The position numbers and the translations under genes are program-made. Of a stretch of 64,000 nt of DNA, positions 1 to 64,000 are shown one piece after another (the first letter of the stretch is position 1; each line of letters opens with the position of its first letter). The DNA is from Candidatus Limnocylindria bacterium (GTDB lineage Bacteria > Chloroflexota > Limnocylindria > QHBO01). The DNA lies in the NCBI GenBank assembly GCA_038322875.1, contig JBBQGI010000003.1:820-64819 (forward strand), written 5' to 3'. Under the pieces are notes generated by a model. The model had not been told where the DNA came from and did not search any database. It saw only the letters and a program-made list of their open reading frames with translations.

Positions 1-111
1 ACTACGCCAAGCCCTTGTTCCCCGGCTTGTACCATGAAATTAGAACCATTTGCTCTGCGACACCGCCATTGGTTGTAGCAGCCCGGAGGTTCCGGGCAAC
101 AGGAGGCATCG

Positions 112-669
112 ATGGTGCAGCGCGAGCTGGTCGAACTGGCCAGGAGCGGCGACCGAGAAGCGTTCTCGGCGCTGGCCGCCAGTGTCATCGACCGGCTGTA
201 CGCCACCGCGGTGCTCATCCTGCGTGACCACTCCCTGGCCGACGATGCAACGCAGGAGACGATCGTGCGCGTCTGGCGCGACCTGCCGTCCCTGCGCGAT
301 CCAGATCGCTTCGAGGCCTGGCTGAGGCGCCTGCTGGTCAATGCCTGCCGAGATGAAGGCCGGCGCCATCGGCGACGTCGCCCGGAGATGACATTGCTTC
401 CCATCCATGAGCCCTCGGTCGGCGATTCAAGCGTGACGTTGGCGGACCGGGACGCGCTCGAGCGCGGATTCCGCCGGCTCACCCACGACCACCGCACCGC
501 CGTGGTGCTCCACCACTACCTCGGACTCTCGCTGCCCGAGGTCGCAGACGCGACCGGCGTCCCGCTGGGAACGGCCAAGTCGCGTGTCCACCACGCAACC
601 CTTGCACTTCGAGCGGCACTTGAGGCCGATGCCCGCGGCGCCGGCATGACGAGAGGCGGGACGGCATGA
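112..669 (+). CDS. ECF (extracytoplasmic function) sigma-70 family RNA polymerase sigma factor
   Basis: 185 aa; sigma-70 region 2 and region 4 HTH (LGLSLPEVADATGVPLGTAKSRVHHA); AGGAGG SD 5 nt upstream of the ATG; 4-nt ATGA overlap with the downstream gene. Confidence 0.85.
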   Translation: MVQRELVELARSGDREAFSALAASVIDRLYATAVLILRDHSLADDATQETIVRVWRDLPSLRDPDRFEAWLRRLLVNACRDEGRRHRRRRPEMTLLPIHEPSVGDSSVTLADRDALERGFRRLTHDHRTAVVLHHYLGLSLPEVADATGVPLGTAKSRVHHATLALRAALEADARGAGMTRGGTA

Positions 670-1793
670 GCCGCAACGACGACTTCGACAACACGCTGGA
701 GGCCTGGCTCAGCAGCCAGGCGCCGTCGCAGGCTCCGGACCGGGTGCTGGATGCGGCGCTCGATCGCGTGGCGACGCAGTCGCGGAAGCGGAGCTGGCTG
801 CGGCGCCTGATTGGAGGTACCCCGATGACGATCCTGACCCGCGTCGCGGCGGTGACCGCCGTGGTCGCAGTCGCCGTGCTCGTCGGCTTCCAGCTCAGCC
901 ATCTGATGCGCAACGTCGGTCCCGCACCGTCGCCGAGCCCCTCGGTCTCGGCTCAGTCGACTGAGTCGGCGAGTCCCAGCTCGTTCGAGCCGTCCGCATC
1001 CCCCCGTGCAGCCGCGCTCGTGCTTCGCCTGGAAGGCGGGGCCGAGGATGGCCGGTTCCACCTTGTCACCGTTCTGGAAGACGGTCGCGTCATCACCACC
1101 GCCGCGCGCGGGACGGCCGGGGCCGCGACTCCCCCATTCGAGCGGCGCCTGACGGCAGCCGGTGTTCAGCTGGTGCGCGATGAGATGAATGCGACCGGCC
1201 TGACCGATGCGTCCGCCACCTACTACCCGGTCGCCAAGCCCGGTGTCGAGCCACCCCCTTACGGGGGCGTGGGATCGGCACTGGAGGTCGGGCTACCGGG
1301 CGGCGTTGCGGTGTCCATCACATGGTTCTACTGGGGCGATGGCAATCCCTACTTCGAGCCACAGCCTGAGGCTCTGGCGCTCACCAATCTTGCCGGCCGC
1401 CTGCAGACGCTCGAGGAATGGCTCCCGGCAGGGGCCTGGGCCGATGCGTCCCCCCAAGCTTATGCGCCGGCACAGTACCGGATCGTCATCTCCACAGACC
1501 CATGGGGCGGCAGCGTGAACGACCTCCCGGTCGAGAGCTCGACCGTGGCCTGGCCACTCGACGCGGGGATCGATGCGTTCGGCGCTGTGATTTCGGCGGG
1601 ATCCCCCGAGATTCGATGCGGCTTGGCGACTGCTACGGAGGGTGCGGCCGTCATCGACGCACTTGAGACCGCCGGAGCCACCCCGTCCGATACCCAGTCG
1701 TATCTTTCTTTCCAGCTTGGGCTTCGGGCCGTCAGCCGCCGGATCACGATCACACTCGAACCGGTCATTCCCTTCTTCCCGGGAAGGTGCTAG
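666..1793 (+). CDS. membrane-anchored putative anti-sigma factor
   Basis: Translationally coupled to the ECF sigma; single TM helix (ILTRVAAVTAVVAVAVLVGF) after a short cytoplasmic N-terminus; Ser/Pro/Ala-rich linker; no recognisable catalytic motif. Confidence 0.55.
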   Translation: MSRNDDFDNTLEAWLSSQAPSQAPDRVLDAALDRVATQSRKRSWLRRLIGGTPMTILTRVAAVTAVVAVAVLVGFQLSHLMRNVGPAPSPSPSVSAQSTESASPSSFEPSASPRAAALVLRLEGGAEDGRFHLVTVLEDGRVITTAARGTAGAATPPFERRLTAAGVQLVRDEMNATGLTDASATYYPVAKPGVEPPPYGGVGSALEVGLPGGVAVSITWFYWGDGNPYFEPQPEALALTNLAGRLQTLEEWLPAGAWADASPQAYAPAQYRIVISTDPWGGSVNDLPVESSTVAWPLDAGIDAFGAVISAGSPEIRCGLATATEGAAVIDALETAGATPSDTQSYLSFQLGLRAVSRRITITLEPVIPFFPGRC

Positions 1794-1976
1794 GGCGTTC
1801 TAGAGGGCGTCCCGGTTCGTGGCCGATCGACGATCACGATCACGCCTTGGTAAAGCGGGTTCTTCCCGACGACCATCAGCGCGCGAGGGCCAGCCGGCCG
1901 GGGTAACGACGAGCCTACGGCATCGCGATCGGTCTGTTCCCGGCGCGGCCTGGAATCGGTCTGTAGGATTGCCGGC

Positions 1977-2621
1977 ATGGGCCAGATGATGCGACTCGAC
2001 TCCCTCAGCGGCGACACCAGCACCTACGTGGCGTCGGCACAGCCGTCGCCGGGAGCGTCCGTCCTGCTGCTCCACCCGTGGTGGGGCCTGAACCAGACGA
2101 TCCGTGACCTGGCCGACCGGCTCGCTGGCGACGGGTTCACGGTCATGGCGCCGGACCTGTTCGATGGCACCGTCCTGACCACGCCGGAAGACGCAAAGGA
2201 GCACCTCTCCTCGGTGGGGGACGACACGGAACGAGTCAATGCCACCCTCAACCACCTCCTCGCCCACCCCGACGCTCGAGGCGACCGCGCCGCGATCATC
2301 GGGCTCAGCTTCGGCGCCATGTACGGCACCGACGTCGCCGGCTCGCGATCTGATATCGCCGCCCTGGTCTGCTTCTACAGCGGCATCTTCGAGGCGCCAC
2401 ACGGCATCCCCTACCTCGGGCACTTCGCCGAGGACGATGAGTTCGACGACTCGGCCCAGGTGCCTGACTTTGAGAAGACGCTCGGCGAGGACAGCGCAGC
2501 GTACGTCTACCCCGGCACGAAGCACTGGTTCCTCGAGGCGGACCGCCCCGAATACGAAGCCGGTGCAGCCGAGCTCGCCTACGCCCGGACCCTCGCCTTC
2601 CTGCGCGAGCACGTGGCATAG
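1977..2621 (+). CDS. dienelactone hydrolase family protein
   Basis: LLLHPWWGLN...GFTVMAPDLFDG...GLSFG...HWF motifs of the DLH alpha/beta-hydrolase family. Confidence 0.75.
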   Translation: MGQMMRLDSLSGDTSTYVASAQPSPGASVLLLHPWWGLNQTIRDLADRLAGDGFTVMAPDLFDGTVLTTPEDAKEHLSSVGDDTERVNATLNHLLAHPDARGDRAAIIGLSFGAMYGTDVAGSRSDIAALVCFYSGIFEAPHGIPYLGHFAEDDEFDDSAQVPDFEKTLGEDSAAYVYPGTKHWFLEADRPEYEAGAAELAYARTLAFLREHVA

Positions 2622-2625
2622 GCCG

Positions 2626-3297
2626 ATGGGAGAAACGATCCGCATGCACGCAGCCGCAGGCGACACCGATACCTACCTCGCGCCGGCGCAACCCGCTCCC
2701 GGTCAGCCTGTCCTGCTGCTGCACACCTGGTGGGGCCTGAACCAGGTCATGCGCGACCTGGCCGACCGGCTCGCTGGCGACGGGTTCACGGTCATGGCGC
2801 CCGACCTGTTCGATGGCACCGTCCTGACCACCATCGACGACGCCGACGCGTTCACGACCGCCATCGAGCAGGGTGGCGGCGGGCCGGGAGGTCTCAATCC
2901 CGATCACATCATGGGCCGCGTCGCCGCCACGCTCGATCATCTCCTCGCTCACCCTGACGTGCGGGGCGACAGGGCCGCGATCGTGGCGGCGAGCTTCGGC
3001 GGCTGGTACGGCAGCCAGGTGGCAGCCGAGCGGTCCGACGTCGCCGCCTTCGTTGCCATCTACAGCGACGTCTACGACGGGCCTGGGGGAGCAGCCTACC
3101 TCGGCCACTTCGCCGAGCAGGACCAGTTCGTCGATCCTCCCCCGGCGGAGACGGCACTTGCCGAGGGGAGTGCCGCGTACGTCTACCCGCGGATGAAGCA
3201 TTGGTTCATCGAGCCGGACCGGCCGGAGTACGACACAGAGGCGGCGGAGCTCGTCTACCGCCGCACGGTCGACTTCCTCCGCGCCAACCTGGACTAG
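2626..3297 (+). CDS. dienelactone hydrolase family protein, tandem paralog
   Basis: Strong similarity to the preceding gene (LLLHTWWGLNQVMRDLADRLAGDGFTVMAPDLFDGTVLTT); the track ORF 2239..3297 has an in-frame ATG at 2626 just after the upstream stop. Confidence 0.75.
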   Translation: MGETIRMHAAAGDTDTYLAPAQPAPGQPVLLLHTWWGLNQVMRDLADRLAGDGFTVMAPDLFDGTVLTTIDDADAFTTAIEQGGGGPGGLNPDHIMGRVAATLDHLLAHPDVRGDRAAIVAASFGGWYGSQVAAERSDVAAFVAIYSDVYDGPGGAAYLGHFAEQDQFVDPPPAETALAEGSAAYVYPRMKHWFIEPDRPEYDTEAAELVYRRTVDFLRANLD

Positions 3298-4541
3298 GCC
3301 GCGGCCGCTCGAACGGTGCGCAGGTCACGGGCCACCACCACACCCAGCGCGACCGCCACCGCGGCACCGATGCCGGCCAGCAAGGCGAAGCTCGCGGTCG
3401 CGACCACATAGCCCGAGCTGAAGCTGGCAACCGCTGCCGTCGCCCAGACGAGGGCGTCGCTGGCCCCCTGCAGCCGCGCGCGATCGCCGAGCGGCGCCTC
3501 GGAGGCAAGCAGCGAGCTTCCGGCGACGAAGCCGAGGTTCCACCCCACGCCCAGCAGGAACATCGGGATCGCCAGCCCCACGCCGCTGTCCGGAATCACC
3601 GCGGCAAGCAGGCCTGCGGCAGCCAGGACCGAGAAACCCGCGAGGATCACGGCATTCGCGCCGAACCGATCGGTCGCCCGACCCGACAACGGTGAGAAGG
3701 CAAACATTCCGAGAGTGTGGGCGCTGATCACGAGGCCCACCGTCTCGAGCCCGTGACCCATGGCATGGAGGTGGTACGGCGTCATGGTCATCACCAGGGT
3801 CATCACCAGCTGGCTCGTCACCAGGGCGACAAGCGCCGTGCGACCCTGCGGCCTCCGCACCAGCTCGGCGAGCAGCCGGCGCTGAGAGGTCGGCGCATGT
3901 CCGTCGGCGCGCGCCGGTTCGTCGAGGTGCGGCTGGACCGGAGCGCGGGGACCGGCCGCTGCCACCACGAGGGCGGCGGCAAGGAAGACGAACGCCATCG
4001 CGAAGCCGCCGGCCAGCGGCAGCAATCCGAAGGTCGGCGCGACGGCTCCCGCCGGTGCCACGAGGTTCGGGCCGACCACGGCGCCGATGGTGCTGCCCCA
4101 TACGACGAAGCCGAGCGCACCGGCGCGGCGGTCTGCCGGAAAGAGGTCAGACGCGGCATAGCGGCTCAGGTTCATGGCGGCGTTGCCGAAGCCGACCAAC
4201 GCCGAAGCAACCAGCAGGAGGACCAGGGACGCGACCATGACTGCGACAACCGCGAGCGAGCCGCCTGCGACCGCCACGGAAAGCCCCAGCACGATCCCCG
4301 CGCGACGGCCTCGCCGCGCCATCAGTGATGAGAGGAGTGATGCAGCGAGTGCCGTCCCCGCAACCGCGATAGCACTCGGCCAGCCGCTCGACCCGGCGGA
4401 GCCCGTCATCTGGGGGGCCGCGAGCGACGCGACGGTGAACGTCGCGATGTAGGCGATGCTCGTCAGCGCCGCGGCCGTGAAGTAGGTACCGAGCGCGCGG
4501 GAGCGCAGTCGCTCGATCTCCGGGGTCGCAGCGGGCAGCAT
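3294..4541 (-). CDS. MFS transporter
   Basis: About 12 predicted TM segments; MFS-like loop motifs; start chosen at the internal ATG (MLPAATPEIERL...); the track ORF extends to 4643. Confidence 0.7.
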   Translation of the reverse strand: MLPAATPEIERLRSRALGTYFTAAALTSIAYIATFTVASLAAPQMTGSAGSSGWPSAIAVAGTALAASLLSSLMARRGRRAGIVLGLSVAVAGGSLAVVAVMVASLVLLLVASALVGFGNAAMNLSRYAASDLFPADRRAGALGFVVWGSTIGAVVGPNLVAPAGAVAPTFGLLPLAGGFAMAFVFLAAALVVAAAGPRAPVQPHLDEPARADGHAPTSQRRLLAELVRRPQGRTALVALVTSQLVMTLVMTMTPYHLHAMGHGLETVGLVISAHTLGMFAFSPLSGRATDRFGANAVILAGFSVLAAAGLLAAVIPDSGVGLAIPMFLLGVGWNLGFVAGSSLLASEAPLGDRARLQGASDALVWATAAVASFSSGYVVATASFALLAGIGAAVAVALGVVVARDLRTVRAAAA

Positions 4542-4591
4542 CGCGCGGATGATAGCGGCGGCGGCATGAGAGGCTGGGGCATCATCCCGCG

Positions 4592-4986
4592 ATGCGACTG
4601 GAGATCCCCACGGTCGAGACCGACAGGCTTCGGCTGCGGCCATTCACTCAGGCCGATGTGATGGCCTGTTCGAACTGTCCCAGGATCCCGATGTGGTTCG
4701 TTTCGTCGGCGATCGACGCGTTCCGACGCTCCAGGAGGCGTGGAGGGCGGTTGCGGGCTGGATCGGGCACTGGGCGATGCGAGGCTACGGTCAGTGGGCC
4801 ATCGAGGAGCGGGATGGTGGCCGCTTCATCGGTCGCGCCGGCGTCAGCAACCCCGCGGAGTGGCCCGGCCCCGAGGTTGGGTATCTGCTCGGTCGACAGT
4901 GGTGGGGACACGGCTACGCTGCAGGGGCCGCCCGCGCGGCGATCTACGGCGTTAGCGACGCTGAGTGGCAGGCGAGGCGGTCATGA
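4592..4986 (+). pseudogene. GNAT family N-acetyltransferase (RimJ/RimL-like) with apparent frameshift
   Basis: N-terminus (MRLEIPTVETDRLRLRPFTQADV) is in frame 2. The remainder (DGLFELSQDPDVVRFVGD...GYLLGRQWWGHGYA) continues in frame 1. The frames switch at about 4655-4662. Confidence 0.6.
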
Positions 4987-6254
4987 AGGCTGAGTCGGGG
5001 CCGACCACGGGCCGCTTCGGCGCATTGGCCGAACCCCAGTTCAGGCTGCTCTGGATCGGGCAGACCGCTTCTTCGGCCGGCGATGCGCTGATCCCGGTGG
5101 CAATCGCATTCGCCGTGCTCAGGATCGGTGGGTCGGCAGCCGACCTGGGGGTCGTGTTCGCGGCCTTCACCGTGGCGCACGTGGCGCTCGTCCTGGCCGG
5201 GGGCGTGTGGGCGGACCGGCTGCCCCGGCAGCTGGTGATGGTCGTCTGCGACGTGGTCCGAGCGATAGCCGAGGTCGTGCTGGCGTTCCTGCTGCTCAGT
5301 GGCTCAGCCCAGATCTGGCACATCGCGGTCGGGGCCGCGGTGATCGGCGCGGCGAGTGCCTTCTTCCTGCCCGCCAGCAGCGGCCTGATCCCACAGACGG
5401 TGAGCCCGGGCCGGCTGCAGCAGGCGAATGCCCTGATGACCCTGTCGCGTAGTGCGACCGGCATCTTCGGACCGCCGATCTCAGGGCTGGTCATCGCGTT
5501 CTATGGCACCGGGGCGATCTTCCTGATCGACGCGGCGACATTCGTGGTCAGTGGGATCTCGCTGCTCCTGCTGCACCCAGTGCCGGGCGAGAAGCGCAAT
5601 GAGCCACAGCCTTTTCTGGCCGAGCTGGCCGCGGGCTGGCGCGAGGTGGTCGAACGACGCTGGATCCTGGCCGGTATCAGCGCGTTCGCGATCGGCAACC
5701 TGGCGGCATCGCCGTTCTTCATCCTGGGCGCCGTCATCGCCGATCAGAAGCTGGGCGGCTCCACGGCCTGGGGCATCATCCTGACCGGGAGCGGGATCGG
5801 CGGGCTGATCGGCGGGCTGCTCGCCCTGCGACTGCGTCCGAAGCGACCGCTCTTCGTGGGCTTCCTGATCACAAACTTCATGGCGTTGCCGCTGCTGGCG
5901 CTGGTTGGGCCGCTCCCGACGCTGATGATCGCGGCCAGCTCATTGCTCTCCGTTGCGGCGATCCAGCTCGCCAATACGTGGTGGTTCACGATGCTGCAGC
6001 AACACGTTCCGGAGCACGCCCGATCCCGAGTGAGCAGCTACGACTGGCTGGTGTCGCTGGTCTTCCAGCCGGTCGGGTTCATGCTGGCCGGTCCCCTCGC
6101 CGGGTGGATCGGCTTCGAGGCGACGCTGCTTGGCGCCGTGGCACTTTCGCTCGTCGCCAACCTGGGCGTCCTGCTGGTGCGCGCCGTGCGCGACGTGCGC
6201 TGGGTCGAGGACGCCGCACCAACCGTCGCCAGCACGGACGGACCGCTACCGTAG
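4983..6254 (+). CDS. MFS transporter (DHA3/EntS-like)
   Basis: 12 TM; FRLLWIGQTASSAGD N-terminal motif; ATGA overlap with the upstream GNAT stop. Confidence 0.8.
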   Translation: MKAESGPTTGRFGALAEPQFRLLWIGQTASSAGDALIPVAIAFAVLRIGGSAADLGVVFAAFTVAHVALVLAGGVWADRLPRQLVMVVCDVVRAIAEVVLAFLLLSGSAQIWHIAVGAAVIGAASAFFLPASSGLIPQTVSPGRLQQANALMTLSRSATGIFGPPISGLVIAFYGTGAIFLIDAATFVVSGISLLLLHPVPGEKRNEPQPFLAELAAGWREVVERRWILAGISAFAIGNLAASPFFILGAVIADQKLGGSTAWGIILTGSGIGGLIGGLLALRLRPKRPLFVGFLITNFMALPLLALVGPLPTLMIAASSLLSVAAIQLANTWWFTMLQQHVPEHARSRVSSYDWLVSLVFQPVGFMLAGPLAGWIGFEATLLGAVALSLVANLGVLLVRAVRDVRWVEDAAPTVASTDGPLP

Positions 6255-6272
6255 GCGGTCGGAATTCTCGCT

Positions 6273-7166
6273 CTAGGCGAGCGCCTCGAGGACCGGCAGG
6301 TGCTCGGTCGTCCCATCGGGCGCCACGGGGATCACGGCAACGTGGGTGGCGCCGGCGGCGACCATCTGCGCGATCCGGACGCGGATGAACTCGACGTCGC
6401 CCCAGGCCACCATCGCATCCACCAGCCGATCGCTACCCGGCTTCTCCCAATCAGCTTCCGCAAAGCCTTGCGCGGCCCAGCTCGCCTGGTATGCCGGCGT
6501 GCGCAGGTAGGGCGCGAGGTAGGCGCGCGCCGCAGCGCGAGCCAACTCGGGATCGGTCTCGAGGACGGCGGGCATCGAGACGGCCAGCACAGGCCGCCGA
6601 CCCGGGCTTGCGGCATCCAGGACACCCCGCGTCCACCTCACGCGTTCAGGGGTGACGAGGTACGGGAAGGCACCATCGGCCTCGGTCGCGGCCAAGGTCA
6701 GCATGCGTTCGCGAATGGCTGCGACCAGGACCGGCGGCTCGGCCACGGCATCGGCTCCTGGTCCACGGTAGATGGCAGCCCGATATGCGGCGAGGTACTC
6801 GCGCATACGAGTCAGCGGCCGCTCGTAGGTGTGGCCGCGCAGCTTCTGCGCCAGGTGCAGGTGCGACACCCCCAGGCCCAGCACGAAGCGCCCGTCGGTT
6901 GCCTCCTGCAGCGTCATGGCTGCCATGCGGGTCGTCTGCGCATCGTGGCCCCAGATGCTCACAATGCTCGTTCCCAATCGGATCGAGGTCGTCTCCCCCG
7001 CCAGCAGGCCGAGCAGCGTGAACGACTCGCGGCCGACCGTCTCGGGCACCCAGAGCGTGCCGTAGCCGAGCTCGTCGACGCGGCGCGCGTACGCCCGGGC
7101 ATCCTCGATCGACAGCGAGTCGAGGTGGCCCCATGCTCCCAGTCGCCCCAGGTCGACGGCGCTCAT
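6273..7166 (-). CDS. LLM-class (luciferase-like) F420-dependent oxidoreductase
   Basis: 297 aa; TIM-barrel LLM motifs (LWVPETVGRESFTLLGLLAGETTSIRLGTSIVSIW...GRFVLGLGVS); start set at the ATG forming an ATGA overlap with the upstream gene; the track ORF is over-extended to 8300. Confidence 0.75.
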   Translation of the reverse strand: MSAVDLGRLGAWGHLDSLSIEDARAYARRVDELGYGTLWVPETVGRESFTLLGLLAGETTSIRLGTSIVSIWGHDAQTTRMAAMTLQEATDGRFVLGLGVSHLHLAQKLRGHTYERPLTRMREYLAAYRAAIYRGPGADAVAEPPVLVAAIRERMLTLAATEADGAFPYLVTPERVRWTRGVLDAASPGRRPVLAVSMPAVLETDPELARAAARAYLAPYLRTPAYQASWAAQGFAEADWEKPGSDRLVDAMVAWGDVEFIRVRIAQMVAAGATHVAVIPVAPDGTTEHLPVLEALA

Positions 7167-7963
7167 TCGTCGATGCCCCCGAACCGGTAGCGCATGAAAA
7201 GCTCCTCCCCGGACCGATGGATGCTCATCAATTGGCCCTCGCGCGGATGCTCGGCAAACGGAGAACCGCCGGGGATGGCGGCGATCATGGGCAGGGCCCC
7301 TGTCCCGAGCAGCCGCGCACCGATCGTCCAGTACAGGTCGTCGAGCAGCCCCACGGCCAGGAACGCCGCGTTCGTGGTCGGCCCGCCCTCGAGCAGGAGG
7401 GATCCGATCCGACGCTCGCCGAGCCGGGCCAGGATCCAGGCGGGCTGGGGCCTTCCCGTCGGCGCTACCAGGATCTCCGTCCCCGGCGGCTGCTCGGGCC
7501 GCGGAGCCTGCGCACCCAGCACCAGGATGCGCGGCTGGTCGGCGTGGCTGAACCAGGCGCGATCGGTCGGGATCGCTCCGCCGCCGCCGATCACCACGGC
7601 GGTTGGCTGTGGCGAGCGTCCCGCTGCGGTCCGGCGCGCGGCGAGGTCGGCCGGCAGGTGCGAGTAGAAGTCGTCGGCGCGCAGGGTGCCCACGCCGCTC
7701 CCGACCGCGTCGTATGCCACGCGCAGCAGCTGGAGCAAGCGTCGATCGGCGCGGCCGGAGAGCCCCTCCGCGCTCCCGGCGAGCTGTGCACGTCCGTCGA
7801 TGCTGGTGACCATGTTCACGCCGACCAGCGGGCGCCCCGCCGGAGTGGGCGGCAGTGCGAGATCGGCGAACGCCTCGTCGAGGTCGAGGTCTGTCGCAGG
7901 ATCGGGCCATAGGCGGTCGACGCTGAAGGCTGGCATCGCGCGATGGTACGCGCCCGTCGGCAT
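7163..7963 (-). CDS. RibD C-terminal domain / dihydrofolate reductase family protein
   Basis: LVGVNMVTSIDGRA...LLLEGGPT motifs of the RibD_C reductase family; coupled to the LLM gene by an ATGA overlap. Confidence 0.7.
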   Translation of the reverse strand: MPTGAYHRAMPAFSVDRLWPDPATDLDLDEAFADLALPPTPAGRPLVGVNMVTSIDGRAQLAGSAEGLSGRADRRLLQLLRVAYDAVGSGVGTLRADDFYSHLPADLAARRTAAGRSPQPTAVVIGGGGAIPTDRAWFSHADQPRILVLGAQAPRPEQPPGTEILVAPTGRPQPAWILARLGERRIGSLLLEGGPTTNAAFLAVGLLDDLYWTIGARLLGTGALPMIAAIPGGSPFAEHPREGQLMSIHRSGEELFMRYRFGGIDE

Positions 7964-7966
7964 CGG

Positions 7967-8287
7967 TCAGTCGAAGATGCGCTCCAGGTGCCAGGTGCCG
8001 CGCATCTCGTCGAGGTAGACGGTGCAGAGCAGCCCGTCGCGCGTGACGAGCTTGAAGTAGGAGCGCGCCGTCGGCTCGCGCCACCAGTCGTCGTCGACGC
8101 GCCAGCGGTTGCAGATCCCCACCTCGCCGTGCGTCTCGCCGTCCAGGCGGAGGCGGAGCGGGATGCCGGAGGCATCGGTCTCGACCTGGATGAGGGGATG
8201 GTCGAGATACAGGCGCGTCACAGTTCGACCAGCCTGGACCGATGTTCGGGCAGCGACGCGCTCGGCCGGTCGTGGCTGGCCCGCCAC
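7967..8287 (-). CDS. small conserved protein linked to imuB (W-rich motif RWRVDDDWWREP...YFKL), possibly the C-terminal part of ImuB
   Basis: 106 aa ORF with GTG start, overlapping the imuB-like ORF by 70 nt in another frame; abuts the downstream gene with a 3-nt gap. Confidence 0.45.
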   Translation of the reverse strand: MAGQPRPAERVAARTSVQAGRTVTRLYLDHPLIQVETDASGIPLRLRLDGETHGEVGICNRWRVDDDWWREPTARSYFKLVTRDGLLCTVYLDEMRGTWHLERIFD

Positions 8288-9267
8288 AGGCGGCCCTCAC
8301 CGAAGCGCATGGTCAGCCGTTCCAGCGACCAGCGCAGCTCCTCCCAGCGGCCGACCCGTGCCTCGAAGGCGGGCAGCTGCCTGGCGGCAGGGTCGGCGAG
8401 ACGGTCGAAGGCCAGACCGATGGCGACGATGCGTGGCTCCTCCTCGCTCGGCTGTCGCGCCCGGGTGGCCTGCTCCAGGCGACCGATCAGGAGGCGCGCA
8501 ATCCAGTCCGGCTCGAGCGTCGGCTCGGGGAAGGCCAGCTCGACGTTGAGCTTCGGGGCATCCTCCAGGCGTAGGTTCAGCGTGGCCCGGCCGGGTGCCA
8601 GGTGGCGGGCACGCAAGGTGTCGCACAGCTCCGCGACGATGCGGCGCAGGGCGAGCGCGATCTCGGTGATCCCCTCTGCCGGCGGCTCGAAGGCCGCATG
8701 GGCTCGCAGCCGTTCCGGGCGGCGGCGCGGGACGAGCGGGCGTGGATCGCGGCCGCGGGCGAGCTGCTGGAGCCGCTCCCCGGCCGATCCGAACTGGGCG
8801 CCGACCGCGGATCGCGGGAGCGCGGCCAGCTGGCCCATGGCGGTCAGCCCGAAGAGGGCGAAGCGGGCACGCGTCTCCGGATCGGCGGTGAGCAGGTCCA
8901 GGGAGAGCGGCACGAGGGCGGCGGCGCCTTCGTGAGGAGGGATGGTGAGGAAGACGGCCGGCGCCCCTGGCCGTTGGGGGCGTGCCAGGCGCGCGGCCAG
9001 GACTGCCAGCCAGCGGTTGTCCCCCACTCCCGCCCGCACGGGGAGCGGTGCGATCCCGCGCGCCAGCGTCACCGCCCGCGCTGCGATCCGGCGCTCATCG
9101 CCGAGGAGCGGCCCGAGGCCCGTGATGTCGACCAGCGCCACTCCCCGGTCGACCGCCTCGATCCGCGGGGAGAGGTCATCGAGGCGATCCAGCATGGCAT
9201 CGAAGGTGGCGCTCTCCCCCTCCGGCGTGCGCAGCGCCGGCCAGACGAGCGCCAGCAGCCGCGTCAC
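8218..9267 (-). CDS. imuB: ImuB-like inactive Y-family DNA polymerase homolog
   Basis: 349 aa; N-terminus (MTRLLALVWPAL...) resembles the start of ImuB/DinB-like proteins but lacks catalytic acidic residues; lies immediately downstream of imuA' in a LexA-box operon. Confidence 0.55.
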   Translation of the reverse strand: MTRLLALVWPALRTPEGESATFDAMLDRLDDLSPRIEAVDRGVALVDITGLGPLLGDERRIAARAVTLARGIAPLPVRAGVGDNRWLAVLAARLARPQRPGAPAVFLTIPPHEGAAALVPLSLDLLTADPETRARFALFGLTAMGQLAALPRSAVGAQFGSAGERLQQLARGRDPRPLVPRRRPERLRAHAAFEPPAEGITEIALALRRIVAELCDTLRARHLAPGRATLNLRLEDAPKLNVELAFPEPTLEPDWIARLLIGRLEQATRARQPSEEEPRIVAIGLAFDRLADPAARQLPAFEARVGRWEELRWSLERLTMRFGEGRLWRASHDRPSASLPEHRSRLVEL

Positions 9268-9285
9268 GCGACCGCTCCCTTGTCC

Positions 9286-9446
9286 CGCTTGCGCTCAGCG
9301 TCAGTAACGACCAAGTAGCGCCAGGTCGCTGCCGTTTCGGGGGACGAGAGCGCCTCTTCTTGCCTGCTACCGACGCTGAGCGCAACCCACGGCCAAGGAA
9401 CGCCCAGAGAGCGACCCTGCTTGGCCGTTAGCGACGCTGAGCGCAA
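9286..9446. repeat. inverted/direct repeat element in the imuA-imuB spacer (core GACGCTGAGCGCAA x3)
   Basis: TTGCGCTCAGCGTC at 9289-9302 is the perfect reverse complement of GACGCTGAGCGCAA at 9372-9385 and 9433-9446. The extended 21-nt arms CGTTAnnGACGCTGAGCGCAA lie at 9286-9308 (inverted) and 9426-9446. Confidence 0.6.
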
Positions 9447-9468
9447 ATCGTTGGGCACCGCGGCGGCC

Positions 9469-10242
9469 TCAGGCCGAGACGACGCGGAGGGCGGGAAGCT
9501 CCTCGTGCTCCACCGCCTCGCGCGGGGAGGCAGCGGAGCGCAGGAGCGGATCGATCCGGCGCCCCTCACCGAACCACAGGTCCAGCTCGGCGCGGCCGCC
9601 GGCGAGCGCCCAGCGGTGGCGCGTGACGGTCGCCTCCACCCGCTGCCCGACCAGGTCCTGCCCGACCGCCAGCCAGGCGCGCCGCCCCAGCGCCACTCGA
9701 ACCCCGGCCACTCGACCCGCAGCCTCGCGGCCACGCGGCCCGGCGAGCAGCAGGCCCGTGCCGCCGGCGCGCAGCAGCAGGTCGGCCAGGCGGTCGAGGC
9801 CGCGCGGCGGCGGGCCATCGGCCAGGTCGAGGACGAGGAGATCGATCAGGCGGCTGCGGGCCAGCCAGCCGGCCAGCTCCACCGCCTCGGCGGGATCGGC
9901 GGGGCGGACGACCAGCAGCCACTCCAGCGCGACGCCCAGCCGGGCAGCGGTCGCCGGGTCGAAACGGCCAGAGGGATCGAGCCAGGCGACCAGCCCACCG
10001 GCGGCCTGGCAGGCGGCCAGCGATCCGAGCGCCAGGCTGGTGGCGCCGCCACCGGTCGGAGCATCGAGCAGGGCCAGGGCGCCGCGCGGCCAGCCGCCGC
10101 TGCGCAGCGCCGCGTCGAGCCCAGGCTGACCCGTGGGAAGGGGATTGGCTACGACCATCGGTCCGGGGTCCGCACCCTGCCGCAGCCCATGACCGCGGAG
10201 CGCTTCGAGGAGCTCGGAGAGTGGCTGGACGGCATCGGTCAT
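9469..10242 (-). CDS. imuA: ImuA' (RecA/SulA-like cell division inhibitor family) mutasome protein
   Basis: 257 aa; RecA-fold P-loop-like region (LPTGQPGLDAALRSGGWPRGALALL); position first after a LexA box and before imuB. Confidence 0.75.
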   Translation of the reverse strand: MTDAVQPLSELLEALRGHGLRQGADPGPMVVANPLPTGQPGLDAALRSGGWPRGALALLDAPTGGGATSLALGSLAACQAAGGLVAWLDPSGRFDPATAARLGVALEWLLVVRPADPAEAVELAGWLARSRLIDLLVLDLADGPPPRGLDRLADLLLRAGGTGLLLAGPRGREAAGRVAGVRVALGRRAWLAVGQDLVGQRVEATVTRHRWALAGGRAELDLWFGEGRRIDPLLRSAASPREAVEHEELPALRVVSA

Positions 10243-10256
10243 GGCCCAACCGATGA

Positions 10257-10273
10257 TAGAACAGATGTTCTAG
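10257..10273. promoter_or_regulatory. LexA (SOS) box TAGAACAGATGTTCTAG
   Basis: Perfect GAAC-N4-GTTC palindrome (Cheo/Gram-positive-type LexA operator) 14 nt upstream of the imuA' ATG; it also abuts the -35 of the divergent tRNA-Ala promoter. Confidence 0.7.
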
Positions 10274-10274
10274 T

Positions 10275-10305
10275 TTGGGAAGCCCCCAAACCCCGCTGAT
10301 ATACT
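10275..10305 (+). promoter_or_regulatory. putative tRNA-Ala promoter (TTGGGA -35 / TGATATACT extended -10)
   Basis: TTGGGA at 10275-10280 and TGnTATACT at 10297-10305; 12 nt before the tRNA 5' end. Confidence 0.4.
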
Positions 10306-10317
10306 GCCCCCGCCCGT

Positions 10318-10393
10318 GGGGATGTAGCTCAGTTGGGAGAGCACTGCGTTCGCATCGCAGGGGTCAGGGGTTCGAGTCCCCTCATCTCCACCA
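10318..10393 (+). tRNA. tRNA-Ala (anticodon CGC)
   Basis: 76-nt cloverleaf folded by hand: acceptor GGGGATG/CATCTCC with the G3:U70 Ala identity pair, D arm GCTC/GAGC, anticodon stem CTGCG/CGCAG with loop TTCGCAT, T arm GGGG-TTCGAGT-CCCC, encoded CCA. Confidence 0.95.
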
Positions 10394-10480
10394 CATCATC
10401 CATATCGCCCCTGCCACACCCGTGCAGCTCGGACAGGGCTACCTGCTTGGGCGTCCCGCCCCGATCGACGAGGCCCAGGG

Positions 10481-11260
10481 TCAGTTCAACGGCAGGTTGA
10501 ACTCTCCCTCCGTCACCTCTGCCGACGGCGGCGCGCTGAGCCCGACTGCCACGTCGAAGTTGCTGAAGCTCAGCGTGGCGCTGAAGGTGCCAACCGTGTC
10601 GCTTGAGACATCGGTCGACAGCTCGGTGAGCCACAGACCCTCGCGGTCGAAGAGCAGATTGAGGACCAGGGCGTCCCCGAAGATCGATCCCGGGTCCATG
10701 GAGGCCACCGCGCCGGCGTCCTTCATCAGGGCCGGCGGGACCGAGACGCTGACCTGGTAGCACTGCCGATCGCCACAGGCGACATCGGCGAGCTTGGTGG
10801 TGACCACGCCGTCCTTGAGGAGGAAGTCGCCGACCTTACCGACGATCGATGCCGGATCGAAGGACTCGACCGGCGAAGCGCTGCCACTGACGACGCTCGT
10901 CTGGTGCGACCACTTGTCGCCGGTCAGGCTCGTCTTGACGTAGAGGTCCTGCCCGATCACGACCACGTCACCCGACAATCCCAGGAGGGCTGGAACGCCG
11001 AAGGTGAGATGGACGTTCTTGCCCGGGATGTCGACATCGGCCTCCAGCGTGGTCCCGTCGAGCTTGACGTTGCCGCCAGTGGAACCAGGCATCGAGAAGG
11101 AGCCGTCGACTGCCAGCGACATGTGGAAGCTCTTCAGCTTGGCGGTCGCTTCGAGGCCCTGGGTGATGATGTCGGTGGGGCTCGTCAGCGCCGGCGTTGA
11201 CTGGCAGGCAGCCAGCACGGCAAGCATGACCACCATGACCGGTGCGAGTCTGCGGAGCAC
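10481..11260 (-). CDS. secreted lipoprotein (LppX/LprAFG-like size and topology; family uncertain)
   Basis: Signal peptide with lipobox (MLRRLAPVMVVMLAVLAAC|Q) when started at the GTG at 11260, which has an AGGGAGAGG SD 6 nt upstream; about 260 aa; the track ORF extends to 11353. Confidence 0.55.
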   Translation of the reverse strand: MLRRLAPVMVVMLAVLAACQSTPALTSPTDIITQGLEATAKLKSFHMSLAVDGSFSMPGSTGGNVKLDGTTLEADVDIPGKNVHLTFGVPALLGLSGDVVVIGQDLYVKTSLTGDKWSHQTSVVSGSASPVESFDPASIVGKVGDFLLKDGVVTTKLADVACGDRQCYQVSVSVPPALMKDAGAVASMDPGSIFGDALVLNLLFDREGLWLTELSTDVSSDTVGTFSATLSFSNFDVAVGLSAPPSAEVTEGEFNLPLN

Positions 11261-11378
11261 GTGCGGCCTCTCCCTTGCGTTGGATTTCCAGTGCAGGATA
11301 CCCGTTCGAGCCTCAACCCCACCTAGACCGATGGTCCTGGCCCACTCGCCCACTCGGCTGGTCGACTACCGTAGGCCG

Positions 11379-11816
11379 ATGCGCCGCGTCGAACGTACCG
11401 CTCTCATCCCCGCCTCCCCGGCGGCGGTCTATGGGTTCCTGTCTGACCCGACCAACTTGCCGAACTGGCAGGCAGGCGTCATCTCCTCGATCCGCACCTC
11501 TCCCGCACCGACGGTGACCGGCTCGACCGGCCGCGTCGTGCTCGAGGTGATGGGCAATCGCATCACGGCCGACACCACGGTCCGCGAGGCCGTGCCCGAT
11601 CGGCGGCTCGTGCTGGCGACCAGTGTGAGCGGCATGTCGGTGGTCGGCTCGCTGGACCTCGTAGAAGCGGAGGGCGGCACGCAGGTCACGTTCGCCTCGG
11701 AGATCAAGGCTGAGAACATCTTCATGGCCCCGCTCGAGCGCATGGTCACCGACGCCGCCGAGCGCGACCTGGATACCAGCCTGGCGCGGCTGAAGGAAGC
11801 CATCGCCGCACTGTGA
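11379..11816 (+). CDS. SRPBCC (START/polyketide cyclase-dehydrase-like) family protein
   Basis: 145 aa; FLSDPTNLPNWQAGV... pattern typical of SRPBCC ligand-binding proteins; in-frame ATG at 11379 within the longer track ORF. Confidence 0.65.
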   Translation: MRRVERTALIPASPAAVYGFLSDPTNLPNWQAGVISSIRTSPAPTVTGSTGRVVLEVMGNRITADTTVREAVPDRRLVLATSVSGMSVVGSLDLVEAEGGTQVTFASEIKAENIFMAPLERMVTDAAERDLDTSLARLKEAIAAL

Positions 11817-12787
11817 AGGCGTTCGTCACCGGTGGTGGCGGCTTCATCGGCGGGGAGGTGATTCGACGGCTCCGTGGCCGCGACGACGAGGTGGTCGCGG
11901 TCGTCCGCGACGCCGGCAATGCCGATCGGCTGACCGAGCTCGGGTGCAAAGTCGTCGAGGGCGACCTGGCGGCCATGCCGACAGGAGCTCTCGTAGACGC
12001 GATGCGCGGGTGCGATGCCGTTTTCCACGTGGCGGGCTCCTATCGCATCGGGATTCGCGCCAGGGAGCACGCCGCCATGTACACGGCCAACGTGGTCGCC
12101 ACGGAGCGCGTCCTGGATGCCGCCACCGCGGCCGGCATCGCGCGCGCCGTCCACGTCTCGACCGTGAACACCTATGGCGATACGCATCGGCGCATCGTGG
12201 ACGAGACGTACCGGCGGCCGCAGCCGCCACGCTTCCTCTCGTACTACGACGAAACGAAGTACCTCTCCCACCTGGCGGCCGAGGAGCGGATGGCGGCCGG
12301 CGCCCCGATCTCGATCGCGCTGCCGGGCCAGGTCTACGGCCCGCACGATCCGTCGCAGTTCGGCGCCACCCTCTTTCAGGCCATGGCGGGCACGCTGCCG
12401 GCTGTCACCTTTCCAGCCCTCGGCCTGAACATGGTCCATGTCGAGGACCTGGCGGGCGGCATCCTCCTCGTGCACGATCGCGGAACGGCCGGTGAGGAGT
12501 ACGTCCTCGGCGGCGAGATCGTCACCGTCCGAGAGGTGGTGCGGCAGGCCGCGGCGGCTGCCGGCAAGAAGGCTCCGTGGCTCACCATGCCGACCCTGCT
12601 GCTGCACATCCTGTCGCCGTTTGGCGGGCTCATCGGTCCCGCGCTAGGGGTGGCTCCGAACCTGGGCGAGGTGATTCGTGCGGCAGAGGGGGTCACCTAC
12701 TGGGCAACCGATGCCAAGGCTCGGACGGAGCTCGGCTACGCCCCTCGGGATCTCGAATCAGGACTGCGGAGTTTGCGCCCAGCTTGA
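11813..12787 (+). CDS. NAD-dependent epimerase/dehydratase (extended SDR) family protein
   Basis: TGGGGFIGGEVIRRL Rossmann motif; YxxxK region; GTGA overlap with the upstream gene. Confidence 0.85.
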   Translation: MKAFVTGGGGFIGGEVIRRLRGRDDEVVAVVRDAGNADRLTELGCKVVEGDLAAMPTGALVDAMRGCDAVFHVAGSYRIGIRAREHAAMYTANVVATERVLDAATAAGIARAVHVSTVNTYGDTHRRIVDETYRRPQPPRFLSYYDETKYLSHLAAEERMAAGAPISIALPGQVYGPHDPSQFGATLFQAMAGTLPAVTFPALGLNMVHVEDLAGGILLVHDRGTAGEEYVLGGEIVTVREVVRQAAAAAGKKAPWLTMPTLLLHILSPFGGLIGPALGVAPNLGEVIRAAEGVTYWATDAKARTELGYAPRDLESGLRSLRPA

Positions 12788-12806
12788 GGGCAGCATCGGG
12801 TTGAGA

Positions 12807-13862
12807 TCAGGGAAGCGCCAAAGGGGCGTCGTAGCCGAAGAACGCGGGCGATCCTGGGTCGCCTGAACAGCCGGCGACCGGGACGGGAGCGAGCGCGAAC
12901 ACCGGGACCCGATCCAGCCCGATCAACAGATCGATTGAAAGAGGTTCACTCGGCGGCGCCCCGCACCAGTTGGCGAAGCCGAGGGAAGTCCATGCCGCCC
13001 CGATTCCGGGTAGGTCTAGCGAATCGGCGCGGGCCGACGCCTCGGACTGCCCGACCACGCGGCCGGCACCGTCGCGAAGCTCCGCGACGGGTGAGGTGGG
13101 CAACCGGCAGTCCGGGGCGACAGCGCTTCCGTAGTTGAGGACAACCACAGTTGCCCAGTTCGTCCCGGCGGCAACGCCCCACTCCCCGATGAATGCGGTC
13201 AATTGGTCCGCGCGACAGTCTTCGATCGGCCCGCCGACGACGGCCAGTCCCGAGGGAAGGAATGCGGAGGCGCTGGCGCCCGACGGTGCCTCCGGGGCGT
13301 TACAGCGCGGCAGAGAGACGGCATTGTCCGCGCCGGGCGTGCCGATTGACGCAGCCAGCGCGCCGCCTTCCTGGGGCAGCGCCAGCCGCATGCCGAGCGG
13401 CAGGCTCGGTGGAGACGAGCACCAATTGGTCCAGATCACCGTGGCGAAGGCAACTTCGCCGACGGGCAGCGGCACATTGTCGCCGGGCGACTCGCCGGAG
13501 ACGGCACCGGCGATGATGGCCCCGGCCGCATCCAGCAATTCAACCTTTGGCGCACCCTGCAGGTCACATCGGGCATTCGAGACATTCACGACCACCGCTG
13601 CTGCCACCAGGGAGCCGGTCGCCCCATCCCAGCCTGCTGCGACCAGCCCCAGCTGGTCGGCCCGGCAGCGCGGGGTGGCAGCGGTTCCCTGCGTTTCATC
13701 GGGTCTCGGTGACGCCGCAGCTGTGACGGATGGTGATGCAGCGGGCGTGGGCGAACGCATGCTCTCGTCGCTGGGGCGAAATGGACCAAGGAAGAGTCCG
13801 ATTGCCAGCACGCCGATGGCGGCTATGCCCAGGATCGCCATTGAACCCCGGCTGAACTGCAT
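12807..13862 (-). CDS. membrane-anchored protein with two tandem DUF4232 domains
   Basis: Start at the ATG with a GGGAGGAG SD (MQFSRGSMAILGIAAIGVLAIGLFL TM anchor); S/P/A-rich linker; two repeats of C..ADQL....G..GATGS......N.S...C.L.G.P.V.L.D..G motifs. Confidence 0.7.
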   Translation of the reverse strand: MQFSRGSMAILGIAAIGVLAIGLFLGPFRPSDESMRSPTPAASPSVTAAASPRPDETQGTAATPRCRADQLGLVAAGWDGATGSLVAAAVVVNVSNARCDLQGAPKVELLDAAGAIIAGAVSGESPGDNVPLPVGEVAFATVIWTNWCSSPPSLPLGMRLALPQEGGALAASIGTPGADNAVSLPRCNAPEAPSGASASAFLPSGLAVVGGPIEDCRADQLTAFIGEWGVAAGTNWATVVVLNYGSAVAPDCRLPTSPVAELRDGAGRVVGQSEASARADSLDLPGIGAAWTSLGFANWCGAPPSEPLSIDLLIGLDRVPVFALAPVPVAGCSGDPGSPAFFGYDAPLALP

Positions 13863-14013
13863 CGCGCTCCTCCCGAGAAAGGACATTACGCCTTCGGCGC
13901 TCGGAGGTACATTACCGGGATGGACGGTCAATCTCGATTGAGGCACCCCGGAGTATTCTCCCGGCATTAAGGGGAGCAAGACGAGTCTCCTGACGGCGCT
14001 GGCCGCAGCAGCG

Positions 14014-14475
14014 GTGGTCTCGGCCTGCCTCGGACCCCAGGCCGCGCGGCCTGCCCAATCCACCATTGTCGCCGTTGGCCTCATCGCCGAACAGCGCTTC
14101 GAGAGCGCCGGTCTGACGTTCACCCTTGAGGGCGGCAAGACATGGGAGGCCGCGACCGGCACGTACCGCTGGATCACGAATTGGGGCACAAAGCTCCTGG
14201 TCGCCGGCACCGATGCGAGCGGAATCTGGCTCGCCACCTTCGGTCCTCAGCAAGGCCTGCCGGCGAACTGCTACTTCTCGCCGGAGGTTGGTACGGAGTG
14301 GGGCGACGGGATCGCGATCAAAGGAGTCCTCTGGCCCAAGGCGCCTTCGTTCGTGGCTGACACGACGCCATCCGTGGGAAGCGACTACCCGGGTGGCACC
14401 AGGTTCTGCCTGAACTCAGCCGGACAGATCGCCTCGATCATCCCCAACACGTACCGACCCAGTCCGACAGAGTGA
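14014..14475 (+). CDS. putative lipoprotein (start codon uncertain)
   Basis: The track ORF starts at GTG 14014 (MVSACLG...), but the upstream in-frame sequence encodes a lipobox signal (KTSLLTALAAAAVVSAC) with an AAGGGGAG SD and no canonical start codon. Confidence 0.45.
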   Translation: MVSACLGPQAARPAQSTIVAVGLIAEQRFESAGLTFTLEGGKTWEAATGTYRWITNWGTKLLVAGTDASGIWLATFGPQQGLPANCYFSPEVGTEWGDGIAIKGVLWPKAPSFVADTTPSVGSDYPGGTRFCLNSAGQIASIIPNTYRPSPTE

Positions 14476-14828
14476 TGTCCGTCGCGAGATCCGCAGCGCT
14501 CATCGCGACGTTCGCGCTCGTCGCAGGCTGTTCGCTGCCTGGCCCAGCCATTCAATGCCCTGATCCCGTGGACCTTTCGCAAGCGGATTGCGATCATGCC
14601 GTCCGGATCGCCACGAGGGCGCTCCCCCTTGAGCAGCGCGACCTGTCTTTCGCGCGGATCGTGGTTTCCGATTTCTGCGCGCATGGCGTGCCGTGCCCAA
14701 GGACGATCGCCAGGATGGCGCTGGTGACCTTCTACCACGATGGCGAGCCACCCTCTCCCGTCAGCGTCACAATCGAACCCTGGCGCGCCCATTTCATCGG
14801 CTCGCCGTCGCCAGCCCCGCTCCAGTAG
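14475..14828 (+). CDS. small lipoprotein
   Basis: SAALIATFALVAGC|S lipobox signal; TGATG overlap with the upstream gene. Confidence 0.55.
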   Translation: MSVARSAALIATFALVAGCSLPGPAIQCPDPVDLSQADCDHAVRIATRALPLEQRDLSFARIVVSDFCAHGVPCPRTIARMALVTFYHDGEPPSPVSVTIEPWRAHFIGSPSPAPLQ

Positions 14829-15017
14829 GCGAATTCGACCCTGCGCTATACTCCCGCCCGAACGCGATGACGCGGGACCAGTAGGCATCCGCCTCGATCC
14901 ACAGCGAGCCGGGATGGTGCAAGCCGGCGATCGAACGGCACCGAACTCGCCCGCCGAGCAGCCGGACACCCGGCCGGGATGGCGTCCGATAGCAGCGCCG
15001 ATGAGTGGACCGATCGT

Positions 15018-15093
15018 GGGGTTGTAGCTCAGCTGGGAGAGCACCTGCATGGCATGCAGGGGGTCGGGGGTTCGAGTCCCCCCAGCTCCACCA
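15018..15093 (+). tRNA. tRNA-Ala (anticodon GGC)
   Basis: 76-nt cloverleaf: GGGGTTG/CAGCTCC acceptor with G3:U70, anticodon stem CCTGC/GCAGG with loop ATGGCAT, T arm GGGGG-TTCGAGT-CCCCC, encoded CCA. Confidence 0.95.
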
Positions 15094-15127
15094 CCCCAAT
15101 CGGTCAAGTCAGAGTGGTACCGCGAAG

Positions 15128-15164
15128 GCCCCCCTTCGTCCTGACGAGGCGGGGGCTTTGTGTT
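15128..15164 (+). terminator. putative intrinsic terminator after tRNA-Ala(GGC)
   Basis: GC-rich imperfect hairpin GGCCCCCCTTCGTC..GACGAGGCGGGGGC followed by TTTGTGTT. Confidence 0.4.
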
Positions 15165-15182
15165 GAGGACCACGTGACGAAG

Positions 15183-15734
15183 ATGACGACGAACAATCCG
15201 GCGCGGACGGCCAGCGATGGCCGCCCCTGGACGCTGCGCGCCGCTCGCCCCACCGACGCGCGTGCGCTGGCGGCGCTCTTCGCCGATGTGCGGCGCGAGG
15301 GCCGCTGGCTGGTGACCCCGGCCTCTGCCGTCAGCCAGCCATCCGAGGCCTTCTACATCGGCGAGATGATTCGTGACTCGGGCAGCCTGGCGCTGGTAGC
15401 CGAGGCCGACGGCGACGTCGTGGGCAATGTCCTGATCAGCACGGAGCGCAGCGTGGTGAGCGACCACGTCGGCACCCTCTCGATCTGCGTGGCCGATGGG
15501 TGGCGCGAGGTCGGGATCGGCTCTGCGCTGGTCAAGGCCGCCCAGGAGTGGTCGCGTGAGCGGGGCCTGGCCAAGGTGGCCCTGGGCGTCTTCCCGGACA
15601 ACGACCGGGCGATCGCGGTGTACGAGCATGCGGGCTTCGTGCGTGAAGGGCTGCGCATTCGCCAGTACCGCGTGCCCGGCGGCGGGTTCCGCGACGAGCT
15701 GCTGATGGCGTGGTTCCCCGAGGTGACGCCATGA
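15183..15734 (+). CDS. GNAT family N-acetyltransferase
   Basis: GNAT core (VGNVLIS...VADGWREVGIGSALVKAA...AGFVREG); internal ATG at 15183 within the track ORF 14979..15734, whose 5' part merely reads through the tRNA. Confidence 0.8.
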   Translation: MTTNNPARTASDGRPWTLRAARPTDARALAALFADVRREGRWLVTPASAVSQPSEAFYIGEMIRDSGSLALVAEADGDVVGNVLISTERSVVSDHVGTLSICVADGWREVGIGSALVKAAQEWSRERGLAKVALGVFPDNDRAIAVYEHAGFVREGLRIRQYRVPGGGFRDELLMAWFPEVTP

Positions 15735-16543
15735 GCACCACCGACCCTGCCATGGCGCGCGGCTTCGACGCCTGGGCCGATGAGTACGACCGGTTCCGCC
15801 CGGGATATCCCGACGAGGTATTCGAGACCATCCAGGCGAGGCTGCAGCTCTCGGACAATCCCTCGGTGGTGGACCTGGGAGCCGGCACTGGCCGCGCCAG
15901 CCTGGCGATGGCGGCGCTGGGCTGGCGGGTGACGGCGGTTGAGCCGGGCAGATCGATGCTGGAGCTGTTGCGCGAGACCGCATCCGAGAATGGGCTGTTG
16001 GTGTCGACCATCCAGGCCAATGCCGAGGTCACCGGCCTGGACCCGACATCGGTCGACCTGGTCACCGCCGCCCAGGCGTTCCACTGGTTCGACAAGCAGG
16101 CTGCCATGGAGGAGATCGCTCGCATCCTGAAGCCCGGCGGCGGCCTGGCGCTGATCTGGAATGTCCGTGACGCCGAGCGTTCGCCATTCCTGGCCGCCTA
16201 CGCGGCCCTGCTGAAGGATTCGAGCGAGCGCGCCGACGATTCCGGCATCGGGCGCTATGAGTCAAGAGGCCGAGCCGGGACGCAACGGGCGCTGGAGGAG
16301 GCTCCGGGCTTCGATGCACCCGAGCTGATCGAGCTGCATCAGCACGTGGCCATGACCGCCGAGCAGTTCGTGGGGATGGCATTCACCGCGTCGTACGTGC
16401 GAGTCGGCATGTCGTCCGAGCGGCAGCATCAATTCCGACGCGACCTGGTCGCGCTGCTGGAACGCCACCGGCTGGGGGACGGGAAACCATTTGCCGTCCC
16501 GTATCGGGTCGACCTGTGGATCACACGAAGGAGCGGAGCATGA
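15731..16543 (+). CDS. class I SAM-dependent methyltransferase
   Basis: VVDLGAGTGRASLAMA motif I; ATGA overlap with the upstream GNAT. Confidence 0.85.
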   Translation: MSTTDPAMARGFDAWADEYDRFRPGYPDEVFETIQARLQLSDNPSVVDLGAGTGRASLAMAALGWRVTAVEPGRSMLELLRETASENGLLVSTIQANAEVTGLDPTSVDLVTAAQAFHWFDKQAAMEEIARILKPGGGLALIWNVRDAERSPFLAAYAALLKDSSERADDSGIGRYESRGRAGTQRALEEAPGFDAPELIELHQHVAMTAEQFVGMAFTASYVRVGMSSERQHQFRRDLVALLERHRLGDGKPFAVPYRVDLWITRRSGA

Positions 16544-19089
16544 CCACCACGGAGCGCTTCGACCCACGGACCTACGAGCCGGCCTGGCGCGAGCGCTGGG
16601 CCGCCGATGAGCTCTATCGGGCCGATGACGACGACCCGCGGGCCAAGCACTACCTGCTGACCATGTACCCGTACCCCTCGGGCGACCTGCACATCGGTCA
16701 CTGGTATGCCGCCACGGGGCCCGACATCGTGGCGCGCATGCGCCGCATGCAGGGCCTGAACGTGATGTTCCCGATGGGCTTCGACTCCTTCGGGCTGCCG
16801 GCCGAGAACGCGGCGATCGATCGCGGCGTGCACCCCTGGGAGTGGACGAACGCCAACGTGGACCGGATGCGGACCCAGTTCCGCTCAATGGGCTGCATGT
16901 TCGACTGGAGCCGCGAAGTCGTCACCCACGACCCCGCCTACTACCGCTGGACGCAGTGGCTCTTCGTGCAGTTCTTCCGCGCGGGGCTGGCGTATCGGGC
17001 CATGGCGCCGGTCGACTGGTGCCCCAAGGACCAGGTGGTGCTGGCACGAGAGCAGGTTGAAGGCGCCGATCGGCACTGCTGGCGCTGCGGCACGCCGGTC
17101 ATCAAGCGCGACCTGGAGCAGTGGTTCTTCCGGACCACCAAGTACGCCGATGAGCTGCTGGACTTCAGCAAGATCGACTGGCCGGACCCCATCCGCCTGA
17201 TGCAGACCAACTGGATCGGTCGCAGCGAGGGCGCCGAGATCGACTTCGCGGTGGAGGCCGATGGGGTGGCGCCGATCCGGGTCTTCACCACCCGTCCCGA
17301 CACCATCTTCGGCGCAACCTTCATGGTGCTCGCCCCTGAGCACCCGGCGGTGGCCCCGCTGACGGCCCCGGAGCGGGCCGAGGAGGTGGCCGCGTACACC
17401 GCCGCGGCGCGCCGCGAAACCGAGATCGAGCGGATGAGCACCGAGCGCGAGCGGAAGGGGGTCTTCATCGGCTCGCATGCGGTCAACCCCATGACCGAGG
17501 AGCGCATCCCGATCTGGATCGCCGACTACGTGCTGCCCGGCTACGGCACGGGCGCGATCATGGGCGTCCCCGCGCACGACGAGCGCGACTTCGCCTTCGC
17601 CACCCGCTACGACCTGCCGATCCGCTACGTGGTGCTGCCGCGAGGCGGGACGGCGCCGCAGGGCGAGGCCTTCGTGGCCCACACCGCGGACGAGGTGCTG
17701 GTCGGGTCGGGCGACTTCACGGGCATGACCGCGGCCGAGGGGATCGCGGCCATCACCGCGGAGCTGGCACGCCGCGGGCAGGGGGAGGCGGCGATCACCT
17801 ACAAGATCCGCGACTGGCTGATCAGCCGGCAGCGCTACTGGGGCGCCCCGATCCCCATCGTCTACTGCGACGAGCACGGCGCGCAGCCGGTGCCGGAGGA
17901 CCAACTGCCGGTGCTGCTGCCGCACGACGTGGACTTCGCGCCCACCGGCGTGTCGCCGCTGCAATCGAACGAGGAGTTCCTGAACGCGACCTGTCCGGTC
18001 TGCGCCGGACCGGCGCGCCGCGAGACGGACACGATGGACACCTTCGTGGACTCGTCGTGGTATTTCCTGCGCTACGCCTCGCCGCACGATGAGGAGCGCG
18101 CGTGGGATTCGGCCGCGGTGGAGGACTGGCTGCCGGTCGACCTGTACACCGGCGGCGCCGAGCACGCGGTCCTGCACTTCCTGTACGCCCGCTTCTTCGT
18201 CAAGGCGCTGCGCGACATGGGGCAGCTGAACTTCGACGAGCCGTTCATGGCGGTGCGCAACCAGGGGCAGATCCTGGGCGCCGACCACCACCGCATGAGC
18301 AAGTCGCGCGGCAACGTCGTCAACCCTGACGACCTGACCTCGCGTTTCGGCTCGGACACAGTGCGCTGCTTCCTGATGTTCATCGGGCCGTGGGACATGG
18401 GCGGGCCGTGGAACCCGTCGAGCATCGAGGGGGTGCATCGGTTCCTGGGTCGAGTCTGGGCGGTGGCCCAGGCTGGCCCGGGCGGGCAGCCTCGGCATGT
18501 TCCCGGGATGCCACCCCCACAAAGCCTGGCCGGTGAGCAGCCCGGCAGCGGCGGAGAAGGGCGTGAGACGCTGGGCGCCATCGAGGGGGGTCAGCGCGGG
18601 CTGCGGCATGCGACCCATGTGGCCATCAAGGAGGTCGGCGAGGACTACGCCGAGTTCCACTTCAATACCGCGCTCTCGAAGATGATGGGGCTGACCAACG
18701 CGCTGGGCGACGCGCGCGACGCCGGCCTGGCCGGGACCGATGCCTACGCCGAGGCGGTCGACGCGCTGCTCCTGCTGCTGGCGCCGATGGCGCCGCACAT
18801 CAGCGAGGAGCTGTGGTCGCGGCGCGGGAAGCCGTACAGCATCCACCAGCAGGCGTGGCCGGCCTACGACGCCGGGCTCGTCATCGCCGACACGATCGAG
18901 CTGCCGGTGCAGGTCGACGGGAAGCTGCGCGATCGGTTGGTGGTGGCCCCCGATACGGCTCCCGACGAGATCGAGCGGCTGGCGTTGGCCAGTGAGCGGG
19001 TGCAGGCCCACCTGAAGGGACGCACGCCTCGCAAGGTGGTGCAGATCCCCGGGCGCCTGGTGAATATCGTCACGCCCAAGAACGACTGA
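16540..19089 (+). CDS. leuS: leucine--tRNA ligase
   Basis: 849 aa bacterial-type LeuRS; HIGH (PSGDLHIGHW) and KMSKS (RMSKSRGN) motifs; GAAGGAG SD; ATGA overlap with the upstream gene. Confidence 0.95.
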   Translation: MTTTERFDPRTYEPAWRERWAADELYRADDDDPRAKHYLLTMYPYPSGDLHIGHWYAATGPDIVARMRRMQGLNVMFPMGFDSFGLPAENAAIDRGVHPWEWTNANVDRMRTQFRSMGCMFDWSREVVTHDPAYYRWTQWLFVQFFRAGLAYRAMAPVDWCPKDQVVLAREQVEGADRHCWRCGTPVIKRDLEQWFFRTTKYADELLDFSKIDWPDPIRLMQTNWIGRSEGAEIDFAVEADGVAPIRVFTTRPDTIFGATFMVLAPEHPAVAPLTAPERAEEVAAYTAAARRETEIERMSTERERKGVFIGSHAVNPMTEERIPIWIADYVLPGYGTGAIMGVPAHDERDFAFATRYDLPIRYVVLPRGGTAPQGEAFVAHTADEVLVGSGDFTGMTAAEGIAAITAELARRGQGEAAITYKIRDWLISRQRYWGAPIPIVYCDEHGAQPVPEDQLPVLLPHDVDFAPTGVSPLQSNEEFLNATCPVCAGPARRETDTMDTFVDSSWYFLRYASPHDEERAWDSAAVEDWLPVDLYTGGAEHAVLHFLYARFFVKALRDMGQLNFDEPFMAVRNQGQILGADHHRMSKSRGNVVNPDDLTSRFGSDTVRCFLMFIGPWDMGGPWNPSSIEGVHRFLGRVWAVAQAGPGGQPRHVPGMPPPQSLAGEQPGSGGEGRETLGAIEGGQRGLRHATHVAIKEVGEDYAEFHFNTALSKMMGLTNALGDARDAGLAGTDAYAEAVDALLLLLAPMAPHISEELWSRRGKPYSIHQQAWPAYDAGLVIADTIELPVQVDGKLRDRLVVAPDTAPDEIERLALASERVQAHLKGRTPRKVVQIPGRLVNIVTPKND

Positions 19090-19096
19090 AATGTTC

Positions 19097-19120
19097 GCTA
19101 AGCGGTCGCCAAGCGGTCGC
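19097..19120. repeat. tandem 10-nt direct repeat AAGCGGTCGC-c-AAGCGGTCGC at the leuS/island junction
   Basis: Two adjacent copies beginning 11 nt after the leuS stop, exactly where GC content drops. Confidence 0.5.
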
Positions 19121-19166
19121 AGAGTAGGCTGACCAACATGCCGCACGCAATCGGGATTACGACGGG

Positions 19167-19379
19167 ATGACGCACTCAGTGCGACAGATTCGCCTCCAAA
19201 GTGACGAACTGACCTTCTGGGTGGAGGTCCGCGCTTGCACTGAAGACCGGCGGCTAGCAGTCGCTTTTCTCGCTGGAGATCCCGAAATCGGAATGGGTCC
19301 AACCGAGCAGGATGCGATTCTCGATGCCCTCAAACCTCTAGGCGAAGCGGCTTCCCGCCTTCTTACCGAGAGCCTCTAA
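19167..19379 (+). CDS. hypothetical protein (island)
   Basis: 70 aa ORF in the low-GC region; no recognisable motif. Confidence 0.25.
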   Translation: MTHSVRQIRLQSDELTFWVEVRACTEDRRLAVAFLAGDPEIGMGPTEQDAILDALKPLGEAASRLLTESL

Positions 19380-19687
19380 TAGTCCGGGAGGTCCTGAATG
19401 GCTAGGCGATAAGGTGCGCGGCGCCGGGACGATTGTGGTCGACGCGACCTCGCTCAAGGCCGCGAGCATGCTGCTCGGCATGGCATCTCCCCGGAATCGA
19501 GGGCATTAAGAAATTCAAGGAAGCGACCGAGGTCGGACTCGACGTCGTCGAGTACCTGTCGAAGGCGGATGCGCCCGCCCAGCCGCAGGACACCTGACCC
19601 TTGGGAGTGCGCGTAACTGCACGCTACTCCCAGGCCACCACGTTGTGGTATTGGCCTGCTTACCTCCTGGCCGGCTACCGCTCCGGA

Positions 19688-20146
19688 CTAGTAGCCCGCG
19701 GCGAACTCTCTCGCCTGAGCCTCAGTAACCCCAGGGCCTATCCAGGCCGTATACCGACAGCCCGCCTCCGCCCAGCTGAGGGTGATTTGCCCTCGCGGTG
19801 GATCTCCTATGTTGAAAAGCGCTGCGTGCTGCCCGCGAACGACAACGGCGCTCGGGTCATTCGGCGCTACGGTTGCGGGATCGATGATCGCGAACTGGCC
19901 AACAAGCTGACTGACCTCATTCTGTCCATCACCCCAAACGTACAAGACCCCGTAGTCGCCCTGGACTTGGTGAGGAGATCCGGGATCCCCGCCCAAGGGA
20001 AGTACCCTCGGGGCCACGGCGCTGCACGCTGAGGTAGAGGGTGAGATAGACGGTAATGCCGACTGGGAGGTGGTGCATGCCCCGAACAAAAGCGCCAGGG
20101 TGATTGCCACGGTCGCGCGAATGAATACCCTGCTAGTCATCGGCAA
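19688..20146 (-). CDS. lipoprotein (island cargo)
   Basis: Signal peptide with lipobox (ITLALLFGAC|T); last gene of the minus-strand island operon. Confidence 0.5.
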   Translation of the reverse strand: MPMTSRVFIRATVAITLALLFGACTTSQSALPSISPSTSACSAVAPRVLPLGGDPGSPHQVQGDYGVLYVWGDGQNEVSQLVGQFAIIDPATVAPNDPSAVVVRGQHAALFNIGDPPRGQITLSWAEAGCRYTAWIGPGVTEAQAREFAAGY

Positions 20147-20735
20147 CCGGCACTAACCCCGGGCCAATTCCGTGGTGACGACCGTCCGCTACAAACACGA
20201 CCAAATCATATGTCGTTAGAAGCGTTCCGCGACCCTGAACGACGCCCAATGGGTCAACAAGGAACGCTGACGGGGTGGGAAGGAAGGCAGCATCGGGCTC
20301 CGAGATGACCACCCAGTCACCGGCCGATGGGGTGCCTACGGTTCCCACCGTTAGCACATGCAACTCGTAGTCGAGGACCATCGGCCGCACATCATTCAGG
20401 CCGGCAAGGATCGTTGTGCATGCCTCGCAATCGGCCTTGACCAAGATCAGCAGAGCCCATCGCGAAGTGAGAATGGCGGCGATATGGGACGAGACGGGCC
20501 GGCCCACAAGCAGGTAGTCCGTGCTGGGCCAATTTGGTTCATCGTGGTCGGATTCTGAGCCGTGTCCCAGATCCATCGCGTGGTCGGTTGCCAGATGGTC
20601 ACGCCAAGATCGCTGTACACCCTCCATCGCGAGGGCTTGTCGGCTCACGACCACCGTCAGAATTCCGATCAGTGAGAGTTGGACGAGCTCGGTTAGCTCC
20701 ACGAGGGCGAGCCTCGACGCGGTAGCAAATGCCAT
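20133..20735 (-). CDS. thioredoxin-fold thiol-disulfide oxidoreductase (MauD/TlpA-like)
   Basis: CxxC motif (LLILVKADCEACTT) in a thioredoxin-like context; N-terminal TM anchor if started at MAFATAS...; immediately downstream of the MauE-like gene; start is uncertain (track ORF 20133..20972). Confidence 0.5.
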   Translation of the reverse strand: MAFATASRLALVELTELVQLSLIGILTVVVSRQALAMEGVQRSWRDHLATDHAMDLGHGSESDHDEPNWPSTDYLLVGRPVSSHIAAILTSRWALLILVKADCEACTTILAGLNDVRPMVLDYELHVLTVGTVGTPSAGDWVVISEPDAAFLPTPSAFLVDPLGVVQGRGTLLTTYDLVVFVADGRHHGIGPGLVPVADD

Positions 20736-21175
20736 GCGACCGGGACTACAAGCGCAATGGATAGGATCGCAGTTGGGGTCAGGCTGCGGGATGGCCCGAG
20801 GACAGCAACACCTACGGAGGCCACCACCAAGAACGCATTTCGCAGGAAGCTCGTTCGGTCTGGTGGTCGCGTTGATGGTCCAAAGCAACCACAGCCGATT
20901 GACAATGCCCGGCTCCTCCATAGCGCCCCGGTTGCGACAACTAGACCGAAAGCAGACAGCAGCCCAGGCCACACCGGGAAGCTTGCCAGGACGATCGCAA
21001 CGGCGACTTCAGCACCGACCGTCACTGGCGCGAGCGCATTTGGCAAAGGCAGGCCAAGGGCCGTAAGCCATTCCACGTGGTTTCGCCAACTGATCGCCTT
21101 GCCGACCGCTGCCAACAGCCAGACCGCGGCGAGACCTACCGCTAAGACCGTCGCCAGGACTGGTGCTTCAAACAT
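20693..21175 (-). CDS. MauE/DoxX-family membrane protein (methylamine-utilisation MauE-like)
   Basis: 160 aa; 4 TM; conserved GCGCFG motif typical of MauE-like proteins. Confidence 0.6.
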   Translation of the reverse strand: MFEAPVLATVLAVGLAAVWLLAAVGKAISWRNHVEWLTALGLPLPNALAPVTVGAEVAVAIVLASFPVWPGLLSAFGLVVATGALWRSRALSIGCGCFGPSTRPPDRTSFLRNAFLVVASVGVAVLGPSRSLTPTAILSIALVVPVAWHLLPRRGSPSWS

Positions 21176-21412
21176 CGACTCGGGCCCGACGCAAATAGTC
21201 CTGCGCTGGCTTCAGGTCCATCGCCTCAAGGCCCTCAGGGGTTGAGATGAACCAGCGCTGAGCCCCTATCGAACTGTCGGCCAGAACCGCTCGTGCCTCG
21301 AATCCGCGCCCAGCGTAGGGGGCCGGCAAATCGAACAACAGGATGCGCGTCCCGCGTCGGTGCTCGATCCACGCGTCCAACAGCGTTCCCTCCGACGTCG
21401 GCGGACCTATCC

Positions 21413-21952
21413 TCACGGGTCGATGCAGGGATGGTCGCAACAGTGGTACTGATCGAACTCGCGACGCTTGGCACGAATTCGTTCACGGAAGGCTATTCCG
21501 TTAGCGTTCCAGCTGTTGTTGGTCAAACTCTGTTGGGTAAAGTTGGTCCCCATGCATACCGTGCCTGTGCATCCCGATGTGCCGCATGGATTCCAAAACT
21601 TACAGTTGGCGTGCGGTCTCAATCGGTCAGCGAGGTCCGGCGTTGCCAGGTGTGAGACCAAGAATGCCAGGGAGCATTCCTGGAAGAAGCTAGGGCCGGA
21701 GATGTTCCCTGATCCGCACCCACCGAAGCACCCGTTGAGCATGATGCCCATGGTTTTGCAGTTGCAGCCACATTGGCTGATGGCCTGAGCGTCATCCCAA
21801 CTGCTGCAAACCACGATCTGACCGCTATAGCGGACGAAGAAATCGTAGCCAGATGTGCAGTAGTTGGTCGTTGTGTTCTGGTGGGCGTTGGGTGAGCCAG
21901 TATGGTGCACGACCACATAGGCTCGCCGAGGAGCCGTCCCATAGTGGCTCAT
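21413..21952 (-). CDS. N-acetylmuramoyl-L-alanine amidase, PGRP/Amidase_2 (T7-lysozyme-like) domain with Cys-rich C-terminus
   Basis: By-eye alignment with T7 lysozyme: YVVVHHTGS / GYDFFVRYSGQIV / TMGIMLNGCF correspond to the FVHCSAT / GYHFIIKRDG / IGVCLVGG blocks; many Cys in the C-terminal half. Confidence 0.65.
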   Translation of the reverse strand: MSHYGTAPRRAYVVVHHTGSPNAHQNTTTNYCTSGYDFFVRYSGQIVVCSSWDDAQAISQCGCNCKTMGIMLNGCFGGCGSGNISGPSFFQECSLAFLVSHLATPDLADRLRPHANCKFWNPCGTSGCTGTVCMGTNFTQQSLTNNSWNANGIAFRERIRAKRREFDQYHCCDHPCIDP

Positions 21953-22284
21953 GTCAAAGCGTCCCGGGTGTATTCCTTGTCGAGTCGGGCGAGGTCGCCC
22001 GGCTCAATCACTTCCACTATGTCGAAGCCCGTCTCTGGCACATCCCACATTGTTTCAGCGGGCGAACACGGCAGCTCTGATCGGCGAGTGTCGGGCTGGG
22101 GCAGACGTGCTTCCTCGCCCGCGGCTCGAGCGGCCGCGGGGAGCGCATGGCTCAACACAACGCTTGCCGAAGTGAAAAGAGCAAGCTCGACAAACCGACG
22201 TCTGCTCAGGTTCGCGCCAGGCTGGGAATCCACGGGCGCCTTCGGGGGCTCCGGGTCGGGGGTCGCCCATTGGTTTCGCGGCAT
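21949..22284 (-). CDS. Tat-signal protein (possibly the N-terminal part of the downstream amidase)
   Basis: Twin-arginine signal (SRRRFVELALFTSASVVLSHALPAAARA); ATGA overlap with the amidase ORF. Confidence 0.45.
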   Translation of the reverse strand: MPRNQWATPDPEPPKAPVDSQPGANLSRRRFVELALFTSASVVLSHALPAAARAAGEEARLPQPDTRRSELPCSPAETMWDVPETGFDIVEVIEPGDLARLDKEYTRDALT

Positions 22285-22342
22285 GTTCCTCGCTCCGGTC
22301 CATCGTTAGGGATTGCGAATGCAAAAGCAAGTCCCGTTCAGC

Positions 22343-22582
22343 TCACTTCTGGTGCCCGTGACGGCTATTGAGCCACAGCGCCAGGCCGAGTACCCCAGCC
22401 GTCGCGGCTCCCGCGCCGATAGACAGCCCGGCCCCACACGGGACGCCGTAGCCGAACACTGACGAACACTGCGGAGGTAGGGAGTCGACCCCGCCCGTGG
22501 GTGCAAGCAGCACCCACACGACGAGACCGGCGAGGAGCGGAACAGCAATCCTGACTCCCATCAGCCAAGAACCCTGCAGCAT
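22343..22582 (-). CDS. small membrane protein
   Basis: Two hydrophobic helices; lies between the protease and the Tat/amidase genes in the same strand array; the track ORF starts at 22636. Confidence 0.35.
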   Translation of the reverse strand: MLQGSWLMGVRIAVPLLAGLVVWVLLAPTGGVDSLPPQCSSVFGYGVPCGAGLSIGAGAATAGVLGLALWLNSRHGHQK

Positions 22583-22601
22583 CAGCGTCACTCTTCGGCA
22601 T

Positions 22602-23858
22602 TCAGTTGACAGCGACGTTGACGCCCAGGGCGTCATCTATCCGATCGGCTCGGGAGAACAAGTCTCGGTCGAAAGGCCAGACCGGATCGTAGCGCCAGCC
22701 CTGATGGAGCCCGTAGGCAGTATTGCCCCAGTACACGGACCCACCACTGTCGCCGGGAGCCGCCAATCTCGCCGCCATCTGCACGAGGCTGCACGCAGCT
22801 CCGTTGCAGACGTTGAGCTGGATGACTTGCTGGCAGTCCTGGAAGCTCGCGATGCCGTTCTTACAGAGGGACTGCCCCACGACCGGAGCACCCACGGCAG
22901 CGACATCGCGCCTGTTGACTTCGGTTGCGTTGGCGTTACCCGCGTAGAAATCATCGGGTTTAGCCTGAGGTCCGGTATGCCACTGGAAGTCACCGTGAGC
23001 CCCGATATGGCCTGCCTGAATGTTCAGAGCTACACCGTCGTCGGATAGAGTATTCGAGCAATGTCCAGCGGTGCTAATGCCACTCACCCCTGAGGAGGTC
23101 CTGACCACAAACCCTGACGTGCAAACCCCCGAAAGACTCTCGCCGCCCATGTGTTCGGTGTTGCTGTCAGTACCGCCCAGAGCCGGGAGGTTTGATCGGA
23201 CCACGGAGACGGTGATGCTGTCGAGAATGTCTCCTGCGCCGGAATCGATGAGCTTCTCCGTGGCGCCTGCGCGAAGGTCATCGAGCACGGAATCTGCCAC
23301 GCCGCCGTCCAGTGCAACGACAGTCGTAATCTGGCGGGTATCAAAGTCGAACGAGGTCGACGCGTCTCGGACCCCGGCCGTGTCGAATGCGGCGTAATGG
23401 ACTGTCGCAATCGCCTTCTCAAGTTCGAGCTCGGTGAACCCCAAGTCGGTTTGCACCTCGACCTTAACGTTTGCGTGGCTCTTACCGAACGTGTCGATGA
23501 TCGCGAGGGCGCTATCAGGGGCGCCAGCCGCGAAGGCAACCCACGCGCCCCCAGCATCGACGATCTCTGCACCGGTGAAGGCCTCTGGAGCCACCTCGCG
23601 GACCGTCGACACCGCAAGGGCAAAATTATCGTTCCACGCGTAGCGGTCGATTGCCTCCTGGAGGGACATACCATGTTGACCAGCGACGGCTTTCAGGTCC
23701 TCGAGCTCCGCATCACTGATAGGATCATCGATCTGAGGCTGCGCCACGTCCGGGAGGGGCAGGCTCTCGCCTCCGGCGGCAGTGTCTGTCTGTGCCACGA
23801 GAACGGCCGTCATCAGCGTCAGCATTACGACAACCGACAGGCCACCCCGTCTCACCAT
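22602..23858 (-). CDS. secreted S1E family serine peptidase (alpha-lytic protease/streptogrisin-like) with N-terminal pro-domain
   Basis: Signal peptide; catalytic His (TAGHC) and Ser (GDSGGSVY) motifs; ~160 aa pro-region typical of alpha-lytic protease precursors. Confidence 0.8.
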   Translation of the reverse strand: MVRRGGLSVVVMLTLMTAVLVAQTDTAAGGESLPLPDVAQPQIDDPISDAELEDLKAVAGQHGMSLQEAIDRYAWNDNFALAVSTVREVAPEAFTGAEIVDAGGAWVAFAAGAPDSALAIIDTFGKSHANVKVEVQTDLGFTELELEKAIATVHYAAFDTAGVRDASTSFDFDTRQITTVVALDGGVADSVLDDLRAGATEKLIDSGAGDILDSITVSVVRSNLPALGGTDSNTEHMGGESLSGVCTSGFVVRTSSGVSGISTAGHCSNTLSDDGVALNIQAGHIGAHGDFQWHTGPQAKPDDFYAGNANATEVNRRDVAAVGAPVVGQSLCKNGIASFQDCQQVIQLNVCNGAACSLVQMAARLAAPGDSGGSVYWGNTAYGLHQGWRYDPVWPFDRDLFSRADRIDDALGVNVAVN

Positions 23859-24027
23859 GGCCCTTCCTTTCAGCTATCAGCCTTCAGCATTACCGGGGGG
23901 ATCCCGGAATCGATTCCCGCTAAAGCGCGGGCGCCCGGCGTCCCACTATCATATGACTCCTCGTCAAGCCTGAAATTACCGGGCGTCGCCCGGACCAACG
24001 AGCCAACCGGGGCATGGACCGTTTCCG

Positions 24028-24636
24028 GTGCTCGTTCGCCAGCGCAACTCGCACCTGATCGAGGGGGTGCATCGCTTCCTGGGTCGCGTCTGGCCGGTGG
24101 CCCAGGCGACGGGCGGCGCAGGCGACGCCGGCGGGGCGGAGCGCGGGCTGCGGCATGCCACCCATCGGGCCATCAAGGAGGTCGGCCAGGACTACGCCGG
24201 GTTCCACTTCAACACGGCGCTCTCGAAGATGATGGGGCTGACCAACGCGCTCGGCGACGCACGCGATGCCGGCCTGGCCGGGACCGATGCCTACGCCGAG
24301 GCGGTCGATGCGCTGCTCTTGCTGCTGGCGCCGATGGCGCCGCACATCAGCGAGGAGCTGTGGTCGCGGCGCGGGAAGCCGTACAGCATCCACCAGCAGG
24401 CCTGGCCTGCCTTCGACCCTGCGCTGGTCACGGCCGACACGATCGAGCTGCCGGTGCAGGTCGATGGCAAGCTGCGCGATCGGCTGGTGGTGGCACCGGG
24501 GACCGCCCCTGAGGAGATCGAGCGCCTAGCATTGGCGAGCGAGCGAGTGCAGGCGCACCTGAAAGGCCGGACACCGGCCAAGGTGGTCCAGATCCCCGGT
24601 CGCCTGGTGAATATCGTCACGCCGGGGAGTAATTGA
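24028..24636 (+). pseudogene. leuS 3' remnant (diverged duplicate of leuS codons ~640-849)
   Basis: Homology to leuS 18440..19089 begins at IEGVHRFLGRVW. It is about 88% nt identical by eye, lacks a ~117-nt segment present in the intact gene, and has no 5' part, start or RBS. Confidence 0.85.
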
Positions 24637-24681
24637 AGTGTCCGCGGGTGCCCAGCCGGAGACCGGGTTCAGTGACTCAGT

Positions 24682-25605
24682 TCAGATTGGTCGGCGCCGC
24701 CACACAACCCACGCGGCCAGTCCGGTCGACCCAGAGGTGACGACCGCCAGAACGCCCGCTTCACGAGCTACCCACGTCCAATAGTCGCTACCAGGAATCA
24801 TCAAGTACCGGCCGAATTCCGTCCCGGGCGGCAGATTTTCGATATTTCGCTCCGTGGTCACCGTCCCGTCCGGAAGGATCGCCACTGGCCCGAGCGTCAT
24901 CCCGTTTATGAACGGCGAATCCGGCGTGAGATCTGAAGGGTCGATCACGACTGCCTCAGCGCGACGCCAGACATCCAGGGCAAGCGTCACTCCGACGATG
25001 ACGCTCGCGGACAAGGCAATGGCTACCAAGACCGCCGGCAGTGTGCGGCCGAGGAAGGCACCCGCAAGGACTGCAAGTAGAAGCGCCACGATGCCCCTCA
25101 TCGGGACAATCAAGCCTCGCTGATCGTACCGAAGCAGGCCCGGGTCATCCCCCGCGAGGCGGGTCCAAGCCAGTTGCTCACTGGCCGCCGCCATCACCAG
25201 CAATAGCGCCACTGCAACCAGCAGCAACGGCCAGACTCGGCCTGCCAACCAACCGACACGATTGACGGCAAGGGACCAGGAGAGTTGAGCCGTGCGGAGT
25301 TCCAATTCGCGAGCCACGATCGGGACTCCCAGGACAACCCCCGCGAGCATCGGCGCAGGCACGACGAGCCACATCGCCAGGCTTGCGCTTTGGTCCCAGA
25401 TGGCGAACTGCGGCTGCACGACACCGCAATTGGTTGCGTTCACTGCCGTAAGCCGGAAGCAGCTTGGATATTGGGCGGCGAGCCCGCCTAGCCGCCAGCC
25501 GATGAAGAGCACCGCCGCCAACCAGGCGCTTACCGCCAAGACGATCGCGGTCACCTCAAAACGGTGGAGCCGGAATACCAGTCGCATCCAGGTCAAGCTC
25601 CTCAA
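24682..25605 (-). CDS. ABC-2 type transporter permease
   Basis: 307 aa; 6 TM; coupled by an ATGA overlap to the upstream ATPase. Confidence 0.7.
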   Translation of the reverse strand: MRSLTWMRLVFRLHRFEVTAIVLAVSAWLAAVLFIGWRLGGLAAQYPSCFRLTAVNATNCGVVQPQFAIWDQSASLAMWLVVPAPMLAGVVLGVPIVARELELRTAQLSWSLAVNRVGWLAGRVWPLLLVAVALLLVMAAASEQLAWTRLAGDDPGLLRYDQRGLIVPMRGIVALLLAVLAGAFLGRTLPAVLVAIALSASVIVGVTLALDVWRRAEAVVIDPSDLTPDSPFINGMTLGPVAILPDGTVTTERNIENLPPGTEFGRYLMIPGSDYWTWVAREAGVLAVVTSGSTGLAAWVVWRRRPI

Positions 25606-26456
25606 TTCACGGCCTCCCCCGACTGGCGAAGAGCAGAAAGATGGCCCAACACGATCTCCTCCAGTGAAGCCGGTCGCGACTCCGGAGGTTCGGCAGCACG
25701 TTCATGGTGAATGAGGCTGAGCGCCATCCCGCCGGGGTCGGGGAACTGGCCCACGATCTGTTCCTGGTGACTCACCGACGATATCGAGAAGCACGCCAGG
25801 GCATCCTCAATGGAGGTCTGCAACAGCAGCTTCCCGCTACCTAGCACGATGAGCCGGTCGCACGCCTGCTCAATATCTGTGACGATGTGGGATGAGAGAA
25901 GGGCCGTCGTACCTTCGCCTCTGACGGCGCCGACGACAAGCTGGAGGAATTCGCGCCTGGCGAGCGGATCCAGCTGGGCGAGTGGCTCGTCCAAGAGCAG
26001 AACCTCAGGGTGGGTCGCCAGAGCGATGGACAGGATGACCTGAGCCTGTTGGCCGCCGGAGAGCCGACCGCCTAGGCTTTCGAGCGGAATGCCCAACGCA
26101 TCAAGCCGACTTCGTGCCATTTCGCGGTCGAATGCTGGTCGCAGGAACCCGGCCATGCGCAGGTGCTCCTCGACTGAAAGGCTCTCGTAGAGTGCGGGTG
26201 ACTGGGAGACGTAGCCAACGCGACTCAGTGCGCTTCGCCGGTCGCGCCAGGCGTCATGGCCCGCAACGAGAGCGGAACCGGTGGTGGGTCGCTCAAAGCC
26301 GACCCAACTCCGCAGGAGTGTGGACTTCCCGGCACCATTCGGCCCAACCAGTGCCGTGATGCCGCCTGCGGCGATCTGGAGGTTGATCCCGCGCAATGCC
26401 CATCGGCGGCGCCCAAAGCGCTTGCCGAGGTCATTCGCCCCAAGGATGGGCATCAC
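25602..26456 (-). CDS. ABC transporter ATP-binding protein
   Basis: Walker A (GPNGAGKST), ABC signature (LSGGQQAQV), Walker B (LLLDEP). Confidence 0.9.
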   Translation of the reverse strand: MMPILGANDLGKRFGRRRWALRGINLQIAAGGITALVGPNGAGKSTLLRSWVGFERPTTGSALVAGHDAWRDRRSALSRVGYVSQSPALYESLSVEEHLRMAGFLRPAFDREMARSRLDALGIPLESLGGRLSGGQQAQVILSIALATHPEVLLLDEPLAQLDPLARREFLQLVVGAVRGEGTTALLSSHIVTDIEQACDRLIVLGSGKLLLQTSIEDALACFSISSVSHQEQIVGQFPDPGGMALSLIHHERAAEPPESRPASLEEIVLGHLSALRQSGEAVN

Positions 26457-26574
26457 CGGGAGATTCGGTTCAAGCGACCGAATTGTACCGTGCCAGAACT
26501 ATTGTCGGCGGCCACAATCATGCGATACGGTGACGCTCAACCTATCCTAATTGCCAAGAGGAAGGAGCGTCGCG

Positions 26575-27006
26575 ATGCGAATGAGGGAGTCGACTCACAG
26601 ATCGATCGGGAAGCAGCTGCGGACCCTTGTCGTGGCCGTGGTCTTGGCGAGCGTCACTGTTGCAGGGGCGCCGAAACCAGTATCAGCGTCAACTCCTTGC
26701 TCTGTAACTCTCTTTGCGCCAACGACCAACGGGGTGGTAGCCACGCATGTCGCGTACGGTGACTGCCCGCCTAGCCCCACGATGGATTGGATCAAGGGGC
26801 AGCTTTACAGCCTCTTCTTCGCCTGGCCGACTCTTCAGGCGAGTTGCATTAACAACAACAACAGTTCGAATCCTCAAGGGTGCCAGTCGCAATACAACTG
26901 CAACGGATCAGGGACCCTCGAGCACTTCGGCAAGGTCAACGTCCGTGACATCGCTGGCGGAGAGACAGGCTGGCGCGAAAGCGGGCACGCGTGGCTCACG
27001 TGCTGA
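26575..27006 (+). CDS. small secreted Cys-rich protein (bacteriocin/toxin-like, unknown family)
   Basis: GAGGAAGGAG SD 7 nt upstream of the ATG; Sec signal peptide; ~100 aa mature part with 7 Cys and an NNNNSSN tract; low GC; divergent from the ABC exporter. Confidence 0.55.
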   Translation: MRMRESTHRSIGKQLRTLVVAVVLASVTVAGAPKPVSASTPCSVTLFAPTTNGVVATHVAYGDCPPSPTMDWIKGQLYSLFFAWPTLQASCINNNNSSNPQGCQSQYNCNGSGTLEHFGKVNVRDIAGGETGWRESGHAWLTC

Positions 27007-27060
27007 CGGCCTTCAGCTTATTGCGATAACGCCGGGTACGGAGAACTCGCTTTCTGTCGA

Positions 27061-27669
27061 ATGGCCCGACGCAAGGACATGACTGCGATCACTGCGCTCT
27101 TCGCACTGATCGCAGTCAGCATGTCCGGCTGCCTTGCGCTCCAATCTAGCAGCGATGCCAATAGTCACTCTCGCCTAGTGGCTGCTACTTGGTTTGATGC
27201 GGCCTCCAAGGATCAGCAGAGTCTCCTAGAAGACGAGATCATCACCGCCGATGAGTACGGGCAGGCCCTGAATGCTGGAAGGCGGTGCATGGAAGACAAA
27301 GGGTTCCATGTTTCTCCCCTCCAGGACCTGCCTGATAGAATCCGGCGCGACTTCATCGTCTACGCCGGCACGCGGTCAGATGACGATGTCACCCCCGAAT
27401 GGCAACGGTGTCGCGATCAACACTACGGCGTCGTTGAAGGCATATGGCTTCTCCAGCACGTTCGCCAGGACACGAGCAAGGTCGAGGAAGAACTCCTCAG
27501 GTGTCTCGCTGGCAACAGCATCACGGGAGCTACCATTGGCATGGCCGACTCGGACCTCGTTCAGTTGCTGTACCAGCGGGCGGCTTCGGAGCAGGCGTGG
27601 ACTTGTCGGGAAGTCTTTCTTATCACGTCTGGGAACTTGCAACCACTTCCGCCAGGAGGCCCGCCGTAG
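27061..27669 (+). CDS. lipoprotein (unknown function)
   Basis: Lipobox signal (ALIAVSMSGC|L); low GC; 202 aa. Confidence 0.55.
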   Translation: MARRKDMTAITALFALIAVSMSGCLALQSSSDANSHSRLVAATWFDAASKDQQSLLEDEIITADEYGQALNAGRRCMEDKGFHVSPLQDLPDRIRRDFIVYAGTRSDDDVTPEWQRCRDQHYGVVEGIWLLQHVRQDTSKVEEELLRCLAGNSITGATIGMADSDLVQLLYQRAASEQAWTCREVFLITSGNLQPLPPGGPP

Positions 27670-27865
27670 TCCCCGGCATGGCCAAAGAAGGCTATGACCG
27701 AGCTGGACGACTAACTGGGTCCCCTGATGAGCCGACGGTAAGCATCGGGTAAGGCACAGGGCCCTAGGCTGGCCGTCCTGTCTCCGGAGCCCGCCGTCGA
27801 GTGCCCGGACGTCGGGTTCCGGACAGGTCATCCATTCGCTCGCCTCCCGCGAGGGTGGTGGACCG

Positions 27866-28471
27866 ATGTCCGTCGGCGACCGGATCGCCGTGGCTGCACT
27901 CGCGGCCGCCCTGGTGGCCGTGGGGTTGGGGGCCTGGCTACTGCTCGCTGTCGGAGCGGCCGCGGACCCTGCCGGTCAAGGGGTGCTCGACCCCTTCGGC
28001 GACGCGTCGGCTTCCTTCGCCGCTTCCCTCGACGCTGGTTCGGTGGTCGTCGACGTGGAAGGTGCAGTGCTGCATCCGGGCATCATCGAGCTGCCCGCTG
28101 GGGCGCGCGTGGCCGAGGCACTCGACGCGGCGGGAGGCTATTCACCCCAAGCCGACCTCGTCGCCTCAGCGGCGCAGGTGAACCTGGCGGCGGTGGTGCA
28201 CGACGGCCAGCAGATCGTGGTGCCGACCATCGGCGCACCGGCGGTGGGTGGCGGGACCGGCGACGGTGGGACGAGCGGCGGGCTGGTCAATCTGAATGCG
28301 GCCGGCCCCGATGCCCTCGATGCCCTACCCGGAATCGGACCGGTCACCGTGCAGAAGATCGTGGCCGCTCGCGCTGAGCAGCCATTCGCCACCCTCGACG
28401 AGCTGGTCACGCGCAAGGTCATGACCAATTCGCAGCTCGACAAGATCCGCGATCTCGTAACGCTCGGCTGA
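27866..28471 (+). CDS. comEA: competence protein ComEA (helix-hairpin-helix DNA-binding)
   Basis: N-terminal TM; SLBB-like region; C-terminal tandem HhH (LNAAGPDALDALPGIGPVTVQKIVAAR). Confidence 0.85.
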   Translation: MSVGDRIAVAALAAALVAVGLGAWLLLAVGAAADPAGQGVLDPFGDASASFAASLDAGSVVVDVEGAVLHPGIIELPAGARVAEALDAAGGYSPQADLVASAAQVNLAAVVHDGQQIVVPTIGAPAVGGGTGDGGTSGGLVNLNAAGPDALDALPGIGPVTVQKIVAARAEQPFATLDELVTRKVMTNSQLDKIRDLVTLG

Positions 28472-28487
28472 GCGGCCACCGGCGCCC

Positions 28488-31247
28488 ATGGCGACTCGCT
28501 TCGCCCTTCCTGGGGCCCTGACCGGGATTGCGCTCGGCATTCTCGCAGTCGATGGTCAGGCAGGGTCGTTCGCCCTGCTGGCGGCGCTGCTGGCCGCCGT
28601 GGTCGCAGGACTGCTGGTGCCGCTGCGGAGGCCTGTCGTCGCGATCGCCTGTGTCGGGCTGGCCATCGGCCTGGCGCTCGGCGGCTGGCGCGGCTCCGCC
28701 GCCGCCCTGCCAGCCGGGCCAGCAAGCGTCTCCGGACTCGTGGGGCGGGGCGAGCTGGAGATGGCCGGTACCGTCGTCGACGACCCGCGTCCGCGCGGCG
28801 CCACCCAGCAGGTCGTGCTCGAGGAGATCGTGGCGGCGCGGCCCGATCACCAGGCGGTGCCGATCCGCGGTCGGATCCTGGCCACGATCCCGCGCTCTGT
28901 AGCGGTGGCTGTAGGCAACCGCCTCGCGCTGGTGGCAGCGGTCGAGGCACCTGCCGCATTCGACGGATTCGACTACCCGGCCTACCTGGCCCGCCAGGGA
29001 ATCGGCGGCCTGGTCCGGGTGCGTGGGGCAACGGTCCTCGACGGACCCTCGCGAACCGGCCCTGCGCAGCTCGCCGCAACCGCCCGCCGCTGGTTGCTCG
29101 GCGGCCTCAACGACATGGTCCCCGAGCCCGAGGCGGCGCTCGGCGCCGGGATCCTGCTGGGGGTGCGAAGCAGCATCGCCCCGGAGATCGCCGACGCCTT
29201 CGCCGTCGCCGGCCTGACGCACGTGGTCGCCATCTCCGGCTGGAACATCGCCATCGTGGCGGCGATCGTCGGATCGCTCTTTCGCCCGCTCGAGCAGCGA
29301 CCAGGCGGACACTGGCTGGCGCCGGCGGGCGCGGCGACAGCGATCGGTGCATACGTCGTCCTCACCGGGGCGTCGCCATCGGTGGTCCGGGCTGCGCTGA
29401 TGGCTGGCGCGATGATGGTCGCGCGGCTTGGCGGCACACGCGCGCATGCCGCCTCGGCGCTGAGCCTGGCGGCGGCCGGGATGCTGCTTGCCGCTCCATC
29501 GGTGCTGTGGGATGTCGGCTTTCAGCTCTCGGCACTCGCAACCGCTGGCCTGATCCTGTTTGCGGTGCCGATCGAGGCTCGGCTGGCCGGCTGGCCGGCC
29601 TGGCTGCGCGAGCCGGTGGCGCTGACCCTGGCGGCGCAGCTCACCACCCTGCCGGTCGTGGTCGCGAGCTTCGGCCGACTGTCGCTCGTCGCTCCGGCGG
29701 CGAACGTCGTCGTCGTGCCGATGGTTCCCCTCGTCATGCTGCTGTGCGCCATCGCCGCTCCCGTGGGCGCCGTCGCATCCAGCCTGCATCTGCCGCTGCT
29801 GGGCGACGCTGCGCGGTGGGCGGTCGGCGGCACCGCGTGGCTGGTGCTGCGGACAATGATCCTGGCCGGGCAGGCGGCGGCATCGGTTCCGTTCGCGGCG
29901 CTGCCGGTGACGGCGCCCGGATGGCTGGCGCTCGCCTGGTACCCCGCGCTGGCGCTCAGCTGGCGACGATTTGTCAGCGGGGCGGATCCGCCGGAAACGG
30001 CGCAAACCGAGGCGGAGCTGCTGCCGTTGCGCCTGGTGCGCGGCCGCCCATCGACCCTATCGCGGCTGCTCGAGGGGTTGCGGCCCCTCGCTCGGCCCGC
30101 GACCGGGATGGTTGCCGTCGGCCTGCTGCTGGGCGCCCTCACCGTTCTCGGCCTGCCGGATGGGCGCCTGCACCTGGTCGCGCTGGACATCGGACAGGGC
30201 GACGCGATCCTGGTCACCGCTCCCTCGGGCGCCACCATGCTGGTCGATGGAGGCCCAGACCCGGATCTCCTGCTCCGCCGGCTCGGCGAGCGCCTGCCGT
30301 GGTGGAAGCGGCGGATCGACGTCGTGATTCTCACCCACCCACACGAGGATCACGTCGCGGGGCTGGTCGCGGCACTGGAGCGATACCAGGTCGGCCTCGT
30401 CATCGATGGTGGTCGCGACTACCCGAATCCGAGCTACCACCGATTCCTCGAACTTGCCGCCGAGGAGCCGGGCGCTCGGGTGGCCCTGGCGCGGGCGGGC
30501 CAGCGCATCAGGCTCGATTCGACGACTCTCGTGACCCTCCTGTACCCGACCGCAGCGGACGTCGCGGGGGCACTGCCCCAGGGCGACATCAACAACGCCT
30601 CGGTGGTGGCGCTACTTCGCAGCGGTGCGTTCACGGCGCTCCTGACCGGGGATGCTGAGGCGCCGGTGGAAGCGATGCTGGCCGAGCGCGGATTGCTCTC
30701 GCGCGTGGACGTGCTCAAGGTCGGTCACCATGGCTCGCGGTCCAGCAGCAGCCCGCCGCTGCTCGATGCGACGCAGCCTGGGCTGGCGTTGATCTCCGCC
30801 GGAGTCGACAACGACTACGGACATCCGCACCAGGTGACCCTCGACGGCCTCCGCGCGATACCAGGGCTGCGCCTGCACCGGACCGATCTCGAGGGAGGCA
30901 TCGAGGTGATCAGCGATGGTCTCCGCTACCAGGTCCGCAGCCGCTTGGTCACCGATCCGTGGCGTCCCGCGGTCGGGGCACCGATGCCGGCAGGGCGGCC
31001 GGCGTCTAGCATCACGGGATGGTCGTCCCCACCCTGGTCGATGCCGAACAGCTGCTCGCCTCCTTCGATCTGCCCGCTGGGATCGTCATCCATTCGCGCG
31101 GCGTCAGCCGCGTGGCAGCCGCGGCGGCGCAGCTCCTTGCCGCGGCCGGAGCCACGGTTGATCCGCAGCTCGTCGCGGTCGCCGCCCTGCTGCATGACAT
31201 CGACAAGCTGGAAACCCGAGGCGATGGCGAGCAGCACGGCCTCGTGA
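28488..31247 (+). CDS. comEC: DNA internalisation competence protein ComEC/Rec2
   Basis: Polytopic competence domain plus C-terminal metallo-beta-lactamase domain (HLVALDIGQGDAILV...ILTHPHEDHVAGL); the last ~230 nt overlap the next gene. Confidence 0.85.
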   Translation: MATRFALPGALTGIALGILAVDGQAGSFALLAALLAAVVAGLLVPLRRPVVAIACVGLAIGLALGGWRGSAAALPAGPASVSGLVGRGELEMAGTVVDDPRPRGATQQVVLEEIVAARPDHQAVPIRGRILATIPRSVAVAVGNRLALVAAVEAPAAFDGFDYPAYLARQGIGGLVRVRGATVLDGPSRTGPAQLAATARRWLLGGLNDMVPEPEAALGAGILLGVRSSIAPEIADAFAVAGLTHVVAISGWNIAIVAAIVGSLFRPLEQRPGGHWLAPAGAATAIGAYVVLTGASPSVVRAALMAGAMMVARLGGTRAHAASALSLAAAGMLLAAPSVLWDVGFQLSALATAGLILFAVPIEARLAGWPAWLREPVALTLAAQLTTLPVVVASFGRLSLVAPAANVVVVPMVPLVMLLCAIAAPVGAVASSLHLPLLGDAARWAVGGTAWLVLRTMILAGQAAASVPFAALPVTAPGWLALAWYPALALSWRRFVSGADPPETAQTEAELLPLRLVRGRPSTLSRLLEGLRPLARPATGMVAVGLLLGALTVLGLPDGRLHLVALDIGQGDAILVTAPSGATMLVDGGPDPDLLLRRLGERLPWWKRRIDVVILTHPHEDHVAGLVAALERYQVGLVIDGGRDYPNPSYHRFLELAAEEPGARVALARAGQRIRLDSTTLVTLLYPTAADVAGALPQGDINNASVVALLRSGAFTALLTGDAEAPVEAMLAERGLLSRVDVLKVGHHGSRSSSSPPLLDATQPGLALISAGVDNDYGHPHQVTLDGLRAIPGLRLHRTDLEGGIEVISDGLRYQVRSRLVTDPWRPAVGAPMPAGRPASSITGWSSPPWSMPNSCSPPSICPLGSSSIRAASAAWQPRRRSSLPRPEPRLIRSSSRSPPCCMTSTSWKPEAMASSTAS

Positions 31248-31582
31248 GCGCGCGCTGGATGGCCGAGCGTGGTTATCCCGAGCTGTCCGAGCCGATCGCC
31301 TCACATCCGATCGGCTGCCTGCTCGATCCTGCACGCGCGCCGCGCGGGTGGGACTCCGTGGCCGTGGCGGTCGCCGATCGACACGTCGCCCAGGAGTTCG
31401 TGACCATCGATCAGCGGATCGACGACCAGGCGCGCCGCTACCCCGCCTTCCGGGCCGAGCTGGAGTCGGCCAGGGCGCCAGCGCACAGCATGCAGGCGGA
31501 CCTGGCGACTGCCGCTGGCCTCACCGGCGAGGAGCTCGAGGATCGCTTGCGCGCCGCTTTGACCCAGGGAAGCCTGGCATGA
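31019..31582 (+). CDS. HD-domain phosphohydrolase
   Basis: H...HD motif (IVIHSRGV...LLHDIDK); ATGA overlap with holA. Confidence 0.65.
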   Translation: MVVPTLVDAEQLLASFDLPAGIVIHSRGVSRVAAAAAQLLAAAGATVDPQLVAVAALLHDIDKLETRGDGEQHGLVSARWMAERGYPELSEPIASHPIGCLLDPARAPRGWDSVAVAVADRHVAQEFVTIDQRIDDQARRYPAFRAELESARAPAHSMQADLATAAGLTGEELEDRLRAALTQGSLA

Positions 31583-32613
31583 CGGCATCGCTGCTGCTCG
31601 TCCACGGCGACGACGGCTTCGCCATCGACGAGGCGCTCTCGGCATTCGCCGCGCGGGTCGACGCGGCGGAGCGAAGCGAGATCACTGCCGAGCGAAGCCC
31701 TGACGAGGCTGCCATCGACCGAGCGCGGCTGGAATCGGCCACGGTCGGGATGTTCGGGGCGCACCTGGTGGTGCTGCGCCAGCCGATCGCGGCTGCTGGC
31801 CGCGCCAACTCGTCCACCGACAAGCTGCTAGCGCTGGTGGCGGACCTGCCGGATGGTGCAGCCCTGGCGCTGGCCGAGACGCGGCCTTCGCGCGACGCCG
31901 GCAAGCCGCCGGCGCTCCTGGCGCAGCTCGCCAAGGCAGTGAAAGAGCGAGGCGGAGATGTTGTCCAGGCCGATGCGCCGCGTCGCAACGAGCTGCAATC
32001 CTGGATTCGGGGGCATGCCCAGCGACTCGGCATCGCGATCGAGCCGCGGGCCGCCGCGGTGCTGGCCGAGCGGATCGGGGGTGCCATGTGGGAATCGGAC
32101 GTCGAGCGCGGGCAGCAGACGCGCGTCGCAGACGGCGAGCTGCGCAAGCTGGCGACCTACGCGGGCGAGCGACCCATCACCGCGGCGAACATCGAGGAGC
32201 TCGTGGCCGACACCCGGCCGGCGAGCCTGTACGCCATCACCAATGCCATCGACCGGCGCGAGCCGGCCGCAGCCGCCGCGGCGCTGGAGCGGGCCATGAG
32301 CGAGGGGCAGCCGGTGCTGCGCATCATGGCGGCGTTGGAGGGGAGGATCGCCGACCTGATCGTGGCACGCGACCTGGGCGCCAACGGAGCGACCCCGCAG
32401 GAGCTGACCAAGCGGGTTGGACGTGGCAACCCGCGCACCGCCGAGCGGATCGCGGAATCGGCGAGGCGCTACTCGGCGGCGGAGCTGGAAGGGATGCTGC
32501 GCGGGCTGTTCGAGGCGGACCTGGCGATCAAGACCAACGAGATGGCCGAGGAGCCGGCCGTGGTCGCCTGGCTGGGGGAATACCTGCTGGCCACGCGTCA
32601 GACGCGTGGCTGA
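31579..32613 (+). CDS. holA: DNA polymerase III subunit delta
   Basis: 344 aa from the internal ATG; N-terminal LLLVHGDDGFAIDEAL pattern; conserved comEC-holA synteny. Confidence 0.75.
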   Translation: MTASLLLVHGDDGFAIDEALSAFAARVDAAERSEITAERSPDEAAIDRARLESATVGMFGAHLVVLRQPIAAAGRANSSTDKLLALVADLPDGAALALAETRPSRDAGKPPALLAQLAKAVKERGGDVVQADAPRRNELQSWIRGHAQRLGIAIEPRAAAVLAERIGGAMWESDVERGQQTRVADGELRKLATYAGERPITAANIEELVADTRPASLYAITNAIDRREPAAAAAALERAMSEGQPVLRIMAALEGRIADLIVARDLGANGATPQELTKRVGRGNPRTAERIAESARRYSAAELEGMLRGLFEADLAIKTNEMAEEPAVVAWLGEYLLATRQTRG

Positions 32614-32622
32614 CGGATCGGT

Positions 32623-32895
32623 CTAGGCGGCGCCGGCGCGCAGGACCCGGTCGCTCTGGATGGCGAACGTGCACTGCGACTGGTTGAGGCCCAGGATCCC
32701 GATCAGCTGGCGGTCGACGTACAGCTGCCGACATGGCACGCACAGCGCCCCGGGGATCGCGAAGAAGAGGCGCTCCTCAGCGGAGGTGTCGCGGAACGTG
32801 GTGTCGAAGACGCTGGTCAGCAGCTCACCGCCGCAGAAGCGGCAGCTCTCCGCCGTCGGAGCGTCGTTCGCGAGGGCCGCGATTTGCTTGTCCAT
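32623..32895 (-). CDS. small zinc-ribbon-like protein (two CxxC pairs)
   Basis: 90 aa; CRFCGG ... CVPCRQ. Confidence 0.35.
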   Translation of the reverse strand: MDKQIAALANDAPTAESCRFCGGELLTSVFDTTFRDTSAEERLFFAIPGALCVPCRQLYVDRQLIGILGLNQSQCTFAIQSDRVLRAGAA

Positions 32896-32983
32896 GAGCC
32901 GAGGATGGGATCGACCCGCATCGGGCTCAATAGGAGAGGTGTGGTACTCGCCGGCAGGACCCTCGTAGTACTCGGGGCCCGGA

Positions 32984-33358
32984 TCAGACCAGCCGGACGA
33001 CCTGCGCTGCGTGGCTCCAGAGCCGCTCGAGCCCGTAGTACTCGCGCTCCTCCGGGGCGAAGATGTGCACGATCACGCTGCCGTAGTCGAGGAGCACCCA
33101 GCGGGCGGCCCCCTTGCCCTCGACGCCGATGGGCCGGATCCCCTCGTCGCGCAGCTCGTCGACGATACCGGTCGTGAGCGCCTGCAGCTGTCGGTCGCTG
33201 CGGCCGCTGCAGATGACGAAGAAGTCGGCCATCGAGGTCACCTCGGTCGTTCGCAGCAGCACGATGTCGACCGCCTTGCGGTCCGAGGCGAGGTCGACGA
33301 TCCGATGGGCAAGGTCACTCGGATCGATCTCCGTCAGCCCCGCTGCGCGCTCCTCCAG
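32984..33358 (-). CDS. rsfS: ribosome silencing factor RsfS (Iojap)
   Basis: Conserved DFFVICSG...GVEG...WVLLDYGSVIVHIF core. The conserved N-terminal segment (LAHRIVDLASDRKAVDIVLL) lies upstream of the track's GTG start and has no ATG/GTG/TTG. A CTG at 33358 sits 7 nt after ATAGGAGGAGA. Confidence 0.65.
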   Translation of the reverse strand: MEERAAGLTEIDPSDLAHRIVDLASDRKAVDIVLLRTTEVTSMADFFVICSGRSDRQLQALTTGIVDELRDEGIRPIGVEGKGAARWVLLDYGSVIVHIFAPEEREYYGLERLWSHAAQVVRLV

Positions 33359-33369
33359 GGTGTCTCCTC

Positions 33370-34073
33370 CTATGGCCGTCGATACAGGCCGCGGTCTGCG
33401 ATCAGCTCCTCGACGGCCCGAGGCACAAGGTAGCGGATGGAGCGTCCCGCCGCCACCCGGCGCCGAATCTCAGAGCTGCTCACGTCAAGTGAGGGGCCTT
33501 CCAGCAGGTGGATCCGCGACTCGCGCGCTCCGAAGCGCTCGCGCAGGGCTGCCCGATCCGGGAGCGGCGATCCGGGGCGCGGCCCGACCGCCAACTCGGC
33601 CAGCTCCAGCAGCCGGTCCGGCTCGCGCCAGGTCTCGATCTCGGCGAAGGAGTCGGCGGCCATGATCAGCACCAGCCCCTCCTCGGTGCCGAGCGAGGCG
33701 CGTAGCTCGATCAGCGAATCGACCGTGTAGGAGGGGCCGGGACGCTCCATCTCGACCAGCGTCAGGTCGAGCAGCGGATCGCCGGTGATCGCCACGCGGG
33801 TCATCGTCACGCGATCGGCGGCGTTGCTGGTGGTCTGGCCCCCCTTGTGCGGCGGTCGCGCGGCGGGCATCAGCAGGACGCGTCCGAGCCCCAGGGTATC
33901 GGCGGCCAGGCTGGCCAGCCACAGGTGACCGATGTGCGGCGGATCGAAGGTGCCGCCCAGGATCCCGATCCGCCGGGCGGCGCCGCTCTCGGCAAGACCG
34001 GCGGCCGGCTCCGGCAACGCAGCGCGCAGGCCGGACGTGCGGGCACCTGCCTGGGTGCGGGCCGGCACCGGGC

Positions 34074-34077
<4 letters not shown>
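33370..34077 (-). CDS. nadD: nicotinate-nucleotide adenylyltransferase
   Basis: GGTFDPPHIGH motif; ATGA overlap with the obg stop. Confidence 0.85.
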
Positions 34078-35378
<1,301 letters not shown>

Positions 35379-35452
35379 CGGCCACCGATGATAGCAACCG
35401 GATCAGCCCAGCCCCACGCCACCGAGGGCCCGATGGTGGAGCGAGGACGGAG

Positions 35453-36199
35453 CTAGAGGTAGCGGAGTGGGTTAACGATGACCCCGCCGACGATCACCTC
35501 GAAGTGGACATGCGGCCCGGTGCAGACGCCGGTGCAGCCGACCGCCGCGATGCCCTGGCCGGCGGCCACCGTCGTCCCGGCCGCGACCCACAGGCTGCCC
35601 AGGTGGTTGTAGAGCGTGACGATGCCGTTGCCGTGGTCGATCGCGATCACCAGGCCGCCGCCGTTGTTCTTCCAGCCGGCCCAGGTGACGACGCCGGCGG
35701 CGGATGCCACCACGGCGCTGCCCGATGGAGCGGCGATGTCAAGGGCCTTGTGATAGGAGCTGTAGTACGTGGTGATCTGGCCACCGGCAACCGGCCAGCC
35801 CAGCTGCCCGGTGCCCACGATCGGCGCGGGCTTGGCATACACCTTGCGCGGCGCAGGGGGCGCGGGCGGGGCCACGGGAGTCGGCAGTGGCGTCGCCTCG
35901 GGGATCTCGGCCGGGCCGCGGCGCTCGAGGAGCGGGTCGGCAGGCGCCTCAGGCTGCGGGACGAGCTCGAAGCGGACGACCTCGGGGACAAAGGACGCTG
36001 CATAGGCTCCCTGGGCGACCGAGACGATCCCGAACGGGAAGCCGCGCTGGCGGGTGCTGCCGGTCGAGCCATTGCTGACTGCGGCTGCGCCGACCGTCAC
36101 GGTGATGGCCAGCAGCGCAAGCACGGCAAGATGTGAAACCGCGCGCGCAGTGGGACGCTCGTCGCTCAAACGGCGCGATGGCCGTCGCTGATCGGGCAA
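35453..36199 (-). CDS. M23 family metallopeptidase (LytM-like), membrane anchored
   Basis: N-terminal TM; HxxxD and HxH motifs (LDIAAPSG... GPHVHFEV). Confidence 0.8.
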   Translation of the reverse strand: MPDQRRPSRRLSDERPTARAVSHLAVLALLAITVTVGAAAVSNGSTGSTRQRGFPFGIVSVAQGAYAASFVPEVVRFELVPQPEAPADPLLERRGPAEIPEATPLPTPVAPPAPPAPRKVYAKPAPIVGTGQLGWPVAGGQITTYYSSYHKALDIAAPSGSAVVASAAGVVTWAGWKNNGGGLVIAIDHGNGIVTLYNHLGSLWVAAGTTVAAGQGIAAVGCTGVCTGPHVHFEVIVGGVIVNPLRYL

Positions 36200-36348
36200 T
36201 AGAGATGGCTCCCGCGGTTCCTAGCTGGTTCTCTGCGCCCGACCCCGCTCATCCCCTGCTCGCATTGGGCGCGACGGCGCCGGCCAGGGGTCGTGCGCGA
36301 CGATGGTAGCAGTGCCGTTAAGAAGCGGTCAACCCTTGCAGGTTCGTT

Positions 36349-37725
36349 TCAAGGCGCGCCGGTGGCGAGCTGCAGGGCCGGCGATCCGATCTCCGCGAGC
36401 GAGGTCGTGGAGTTCCCGAGGTCGATCCACAGAATCTGACGGGCGGTGCCGGTCGGGGCAGGCGGCACCAGCCGCAGGTGCACCGACTCGCCCGGCGCAA
36501 GGGCAGGGATCTGCACTCCCGACGGGTCGAGGGCGGGCGGCGCCGTCCGTAGGTACGGCTCATCGCTTGGCTCCCATCCGGCGAAAAGCTGCAGACCTGC
36601 CGGCCAAGCGACGGTTCCGCTGTTGGTCAAGCGGACCGGGACCCCGGCGGCCAGCGCGTCAGCCGGCAGCAGCGGTGCCCAGAAGAGCGGACCGGCGCCG
36701 GGAACCAATGTCGGGAGAGTGCCGGCAGTTCCCCCGGCAAGCTCCGCGTCATACCGGATCGCCAGGGGTCGATGGGTGAAGTACGCCCCCAGTGCGTTGG
36801 CGATCCCCTGCGCGGTCGTCGCCTGCCCGGGGGGCGAAAGGAGCAGGTCCTGCTCTGCGGACAGGGTGATCGAGCCGACCTCGGTCAGGATCGCCGGCAT
36901 CAGCGCCCCGCGCCGCGGCTGCGTGATGGGATCCGGACGATCGGGAGTGGCCACGAAGAGCGGCGGCGCCACGATGAAGAAGTTCACCGCCGAGATGCCG
37001 CGGTCCTGGCGGTCGTATGTCGCCGCGGCATCCATGGCGGCCACCACCCCGGCCTGCACCTCCTGCGCCAGGCCCTGCGTGGCGCTCACCCCCCATGGAG
37101 TCTCATCGGTGTAGTAGGTCTGGGTGAGCGCAATCTCGAAGATGACCCCGTTCTCGGTGACCGAGTTGATGTGGATGCTGACCAGCACATCGGCGCGCGC
37201 CAGGTTGACCAGGTCGATGCGAGCCTGCAGCTCGTCGTGGGTGCGCGTCTTTCCCTCCGGGTCGAAGCCTGTCTGACCGTCGCCGTTCACGTCGCGGAAC
37301 GGAGGTCCGGTGCAGCCCAGGGCCGGATAGTCGTCGCCGGCCAGCGCCGCGTCAGTCGTGCGGGTCATCACGACCGTGATCCGCTGGGCCTCGAGGACGC
37401 GCTTCAGCTCCAGGCCGATGGCCAGGGTCATCGCCTTCTCGCTGAACGGCTGCCCGCGCTCCCGGGGATCAGGAACGCCCCAGTCGAGGCAGCCGCCGTG
37501 GCCCGGATCGATGGCCACCACGATGGCGCCGGGGTTCGGCTCGTAGATGGTGCTTGACGAGCCGGGGGCAGGCACCACCTCACCGATGTCGGCGCTGGCG
37601 ACGGGTGACGCAGACTCCAGGACCGATCCCCCCGGGCCGCTGGGGCTTGGCGTCGCAGTCCCACAGGCCGCCAACAGCAGCACTCCGAAGAGCGCCGCGG
37701 TCCTGCGACGCGCTCGGTTCGGCAC
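36349..37725 (-). CDS. N-acetylmuramoyl-L-alanine amidase (Amidase_3) lipoprotein
   Basis: Lipobox LLAAC; Amidase_3 motifs (VVAIDPGHGG ... VLVSIHINS). Confidence 0.8.
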   Translation of the reverse strand: MPNRARRRTAALFGVLLLAACGTATPSPSGPGGSVLESASPVASADIGEVVPAPGSSSTIYEPNPGAIVVAIDPGHGGCLDWGVPDPRERGQPFSEKAMTLAIGLELKRVLEAQRITVVMTRTTDAALAGDDYPALGCTGPPFRDVNGDGQTGFDPEGKTRTHDELQARIDLVNLARADVLVSIHINSVTENGVIFEIALTQTYYTDETPWGVSATQGLAQEVQAGVVAAMDAAATYDRQDRGISAVNFFIVAPPLFVATPDRPDPITQPRRGALMPAILTEVGSITLSAEQDLLLSPPGQATTAQGIANALGAYFTHRPLAIRYDAELAGGTAGTLPTLVPGAGPLFWAPLLPADALAAGVPVRLTNSGTVAWPAGLQLFAGWEPSDEPYLRTAPPALDPSGVQIPALAPGESVHLRLVPPAPTGTARQILWIDLGNSTTSLAEIGSPALQLATGAP

Positions 37726-37739
37726 GTGACGGACCCCGA

Positions 37740-39212
37740 TCAGCGCTCGGAGGCTTCGAGGCTCTTGCTGAGCGAGACGAGGAACTCGGCGTTGTTCTTT
37801 GTCTTGCCGAGTCGCTGCATGAGCAGCTCGATCCCCTCGTTCGGTCCGACCGCCGAGAGCATGCGACGCATCGTCCAGATCATGCGCAGCGTGTTCTCGT
37901 CGAGCAGCAGCTCCTCGCGCCGAGTGCCCGAACGCAGCACGTCAATGGCGGGGAAGATGCGCTTCTCACTGAGCTTGCGATCGAGCGCCAGCTCCATGTT
38001 GCCGGTCCCCTTGAACTCCTCGTAGATGACGTCGTCCATCCGCGAGCCCGTATCGACCAGGCAGGTCGCGATGATCGTGAGGCTGCCCCCGCCCTCGATG
38101 TTCCGTGCGGCGCCGAAGAAGCGCTTGGGCGGATAGAGGGCGATCGGGTCGACGCCGCCCGACAGGGTCTTGCCGGAGGCCGGCAGTGCCAGGTTGTATG
38201 CGCGCGCCAGCCGCGTGATCGAATCGAGCAGGATCACCACGTCGCGGCCGGTCTCGACCTGCCGCTTGGCGATCTCCAGGCACATCTCCGCGACGCGGGT
38301 GTGGTTCTCGGTCGGCTCGTCGAAGGTGGAGGCGTAGATCTCGCCCTTCACGCTCCGACTCATGTCGGTGACCTCTTCCGGTCGCTCGCCGATCAGGGCG
38401 ACCATCAGCACCGCATCGGGATAGTTGTCGGTGATCCCGGCGGCGATGTGCTTCAACACCGTCGTCTTGCCCGCCTTGGCGGGCGACAGGATCAGGCCAC
38501 GCTGGCCCTTCCCGATGGGACTGATCAGGTTGATCAGGCGCTGGGTCAGGTTCTTCTGATCGGTCTCGATATCGAACATGTCGTCCGGGAAGACCGGGAC
38601 CAGGGTGTCGAAGTAGGGACGCCGGCGCGCCGTATCGGGATCGACCCCGTTCACCGTGTCGACGCGCAGCAGGCCCCAGTACTTCTCCTGGTCCTTGGGC
38701 GGTCGGGTCTGACCCTCGACCTTGTCGCCGGTGCGCAGGCCGAAGCGTCGGACCTGGGACGAGCTGACATAGATGTCGTCGGGCGACGGCATCACGCCGT
38801 GGCGCCGCAGGAAGGCGAATCCCTCGTCGACGATCTCGAGGACGCCGGTGGCGATCCCCGGTGTCCCGTTCTGCTCGATGCGTGGCTGCGTGGGAGTGAG
38901 CGGCACCACGTCGAGCAGCTTCAGCACCAGGTCGGAGTGATCCAGTTCGTCGGCGCCCTCGACCCCGAGCTCGCTGCCCAGCTCGCGGAGCTCCTCCAGG
39001 CTGCGTGCCTGGAGCTCGGCGAGGTTCCAGCCCTCATCGGTCTCGTCGCCCTCACGCGGGAACGGCCCGGAGAAGATCGACGAGTAGCCGCCGGTCGCGT
39101 AGTTGTTGCGGCGGCCCTGGAAGACGGGGCGTGGTGATTGGCGCCGTGGTCCTCCGCCATCGGGCCGGCGTCGGGGTCGACCGCGGCGCTGGGAGCGGGT
39201 GTCGTCGTTCAT
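37740..39212 (-). CDS. rho: transcription termination factor Rho with Arg-rich N-terminal extension
   Basis: Rho_N, RNA-binding CSD, P-loop ([18 protein letters not shown]), Q and R loops; start at the ATG at 39212 (alternative TTG at 39263). Confidence 0.9.
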
Positions 39213-39363
39213 GACGGCCTCGGGTACGGGGAGTTGTTCATGGATAGCCTGTGACCTCAGCAAGGGATCTGGGTAGGGAGCGATGCTCAGCGGTCGAGGG
39301 TTTCACGGGATCCACGCTGGAGCGTGTCGCTCTCGTCCGGGGGACGCGCGGGCGGATGGCCGG

Positions 39364-40938
39364 TCAGACCTTGCGGGTCCCTGCGCGAGTGGTGATGTTG
39401 GGCCCACCGTAGCCGCTCATCTCGCCGATGAGCCTGGCCCGAATCTGACGCACGACCGGTCGCCAGTCCAACGAATCATACCCGAGATGTGCAACTACCT
39501 GCTCGGCGCTCCAGGCCTGTCCCCGGCTCCAGGCCCGCTTGAGCGTCTCGCCGGCCGCGCTGCTCCTCCACCAGGCCTCCCCGTGGTTCGCCACGAGGTA
39601 GTCGGTCAGGGCCGCGTCGAGCTCGAACGAGCGCAGATATGAGGCTGCATACATGCCGTCATCGATCGTCAGGTAGCGCTCCTCGGGCTCTCGCGCTCCC
39701 AGGAGGAGGCCGACGAGGCCCGCGTACGTCGCCCGGCTGAGTGCGGCATCGCCGCCGCGGTACATCCGCAGCTCGTGGAGGTGATGGGCACCAAGCCTGC
39801 GCATGGTGATCAGCTGCGAGAGCGCGCAGAAGTCCGCAAACGAGACCGCCTGCTCCGCCGGCATGCCGAGCCGCTCCTCCAGCCAGGATGGCTCAGCCAG
39901 GAGGCGCTGGAGGGTCGTGGCATAGCCCTCGGTCACCGCCCAGTCGCCCAGCTCGCGCAACGAGACAGGCAGGCCGGCGTCGACGTGCAGGAAGTGCTCC
40001 AGGTGTCCCGTCTCGTGCAGGGCGGCGGAATAGTCCTGCCAGCCTCCATGCGGCTGGATCACCAGGCGCACGTCGCGAGGCGCGTTGATCACCGCCACGA
40101 AGGCTCGTGGCGACTTGTTCGGCCGGGCATCGACATCGAGGGTGGCACCCTTCTGGCCGCGCAGCTCGATCCCCAGCCCCCGCAGGGTGGCCTCCAGGAC
40201 CGGGAGGAGCTGCTTGCCCTCGAACCAGTGATCCCAGCCACTGCCGCGGACCAGGTACCACAGGTCGGCCAGGCTGGCGTCCCCCTGCTCGATCTCGATC
40301 CGGGCCAGGTAACGCCGAAGGGCGGCGAAGTAAGGGGTCTCTGACTCATCCAGGAATCCGCGCATCTCCGCGGCGAGGGCATCGGGATCGAATCCGCGGG
40401 TCGTCGCGATCAGCTCGACGTAGTCGCGGTAGCCGAGCTGCACGGCGAGCGCCTTGATCCGTTCGAAGCGCTCCAGGCGCAGCGGATTGATCGCCTCCTC
40501 CGCCTCCAGGTAGGAGGCATGGAGCCCGTTCCGCTCCGCCCGTCCACTGATCTCGCTGATCCGATTGCGCAGCGCGCGATACGGGATCCGCTCGCCTCGC
40601 CACACGACCACCGCGGTCGCCTGGGCGGTGCCGACGGCATCGGTCAGCGCGGCGGTGGCGCGGTCGATGTAGCCGTCGGTCGCGGCGGCCAGGAGCGCCC
40701 GGTTGTGGCCCGCCTCGTCGCCACCGGCATCGAGCAGGCGGCGCAACGCGTCGATCTTGTCACGGTCGAAGACGGAGGCGTGTCGCTCGTAGATCGGCCC
40801 AAGCCTCAGCTGGTCGTGCAGGCCGGCGGCGTGCTGATACATCTCCTCCTCGCGCGCGGCGACGAAGGCGCCGAGGTCGCGCTCGTACGCAGACCGGTCG
40901 AATGCCGGCCTCCGACCGGCCGCGGCGCGCGGGCTCAT
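39364..40938 (-). CDS. M3-like zinc metallopeptidase (HExGHxxH)
   Basis: HETGHLEH zinc-binding motif in the C-terminal third, the layout of the oligoendopeptidase/M3 family; start 5 nt after the pyrG stop. Confidence 0.6.
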   Translation of the reverse strand: MSPRAAAGRRPAFDRSAYERDLGAFVAAREEEMYQHAAGLHDQLRLGPIYERHASVFDRDKIDALRRLLDAGGDEAGHNRALLAAATDGYIDRATAALTDAVGTAQATAVVVWRGERIPYRALRNRISEISGRAERNGLHASYLEAEEAINPLRLERFERIKALAVQLGYRDYVELIATTRGFDPDALAAEMRGFLDESETPYFAALRRYLARIEIEQGDASLADLWYLVRGSGWDHWFEGKQLLPVLEATLRGLGIELRGQKGATLDVDARPNKSPRAFVAVINAPRDVRLVIQPHGGWQDYSAALHETGHLEHFLHVDAGLPVSLRELGDWAVTEGYATTLQRLLAEPSWLEERLGMPAEQAVSFADFCALSQLITMRRLGAHHLHELRMYRGGDAALSRATYAGLVGLLLGAREPEERYLTIDDGMYAASYLRSFELDAALTDYLVANHGEAWWRSSAAGETLKRAWSRGQAWSAEQVVAHLGYDSLDWRPVVRQIRARLIGEMSGYGGPNITTRAGTRKV

Positions 40939-40942
40939 CGGC

Positions 40943-42727
<1,785 letters not shown>

Positions 42728-42740
42728 TCAGTCTAGCGCA

Positions 42741-43550
42741 ATGCCGGCCGCGCTGCGTGTCATCCACCCCGCCCCCGCCCTCGCCGTCGTCGCCCTCTCC
42801 GCGGCGCTGGGGGCGATCCTGTCCAGCCAGGCAGGACTGCCACTCGGCGCCAGCTGGGCGCTCACGGTGCTGGCCGTGGCCGGTTCACAGGTCTTCACCG
42901 GCGCGACCAACGACATCGCCGACCGGGTGCGGGACAGTGCGGGCCGCCCGGAAAAGCCGGTCGCGTCCGGCGAGCTGAGCCTCAACACGGCGGCCTGGAT
43001 CGCATCAGCCGGCCTGGCGGTGCAGCTGGTCGCCTCGTGGCGCACCGGTGAGCTGGCACTGGCGCTGGGCGCCGCCGCCTCGGCATCCGCCCTCGCCTAC
43101 AACCTGGCGCTCTCCCGTACGCCGTTCTCCCCGCTCCCCTACCTCATCAGCTTTGGTCTGCTGCCGGCCTGGATCGCGGCGGGGGTGGGAGTTCCGCTGG
43201 AGCGGGTGCTGCCCGCCATCCCCCTGGCGGCGCCATTCGCCGTTGCCGCCCACCTGGCGAACACGCTGCGTGACTTCGAGGCCGATGCGGCCGGTGGGTC
43301 ACGCAGTCTGGCGCAGGTGCTCGGCCGGCAAACGAGCCTGCGCCTGGCGGCTGGCCTGGCGATGGCCGTGGGACTGGGAGTGGGCGGCGCGCTCCTGCTC
43401 GGCGGTCGCGCCACGCCGCCCGGGGTCGTGCTTGGCCTGGTCGGCCTGGCGGCCGTGGCGCAGGGTGCCTTCTGCGAACGGCGGCTGTGGTACGGGGTAT
43501 TGATCGCGGCGGTCTGCTGGACCGCAGCCTGGGCCCTGAGTACGGCCTAG
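42741..43550 (+). CDS. UbiA family prenyltransferase
   Basis: NDIADRVRD (NDxxDxxxD) Asp-rich motif; 8 TM; ATG at 42741 within the track ORF. Confidence 0.75.
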   Translation: MPAALRVIHPAPALAVVALSAALGAILSSQAGLPLGASWALTVLAVAGSQVFTGATNDIADRVRDSAGRPEKPVASGELSLNTAAWIASAGLAVQLVASWRTGELALALGAAASASALAYNLALSRTPFSPLPYLISFGLLPAWIAAGVGVPLERVLPAIPLAAPFAVAAHLANTLRDFEADAAGGSRSLAQVLGRQTSLRLAAGLAMAVGLGVGGALLLGGRATPPGVVLGLVGLAAVAQGAFCERRLWYGVLIAAVCWTAAWALSTA

Positions 43551-43702
43551 ACGGCGTCCTCGATCTCGAGGTCGTCGTCGTCGTCGCCCTCTTCGGTCAG
43601 CTTCAGCCACACGAAGAGGCCCGCGAGCACGGTGAGCGGGATCACGATCATGGCGGCCAGGAGTGCCCCGATGGTCAGGAACAGGATCTTGATGAGCTTC
43701 AT
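43547..43702 (-). CDS. small membrane protein (51 aa) with acidic C-tail; not in the ORF track
   Basis: MKLIKILFLTIGALLAAMIVIPLTVLAGLFVWLKLTEEGDDDDDLEIEDAV; GGGGAG SD 7 nt upstream; overlaps the ubiA-like stop by 4 nt. Confidence 0.4.
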   Translation of the reverse strand: MKLIKILFLTIGALLAAMIVIPLTVLAGLFVWLKLTEEGDDDDDLEIEDAV

Positions 43703-43743
43703 GCCAAGTCTCCCCGTCGATGGGCCCGGTGCCCCGGGCGGAT

Positions 43744-44241
43744 CTATTCTCGCTGCTGCGGTGCCGCAACGATCATAGACATGATGTCATCCCTGGTGAA
43801 TTCGACGAGCTGGTGACCGCTCGACGTGGCCCCGGAGCCCGCCACCAGGAGCCGCAGCACGAATGCCCCGTCCTGCTCGAAAAGGAAGACATCGCGCGGC
43901 TTCTGGCCGTCCAGGTACGCACCGATCACGCGCATCGCCTGCTCGTAGTAGTTCGACAGCTCGGCCTGCGGCGTGCCGTCTGCACCGGGCACGCGCTTGG
44001 CCGTCAGGGCATCCATCAGCTGCCCGATCTCATCGTCGGGAAGCTCATGCGTCGTCTTGGTGAGGGAGCCTTCGGACTCCGACCTGGCGCTGGCCGCGGG
44101 GATGGCCAGGGCCTGGAGCACGAAGCCGGCGTCCAGCTCCAGCAGGAGCAGCTCCTTCAGACGCTCGCGGTCGGCAAAGGCCCCGATGCTGCGCAGCACC
44201 TCTTCCCAATCCTGTCGCGGGCTCCCCTCGTAGATCCGCAT
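43744..44241 (-). CDS. hypothetical protein
   Basis: ~165 aa soluble protein; no confident motif. Confidence 0.4.
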   Translation of the reverse strand: MRIYEGSPRQDWEEVLRSIGAFADRERLKELLLLELDAGFVLQALAIPAASARSESEGSLTKTTHELPDDEIGQLMDALTAKRVPGADGTPQAELSNYYEQAMRVIGAYLDGQKPRDVFLFEQDGAFVLRLLVAGSGATSSGHQLVEFTRDDIMSMIVAAPQQRE

Positions 44242-44317
44242 GCGCCACTCCAACTGCCGAGGTGATGCTCAACCTGGACCGGCTGGCAGGATACCAGTCA
44301 GCATGGGCGGGATTGCT

Positions 44318-45232
44318 TCAGGCGGTGCTCCGACGCTCCGCATTCACGAGCGCGACGGCGATCCGAGCTGCCAATCCGGCGTTGTCCACGATCAGGCCGA
44401 TGTTGGTCCGCAGGGTACGGCCACCCGAGAGATCGGCGACCCGGGCCAGGACGAACGGCGTGACCTCTCCACCGCGGATCCCGTGCTCCTCGGCGGCAGC
44501 CGTGGCGGCCTCGATCCACGCGCCAACCTCGTCGGGCGGAATGGCAAGGTCGGCAGGAGGCGGCTGGACGATCAGGATCCCGGCGCTGCCCGGCAGCCCG
44601 AAATGCAGCCTGAGCATGGCCGCCGCCTCGTCGGGGGCATCGACCCGATGCGGAAGCAGCAGCCCCGAAGCGGCGCTGTAGAAGGCCGGCACCTCGTCGA
44701 CGCCGTAGCCGACGACCGGGACGCGCCTGGTCTCCAGGAGCTCCAGCGTGGCCGGCAGGTCCAGGATCGACTTCGCGCCGCTGCACACGACCGCGACGCC
44801 CGTAGCCGCCAGCTCGTCGATGTCGCTGCTGACGTCGAACGAGACCGCGGCGCCGCGATGCACGCCTCCGATTCCGCCGGTCGCGAAGAGGCGGATGCCG
44901 GCCATCGCGGCGATCCGGATGGTTGCGCTGACGGTGGTCGATGCGAGCCGCCCCGAGGCCAGGAGCGGAGCGAGGTCGCGCGACGCCGCCTTGGCCGCAC
45001 CGCGGGCCGGGTCGGCCAGTCGCTCGAGCACGTCCTGCGGAGCGCCGACGAGGAGCCGGCTCCGATCGATCGCCACTGTCGCGGGAACGGCGCCCTCGCC
45101 GCGGACCGCCGCCTCGGCGGCAGCCGCCGTCTCGAGGTTATGCGGCACCGGCAGGCCCTGGGCGATCAGGCTCGACTCGAGCGCGACCACGGCGTCGCCG
45201 CTGGCGATGGCGGCGGTCACCTCCTCCGACAT
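44318..45232 (-). CDS. psuG: pseudouridine-5'-phosphate glycosidase
   Basis: Matches YeiN-type PsuG along its full length (VVALESSLIAQGLP ... GAVPATVAI ... FATGGIGGVHRGA ... VVCSGAKSILDL ... TPFVLARVADLSGG). Confidence 0.85.
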   Translation of the reverse strand: MSEEVTAAIASGDAVVALESSLIAQGLPVPHNLETAAAAEAAVRGEGAVPATVAIDRSRLLVGAPQDVLERLADPARGAAKAASRDLAPLLASGRLASTTVSATIRIAAMAGIRLFATGGIGGVHRGAAVSFDVSSDIDELAATGVAVVCSGAKSILDLPATLELLETRRVPVVGYGVDEVPAFYSAASGLLLPHRVDAPDEAAAMLRLHFGLPGSAGILIVQPPPADLAIPPDEVGAWIEAATAAAEEHGIRGGEVTPFVLARVADLSGGRTLRTNIGLIVDNAGLAARIAVALVNAERRSTA

Positions 45233-45246
45233 CCACAGTGGCGTGC

Positions 45247-46170
45247 TCAACGCCCCGCACCGGGCTCGCCGGCGATGCGAGCCTGCGCGCCGGCCACGCG
45301 TGCCGCGAGGCCGCCTGCACGGGACCCCGCCTCCATGGCGGCGCGCAGGACGGCAACCTCGGGAGGCCACTCGGCAGCGCCCAGGCCAAGGATCAGGGCC
45401 GCCGCGTAGGCATCGCCGGCGCCGGTCGCGTCGACCATCGGAGTGGCCGGGTCCCGCGCCGGAACCGAGAGGGCGAAGCCGGGTCCCGCGCCGGCCGAGC
45501 CGGCCGCGCCACCGGTGACGACGGCGACGGCGCCCGGAAAGGCGCTCGCCAACGCATCCGCGGCGGCGGCCAGGGACGGCAGGGGCAGGCTGAGGAGGGC
45601 CGCGGCTTCGTCGCGGCCCAGGATCAGGAGCCGGGCATGCGTCGTGGCGACGCGGTCGCGGATCCGCGCCGCCAGCTCCGCGTCGGGAGGCAGCGAGCCG
45701 CCACCCACGCTGACCCGGGCCGTCGCAGGCAGCCCGCCGATCACCGCAGCCAGCTGGTCGCCGGTGGCGTCATCGGCCAGTGGGTAGCCGGAGCAATGGA
45801 TCCAGTCGGCGCCAACGCAGGCAGCGGCAACCGCGGCGGGAGCAAGGGTGACGCGATCGGAGAGCATCGAGCGTTCTCCGTCGGCCTCGAGGAGGGCGAC
45901 CACGGTGCCACTGCGCTCGGCGGGCAACCGCGCCAGGGCCACGCCGTCCGACTGCAGGGCGTTCAGCAGGAGTCCTCCGGCGGCATCATCGGCGATGGCG
46001 GTGGCCAGGGTCACGCTCGCCCCGGCGCGGGCCAGCCGGACCGCGACGTTTGCACCCTGGCCTCCCGGCGAGAGGGCGATCTGGGCGGCCACGTCGCCGC
46101 CTGCGCGAGATTGTTCGGCCGGCCGGACCATGACGTCCAGGGTGGCGTCGCCGATCACGCTGACCCGCAT
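45247..46170 (-). CDS. psuK: PfkB-family carbohydrate kinase, probable pseudouridine kinase
   Basis: PfkB signatures (GGQGANVA ... DATGAGDAY); directly upstream of psuG. Confidence 0.7.
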   Translation of the reverse strand: MRVSVIGDATLDVMVRPAEQSRAGGDVAAQIALSPGGQGANVAVRLARAGASVTLATAIADDAAGGLLLNALQSDGVALARLPAERSGTVVALLEADGERSMLSDRVTLAPAAVAAACVGADWIHCSGYPLADDATGDQLAAVIGGLPATARVSVGGGSLPPDAELAARIRDRVATTHARLLILGRDEAAALLSLPLPSLAAAADALASAFPGAVAVVTGGAAGSAGAGPGFALSVPARDPATPMVDATGAGDAYAAALILGLGAAEWPPEVAVLRAAMEAGSRAGGLAARVAGAQARIAGEPGAGR

Positions 46171-46180
46171 CAGCGTGGGG

Positions 46181-46576
46181 TCACCAGGGCCTCCGGCTGG
46201 CGTAGCCCTCATCGGTCGGATGCCAGAACGCGACCCGGGGATCGGCCAGTCTCCAGCAGAGCCAGACCGGCGCGCCGTCGCGCTCGCCGGGGAAGTCGAC
46301 CAGGCCCATCTCCAGGTCGCGCACTTCGACGCCCATCTCGCTCAGGTGCACCAGCAGCGTCCGCATCCCCTCCCGGATCTCCGACACCTCGACCTCCTGG
46401 TGGCTGGCGGCGGCGGCGCTGGCCGGATCGCCGTTGTTGTCCAGCTGGCGGTGCATCTCCTCGTGCGAGGCATCCAGGCGACGCTGCTCGACGGCGAGCT
46501 GCAGCAGCACGGCTCGAACCTGCGGGATGAGCGCGTTGGCCTCGTCGATGCTGTAGCTGCGGCGAGCGTCCGACAT
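46181..46576 (-). CDS. conserved hypothetical protein (DUF2203-like)
   Basis: 131 aa; GVEVRDLEMGLVDFP...VWLCW...FWH pattern. Confidence 0.45.
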   Translation of the reverse strand: MSDARRSYSIDEANALIPQVRAVLLQLAVEQRRLDASHEEMHRQLDNNGDPASAAAASHQEVEVSEIREGMRTLLVHLSEMGVEVRDLEMGLVDFPGERDGAPVWLCWRLADPRVAFWHPTDEGYASRRPW

Positions 46577-46704
46577 GGCGGCCCGATGGTAGCAGCACCT
46601 TTCGACCGCGCCCGCTCTGCTAGCATCGAATCCACTTTAGCTGCGGGCCTGCTCCGCGCCGCGACGGCGCCCGCGATCTTCGCAGGAGGCGTCAGCCATC
46701 ACCG

Positions 46705-47781
46705 ATGGCCAATGAGACGCGCGGCCACCGCGGCCCAAACGACGAGGAGCTGCCAGGCGGGCTCGATCCGTACACGGAGTGGGACGACTACGACCTGCCC
46801 GCGTACGTCGGACGGACCAGCTTCCAGAAGCTCCCCGAGCTGACCGATGGCGACGCGCTGCGCGCGCGTCGGCCCGATGTGGCGATCGTGGGGGCGCCGC
46901 TGGACGACGGGGTGAGCCACCGTCCCGGCGCGAGGTTCGGACCTCGCGCGATTCGCGCCGCCACCTACCTGGCCGGCTCGCCGAACTCCCTGCAGCTGGG
47001 CATCGAGCCGTTCGAGTGGATCGACGTCGTGGACGCCGGTGACGCCCCAATCGTGCCCGGCAACCTGGAGCGCGGCCACGCCGTGATTCGCCGCAAGGTG
47101 CTGGAGGTGGCCCAGGCCGGCGCGATCCCCATCGTGCTCGGCGGCGATCACTCGATCACCTTTCCGTCAGCATCCGCCGTCGCGGAGGCGGTGGCGCCAC
47201 GACGGCTTGGGATGGTGCACTTCGACGCGCATGCCGATACGGCCAACAGCACCTGGGGCGTGCTCCGCTCCCACGGCACCCCCATGCGCCGCCTCATCGA
47301 ATCCGGTGCGATCGACGGTCGCAACTTCGTCCAGGTCGGGCTGCGCGGCTACTGGCCGCCGCCCGCCACCCTCGATTGGATGAAGGAGCACGGCCTGCGC
47401 GTGCACTTCATGACCGAGATCGAGGAGCGTGGAGCGGAGGCGGTCGTGGCCGATGCCATCGCCGAGGCGCTCGACGGGCCGGAGGTGATCTACCTGTCGG
47501 TCGACATCGACGTGATCGACCCGGGGATGGCGCCGGGCACCGGCACGCCGGAACCCGGCGGCCTGCTCTCGCGCGAGCTGCTGCGCGCCGTTCGCCAGGT
47601 GGTTCGGGCCGTCGAGCTGGCCGGCATGGACATCGTGGAGGTGGCGCCGGTCTACGACGTCAGCGAGATCACGGCCGCCGCGGCGCATCGCTGCGTGATG
47701 GAAGCAATCAGCGCCCTGGCGGTCAAGCGAAGGGACGCGGGCGGCACCCCGAGGCCGAGCGGCCGAACCCGCGGCGGCTAG
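46705..47781 (+). CDS. agmatinase/arginase (ureohydrolase) family protein
   Basis: Mn-binding motifs (GGDHSITFP, HFDAHADT, SVDIDVIDP). Confidence 0.85.
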   Translation: MANETRGHRGPNDEELPGGLDPYTEWDDYDLPAYVGRTSFQKLPELTDGDALRARRPDVAIVGAPLDDGVSHRPGARFGPRAIRAATYLAGSPNSLQLGIEPFEWIDVVDAGDAPIVPGNLERGHAVIRRKVLEVAQAGAIPIVLGGDHSITFPSASAVAEAVAPRRLGMVHFDAHADTANSTWGVLRSHGTPMRRLIESGAIDGRNFVQVGLRGYWPPPATLDWMKEHGLRVHFMTEIEERGAEAVVADAIAEALDGPEVIYLSVDIDVIDPGMAPGTGTPEPGGLLSRELLRAVRQVVRAVELAGMDIVEVAPVYDVSEITAAAAHRCVMEAISALAVKRRDAGGTPRPSGRTRGG

Positions 47782-48974
47782 GCGGTGACGGTGAAGGGCG
47801 CCTCGGCCGCAGGCACCCCGTTGCGATTCACGAGGATCTGATAGGTCCCCGGCGGTAGCCCGTTGAACCTGAATCGGGCCCAGCCGGAGCACGAGTCGTC
47901 GCAGCCGAGCGAGCCGAGCTCGAGGCTGCCGTCCCCGACCGATGCACCCGACGCATTCGCGATGCTCACGCTGAGGACATCGGTGTTGTTCCCCTTGCGG
48001 AACCCGATCCAGGCCCAGACCGATCCGCCGCTGACCGTCGCTCCGCTCGAGCTGCAGCCGTCACCGCTGGCCGGCTCCTCGGCGCATGGTTCGGTGCGGG
48101 CCGTGAATCCATCGGGGAAGGTGCCCGGCGGTCCGCTGCTCGCACCGGGGGAGGCACCATTCGAGGGCGGGAGCGATGGCTGGAAGGACGGCTCGAGCGT
48201 GACGCTCGGCGCCACGCTGGCGCTCGAAGTCGGCGTCGGCGATGCGTTCGCGGTGCCGCCGGAGAAGATGCCGGAGACGAACGCTCCCATGGCGATGGCC
48301 AGCACGCCAAGGAGCACGAAGCCACCGATCGCCAGCGCACTCACGCCCGAGCCGCGCCGGTCCCAGCCGTCCTGGTCCGCGGCCCGGTAGCGAGGGTCGT
48401 AGGGCGCAGCGGCCTCGTTCGGGTCGGGCGGCAGCCACGGCTCATCGGGACCGGTCCACTGCTGCTCGGGCGGCGGGCTCGCGGCGACCGCGGGTGGCGC
48501 CGCCTCGACTCTCGGAGCCGCGGGCGGTGGGGTTGCCGCGGCAGGCGTCATGAGCGGGGCGATAGCGGCTGCGGCTGCTGGTCTCCACGGAGCCGCGGGC
48601 GCGGCGACCGGCGGGGGTGGTGGCTGAGCGGGCTGGTCGTCGAACCCCGCGGGCGTGTTGTCGATGTGTGCACCACCGAGATCACCGGCCTCGGTTCCCG
48701 ACAGGATCAGGTTGTCCTCGGGCTCGGGCCGAAATGGCTGGTAGGGCGAATAGCCCTGGTCGGCTGCATCACCCGTCGACGAACCGCGCCGGAAGGCCGC
48801 GTCGCCTGGACGATGGGTCCGGATGCGATCCTGCAGCTCTTCCCGATCGAGCCCGCGCGGGCGAGCCCGTGCCGACGCCGGGATCGCCGTTCCACACTGG
48901 GTGCAGAAGCCCGCGGGGGGCGTGGAACGGTGGCAGGTTGGACATCGGATCTGTCCGGGAAGCGGGGTCGACAT
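47778..48974 (-). CDS. zinc-ribbon, proline-rich single-pass membrane protein
   Basis: N-terminal CPTCH...CTQCG ribbon; Pro/Ala-rich linker; one TM; Ser-rich extracellular region plus a C-terminal beta-rich domain. Confidence 0.5.
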   Translation of the reverse strand: MSTPLPGQIRCPTCHRSTPPAGFCTQCGTAIPASARARPRGLDREELQDRIRTHRPGDAAFRRGSSTGDAADQGYSPYQPFRPEPEDNLILSGTEAGDLGGAHIDNTPAGFDDQPAQPPPPPVAAPAAPWRPAAAAAIAPLMTPAAATPPPAAPRVEAAPPAVAASPPPEQQWTGPDEPWLPPDPNEAAAPYDPRYRAADQDGWDRRGSGVSALAIGGFVLLGVLAIAMGAFVSGIFSGGTANASPTPTSSASVAPSVTLEPSFQPSLPPSNGASPGASSGPPGTFPDGFTARTEPCAEEPASGDGCSSSGATVSGGSVWAWIGFRKGNNTDVLSVSIANASGASVGDGSLELGSLGCDDSCSGWARFRFNGLPPGTYQILVNRNGVPAAEAPFTVTA

Positions 48975-49159
48975 ACCGCCGCAGGGTACATGAGCGTGCG
49001 GGACGATGGCCAGCGGGCAACCTGTGGGACATCGCGGAGCGACCACCCGCCGCCCCTAGAATCTGCCCCGATGCCCGGCCAATTGCAGCCTGCTCAGCCC
49101 CGCCTCCGCTCGGGACGCGCGGCGGACCGGTGGCTTGCCCAGCTGCGGCGTGACCTGGG

Positions 49160-49816
49160 CTAGGCTCCGGGGCGCTTCCATTCACTGCCGTCGGCGAAGC
49201 GTTCGCGCTTCCAGATCGGCAGCCGCTCCTTGATCGCCTCGATCACGAACCGATTGGCTTCGTAGGCCTCGGATCGGTGCGGCGCGGCGGTGACGATGGC
49301 GACCGCGGCCTCACCGATCGGCACCGGGCCGACCCGATGCACGACCGCCGCCACGCACCCGCGCCATCGTGCCTGCGCCTCCGCGACGATCTCGGCCAGG
49401 ACGTCCGCGGCCATCTCCGGATAGGCCTCGTACTCGAGCTCCAGCACCTCGCGGTCATCGTCGGCCCGGTCCCTCGCCCGGCCGACGAAGGTCACCAGCG
49501 CGCCGTGGCCCGTGCCGGCGACACCAGCCTCTAGCGCCGCGACGTCGATCGGGCCATCGGTCATGCCGCTCGATCCCCCACCGCTCACGGGCGGCAGGAA
49601 GGCGACCTGGTCGCCATCGGCGAGCGGCGTCTCCCAGGAGGCGTAGGCTCCGTTGCGAGCCGCTCGCACGAATGGGCGGTGCGGCAGCAGCCCGGGATAG
49701 GAGGCGGCGAGCGCCGTCCATGCGTCGGCCACGGTTGCATCGGCCTCCAGCGTCAGCTGCATGCGGTCCGTGGCCAGCTCGCGCAGGGTCGCGAAGCAGC
49801 GGAGGTTGACCTGCAT
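49160..49816 (-). CDS. moaDE: molybdopterin synthase MoaD-MoaE fusion
   Basis: MoaD part ends in a Gly-Gly tract (PPVSGGG) and runs directly into the MoaE catalytic-subunit sequence. Confidence 0.7.
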   Translation of the reverse strand: MQVNLRCFATLRELATDRMQLTLEADATVADAWTALAASYPGLLPHRPFVRAARNGAYASWETPLADGDQVAFLPPVSGGGSSGMTDGPIDVAALEAGVAGTGHGALVTFVGRARDRADDDREVLELEYEAYPEMAADVLAEIVAEAQARWRGCVAAVVHRVGPVPIGEAAVAIVTAAPHRSEAYEANRFVIEAIKERLPIWKRERFADGSEWKRPGA

Positions 49817-49824
49817 CGGCCGGG

Positions 49825-50607
49825 TCAGACCGGCACGCCGGTCAGGTAGGCCAGGCTGGCGCCCGCGATTGAGCCCGCCATGACCAGGGCCAGGCCGATG
49901 TAGAGCAGCCCCGTGCTGGCCTGCAGGGACGCCGCCCGACTGGCAAGCAGTGCCAGCACCGTGATCCCGATCGGCAGCAGGATGCCGACCACGAGCCGGA
50001 GCCAGGTGAGCCAGCCGATCGGGCCGCCCAGTGGCCCGCTGCTGATCGCGATCACCGCCACGGCGAAGAGGACCGCCTGCAGGCCGAGCGCGACGAGCAG
50101 TAGCCACATCATCCGACGCAGGGGAGCGGGCGAGAGCCTGGGCGTCACGAGGTACCAGTGGCCGAGCAGCATCGCGGCCGTGACTGCCCCCACGGACATG
50201 GCGGTCAGGATCAGCTGGGCGGTAAAGAGGGTCGCATTCAGGGTGCCACTCGCGGTCGCGAGGACGGCGAGAGCGAAGATACCGGCCGAGCCGGCGGCGA
50301 GCGCCAGCCCGCTGCGCGGCAGGCGCGCGATCGACGCAACGAGGTACCCGGCAATCAGGGCGCAGGTCGCCCAGACCAGACCGCGTCGCACGTCGGCCGT
50401 CGCGTCGGCCACCGTCCCCGGCGACAGGTTGAGCTCGGAGAGCAGCAGGATCCCAGCCGACACCGCGACGGTACCGGCCATGAAGAGCCGGTAGCCGCGG
50501 GTCGTCCCGCCCAGCAGCTCGGTCGCGCCAACGACCAGGATCGTGCCGGATGTGAGCGTCGCCCAGAAGATCCAGTTCACGAAGGGCAGCGCCTCGAGCG
50601 CAATCAT
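49825..50607 (-). CDS. polytopic membrane protein (unknown function)
   Basis: ~8 TM; no motif. Confidence 0.45.
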   Translation of the reverse strand: MIALEALPFVNWIFWATLTSGTILVVGATELLGGTTRGYRLFMAGTVAVSAGILLLSELNLSPGTVADATADVRRGLVWATCALIAGYLVASIARLPRSGLALAAGSAGIFALAVLATASGTLNATLFTAQLILTAMSVGAVTAAMLLGHWYLVTPRLSPAPLRRMMWLLLVALGLQAVLFAVAVIAISSGPLGGPIGWLTWLRLVVGILLPIGITVLALLASRAASLQASTGLLYIGLALVMAGSIAGASLAYLTGVPV

Positions 50608-50616
50608 GGTGGCGGC

Positions 50617-50988
50617 TCAGCCAGCCAGGCTGCCGGAGAGGCCGATCTCGATCCAGCCATCCGGGCTGATCCTCACCGGAAAGATCTCGACCGGGTCCAC
50701 GGCGGGCGGCACCACCGCCTCCCCGCTGCGCAGGTCGAAGCAGCCGCCGTGCCAGGCGCAGACGAGCACCTCGTCGCGGGGATCGAAGCCGGCCTCCGAG
50801 AGCGGGAAGTCCTTATGCGAGCAGTTGTTCTGCACGGCGTAGAAGCTCCCCGCGTGGCGGACCAGCACCACCGCCCTGCCATTGATCTCGACCGGGATCA
50901 GCTCTCCATCGCGCAGATCGGCCGCCGGCAGCACGCGGGCGTAGCGCGGGCCCGCACCGGCGGGCAGGGCCGCGAGATCGGCCATCAC
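50617..50988 (-). CDS. Rieske [2Fe-2S] domain ferredoxin
   Basis: CSH...CAWHGGCF (CxH-CxxH) Rieske ligands. Confidence 0.75.
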   Translation of the reverse strand: MMADLAALPAGAGPRYARVLPAADLRDGELIPVEINGRAVVLVRHAGSFYAVQNNCSHKDFPLSEAGFDPRDEVLVCAWHGGCFDLRSGEAVVPPAVDPVEIFPVRISPDGWIEIGLSGSLAG

Positions 50989-50992
50989 CAGC

Positions 50993-52435
50993 CTACAGCG
51001 GCCGGGCGAACGCCAGCAGGCGCGGCTCGGTCATGTCCTCGATCGACCAGCGCAGCCCCTCGCGGCCGATCCCCGAGTCCTTCACGCCACCGTACGGCAT
51101 GGCATCGGTGCGCCACGTCGGGACGTCGTTGACGATCACACCGCCGACCTCTAGCTGATCGTGGGCCAGCAGCGTCCGCTCCAGGTCATTGGTGAAGAGG
51201 CCGCACTGCAGGCCGAACCGGCTGTCGTTGAGCTCAGCGACGGCCGCGGCGAAGTCGGGCACGGCGAACAGGTTGACCACCGGCGCGAAGACCTCCTCGC
51301 CGCAGACACGTGCATCTTTCGGCACGTCGACGAGCACGGTGGGCGGGTAGAAGAGCCCGTCCGGCTGGCCGCCGACCAGGGCCCGGGCGCCACGGTCGAG
51401 CGCCTCGCCGACCCACTCATGGGTGCGCGCCACCGCCTTGGCGTCGACCATCGGTCCGAGGTCGGTGGCCGGGTCGAGCGGGTTGCCCATCTGCAGCTCG
51501 CGAACCTTCGCGACGAAGCGTCGCTGGAATTCCTCGAAGATCGCCTCGACGGCGTAGATGCGCTGCACGCTGATGCACACCTGGCCCGAGTAGGCAAAGG
51601 CGCCAAACGCCAGGCGCGCGACGGCCCAATCCAGGTCGGCGGTCTCGTCGACGATCGCACCGGCGTTGCCGCCGAGCTCCAGCACGACCTTCTTCTTGCC
51701 AGCCTCCGCCTTCATCTTCCAGCCGACCGATGGGCTGCCCGTGAAGCTGAGCAGCTTGAAGCGGTCGTCGGCGACCATGCGATCCCCGGTCGGGCGGTCC
51801 ATCGGCAGGATCGAGACGGCGCCCTTCGGCAGATCCGTCTCGGCCAGGTAGCCGGCGATGCGCAGCATGACGAGCGGATCCTTAGATGGCGGCTTGAGGA
51901 CGATGCTGCACCCCGCGGCGATCGCCGGGGCCACCTTGTGAGCCGCCAGGTTGAGCGGGAAGTTGAACGGGCTGATGCCGGCCACCGGGCCGATCGGGTA
52001 GCGGCGCACGATGCCGCTCCGCCCACGGTTGGCGGCCGACCAGTCGAGTGGCAGCCACTCCCCGTTGATACGCAGTGCCTCCTCTGCTGCAGTACGGAAG
52101 GTGAGCGCGCCGCGAGCCACCTCGCCCTTCGCATCGCGGATCGGCTTTCCCGACTCACGCGTGAGCAGATCGGCCAGCTCGTCGGCGTCCTGGCTGATGC
52201 GCTCGGCAACGTGCGCGAGCGCGTCGCGCCGCTCGAAGCTCGCCAGGCGGCGGGTCTTGTCGAAGGCGGCGACCGCTGCCACGGTGGCCCGCTCCAGCTC
52301 CTCGGGACCGGCCTGCCAGGTGGTCGCCACCAGTTCTCCGGTCGCGGGGTCACGGACTTCAAGCGGGGAGCCGGTGCGCACGAAGTCGCCGGCGAGGAAG
52401 ATCGGGACCGTCTCGGAGCTCACCTGGGTGGCCAT
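50993..52435 (-). CDS. NAD(P)-dependent aldehyde dehydrogenase
   Basis: 480 aa; ALDH catalytic Cys (GQVCIS) and Glu (VLELGGNA) motifs; the N-terminal extension of the track ORF to 52951 was rejected. Confidence 0.9.
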   Translation of the reverse strand: MATQVSSETVPIFLAGDFVRTGSPLEVRDPATGELVATTWQAGPEELERATVAAVAAFDKTRRLASFERRDALAHVAERISQDADELADLLTRESGKPIRDAKGEVARGALTFRTAAEEALRINGEWLPLDWSAANRGRSGIVRRYPIGPVAGISPFNFPLNLAAHKVAPAIAAGCSIVLKPPSKDPLVMLRIAGYLAETDLPKGAVSILPMDRPTGDRMVADDRFKLLSFTGSPSVGWKMKAEAGKKKVVLELGGNAGAIVDETADLDWAVARLAFGAFAYSGQVCISVQRIYAVEAIFEEFQRRFVAKVRELQMGNPLDPATDLGPMVDAKAVARTHEWVGEALDRGARALVGGQPDGLFYPPTVLVDVPKDARVCGEEVFAPVVNLFAVPDFAAAVAELNDSRFGLQCGLFTNDLERTLLAHDQLEVGGVIVNDVPTWRTDAMPYGGVKDSGIGREGLRWSIEDMTEPRLLAFARPL

Positions 52436-52504
52436 GCGGCGGATTCTACGCCGAGCGCACTTGGGGCTTGACCTTGCAGTCACTACAAGGCTTAGGCTGC
52501 GCGC

Positions 52505-53347
52505 GTGAACATCTCCGCCTTCGCCCGACGCGCCGGCATCTCCGCCTCGGGCGTGCGTTGGTACGAGGCCGCCGGCATCCTCCCGCGGCCCGAGCGCCGC
52601 GACAACGGGTACCGACAGTATTCCGAGGCCGACCTGGCGCGGCTGACCCTGATCCTGACCCTGCGGCGGCTTGGCCTCTCCCCGGCCGACGCGGGACGGC
52701 TTGCGGAGCGGTGCTTCGCGGGCGACGTTGGCGATCCCGCGCTCGCCGCGACCCTGGCGCAGCAGCATCGGCGCATCGCCCAGCAGCGCGAGGAGCTGGA
52801 GCGCCTCGAGCTGGAGCTGGCCGACCTCGAGCGCACCATGCAGGTCGCCGACTCGGCGCGCCGCCGTCCCCCGCTCGAGCCGATCAGCGTCCTCTTCGTC
52901 TGCAACGGCAATTCGGCGCGAAGCCAGATCGCCGAGGCGCTCCTGGGTCACTTCGGAGGCGTCGACTTCGACCCCTCGTCAGCCGGGACGCAGCCCAAAT
53001 CGGTCCATCCGGTGGCAGTGCAGGTCCTGGCCGAGATCGGCATTGACTGGCGCGGTGCACGTGCCAAGCCGGTCGCGGAGCTGATCGATCGGCGATTCGA
53101 CTATGTGATCACCCTATCCAACACGGCGCGCGAGGCCTGCCCGACTCTCCCCGGCCCGCACGGAGCGCTGCATTGGCACCTGGAGGATCCCGCGGCGATC
53201 GAGGGATCCGTCGAGGACCGCCTCGAGGCCTTCCGCGCGACGCGGACCGAGCTGTCGGTCCGGCTGCGGCCATTCATCGAGATCGCGCGACGCGCCGCGG
53301 GACGTCTTCCCGCTATCAGCGGACCAGACCCCAGAGGAGATCACTGA
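52505..53347 (+). CDS. MerR-family HTH regulator fused to an ArsC/LMW-PTP (low-molecular-weight phosphatase) domain
   Basis: MerR HTH (NISAFARRAGISASGVRWYEAAGILP), coiled-coil linker, CX5R P-loop (VLFVCNGNSARS). Confidence 0.7.
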   Translation: MNISAFARRAGISASGVRWYEAAGILPRPERRDNGYRQYSEADLARLTLILTLRRLGLSPADAGRLAERCFAGDVGDPALAATLAQQHRRIAQQREELERLELELADLERTMQVADSARRRPPLEPISVLFVCNGNSARSQIAEALLGHFGGVDFDPSSAGTQPKSVHPVAVQVLAEIGIDWRGARAKPVAELIDRRFDYVITLSNTAREACPTLPGPHGALHWHLEDPAAIEGSVEDRLEAFRATRTELSVRLRPFIEIARRAAGRLPAISGPDPRGDH

Positions 53348-53838
53348 TGGAGCTTCCCTACACCGAACCCCTGACCGCTCGCCCGCTCGGCGAGCCCGTC
53401 ATCCCGGAGCCCCCACGTCGCGGCGAGCCCGGCGGCGAGCCATGCGGCCTCTGCGACGGCGGGGCCACGGCGGCCGTCTGGGAGGGGGAGCACTTCACCC
53501 TCCATCCGCCTGTCGGCGGCAGCCTGGCCGGCGTCGTGTGGCTCGCGAGCCGAGAGCACGTGGATTCGTTCAAGGACCTCTCGCCGGAGGCGGCCGCCGA
53601 GTTCGGGCCGCTCGCCGCGCGGATCGAGCGCGCCATCCTGGCGCTCGGCGGCGTGGGACGGGTGCACCTGTACCGCTGGGGCGACGGCGGCGCGCATTTC
53701 CACGTCTGGTTCATGCCGCGGCCGCTCGGCATGGTGCAGGCCAAGAACTTCATGCTCCCGCTCTGGGAGGACGTGCTTCCCAACGTCAGCGACGAAGAGC
53801 TCGCCCAAGCCGCTCGCCGCGTCGCCGCGGCGCTTTGA
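53347..53838 (+). CDS. HIT-like (histidine-triad-like) domain protein
   Basis: N-terminal CGLCDGG zinc-knuckle and HFHVWFMPR His motif; TGATG overlap with the upstream gene. Confidence 0.45.
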   Translation: MELPYTEPLTARPLGEPVIPEPPRRGEPGGEPCGLCDGGATAAVWEGEHFTLHPPVGGSLAGVVWLASREHVDSFKDLSPEAAAEFGPLAARIERAILALGGVGRVHLYRWGDGGAHFHVWFMPRPLGMVQAKNFMLPLWEDVLPNVSDEELAQAARRVAAAL

Positions 53839-55112
53839 CCGTCGCGGGCCTGGCCCGTCGCCTCGGCACCGTCGACGCAGTGGTCATCGGGCTCGGCTCG
53901 ATGATCGGGGCGGGAGTCTTCTCGGCCTTCGCACCAGCGGCGGCGGCGGCCGGCAGCGCCCTGCTCATCGGCCTCGCGTTGGCCGCCGGAGTTGCCTACT
54001 GCAACGCGGTCGCCTCGGCGCAGCTGGCCGCGCGCTATCCGACCTCCGGCGGAACGTACGTCTACGGACGCGAGCGGCTCGGCGCATGGTGGGGATTCAC
54101 AGCCGGCTGGGGATTCGTGATTGGCAAGACCGCCTCGTGCGCAGCGATGGCGCTCACCTTCGCCGCATACGCGGTGCCCGGGCCGATCTGGATCCAGCGC
54201 CTGGTCGGCGTGCTGGCGGTGCTGGCCCTGACCGCGGTCAACCTGCGCGGCATCACGCGCACCGCCGCGCTGGCGCGCATCCTGGTCGCAGTCTCGCTGC
54301 TGTCGCTCGGGGTGGTCGCGGTCATCTCGGTCGCGAGCGGGCGTGCAGATCCTCGCAACCTGGCGATCGGCGACCTACCGGCCGGACCGTATGGGGTCCT
54401 TCAATCGGCCGGCCTCCTCTTCTTTGCGTTCGCCGGCTACGCGCGCATCGCGACCCTGGGCGAGGAGGTGCGCGAGCCAGAGCGGACGATCCCGCGGGCC
54501 ATCCCGATAGCACTCGGCATCGTGGTCGCTGTCTACCTGGTGGTCGGCGCATCCGCACTCCTGGTTTCCGGTGCCAGCGTGATCGCCGCGAGCAGCGCGC
54601 CACTGGCCTCCGCGGTCGAGGCCGCCGGTTCCGCATGGGCGCTGCCGGTGGTTCGTATCGGTGCGGTGGCCGCGAGCCTGGGAGCCCTGCTGGCGCTCAT
54701 CGCGGGGATCGGCCGCACGGCGCTGGCCATGGCTCGCGAAGGCGACCTGCCACGGACGCTGGCCGCCGTCGATGCGCGCCGCCAGGTGCCCCATCACGCC
54801 CAGCTGGCGATCGCGGCTGCGGTCGCCGTCCTGGTCGCCACCACCGACCTGCGCGGCGCCATCGGCTTCAGCTCGTTCGGGGTGCTGACCTACTACGCGA
54901 TCGCCAACGCGGCGGCCTACACGCAGCCCGTGGAGGAGCGCCGCTGGCCACGCGCGCTCAACGTGATCGGACTGCTCGGCTGCATCGTGCTGGTGGTCAC
55001 GCTGCCGCTCCCCGCCATCGTGGCGGGACTGGCCATGTTCGCCGTCGGCCTGGTGGCGCGAGTCTCGCTGCGGGGTGGGACTCCACCGGTCGCCTCTCCC
55101 CGAGCGGGGTAG
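53835..55112 (+). CDS. APC-family amino acid permease
   Basis: 12 TM; N-terminal LARRLGTVDAVVIGLGSMIGAGVF consensus; probable TTG start overlapping the upstream stop (TTGA). Confidence 0.75.
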   Translation: MTVAGLARRLGTVDAVVIGLGSMIGAGVFSAFAPAAAAAGSALLIGLALAAGVAYCNAVASAQLAARYPTSGGTYVYGRERLGAWWGFTAGWGFVIGKTASCAAMALTFAAYAVPGPIWIQRLVGVLAVLALTAVNLRGITRTAALARILVAVSLLSLGVVAVISVASGRADPRNLAIGDLPAGPYGVLQSAGLLFFAFAGYARIATLGEEVREPERTIPRAIPIALGIVVAVYLVVGASALLVSGASVIAASSAPLASAVEAAGSAWALPVVRIGAVAASLGALLALIAGIGRTALAMAREGDLPRTLAAVDARRQVPHHAQLAIAAAVAVLVATTDLRGAIGFSSFGVLTYYAIANAAAYTQPVEERRWPRALNVIGLLGCIVLVVTLPLPAIVAGLAMFAVGLVARVSLRGGTPPVASPRAG

Positions 55113-55150
55113 AGCGGCCCGGGGTCGCGGACCGATATGATCGGTCCGGA

Positions 55151-56101
55151 ATGAATCCGCTCTACGTGCTGATCGAGGTCTCGGCCTCGCTCTTCTTCAT
55201 CGGCGCCGCCGTGGCCGCGTTGCGCCGCGGCCGCCTGCCATTCCTGGAGTTGATCTCGGCCGCCGCCTTCGGGATCCTGCTCGAGGAGGGCGACCAGCTC
55301 GTCTTCAAGACCTACCACTACTCACCCGATTGGATCCTGACCATTGATCTGGCGCCGGTCGTCATCGGCCTGACCTGGGCCCTGATCATCGCGGGAGTCA
55401 TGCGACTGACCGATGCCCTCGGCGTGCGACGGCGATATGCCCCATTCGTGGATGCCGTCCTGGCGATCAGCCTGGACCTCGCCTTCGACGCGATCGCCAT
55501 CCGGATGGGGCTCTGGACCTGGCGGGGGATCAGCCCGACCGAGGGCTGGTTCGGGGTGCCGGCCGGCAACTTCTACGCCTGGCTCTTCGTGACGCTCGGC
55601 TTCAGCGTGATGACCCGCTGGCTGCGCGATGCGTCACGCGGCCGGCCCACGCTCGAATGGCTGCAGCTTGCCGTGCCGCTGCCTGCCTGGCTCCTGCTGC
55701 TGGCCGGGCTGGTGCCGTTCTCGATCCTCCGCCCGCTGGTCGATGCGGAGGCAGGCGGCGGCCTCGTGCTCTTCGGCGTGGCGATGGCAGCCTTCGTCGC
55801 AATCTCGGCCTGGGGCGTCTGGGGCCCGGATCGGGTGCCACCCGATGGCGCGCGCCAGGCGATCCTGGAGCTGCGGCTGGCGCTCGGCACGCGGGTTGCG
55901 ATCCACGGCTTCTTCCTCATCTCCCTCATCCTGATCGGAGCTGCCTGGCAACTCCCCGTGCTGCTCATCGCGACGCTCCTCCTGCTGGGCGCCGAGTGGC
56001 CGCTCGGACGGCTCGTCCACGCCCGCCACTCCGAATCCCATGTCGCGGCCGCGCGGCCGCTCCCCGGCGCAGACCAGGCGCCGGCGCAGAGCTACCACTG
56101 A
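55151..56101 (+). CDS. polytopic membrane protein (carotenoid-biosynthesis-protein/DUF422-like?)
   Basis: 316 aa; 8 TM; in-frame ATG within the over-extended track ORF 54086..56101. Confidence 0.45.
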   Translation: MNPLYVLIEVSASLFFIGAAVAALRRGRLPFLELISAAAFGILLEEGDQLVFKTYHYSPDWILTIDLAPVVIGLTWALIIAGVMRLTDALGVRRRYAPFVDAVLAISLDLAFDAIAIRMGLWTWRGISPTEGWFGVPAGNFYAWLFVTLGFSVMTRWLRDASRGRPTLEWLQLAVPLPAWLLLLAGLVPFSILRPLVDAEAGGGLVLFGVAMAAFVAISAWGVWGPDRVPPDGARQAILELRLALGTRVAIHGFFLISLILIGAAWQLPVLLIATLLLLGAEWPLGRLVHARHSESHVAAARPLPGADQAPAQSYH

Positions 56102-56106
56102 GCGCC

Positions 56107-57519
56107 ATGCAGGCATCGGCGCCGGAGGGGGATTGGGACCGCGCCAGCGCGGAGTGCGTGGAGCAGCTGCAGGCGTTGATCCGGATCCCGAGCGTCAATC
56201 CGCCCGGCGTCCCAGACGGTGCAGGGGGGCGAGATTCGACCGGCGCGGAAACCGCGGCGGCCGCGTACTGCGCGGAGGTCCTTGGTTCGGAAGGCATCGC
56301 CGCCGATGTGCTGGAGCCGGTCCCCGGACGCGGCTCCTGCTTCGCCCGCCTCGCGGCGACGGTGGCCGATCCCGAGCCGCCGCTCGTGCTCCTCTCCCAT
56401 ATCGACGTGGTGCCGGTCGACCTCGAATCTTGGAGCCATGACCCTTTCGGCGGAGAGCTGATCGACGGCGTGATCTGGGGTCGTGGCGCGGTCGACATGA
56501 AGGACATGGTCGCGATGGAGCTGGGCGTGATGCTGGCGCTGGCCCGGTCCGGCGGCGAGCGGCGTCGGGAGGTCATCTTCGCCGCTCTTGCGGATGAGGA
56601 GGCGGGCGGCATGTTCGGAGCGCTGCATTGGGTGCAGACCCGCCCCGAGCTGTTCGCTGACTCGCAGGGCCGCCCGGCCGCAGCGGCGCTCAACGAGGTC
56701 GGCGGCTATTCGATGACGGTCGGGGGTCAGCGTGTCTACACCATCCAGGTGGCCGAGAAGGGGATCGCTTGGACCCGCATGACCACCACCGGAACGACCG
56801 GACACGGATCGATGCCGCATCCCGACAACGCCGCCATCAAGCTGGCCGAGGCCGTGACGCGCCTGGCAGCGACGATCCAGCCGATGCGGATCACGCCGGT
56901 GGTCGACGCGTTCTTGGTCGCTCTCGGCCTGGATGCGGTGGCGGACCGGGTGCGGGCCGGAGATGAGGACGGGGCATTCGCCGCCATGGATGCCGTGGTG
57001 GACGACCCGGTCCTGCGCCGCTCGCTGGCGGCGATGCTCCGCGACACGGTCACGCCCAACATGATCCATTCGGGCAAGAAGATGAACGTCATCCCCGGCA
57101 GCGGCGAAGCCGAGATCGACGTCCGGACATTGCCCGGCACCGACCAGGAGGCGCTCCTGGCCCAGATGCAGGCGACCGTCGGTGAGCTGGCGCGGGTCGA
57201 GCCGGTCCTGCTCATGCCGCCGACCGAGGCGCCGGCCGATGCTCCGATCGTGGACCTCATGCGCCGGGCACTGCTCGACGCGGACCCCGAGGCGCTGGCG
57301 GCGCCGATGATGATCACGCCGGGGACCGACGCGAAGGCGCTGGCCCTGCTCGGCATCCCGACCTACGGCTTTGCTCCGCTGCAACTGTCGCCGGAGATGC
57401 CGTTCCTCTCGCTCTTCCACGGCCATGACGAGCGGATTCCGGTGAGCGCCATCCGCTTCGGCCTGCCAGTGCTCTACGACGTGGTGAGCCGCTTCTTGCG
57501 CGACCCGGAGCCCTCCTGA
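56107..57519 (+). CDS. M20 family metallopeptidase (ArgE/DapE/ACY1-like)
   Basis: HIDVVP, GAVDMK(D)M, EEAGG motifs. Confidence 0.8.
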   Translation: MQASAPEGDWDRASAECVEQLQALIRIPSVNPPGVPDGAGGRDSTGAETAAAAYCAEVLGSEGIAADVLEPVPGRGSCFARLAATVADPEPPLVLLSHIDVVPVDLESWSHDPFGGELIDGVIWGRGAVDMKDMVAMELGVMLALARSGGERRREVIFAALADEEAGGMFGALHWVQTRPELFADSQGRPAAAALNEVGGYSMTVGGQRVYTIQVAEKGIAWTRMTTTGTTGHGSMPHPDNAAIKLAEAVTRLAATIQPMRITPVVDAFLVALGLDAVADRVRAGDEDGAFAAMDAVVDDPVLRRSLAAMLRDTVTPNMIHSGKKMNVIPGSGEAEIDVRTLPGTDQEALLAQMQATVGELARVEPVLLMPPTEAPADAPIVDLMRRALLDADPEALAAPMMITPGTDAKALALLGIPTYGFAPLQLSPEMPFLSLFHGHDERIPVSAIRFGLPVLYDVVSRFLRDPEPS

Positions 57520-57573
57520 GCGGCGATTCGAGCGTGCTCGGCTATACTCGCGCCCAAATCAACTGACTGGCCG

Positions 57574-58575
57574 ATGCGCATGACCGACGATACCGACCTC
57601 ACCGATCCGGCCTCCCCGACCCCCGCCCACGCCTTCGTGTTTCCCGGGCAGGGCTCGCAGTACGTGGGGATGGGAGCCGCCCTGCTCGAGCGCTCCCCCG
57701 CCGCAGCGGCGGTGATGGAGCGCGCCGACGCCGCAATCGGCTTCGCTCTGTCCCGCCTCATCGCCGAGGGGCCGGCCGAGGAGCTCGACCTCACGGTCAA
57801 CGCCCAGCCGGCGATCCTGGCGACGAGCGTCGCCTACCTCGAGGCGATGCGGGCCGAGGCGCTCGATGCGGGTGTCGAGCTGAAGCCGCTGCGGGTGGCC
57901 GGGCATTCTGCCGGCCAATACGCAGCCGCCGTGGCCGCCGACGCGATCGACTTCGAGACGGCGATCAGTCTCGTCCGCGAGCGAGGCCGGATCATGCAGG
58001 AGCGTGGCATCGAGGGCGGCATGGGCGCCGTCATCGGCCTGACCGATGCGCAGGTGCACGAGGTCGTCGAGGCCGCTCGTGAGCACGGTGAGATCGGCGT
58101 CGCCAACGCCAATGCCCCCGGCCAGATCGTCCTCTCAGGGGTGATCCCTGCCCTCGCGTTCGCGCTCGAGCTGAGCAAGACGGTCGGCGCTCGCAAGGCC
58201 GTGCGACTCGCGGTGAGCGTGGCCAGTCACTCGCCGCTGATGCGGCGTGCGCGTGACGAGTTCAGCCAGATCCTGGCCAAGGTGCCGTTCCGCGAGCCGC
58301 GCGTGCCGATGCTCGGCAACGTGCATGCCACGGTGATCCGCACCGCTGACGGGCTGCGCCGCGAGCTCTCCGAGCACCTCGTCCACGGCGTCCAGTGGAC
58401 CGAGACGGTGCGCCGCATGGCCGCCGACGGGGTCACGGACTTCGTCGAGATCGGACCCGGGCGCGTGCTCAGTGGCCTGATCAAGCGGATCGCGCCGGAG
58501 GCGCGCACGCATGCGCTCGACGCGCCTGGGGACGGCGCGCTGTGGCTGCCCGGCTCGACCGAGGAGCCCGCGTGA
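57574..58575 (+). CDS. fabD: ACP S-malonyltransferase
   Basis: FPGQGSQ and GHSAGQ active-site motifs. Confidence 0.9.
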   Translation: MRMTDDTDLTDPASPTPAHAFVFPGQGSQYVGMGAALLERSPAAAAVMERADAAIGFALSRLIAEGPAEELDLTVNAQPAILATSVAYLEAMRAEALDAGVELKPLRVAGHSAGQYAAAVAADAIDFETAISLVRERGRIMQERGIEGGMGAVIGLTDAQVHEVVEAAREHGEIGVANANAPGQIVLSGVIPALAFALELSKTVGARKAVRLAVSVASHSPLMRRARDEFSQILAKVPFREPRVPMLGNVHATVIRTADGLRRELSEHLVHGVQWTETVRRMAADGVTDFVEIGPGRVLSGLIKRIAPEARTHALDAPGDGALWLPGSTEEPA

Positions 58576-59855
58576 CCCCTCGGCGCGTGGTCGTCACCGG
58601 CATCGGCGTCGTGTCACCGGTCGGCATCGGTGCCGACGTCTCGTGGGATGCGCTCGTGGCGGGTCGTTCGGGCATCGCGGACATCACGCTCTTTGACACG
58701 ACCGACTATCCGATCCACGTCGCGGGCGAGGTGAAGGGCTTCGACGCCACCCAGTACATGGATGGCCCCGACGTGCGCCGCCACGACCGCAACACGCATT
58801 TCGCGGTGGCGGCCGCCGGCGAGGCGCTGCGCGAGGCAGGCCTCCTGAACGCCGAAGGGACGCTCGACGTCGCCCAGGCCGATCCGGACCGCTTCGGGAT
58901 GATCGTGGGCACCGCGATCGGCGGGATTGGCATGATCGCCGACGGGCTGGCCACGATCCGCGATCGCGGCCCTGGCCGGGTCTCGCCGTTCCTGCTGCCC
59001 CATATGATCCCGGACGCCGCCTCGGGGATGGTCGCCATCCAGTACGGCCTCCGCGGACCGAATCTCGCCGTGGTGAGCGCCTGCGCCACCGGCGGCCATG
59101 CCATCGGCGAGGCGATGGAGACGATCGTGCGCGGCCAGGCCGACCTGATGCTGGGAGCGGGGACGGAGGCGGTCATCGTGCCGATCGCGTTCGCCGGCTT
59201 CGGCCAGATGCGGGCGCTCGGCTCGCCGATCGATCCGGATACCGGAGCCTATGACCCGACCGTCGCGTCACGCCCCTTCGACCTCACCCGGAACGGCTTC
59301 GTCGTCTCCGAGGGAAGCGCCGTGCTCGTGCTCGAGGAGCTCGGCCACGCCCTGGCCCGCGGCGTGACGCCCATCGCCGAGGTGATCGGCTACGGATCGT
59401 CGTCCGACGCCTTCCACATGGCCGCTCCGGCCGAGAGTGGCGAAGGGAGCCAGCGCTCCATGCGCGCGGCGCTGACACGGGCCGGCATTGGCCCGGAGGC
59501 GGTCGACTACGTCAACGCTCACGGGACAAGCACGCCGCTCAACGACCGCTTCGAGTCGTTCGCCATCAGCACCGTCTTCGGCGAGCATGCCGCGCGCCTG
59601 GCGGTCAGCTCCAGCAAGAGCATGACCGGCCACATGATGGGCGCGGCAGGGGCATTCGAGGCCTTCGTGTGCGCCCGCGTGGTGCAGACCGGCTGCATCC
59701 CGCCGACCATCAACTACCGCCATCCCGACCCGGAGCTGACGCTCGACTACGTGCCGAACACCGCCCGTCAGACCGACAGCCGTGTCGCGCTCTCCAATTC
59801 GATGGGTCTGGGCGGGCATAACAGCACGCTGATCCTGAGCCGGGTCGAGGCGTGA
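58572..59855 (+). CDS. fabF: 3-oxoacyl-ACP synthase II
   Basis: KAS active-site Cys (VSACATG), His-His (AHGTSTPLND, GHMMGAAG); GTGA overlap with fabD. Confidence 0.9.
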   Translation: MTPRRVVVTGIGVVSPVGIGADVSWDALVAGRSGIADITLFDTTDYPIHVAGEVKGFDATQYMDGPDVRRHDRNTHFAVAAAGEALREAGLLNAEGTLDVAQADPDRFGMIVGTAIGGIGMIADGLATIRDRGPGRVSPFLLPHMIPDAASGMVAIQYGLRGPNLAVVSACATGGHAIGEAMETIVRGQADLMLGAGTEAVIVPIAFAGFGQMRALGSPIDPDTGAYDPTVASRPFDLTRNGFVVSEGSAVLVLEELGHALARGVTPIAEVIGYGSSSDAFHMAAPAESGEGSQRSMRAALTRAGIGPEAVDYVNAHGTSTPLNDRFESFAISTVFGEHAARLAVSSSKSMTGHMMGAAGAFEAFVCARVVQTGCIPPTINYRHPDPELTLDYVPNTARQTDSRVALSNSMGLGGHNSTLILSRVEA

Positions 59856-59865
59856 GCCGCAGCCG

Positions 59866-61125
59866 ATGAGCCGCGATGCCGCACGCCGGGCCGTCGTGAC
59901 GGGGCTCGGCGCGATCACACCCATCGGCAACGACGCCGACACCTTCTGGCGCAACCTGCTGGCCGGCACCAGTGGGGTGGGGCCGATCACCGCCTATGAC
60001 CCCGCTGGCGAGGAGGTGCGCATCGCGGCCGAGGTCAAGGGCTTCGACGCTGCCACCTGGATCGACTTCAAGCAGGCGCGGCGCATGAGCCGATTCAGCC
60101 AGTTTGCGGTCGCCGCCGCGGCCCAGGCGATCGAGGACGGCGGGCTCACGATCACCGATGCGAACCGCGACGAGATCGGCGTCATCGTGAACACCGGCGG
60201 GGGCGGCATCGGTGACGTGGCGATGGGCGAGCGGACATTCCTGGAGCAGGGTGGCAAGCGCGTCAGTCCCTTCATGGTGCCGATGCTCTCCCCCTCCATG
60301 GCGGCCTGCCAGATCAGTATCCAGAACCGCCTGCGCGGGCCGGTGATCGCGTCCGTGGCGGCCTGCGCCTCGGGGGTGCAGGCCCTGATCGACGCGCAGC
60401 GCCTGATCGAGCACGGCGACGTCGAGGTGGTGCTCGCCGGCGGGACGGAGAGCGCGATCCTGCCGGTCGCCTTTGCCGCCCTGGCCAACATGGGTGCGCT
60501 GTCGAAGCGCAACGACGACCCGGCCGGTGCCTCCCGGCCCTTCGACGCCGAACGCGATGGGTTCGTCTTCGGTGAGGGCGCCGCGGTCCTCCTGGTCGAG
60601 TCGGCGGAGCACGCCGAGCGACGCGGGGCGCGCATCATCGCCGAGGTGGCGGGCGGGGCCATGACCGGCGATGCGTTCCACATCAGCGCCCCCGATCCGA
60701 CCGGCGAAGGGGCGGCACGGGCCATGGTCAAAGCACTTCGCGACGCCGGCGTCGAGCTCGAGGAGGTCGACTACGTGGCGGCGCACGGGACCAGCACATC
60801 GCTCAATGACGCCACGGAGACGAAGGCGATCCATGCTGCCTTCGGCACGCACGCCGCCAAGCTGGCGGTGAGCAGCAACAAGAGCATGGTCGGGCACACC
60901 CTCGGCGCCGCCGGTGCCATCTCGGCCCTGGCCGCGGTCTGCACCATTCGCGATGGGAAGATCGCGCCGACCATCAACTACCGGACGCCCGATCCAGCCT
61001 GCGACCTGGACTACGTCCCCAACACCGCCCGCAGCGCTACCGTGCGCACGGCGATCGTCAATGGCTTCGGGTTCGGCGGGCAGAACGCGGTCGCCGTCTT
61101 CCGGCGCTACGAGGCGGCCGGCTAG
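59866..61125 (+). CDS. 3-oxoacyl-ACP synthase II paralog
   Basis: Second complete KAS with Cys (AACASG) and both His motifs; 10 nt after fabF. Confidence 0.85.
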   Translation: MSRDAARRAVVTGLGAITPIGNDADTFWRNLLAGTSGVGPITAYDPAGEEVRIAAEVKGFDAATWIDFKQARRMSRFSQFAVAAAAQAIEDGGLTITDANRDEIGVIVNTGGGGIGDVAMGERTFLEQGGKRVSPFMVPMLSPSMAACQISIQNRLRGPVIASVAACASGVQALIDAQRLIEHGDVEVVLAGGTESAILPVAFAALANMGALSKRNDDPAGASRPFDAERDGFVFGEGAAVLLVESAEHAERRGARIIAEVAGGAMTGDAFHISAPDPTGEGAARAMVKALRDAGVELEEVDYVAAHGTSTSLNDATETKAIHAAFGTHAAKLAVSSNKSMVGHTLGAAGAISALAAVCTIRDGKIAPTINYRTPDPACDLDYVPNTARSATVRTAIVNGFGFGGQNAVAVFRRYEAAG

Positions 61126-61721
61126 GGCTCGTCGCCGGTCACGTACAGCTCCGGCTCGAAGCGCGGCCCCCGCCCCGGCAGCGAGGCGACCCAGTCGCGC
61201 AGGGCGCTCTCCGCGGTGGTGAAGGCCAGCTCGTCCCACGGGATCTCATCCGGTCCGAAGTCGCGCACCTCGGAGGTCTCGGCGCCGGGCAGCGCCTTAC
61301 CCCCCACGACATCGGCCTCATAGATGAGGGTGACGACGCCGGCATACGGACGCGAGTAGGCGCCGATCAGGCGGCCGACCTCGACGCGCAGCTGGGTCTC
61401 CTCTTCCGTCTCGCGTCGCGCTCCCTCCTGGGCCGCCTCGCCGATCTCAAGGAAGCCGCCGGGGTAGGTCCAGCGGCCGGCCCCCGGCTCGATCGAGCGG
61501 CGCGCGAGGTACACGCGTCCCGAGAGGACCGGCAGCGTGCCGACCACGAGGCGCGGGTTACGCCAGGTGACGTGGCCGTCGGGACAGACGAGGCGCGGCC
61601 GATGATCCTCCTCCAGCACCTGCGCGACCAGGCCCTGGCCGCAGGCCGGGCAGTACGCCGGCTCCTCGCCGAGGGTGAGCGGGTAGAACGAGCTGGCGTC
61701 GCGTTGCGGCATCTCGTGCAT
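61122..61721 (-). CDS. NUDIX hydrolase with N-terminal zinc ribbon (NudC-like NADH pyrophosphatase)
   Basis: CPACG...CPDGH ribbon; Nudix box GGFLEIGEAAQEGARRETEEETQL. Confidence 0.75.
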   Translation of the reverse strand: MHEMPQRDASSFYPLTLGEEPAYCPACGQGLVAQVLEEDHRPRLVCPDGHVTWRNPRLVVGTLPVLSGRVYLARRSIEPGAGRWTYPGGFLEIGEAAQEGARRETEEETQLRVEVGRLIGAYSRPYAGVVTLIYEADVVGGKALPGAETSEVRDFGPDEIPWDELAFTTAESALRDWVASLPGRGPRFEPELYVTGDEP

Positions 61722-61741
61722 GGTAGCCAGCGGGTGGCACA

Positions 61742-63583
61742 ATGCGGCGCAGTGCCCACCTCCGAAGGCCCTCGGTGACCGTCGCGACACTGCCCGCCCA
61801 GCCGGGACCCTTCGCCGTCTTCCGGAATCGCGGATTCGTCTACCTATGGACCGGGCAGCTCGTCTCGACGATCGGTGACGCGCTCACCTCGTTGGCCGCC
61901 GGCATCATCGTTTTCCGGGAGACCGACTCGGTCCTGAGCGTCGGCCTGATGCTCATGGTCTCGGCGGCGCCAACCCTGGTCTTCGGCCTGATCGCCGGGG
62001 TCTTCGTGGATCGCTTCGACCGCAAGGCGATCATGATCGTCACCGTCGTCCTGCAGGCCGCCCTGGTGGCCTCCATCCCCTTCCTGATCAGCGAGGGGAA
62101 CTCGGTCTTCTGGCTCTACGTCATCGTGCTGCTCTCGTCATCGGTCAGGCAATTCTTCGACCCGGCCAACGACAGCGTACTGCCCGAGGTGGCGAGCGAC
62201 GATGAGCTGGCCGCCGCCAACTCGATGATGGCGATCGCCCAGTTCGGATCGACCGCGATCGGCTTCGCCGTGGCAGGGCTGCTGGCCGGAGTCTCGGTCG
62301 AGGCGGTCTTCTTCATCGATGCCGGCACCTTCCTGTTCGCCGGCCTCCTGATCGGCCTCGTGCGCATCCCACGGGTGGCGGTCGAGGAGAAGGCGAACGT
62401 GCGGGACATCTTCGCCAACCTCGCGGTGGGCGCCAGATTCATTCTCGGGACACCGATCCTCCGCTCGTTCACGTTGGTGCGCATCCCGGTGATGATCATC
62501 TTCGGCCTGCAGAACGTGCTGCTCCTCCCCTTCGCACTGAGCGTCCTCCGCGCGACCGAGTTCGAATACGGGCTCCAGGAGGGGATCACCTCGGTTGGCT
62601 TCGTGGTCGGCAGCCTTGCGATGGCGCACTATGCCGATCGGCTGCGAGAGGCGAACTGGATCATCCTGAGCTTCCTCGGCATGGGATTTGCGGGGGTCGC
62701 CTACGCCGTCACCTCGAACATCTGGGTGGCGATCGGATTGATCGGGATCTCCGGCGTCCTCAACGCCCCCTCCTATGTCGCCGGGCGGCTCATCAACCAG
62801 CGCAACACCCCGCGCGAGATGCGCGGACGGGTCTTCAGCACCAATTACGTCATCCGGGACGTCTTCTACCTGGGCGGGATGGGCCTGGCCGGACTGGCCG
62901 ATGTGGTCGATGTGCGGATCCTCTTTGCCGCCAGCTCGCTCGTGCTGATCGCTGTCTCGCTGCTCGGCGCCCTGCTGCCGGGGATCGGCCAGCCGGCTGC
63001 TGAATGGCGCCGGACGCTGGCGCTGCTGCGGGGCGCAGCCGCCGCGCCGTCGGTAGGCGCGGGACGACCCGCCACGGCCGACGACGTCGAAGCGCTGGGG
63101 CGCCATATTCCCGCCCTGGCCGGGATGCCACAGCGCGACCGAGACGCTCTGATCCGCACCGGTCGCGTGCTGGATGCCAATGCCGGCACCGCCGTCACCC
63201 GCACCGGCGAGGCCGGCGACAGCGCCTTCTTCGTGCTCGGTGGACGCCTGGTCGCCGGCCGGACGAGCAGCGAAGGCGAATACCACGCATTCTCCGCGAT
63301 GACCGCCGGTGACGTGTTCGGCGAGATCGGGGCCCTGACCGGCAGCCAGCGCACCGCCGACGTGGTGGCCGAGGAGCCGAGCACGCTCCTGCAGGTTCCC
63401 GCCGGGACGCTCAAGCAGCTGATGGCGCTGCCCCAGTTCGGCCCCCTGGTCCTGGGCAAGATGCAGGAGCGCCTGGCCCGTTCGACCACGATCGGCGACC
63501 TGCCGCGCTTCGGCGGCGTTGACCACGGCGCCCTGCGACAGATGCGCGCGGAGTCTGCGACACCGGAGGAGGCCGGAGCCTAG
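61742..63583 (+). CDS. MFS transporter fused to a C-terminal cyclic-nucleotide-binding (CAP_ED) domain
   Basis: 12 TM MFS core followed by a cNMP-binding fold (FFVLGGRLVAG...GDVFGEIGALTGSQRTADVVA). Confidence 0.75.
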   Translation: MRRSAHLRRPSVTVATLPAQPGPFAVFRNRGFVYLWTGQLVSTIGDALTSLAAGIIVFRETDSVLSVGLMLMVSAAPTLVFGLIAGVFVDRFDRKAIMIVTVVLQAALVASIPFLISEGNSVFWLYVIVLLSSSVRQFFDPANDSVLPEVASDDELAAANSMMAIAQFGSTAIGFAVAGLLAGVSVEAVFFIDAGTFLFAGLLIGLVRIPRVAVEEKANVRDIFANLAVGARFILGTPILRSFTLVRIPVMIIFGLQNVLLLPFALSVLRATEFEYGLQEGITSVGFVVGSLAMAHYADRLREANWIILSFLGMGFAGVAYAVTSNIWVAIGLIGISGVLNAPSYVAGRLINQRNTPREMRGRVFSTNYVIRDVFYLGGMGLAGLADVVDVRILFAASSLVLIAVSLLGALLPGIGQPAAEWRRTLALLRGAAAAPSVGAGRPATADDVEALGRHIPALAGMPQRDRDALIRTGRVLDANAGTAVTRTGEAGDSAFFVLGGRLVAGRTSSEGEYHAFSAMTAGDVFGEIGALTGSQRTADVVAEEPSTLLQVPAGTLKQLMALPQFGPLVLGKMQERLARSTTIGDLPRFGGVDHGALRQMRAESATPEEAGA

Positions 63584-63615
63584 GCCGAAGCGGGCGTGGC
63601 TACAATGCCGATCCC

Positions 63616-64000
63616 ATGCAGCCGATTCGCCTCTACAACTCCCTCACCCGCAGCGTGGATGCGCTCGCTCCGATCGTCCCCGGCCGCGTCGGCATCTACA
63701 CCTGCGGCAGCACGGTCTACCGCTACGCCCACATCGGCAACCTGCGGACGTACCTCTTCGGCGACCTGCTGCGAAGAACGCTCAGCTACCTGGGTTACGA
63801 GGTCGTCTACGTCAAGAACATCACCGATGTCGGGCACATGCGCCATGACCTGACCGACACCGGCGAGGACCGCATGGAGCAGGCTGCCATCGACCAGGGG
63901 AAGAGCCCGACCGAGATCGCCGATTTCTACACGGCGGCGTGGCTCGACGACGAGGACGCCATCAACATCCTGCCGGCCGACGCCATGCCGAAGGCGACCG
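63616..64000 (+). CDS. cysS: cysteine--tRNA ligase (5' partial; runs off the window)
   Basis: IYTCGSTVYRYAHIGNLRTY (class I HIGH region of CysRS); no stop before the window end. Confidence 0.85.
   Translation, partial: MQPIRLYNSLTRSVDALAPIVPGRVGIYTCGSTVYRYAHIGNLRTYLFGDLLRRTLSYLGYEVVYVKNITDVGHMRHDLTDTGEDRMEQAAIDQGKSPTEIADFYTAAWLDDEDAINILPADAMPKAT

Follow-up and report, generated by a model that had tools for sequence, protein, structure and literature searches.

A horizontally acquired four-gene cassette between leuS and comEA in a Limnocylindria bacterium, most plausibly a new bacteriocin-plus-immunity or resistance module

Gene content and features of the locus

The window is the whole 64,000 nt stretch of DNA that was analysed, taken from contig JBBQGI010000003.1 of a Candidatus Limnocylindria bacterium, an uncultured organism represented by a MAG. 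Within it, an ABC-2 permease gene and an ATPase gene on the minus strand lie divergent from genes for a small secreted protein and a 202-aa lipoprotein on the plus strand, which is the layout that an earlier sequence-only reading had given. The features are listed below in window coordinates.

24028..24636, plus strand: leuS remnant, a displaced and duplicated leuS 3' end; left boundary, outside the cassette
24682..25605, minus strand: ABC-2-type permease, 307 aa, six TM, PF26999
25602..26456, minus strand: ABC transporter ATP-binding protein, 283-284 aa, starting at ATG 26453 or GTG 26456
26457..26574, no strand: divergent intergenic region, 118 bp, between the ATPase and secreted-protein genes
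26513-26531, no strand: motif CACAATCATGCGATACGGT, weakly conserved, possible -10 region
26560-26567, plus strand: RBS GGAAGGAG, 7 nt upstream of the secreted-protein gene
26575..27006, plus strand: small secreted protein, 143 aa, founding member of an undescribed family
26575-26688, plus strand: signal peptide of the secreted protein, residues 1-38, Sec type, cleavage after VSA
26689-27003, plus strand: mature secreted protein, about 105 aa, containing the tract CINNNNSSNPQGC
27061..27669, plus strand: lipoprotein, 202 aa, with the codon of lipobox Cys24 at 27130-27132
27080..27118, plus strand: hairpin, 16-bp stem and 5-nt loop, within the signal-peptide codons of the lipoprotein gene
27866..28471, plus strand: comEA, where core composition resumes; right boundary, outside the cassette

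Composition and boundaries

The region 24682-27669 has a GC content of 61.6%, against 70.2 +/- 1.5% in the core (z = -5.7), the reference being 198 segments of equal size, all outside 19089-27865, of which the lowest has a GC content of 0.671. GC3 follows the same pattern, with 0.67-0.73 in the four cassette genes versus 0.80-0.93 in leuS, comEA and comEC. The composition is back to about 0.70 at 27650-27949, just 5' of comEA. On the left side, the leuS remnant is core-like in composition (GC 0.70) and shares 76% amino acid and about 92% nucleotide identity with the 3'-terminal part of the complete leuS gene at 16516-19089. The low GC of the block, its recovery at comEA and the leuS remnant to the left had all been proposed by the sequence-only reading, and the computed profile and alignments bear them out. 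A search for att-type direct repeats around 24637-27865 gave no convincing pair, and none of the genes of the first low-GC block recurs beside the cassette at other loci. We read the region as a cassette of four genes that was acquired horizontally and lies between leuS and comEA.

Intergenic signals and the hairpin

A scan of the divergent intergenic region for the sigma-70 consensus gave no match, and a scan for intrinsic terminators was uninformative. Alignment of the region shows similar ATCAT(G/A)(C/T)GATA(G/C)(G/A)G motifs at two other loci (L002 and L018), and CACAATCATGCGATACGGT is a possible promoter element.

The hairpin begins 74 nt past the stop codon of the secreted-protein gene and has a predicted energy of -41.7 kcal/mol (z = -2.85), with none of 200 shuffled sequences equally stable. 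Stems of at least 10 bp within 125 nt of this stop codon are found at 7 of 13 loci versus an expected 3% (P about 4e-8). We regard the hairpin as a candidate attenuator or translation throttle.

The secreted protein

The mature protein is rich in aromatic residues and has six Cys, not seven as first counted, of which four are invariant across the family. The family itself is small, with about 9 clusters among 1.84 billion representatives, and all its members are acidic (pI 4.3-5.8). In 10 of 11 members an AXA cleavage site precedes the first Cys by 2-3 residues; only the decayed P0002 departs from this. Conserved loops rich in Asn, Asp and Gly (INNxNS, NGHGTDDW and GRDxxGGxSGW) are shared by the family.

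A structure model built from 10 sequences reached a pLDDT of 92.5 and shows seven strands in an Ig/Fn3-like beta-sandwich; an earlier model from 2 sequences (pLDDT 49) was unusable. Foldseek searches of the model against PDB and BFVD returned generic Ig/Fn3 sandwiches alone, at a TM of about 0.6. The mature protein is modelled as an Ig-like beta-sandwich, which would be locked by 2-3 disulfides.

The secreted protein has no match in Pfam, NCBIfam, PHROGs or PADLOC, and a Pfam scan across every family member likewise gave nothing. For the two plus-strand proteins, sequence-profile searches of the PDB gave noise; the best matches were a 'cellulose-binding protein' (E 0.023) and the adhesin BabA (E 0.11). 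It had been suggested from the sequence that neither plus-strand ORF resembles a known family, and for both proteins this holds in Pfam, NCBIfam, PHROGs, PADLOC and the PDB sequences.

Further candidate relationships were tried and rejected. Enediyne apoproteins such as that of neocarzinostatin (PF00960), and tendamistat (PF01356), resemble the secreted protein in being small, with a Sec signal, disulfides and a seven-stranded Ig-like sandwich, and enediyne apoproteins are acidic and have an efflux pump as partner within their clusters. However, neither Pfam family is matched, hhalign gives 0.06% and 0.11% against neocarzinostatin apoprotein and tendamistat sequences, the Cys pattern is different, and there are no polyketide biosynthesis genes near the cassette. 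Of the two comparisons, the Pfam scan is the firmer test. Another candidate was a chagasin (I42)/papain-like pair, an idea prompted by a PTT(N)G motif along with weak matches to Der p 1. These matches (E 0.36-0.77) span one helix only with no conserved His after it, and hhalign gives 0.2% for the secreted protein with chagasin and 1.2% for the lipoprotein with C1 peptidases.

The lipoprotein

The signal peptide of the lipoprotein ends in VSMSG-C, in agreement with the lipobox pattern [LVIMAG][ASTG][GAS]C. All six lipoproteins in the alignment have a lipobox, the homologues reading LVAC, LAAC, LIAC, LASC or GGC. The mature protein is acidic, with four invariant Cys and a conserved ...PP motif at its C-terminus. 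As a word-indexed search returned only the protein itself, homologues at the other loci were found through tblastn. Neither the lipoprotein nor 6 homologues of it match Pfam, NCBIfam or the PDB, and PADLOC and PHROGs are negative for the window protein; it belongs to an undescribed family. No lipoprotein-only locus, as expected of an orphan immunity gene, was seen in a weak search.

The ABC-2 ATPase and permease

The ATPase matches PF00005 at 4.1e-27 (profile positions 1-137) and carries Walker motifs, and the permease has six TM segments by hydropathy; the start of the permease gene overlaps the stop of the ATPase gene by 4 nt, as expected for translational coupling. The pair is thus an ABC-2-type transporter. 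In contrast, a Bce-type transporter would have an FtsX-type permease with 10 TM segments and a large extracellular domain, and the permease here is of 307 aa, with six TM and no FtsX match. The permease is unmatched in our local Pfam copy and in NCBIfam; PF26999 (ABC-2_memb_rel) is recorded for 26 homologues and also for the permease gene as called on a second contig with the same sequence. We found no paper mentioning PF26999 in the literature. The homologue alignment places two invariant Cys (C49 and C60) in the first outside loop, TM5 and TM6 are separated by an outside loop of 68 aa, and the permease carries a conserved VAILPDG motif.

The top NCBIfam matches of the ATPase are of the DrrA, lantibiotic-protection and PmtA types, all far under their cut-offs; for the LanF-type model TIGR03740 the score is 114 bits against a cut-off of 309.75.

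Conservation, gene order and mobility

A search for homologues with conserved ABC-2 neighbours, which had been proposed along with the sequence-only reading, found them at every locus: all four genes are present at 13 of 13 distinct loci with a member of the secreted-protein family. Conservation of all four proteins extends to 12 other loci (E-values from 1e-15 to 1e-100), hence the ORFs are not due to chance. The secreted-protein gene is followed directly by the lipoprotein gene at all 13 loci, and the ABC pair is always adjacent, in three positions: nine loci are divergent, two read ATPase>permease>secreted>lipoprotein and two read secreted>lipoprotein>ATPase>permease. One permease gene is present at most loci, with two at L017/L021 and L016. 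The Spearman correlation of pairwise identities is 0.5 for secreted protein and lipoprotein and 0.6 for ATPase and permease, with 0.25-0.36 across the two pairs, which suggests two exchangeable sub-modules within the cassette.

The cassette occurs in genomes of Chloroflexota and Actinomycetota along with metagenome contigs of unassigned origin; four of the loci come from genome assemblies (Anaerolineaceae, Limnocylindria, Chloroflexia and Nocardioidaceae). The GC content of the module is under that of both flanks at all nine other loci measured. The loci often adjoin mobile or defence genes, such as an integrase with an OLD/UvrD pair, RHS repeats and an IS481-like gene. One copy is decayed throughout: it has lost the signal peptide, and its permease and lipoprotein genes carry frameshifts in two independent assemblies. 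PADLOC run on the window proteins gave generic P-loop matches for the ATPase alone, and a phage origin finds no PHROG match and no relative in viral contigs.

Related ABC pairs were also found without the cassette partners. At L006, L007 and L015 such a pair is divergent from a homologous HisKA_3 kinase and NarL regulator, and orphan ABC pairs adjoin an integrase and IS21. The full cassette at L009 is accompanied by the same two-component system, as a divergent kinase/regulator pair; the cassette of the window has none. A two-component-linked module without the secreted protein is apparently the base state of the ABC pair. HisKA_3/NarL-linked ABC-2 modules in Gram-positive bacteria are envelope-stress or peptide-resistance modules, mostly uncharacterised. 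The pairs found here are of the same PF26999 family and divergent from a homologous kinase and regulator, but they are stand-alone modules without the two novel extracytoplasmic proteins of the cassette.

Possible functions of the cassette

Most plausibly, the cassette is a new bacteriocin-plus-immunity or resistance module, as predicted from its architecture. The form we tentatively favour, while giving it less than even chances, is that of a bacteriocin-like effector with self-protection by lipoprotein and ABC-2 pump, analogous to the logic of NisI and NisFEG in nisin. The product of the first gene would be exported by Sec and then set free and, as a bacteriocin-like effector, would bind to a target in the envelope of competing cells. 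The disulfide-containing lipoprotein, anchored on the outer face of the producer membrane, would intercept the effector there, and the ABC-2 pump would form a second layer of self-protection. The pump would be unnecessary for export, as the secreted protein brings a Sec signal of its own. The hairpin after the first gene might hold expression of the effector above that of the lipoprotein.

We count in favour of such antagonism the strict linkage at all 13 loci, the accessory and mobile character of the cassette, its rarity and the hairpin, as well as the release of one partner and tethering of the other, as seen by the AXA site and the lipobox. The lone ABC pairs with HisKA_3/NarL also fit the expectation that a bacteriocin is surrounded by loci conferring resistance only. 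Against it, no homology to a known bacteriocin, immunity protein or lytic enzyme was found in the profile and PDB searches, the sandwich fold is that of a generic binding module and gives no hint of catalysis or pore formation, and the acidic family members are unlike most membrane-active bacteriocins. Further, the two-component-linked state of the ABC pair without the secreted protein would suit pure resistance equally well, and the weak search for lipoprotein-only loci gave none.

The comparison with nisin concerns architecture. The cassette likewise encodes a surface lipoprotein and an ABC-2 ATPase and permease beside the gene for a secreted product, one locus (L009) has a divergent kinase/regulator pair in the manner of NisRK, and a hairpin follows the structural gene. 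Lantibiotic operons have a hairpin in this position. However, nisin is a ribosomally made modified peptide, whereas the cassette product is a folded, Sec-exported, unmodified protein of 105 aa, and the cassette is without modification or leader-peptidase genes. It also usually has one permease instead of LanE and LanG, and its lipoprotein shows no similarity to the LanI families, the architecture alone being analogous.

A toxin-free resistance cassette is a somewhat unlikely explanation that has to be weighed with care. Here the pump would clear a harmful compound from the membrane, while the lipoprotein and the released protein would neutralise it outside. The lone ABC pairs with HisKA_3/NarL and the two-component system kept by the L009 cassette speak for it, as do the drug- and peptide-protection types among the top matches of the ATPase, the two suggested sub-modules, and the acidic, aromatic-rich Ig-like sandwich, which is typical of a binder and not of a killer. 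Parallels are known: LanI and LanFEG occur in non-producers, YxeA lies beside YxdLM in Bacillus, and the enediyne apoproteins with their efflux pumps are acidic, disulfide-bonded and Ig-like. On the other hand, a freely released binder would be a leaky public good and an anchored one would be expected; the released-then-tethered order with an intervening hairpin resembles an effector/immunity operon; and there is neither a match to PF00960 or neocarzinostatin apoprotein nor any biosynthetic gene nearby.

As a further serious though unlikely rival, the four genes might form an envelope machine, in which the ABC-2 transporter would work mechanically with the lipoprotein and the beta-sandwich protein as partners outside the membrane, for export or placement of lipid or glycan or for control of surface activity; or they might serve another role at the surface that is not antagonistic, for example in adhesion or the binding of glycans. 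FtsEX-PcsB and Lol are analogues of such a machine. All four genes stay together at the 13 loci, the two sizeable outside loops of the permease with their invariant Cys and the VAILPDG motif could dock partners, all three extracytoplasmic parts have conserved disulfides, and the conserved loops of the secreted protein appear to resemble sugar- or Ca-binding loops. A housekeeping role is opposed by the rarity and patchy two-phylum spread, the foreign GC, the mobile and defence context and the decay of a whole cassette, and the ABC pair evidently works without both proteins in other genomes. We consider improbable an unrecognised tripartite extracytoplasmic machine, in which the ABC-2 transporter, through its disulfide-bonded outside loops, would power or gate a complex formed by the lipoprotein and the Ig-like protein, a mechanotransmission like that of FtsEX-PcsB or Lol; that the parts of such a machine would be unrelated to those of FtsEX-PcsB and Lol and travel on mobile islands across Chloroflexota and Actinomycetota is improbable to the same degree.

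The sequence-only reading had further named the lactococcin-972 type as an example of such loci, and membership in that family fails. The outline alone is alike, with a small Sec-exported beta-rich protein beside ABC transporter genes, the AXA site in 10 of 11 members, and no modification genes, since the cassette holds no further genes. A PF09683 search at E <= 10 finds none of the 11 family members, NCBIfam gives no match to TIGR01653 or TIGR01654, and hhalign against the mature Lcn972 sequence gives a probability of 0.14%, the Pfam search being the firmer test here too. The cassette does include an ABC ATPase; its permease, however, has six TM segments, belongs to PF26999 and shows no match to the TIGR01654 membrane protein. 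Lcn972 is cationic, has no Cys and has no lipoprotein partner. Compared to the lcn972, orf2 and orf3 cluster, the cassette has an acidic, disulfide-bonded protein that is about 40 aa longer, an obligatory lipoprotein as fourth part and a different permease family; that it belongs to the lactococcin-972 family and carries the immunity transporter usual there is hence very improbable. Chance ORFs in a drifting composition, an idea favoured by the lack of annotation alone, are refuted by the conservation of the four proteins, a confident structure model, and an RBS, signal peptides and lipobox in place.

Implications

With four genes in 3 kb, the cassette is compact and self-contained, thus the competing readings are directly testable by heterologous expression. 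If the secreted protein is an effector, the cassette would represent a new family of protein bacteriocins that are folded, exported by Sec, stabilised by disulfides and accompanied by two-tier immunity. These would come from Chloroflexota and soil and aquatic Actinomycetota, which are essentially without characterised protein bacteriocins, and would move between them. Should the cassette serve in resistance or as an envelope machine instead, it would still add two uncatalogued families of extracytoplasmic proteins, and would give a first functional handle on the PF26999-type ABC-2 transporters and their two-component partners.

Composition and boundaries of the cassette

The GC content of the window core is ~0.70 and drops to 0.58-0.65 across ~19.1-27.7 kb, a span interrupted by core-like GC at 23.9-24.6 kb. 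The earlier claim that the second block, which holds the cassette, is low in GC was confirmed: 24682-27669 has a GC content of 0.616 against 0.702 +/- 0.015 elsewhere (z = -5.7; n = 198 equal-sized windows drawn from outside both low-GC blocks), and GC3 of the four cassette genes is lower too (0.67-0.73, against 0.80-0.93 for leuS, comEA and comEC). Cassette GC was also below that of both flanks in 9/9 other loci measured. No att-like repeats were found flanking the cassette.

Features of the cassette and its surroundings (window positions)
16516-19089, intact leuS
19688-20146, minus, lipoprotein-like ORF, first low-GC block
20693-21175, minus, MauE-family membrane protein, first block
21413-21952, minus, Amidase_2/PGRP-like protein, 179 aa, very Cys-rich, first block
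21949-22284, minus, 111-aa ORF with twin-arginine-like signal, first block
22602-23858, minus, secreted protein, 418 aa, GDSGG motif, no Pfam match, first block
24028-24636, displaced copy of the leuS 3' end (last ~200 codons), left side of the cassette
24682-25605, minus, permease, 307 aa, 4-nt overlap with the ATPase gene
25602-26456, minus, ABC ATPase (PF00005, 4e-27)
Between ATPase and secreted-protein genes, divergent spacer, 118 bp
From ATG 26575, plus, secreted-protein ORF, 143 aa, GGAAGGAG 7 nt upstream
27061-27669, plus, lipoprotein ORF, 202 aa, lipobox VSMSG-C, 54 bases past the secreted-protein ORF
27080-27118, 16-bp hairpin, 74 nt past the secreted-protein stop, within the lipoprotein signal-peptide codons
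From 27866, comEA, right side of the cassette

The leuS copy matches the 3' end of intact leuS with 76% aa and ~92% nt identity, and the duplication of about 600 nt (18410-19089; 24040-24636) brackets the first low-GC block, with no integrase and no tRNA near it. As the leuS 3' end is duplicated around this block, the data suggest that the block was inserted through recombination with DNA bearing its own leuS end, and that leuS-cassette-comEA is an arrangement predating the insertion. No first-block gene had a homologue adjoining the cassette in any other locus.

Linkage of the four genes

Other loci were gathered via one close homologue, permease homologues and pattern scans of genome and metagenome collections, and the four proteins were placed in each by tblastn. 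Counting those that carry a secreted-protein family member gave 13 distinct loci (the window, L001/2, L004, L009, L010, L011, L012, L014, L017/21, L018, L019, L020 and L022). The lipoprotein gene lies directly downstream of the secreted-protein gene in all 13, and the search for conserved ABC-2 neighbours was likewise positive, with the ATPase-permease pair adjacent in 13/13. Nine loci have the divergent order of the window; L009 and L014 are arranged ATPase > permease > secreted > lipoprotein, and L011 and L022 secreted > lipoprotein > ATPase > permease. Since the linkage persists through these rearrangements of gene order, comparison of the loci gives strong evidence that the four genes form a functional unit.

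Pairwise identities correlated better within the secreted/lipoprotein (rho 0.5) and ATPase/permease (rho 0.6) pairs than across them (0.25-0.36), which hints at two exchangeable sub-modules. L009 is an example: it is close to the window in the secreted/lipoprotein pair (58% and 43% identity), yet its permease, at 38%, is the most distant. L017/L021 has a second permease and a truncated lipoprotein gene fused to purA. In L001/L002 the cassette is decayed: the secreted protein has lost its signal peptide to a deletion, and frameshifts split the permease (101 + 198 aa) and the lipoprotein (in two), lesions identical in two independent assemblies from different samples.

The secreted protein and the lipoprotein

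The secreted protein has a Sec signal peptide (…VTVAGAPKPVSA) followed by a mature part of about 105 aa that begins STPC… and carries the tract C-INNNNSSNPQG-C. The seven Cys first assigned to it were a miscount, as six are present. Neither plus-strand protein matched Pfam, NCBIfam, PADLOC or PHROGs, sequence-profile searches of the PDB gave noise only, and the Pfam scans of 11/11 secreted-protein and 6/6 lipoprotein family members were equally without match. A word-indexed search of 5.8 billion proteins returned the secreted protein itself and one 68% relative, and for the lipoprotein itself alone; exhaustive HMMER on 1.84 billion representatives gave nine credible secreted-protein relatives plus two spurious repeat proteins. 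The expectation that neither ORF belongs to a recognised family therefore stands, and by sequence comparison the two proteins are two undescribed families.

Members of the secreted-protein family are about 140-150 aa long, with an AXA cleavage site 2-3 residues ahead of the first Cys, four invariant Cys, the last of them at the very C-terminus, a third Cys pair in roughly half of the family, and conserved loops INNxNS, NG(H/S)GT(D/L)(D/E) and GRDxxGGxSGW. All mature forms are acidic (pI 4.3-5.8). Every lipoprotein homologue retains the lipobox together with four Cys, and ends in …G(A)xPP. An AlphaFold2 model of the secreted protein (ten sequences) is all-beta with seven strands (pLDDT 92.5, pTM 0.81), and Foldseek against PDB and BFVD found nothing more specific than generic sandwiches of the Ig/Fn3 type (TM ~0.6), e.g. 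CTLA-4, nanobodies, a GbpA domain and phage Fn3 domains. The modelled fold class is established, yet uninformative on specific function. A chagasin/papain pair and leads to an enediyne apoprotein and to tendamistat were tested and rejected.

The motif CACAATCATGCGATACGGT (26513-26531) lies in the divergent spacer; L002 and L018 have look-alikes of it 5' of their secreted-protein genes, and it may serve as a common -10 region or operator.

A hairpin after the secreted-protein gene

The 101-nt region around the hairpin (27040-27140) has a folding energy of -41.7 kcal/mol (z = -2.85), and 0/200 shuffles were as stable. Within 125 nt past the secreted-protein stop, 7/13 loci have a stem of 10 bp or more (besides the window, L004 1852-1883, L010 8427-8456, L017 7476-7511, L018 3042-3071, L019 5895-5926 and L022 3028-3060), where 3% per locus is expected from the hairpin density of these same loci (binomial P ~4e-8). 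Three further loci may have weaker stems, judging by MFE scans. The seven hairpins are GC-rich and without U-tracts, conserved in position and unrelated in sequence, and several reach into the region where the lipoprotein gene begins. We infer a candidate attenuator or translation throttle setting gene 1 (secreted protein) above gene 2 (lipoprotein).

The ABC pair

The window permease had no match in the local Pfam copy; database records assign PF26999 'ABC-2_memb_rel' to every permease homologue and to the gene called on a second contig of identical sequence. By hydropathy the permease has six TM segments; its outside loops span ~44-72 and 215-282, and two invariant Cys lie in the first loop. 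Two PF26999 permeases occur in L016 (4236-6939), both after the ATPase, and in L017 (4093-6823), flanking it, which echoes the LanF-LanE-LanG layout.

Orphan ABC pairs, with permeases 32-44% identical and without genes 1 and 2, also exist. Typically (L006, L007, L015) genes for a HisKA_3 kinase and a NarL-type regulator face them divergently; the L007 pair adjoins an integrase, and that in L013 lies beside IS21 without a two-component system. The two-permease module of L016 likewise lacks genes 1 and 2. L009 has a kinase next to its full cassette, and full-length homology links this kinase to the ones that accompany orphan pairs. It is likely that the secreted/lipoprotein pair joined a two-component-linked ABC-2 module in one lineage.

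Distribution and genomic context

Four of the loci come from genome assemblies, namely MAGs of Anaerolineaceae, Candidatus Limnocylindria and Chloroflexia (all Chloroflexota) and Nocardioidaceae (Actinomycetota). The window itself lies on a 65-kb MAG contig. Viral contigs held nothing related to the cassette. The L018 cassette sits in a defence or mobile island, as an OLD-TOPRIM/UvrD pair (Gabija-like) and a phage-type integrase adjoin it (3861-6829 and 9097-10029). Other neighbours include RHS-repeat genes (L010), an IS481-like gene (L017) and a ThiF-family gene (L009).

XRE-HTH + TPR regulators of about 430 aa, RRNPP-like in architecture and 40-62% identical, occur at a distance of ~3-6 kb from four of the distinct cassettes (L009 14514-15815, L010 2-1246, L017 12161-13462, L018 7077-8375), adjoined by a 37-aa ORF in L017 and L018. 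The window has no counterpart.

Possible function

As the secreted protein has its own Sec signal, the ABC-2 pump is not its exporter. The gene 1 product is released and the gene 2 product is tethered at the producer's surface; the former would be a bacteriocin-like effector against which the cassette supplies self-protection. Because one partner is released and one tethered, and the cassette is rare, mobile and dispensable, we tentatively propose a putative effector-with-self-protection locus. In logic the nearest analogue is nisin NisI with NisFEG (and NisRK), and a precedent is Lcn972, a beta-sandwich bacteriocin that is exported by Sec and has its gene alongside those of a putative ABC immunity transporter (PMC4055356). 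Of the sequence-only reading, the architecture and the novelty hold; the cassette is not a member of the lactococcin-972 family.

Against an effector speak the lack of homology to any toxin, the acidic character and binding-module fold of the candidate, and the ancestral setting of the ABC pair, which resembles a resistance module. The same points keep two other readings in play: a toxin-free cassette that sequesters and expels, conferring resistance, which we consider rather unlikely, and a role as an envelope machine or in some other function at the surface, which is more doubtful still. The cassette is built around two undescribed protein families; under our preferred reading, a putative effector locus, it would belong to a kind of system that is already known.
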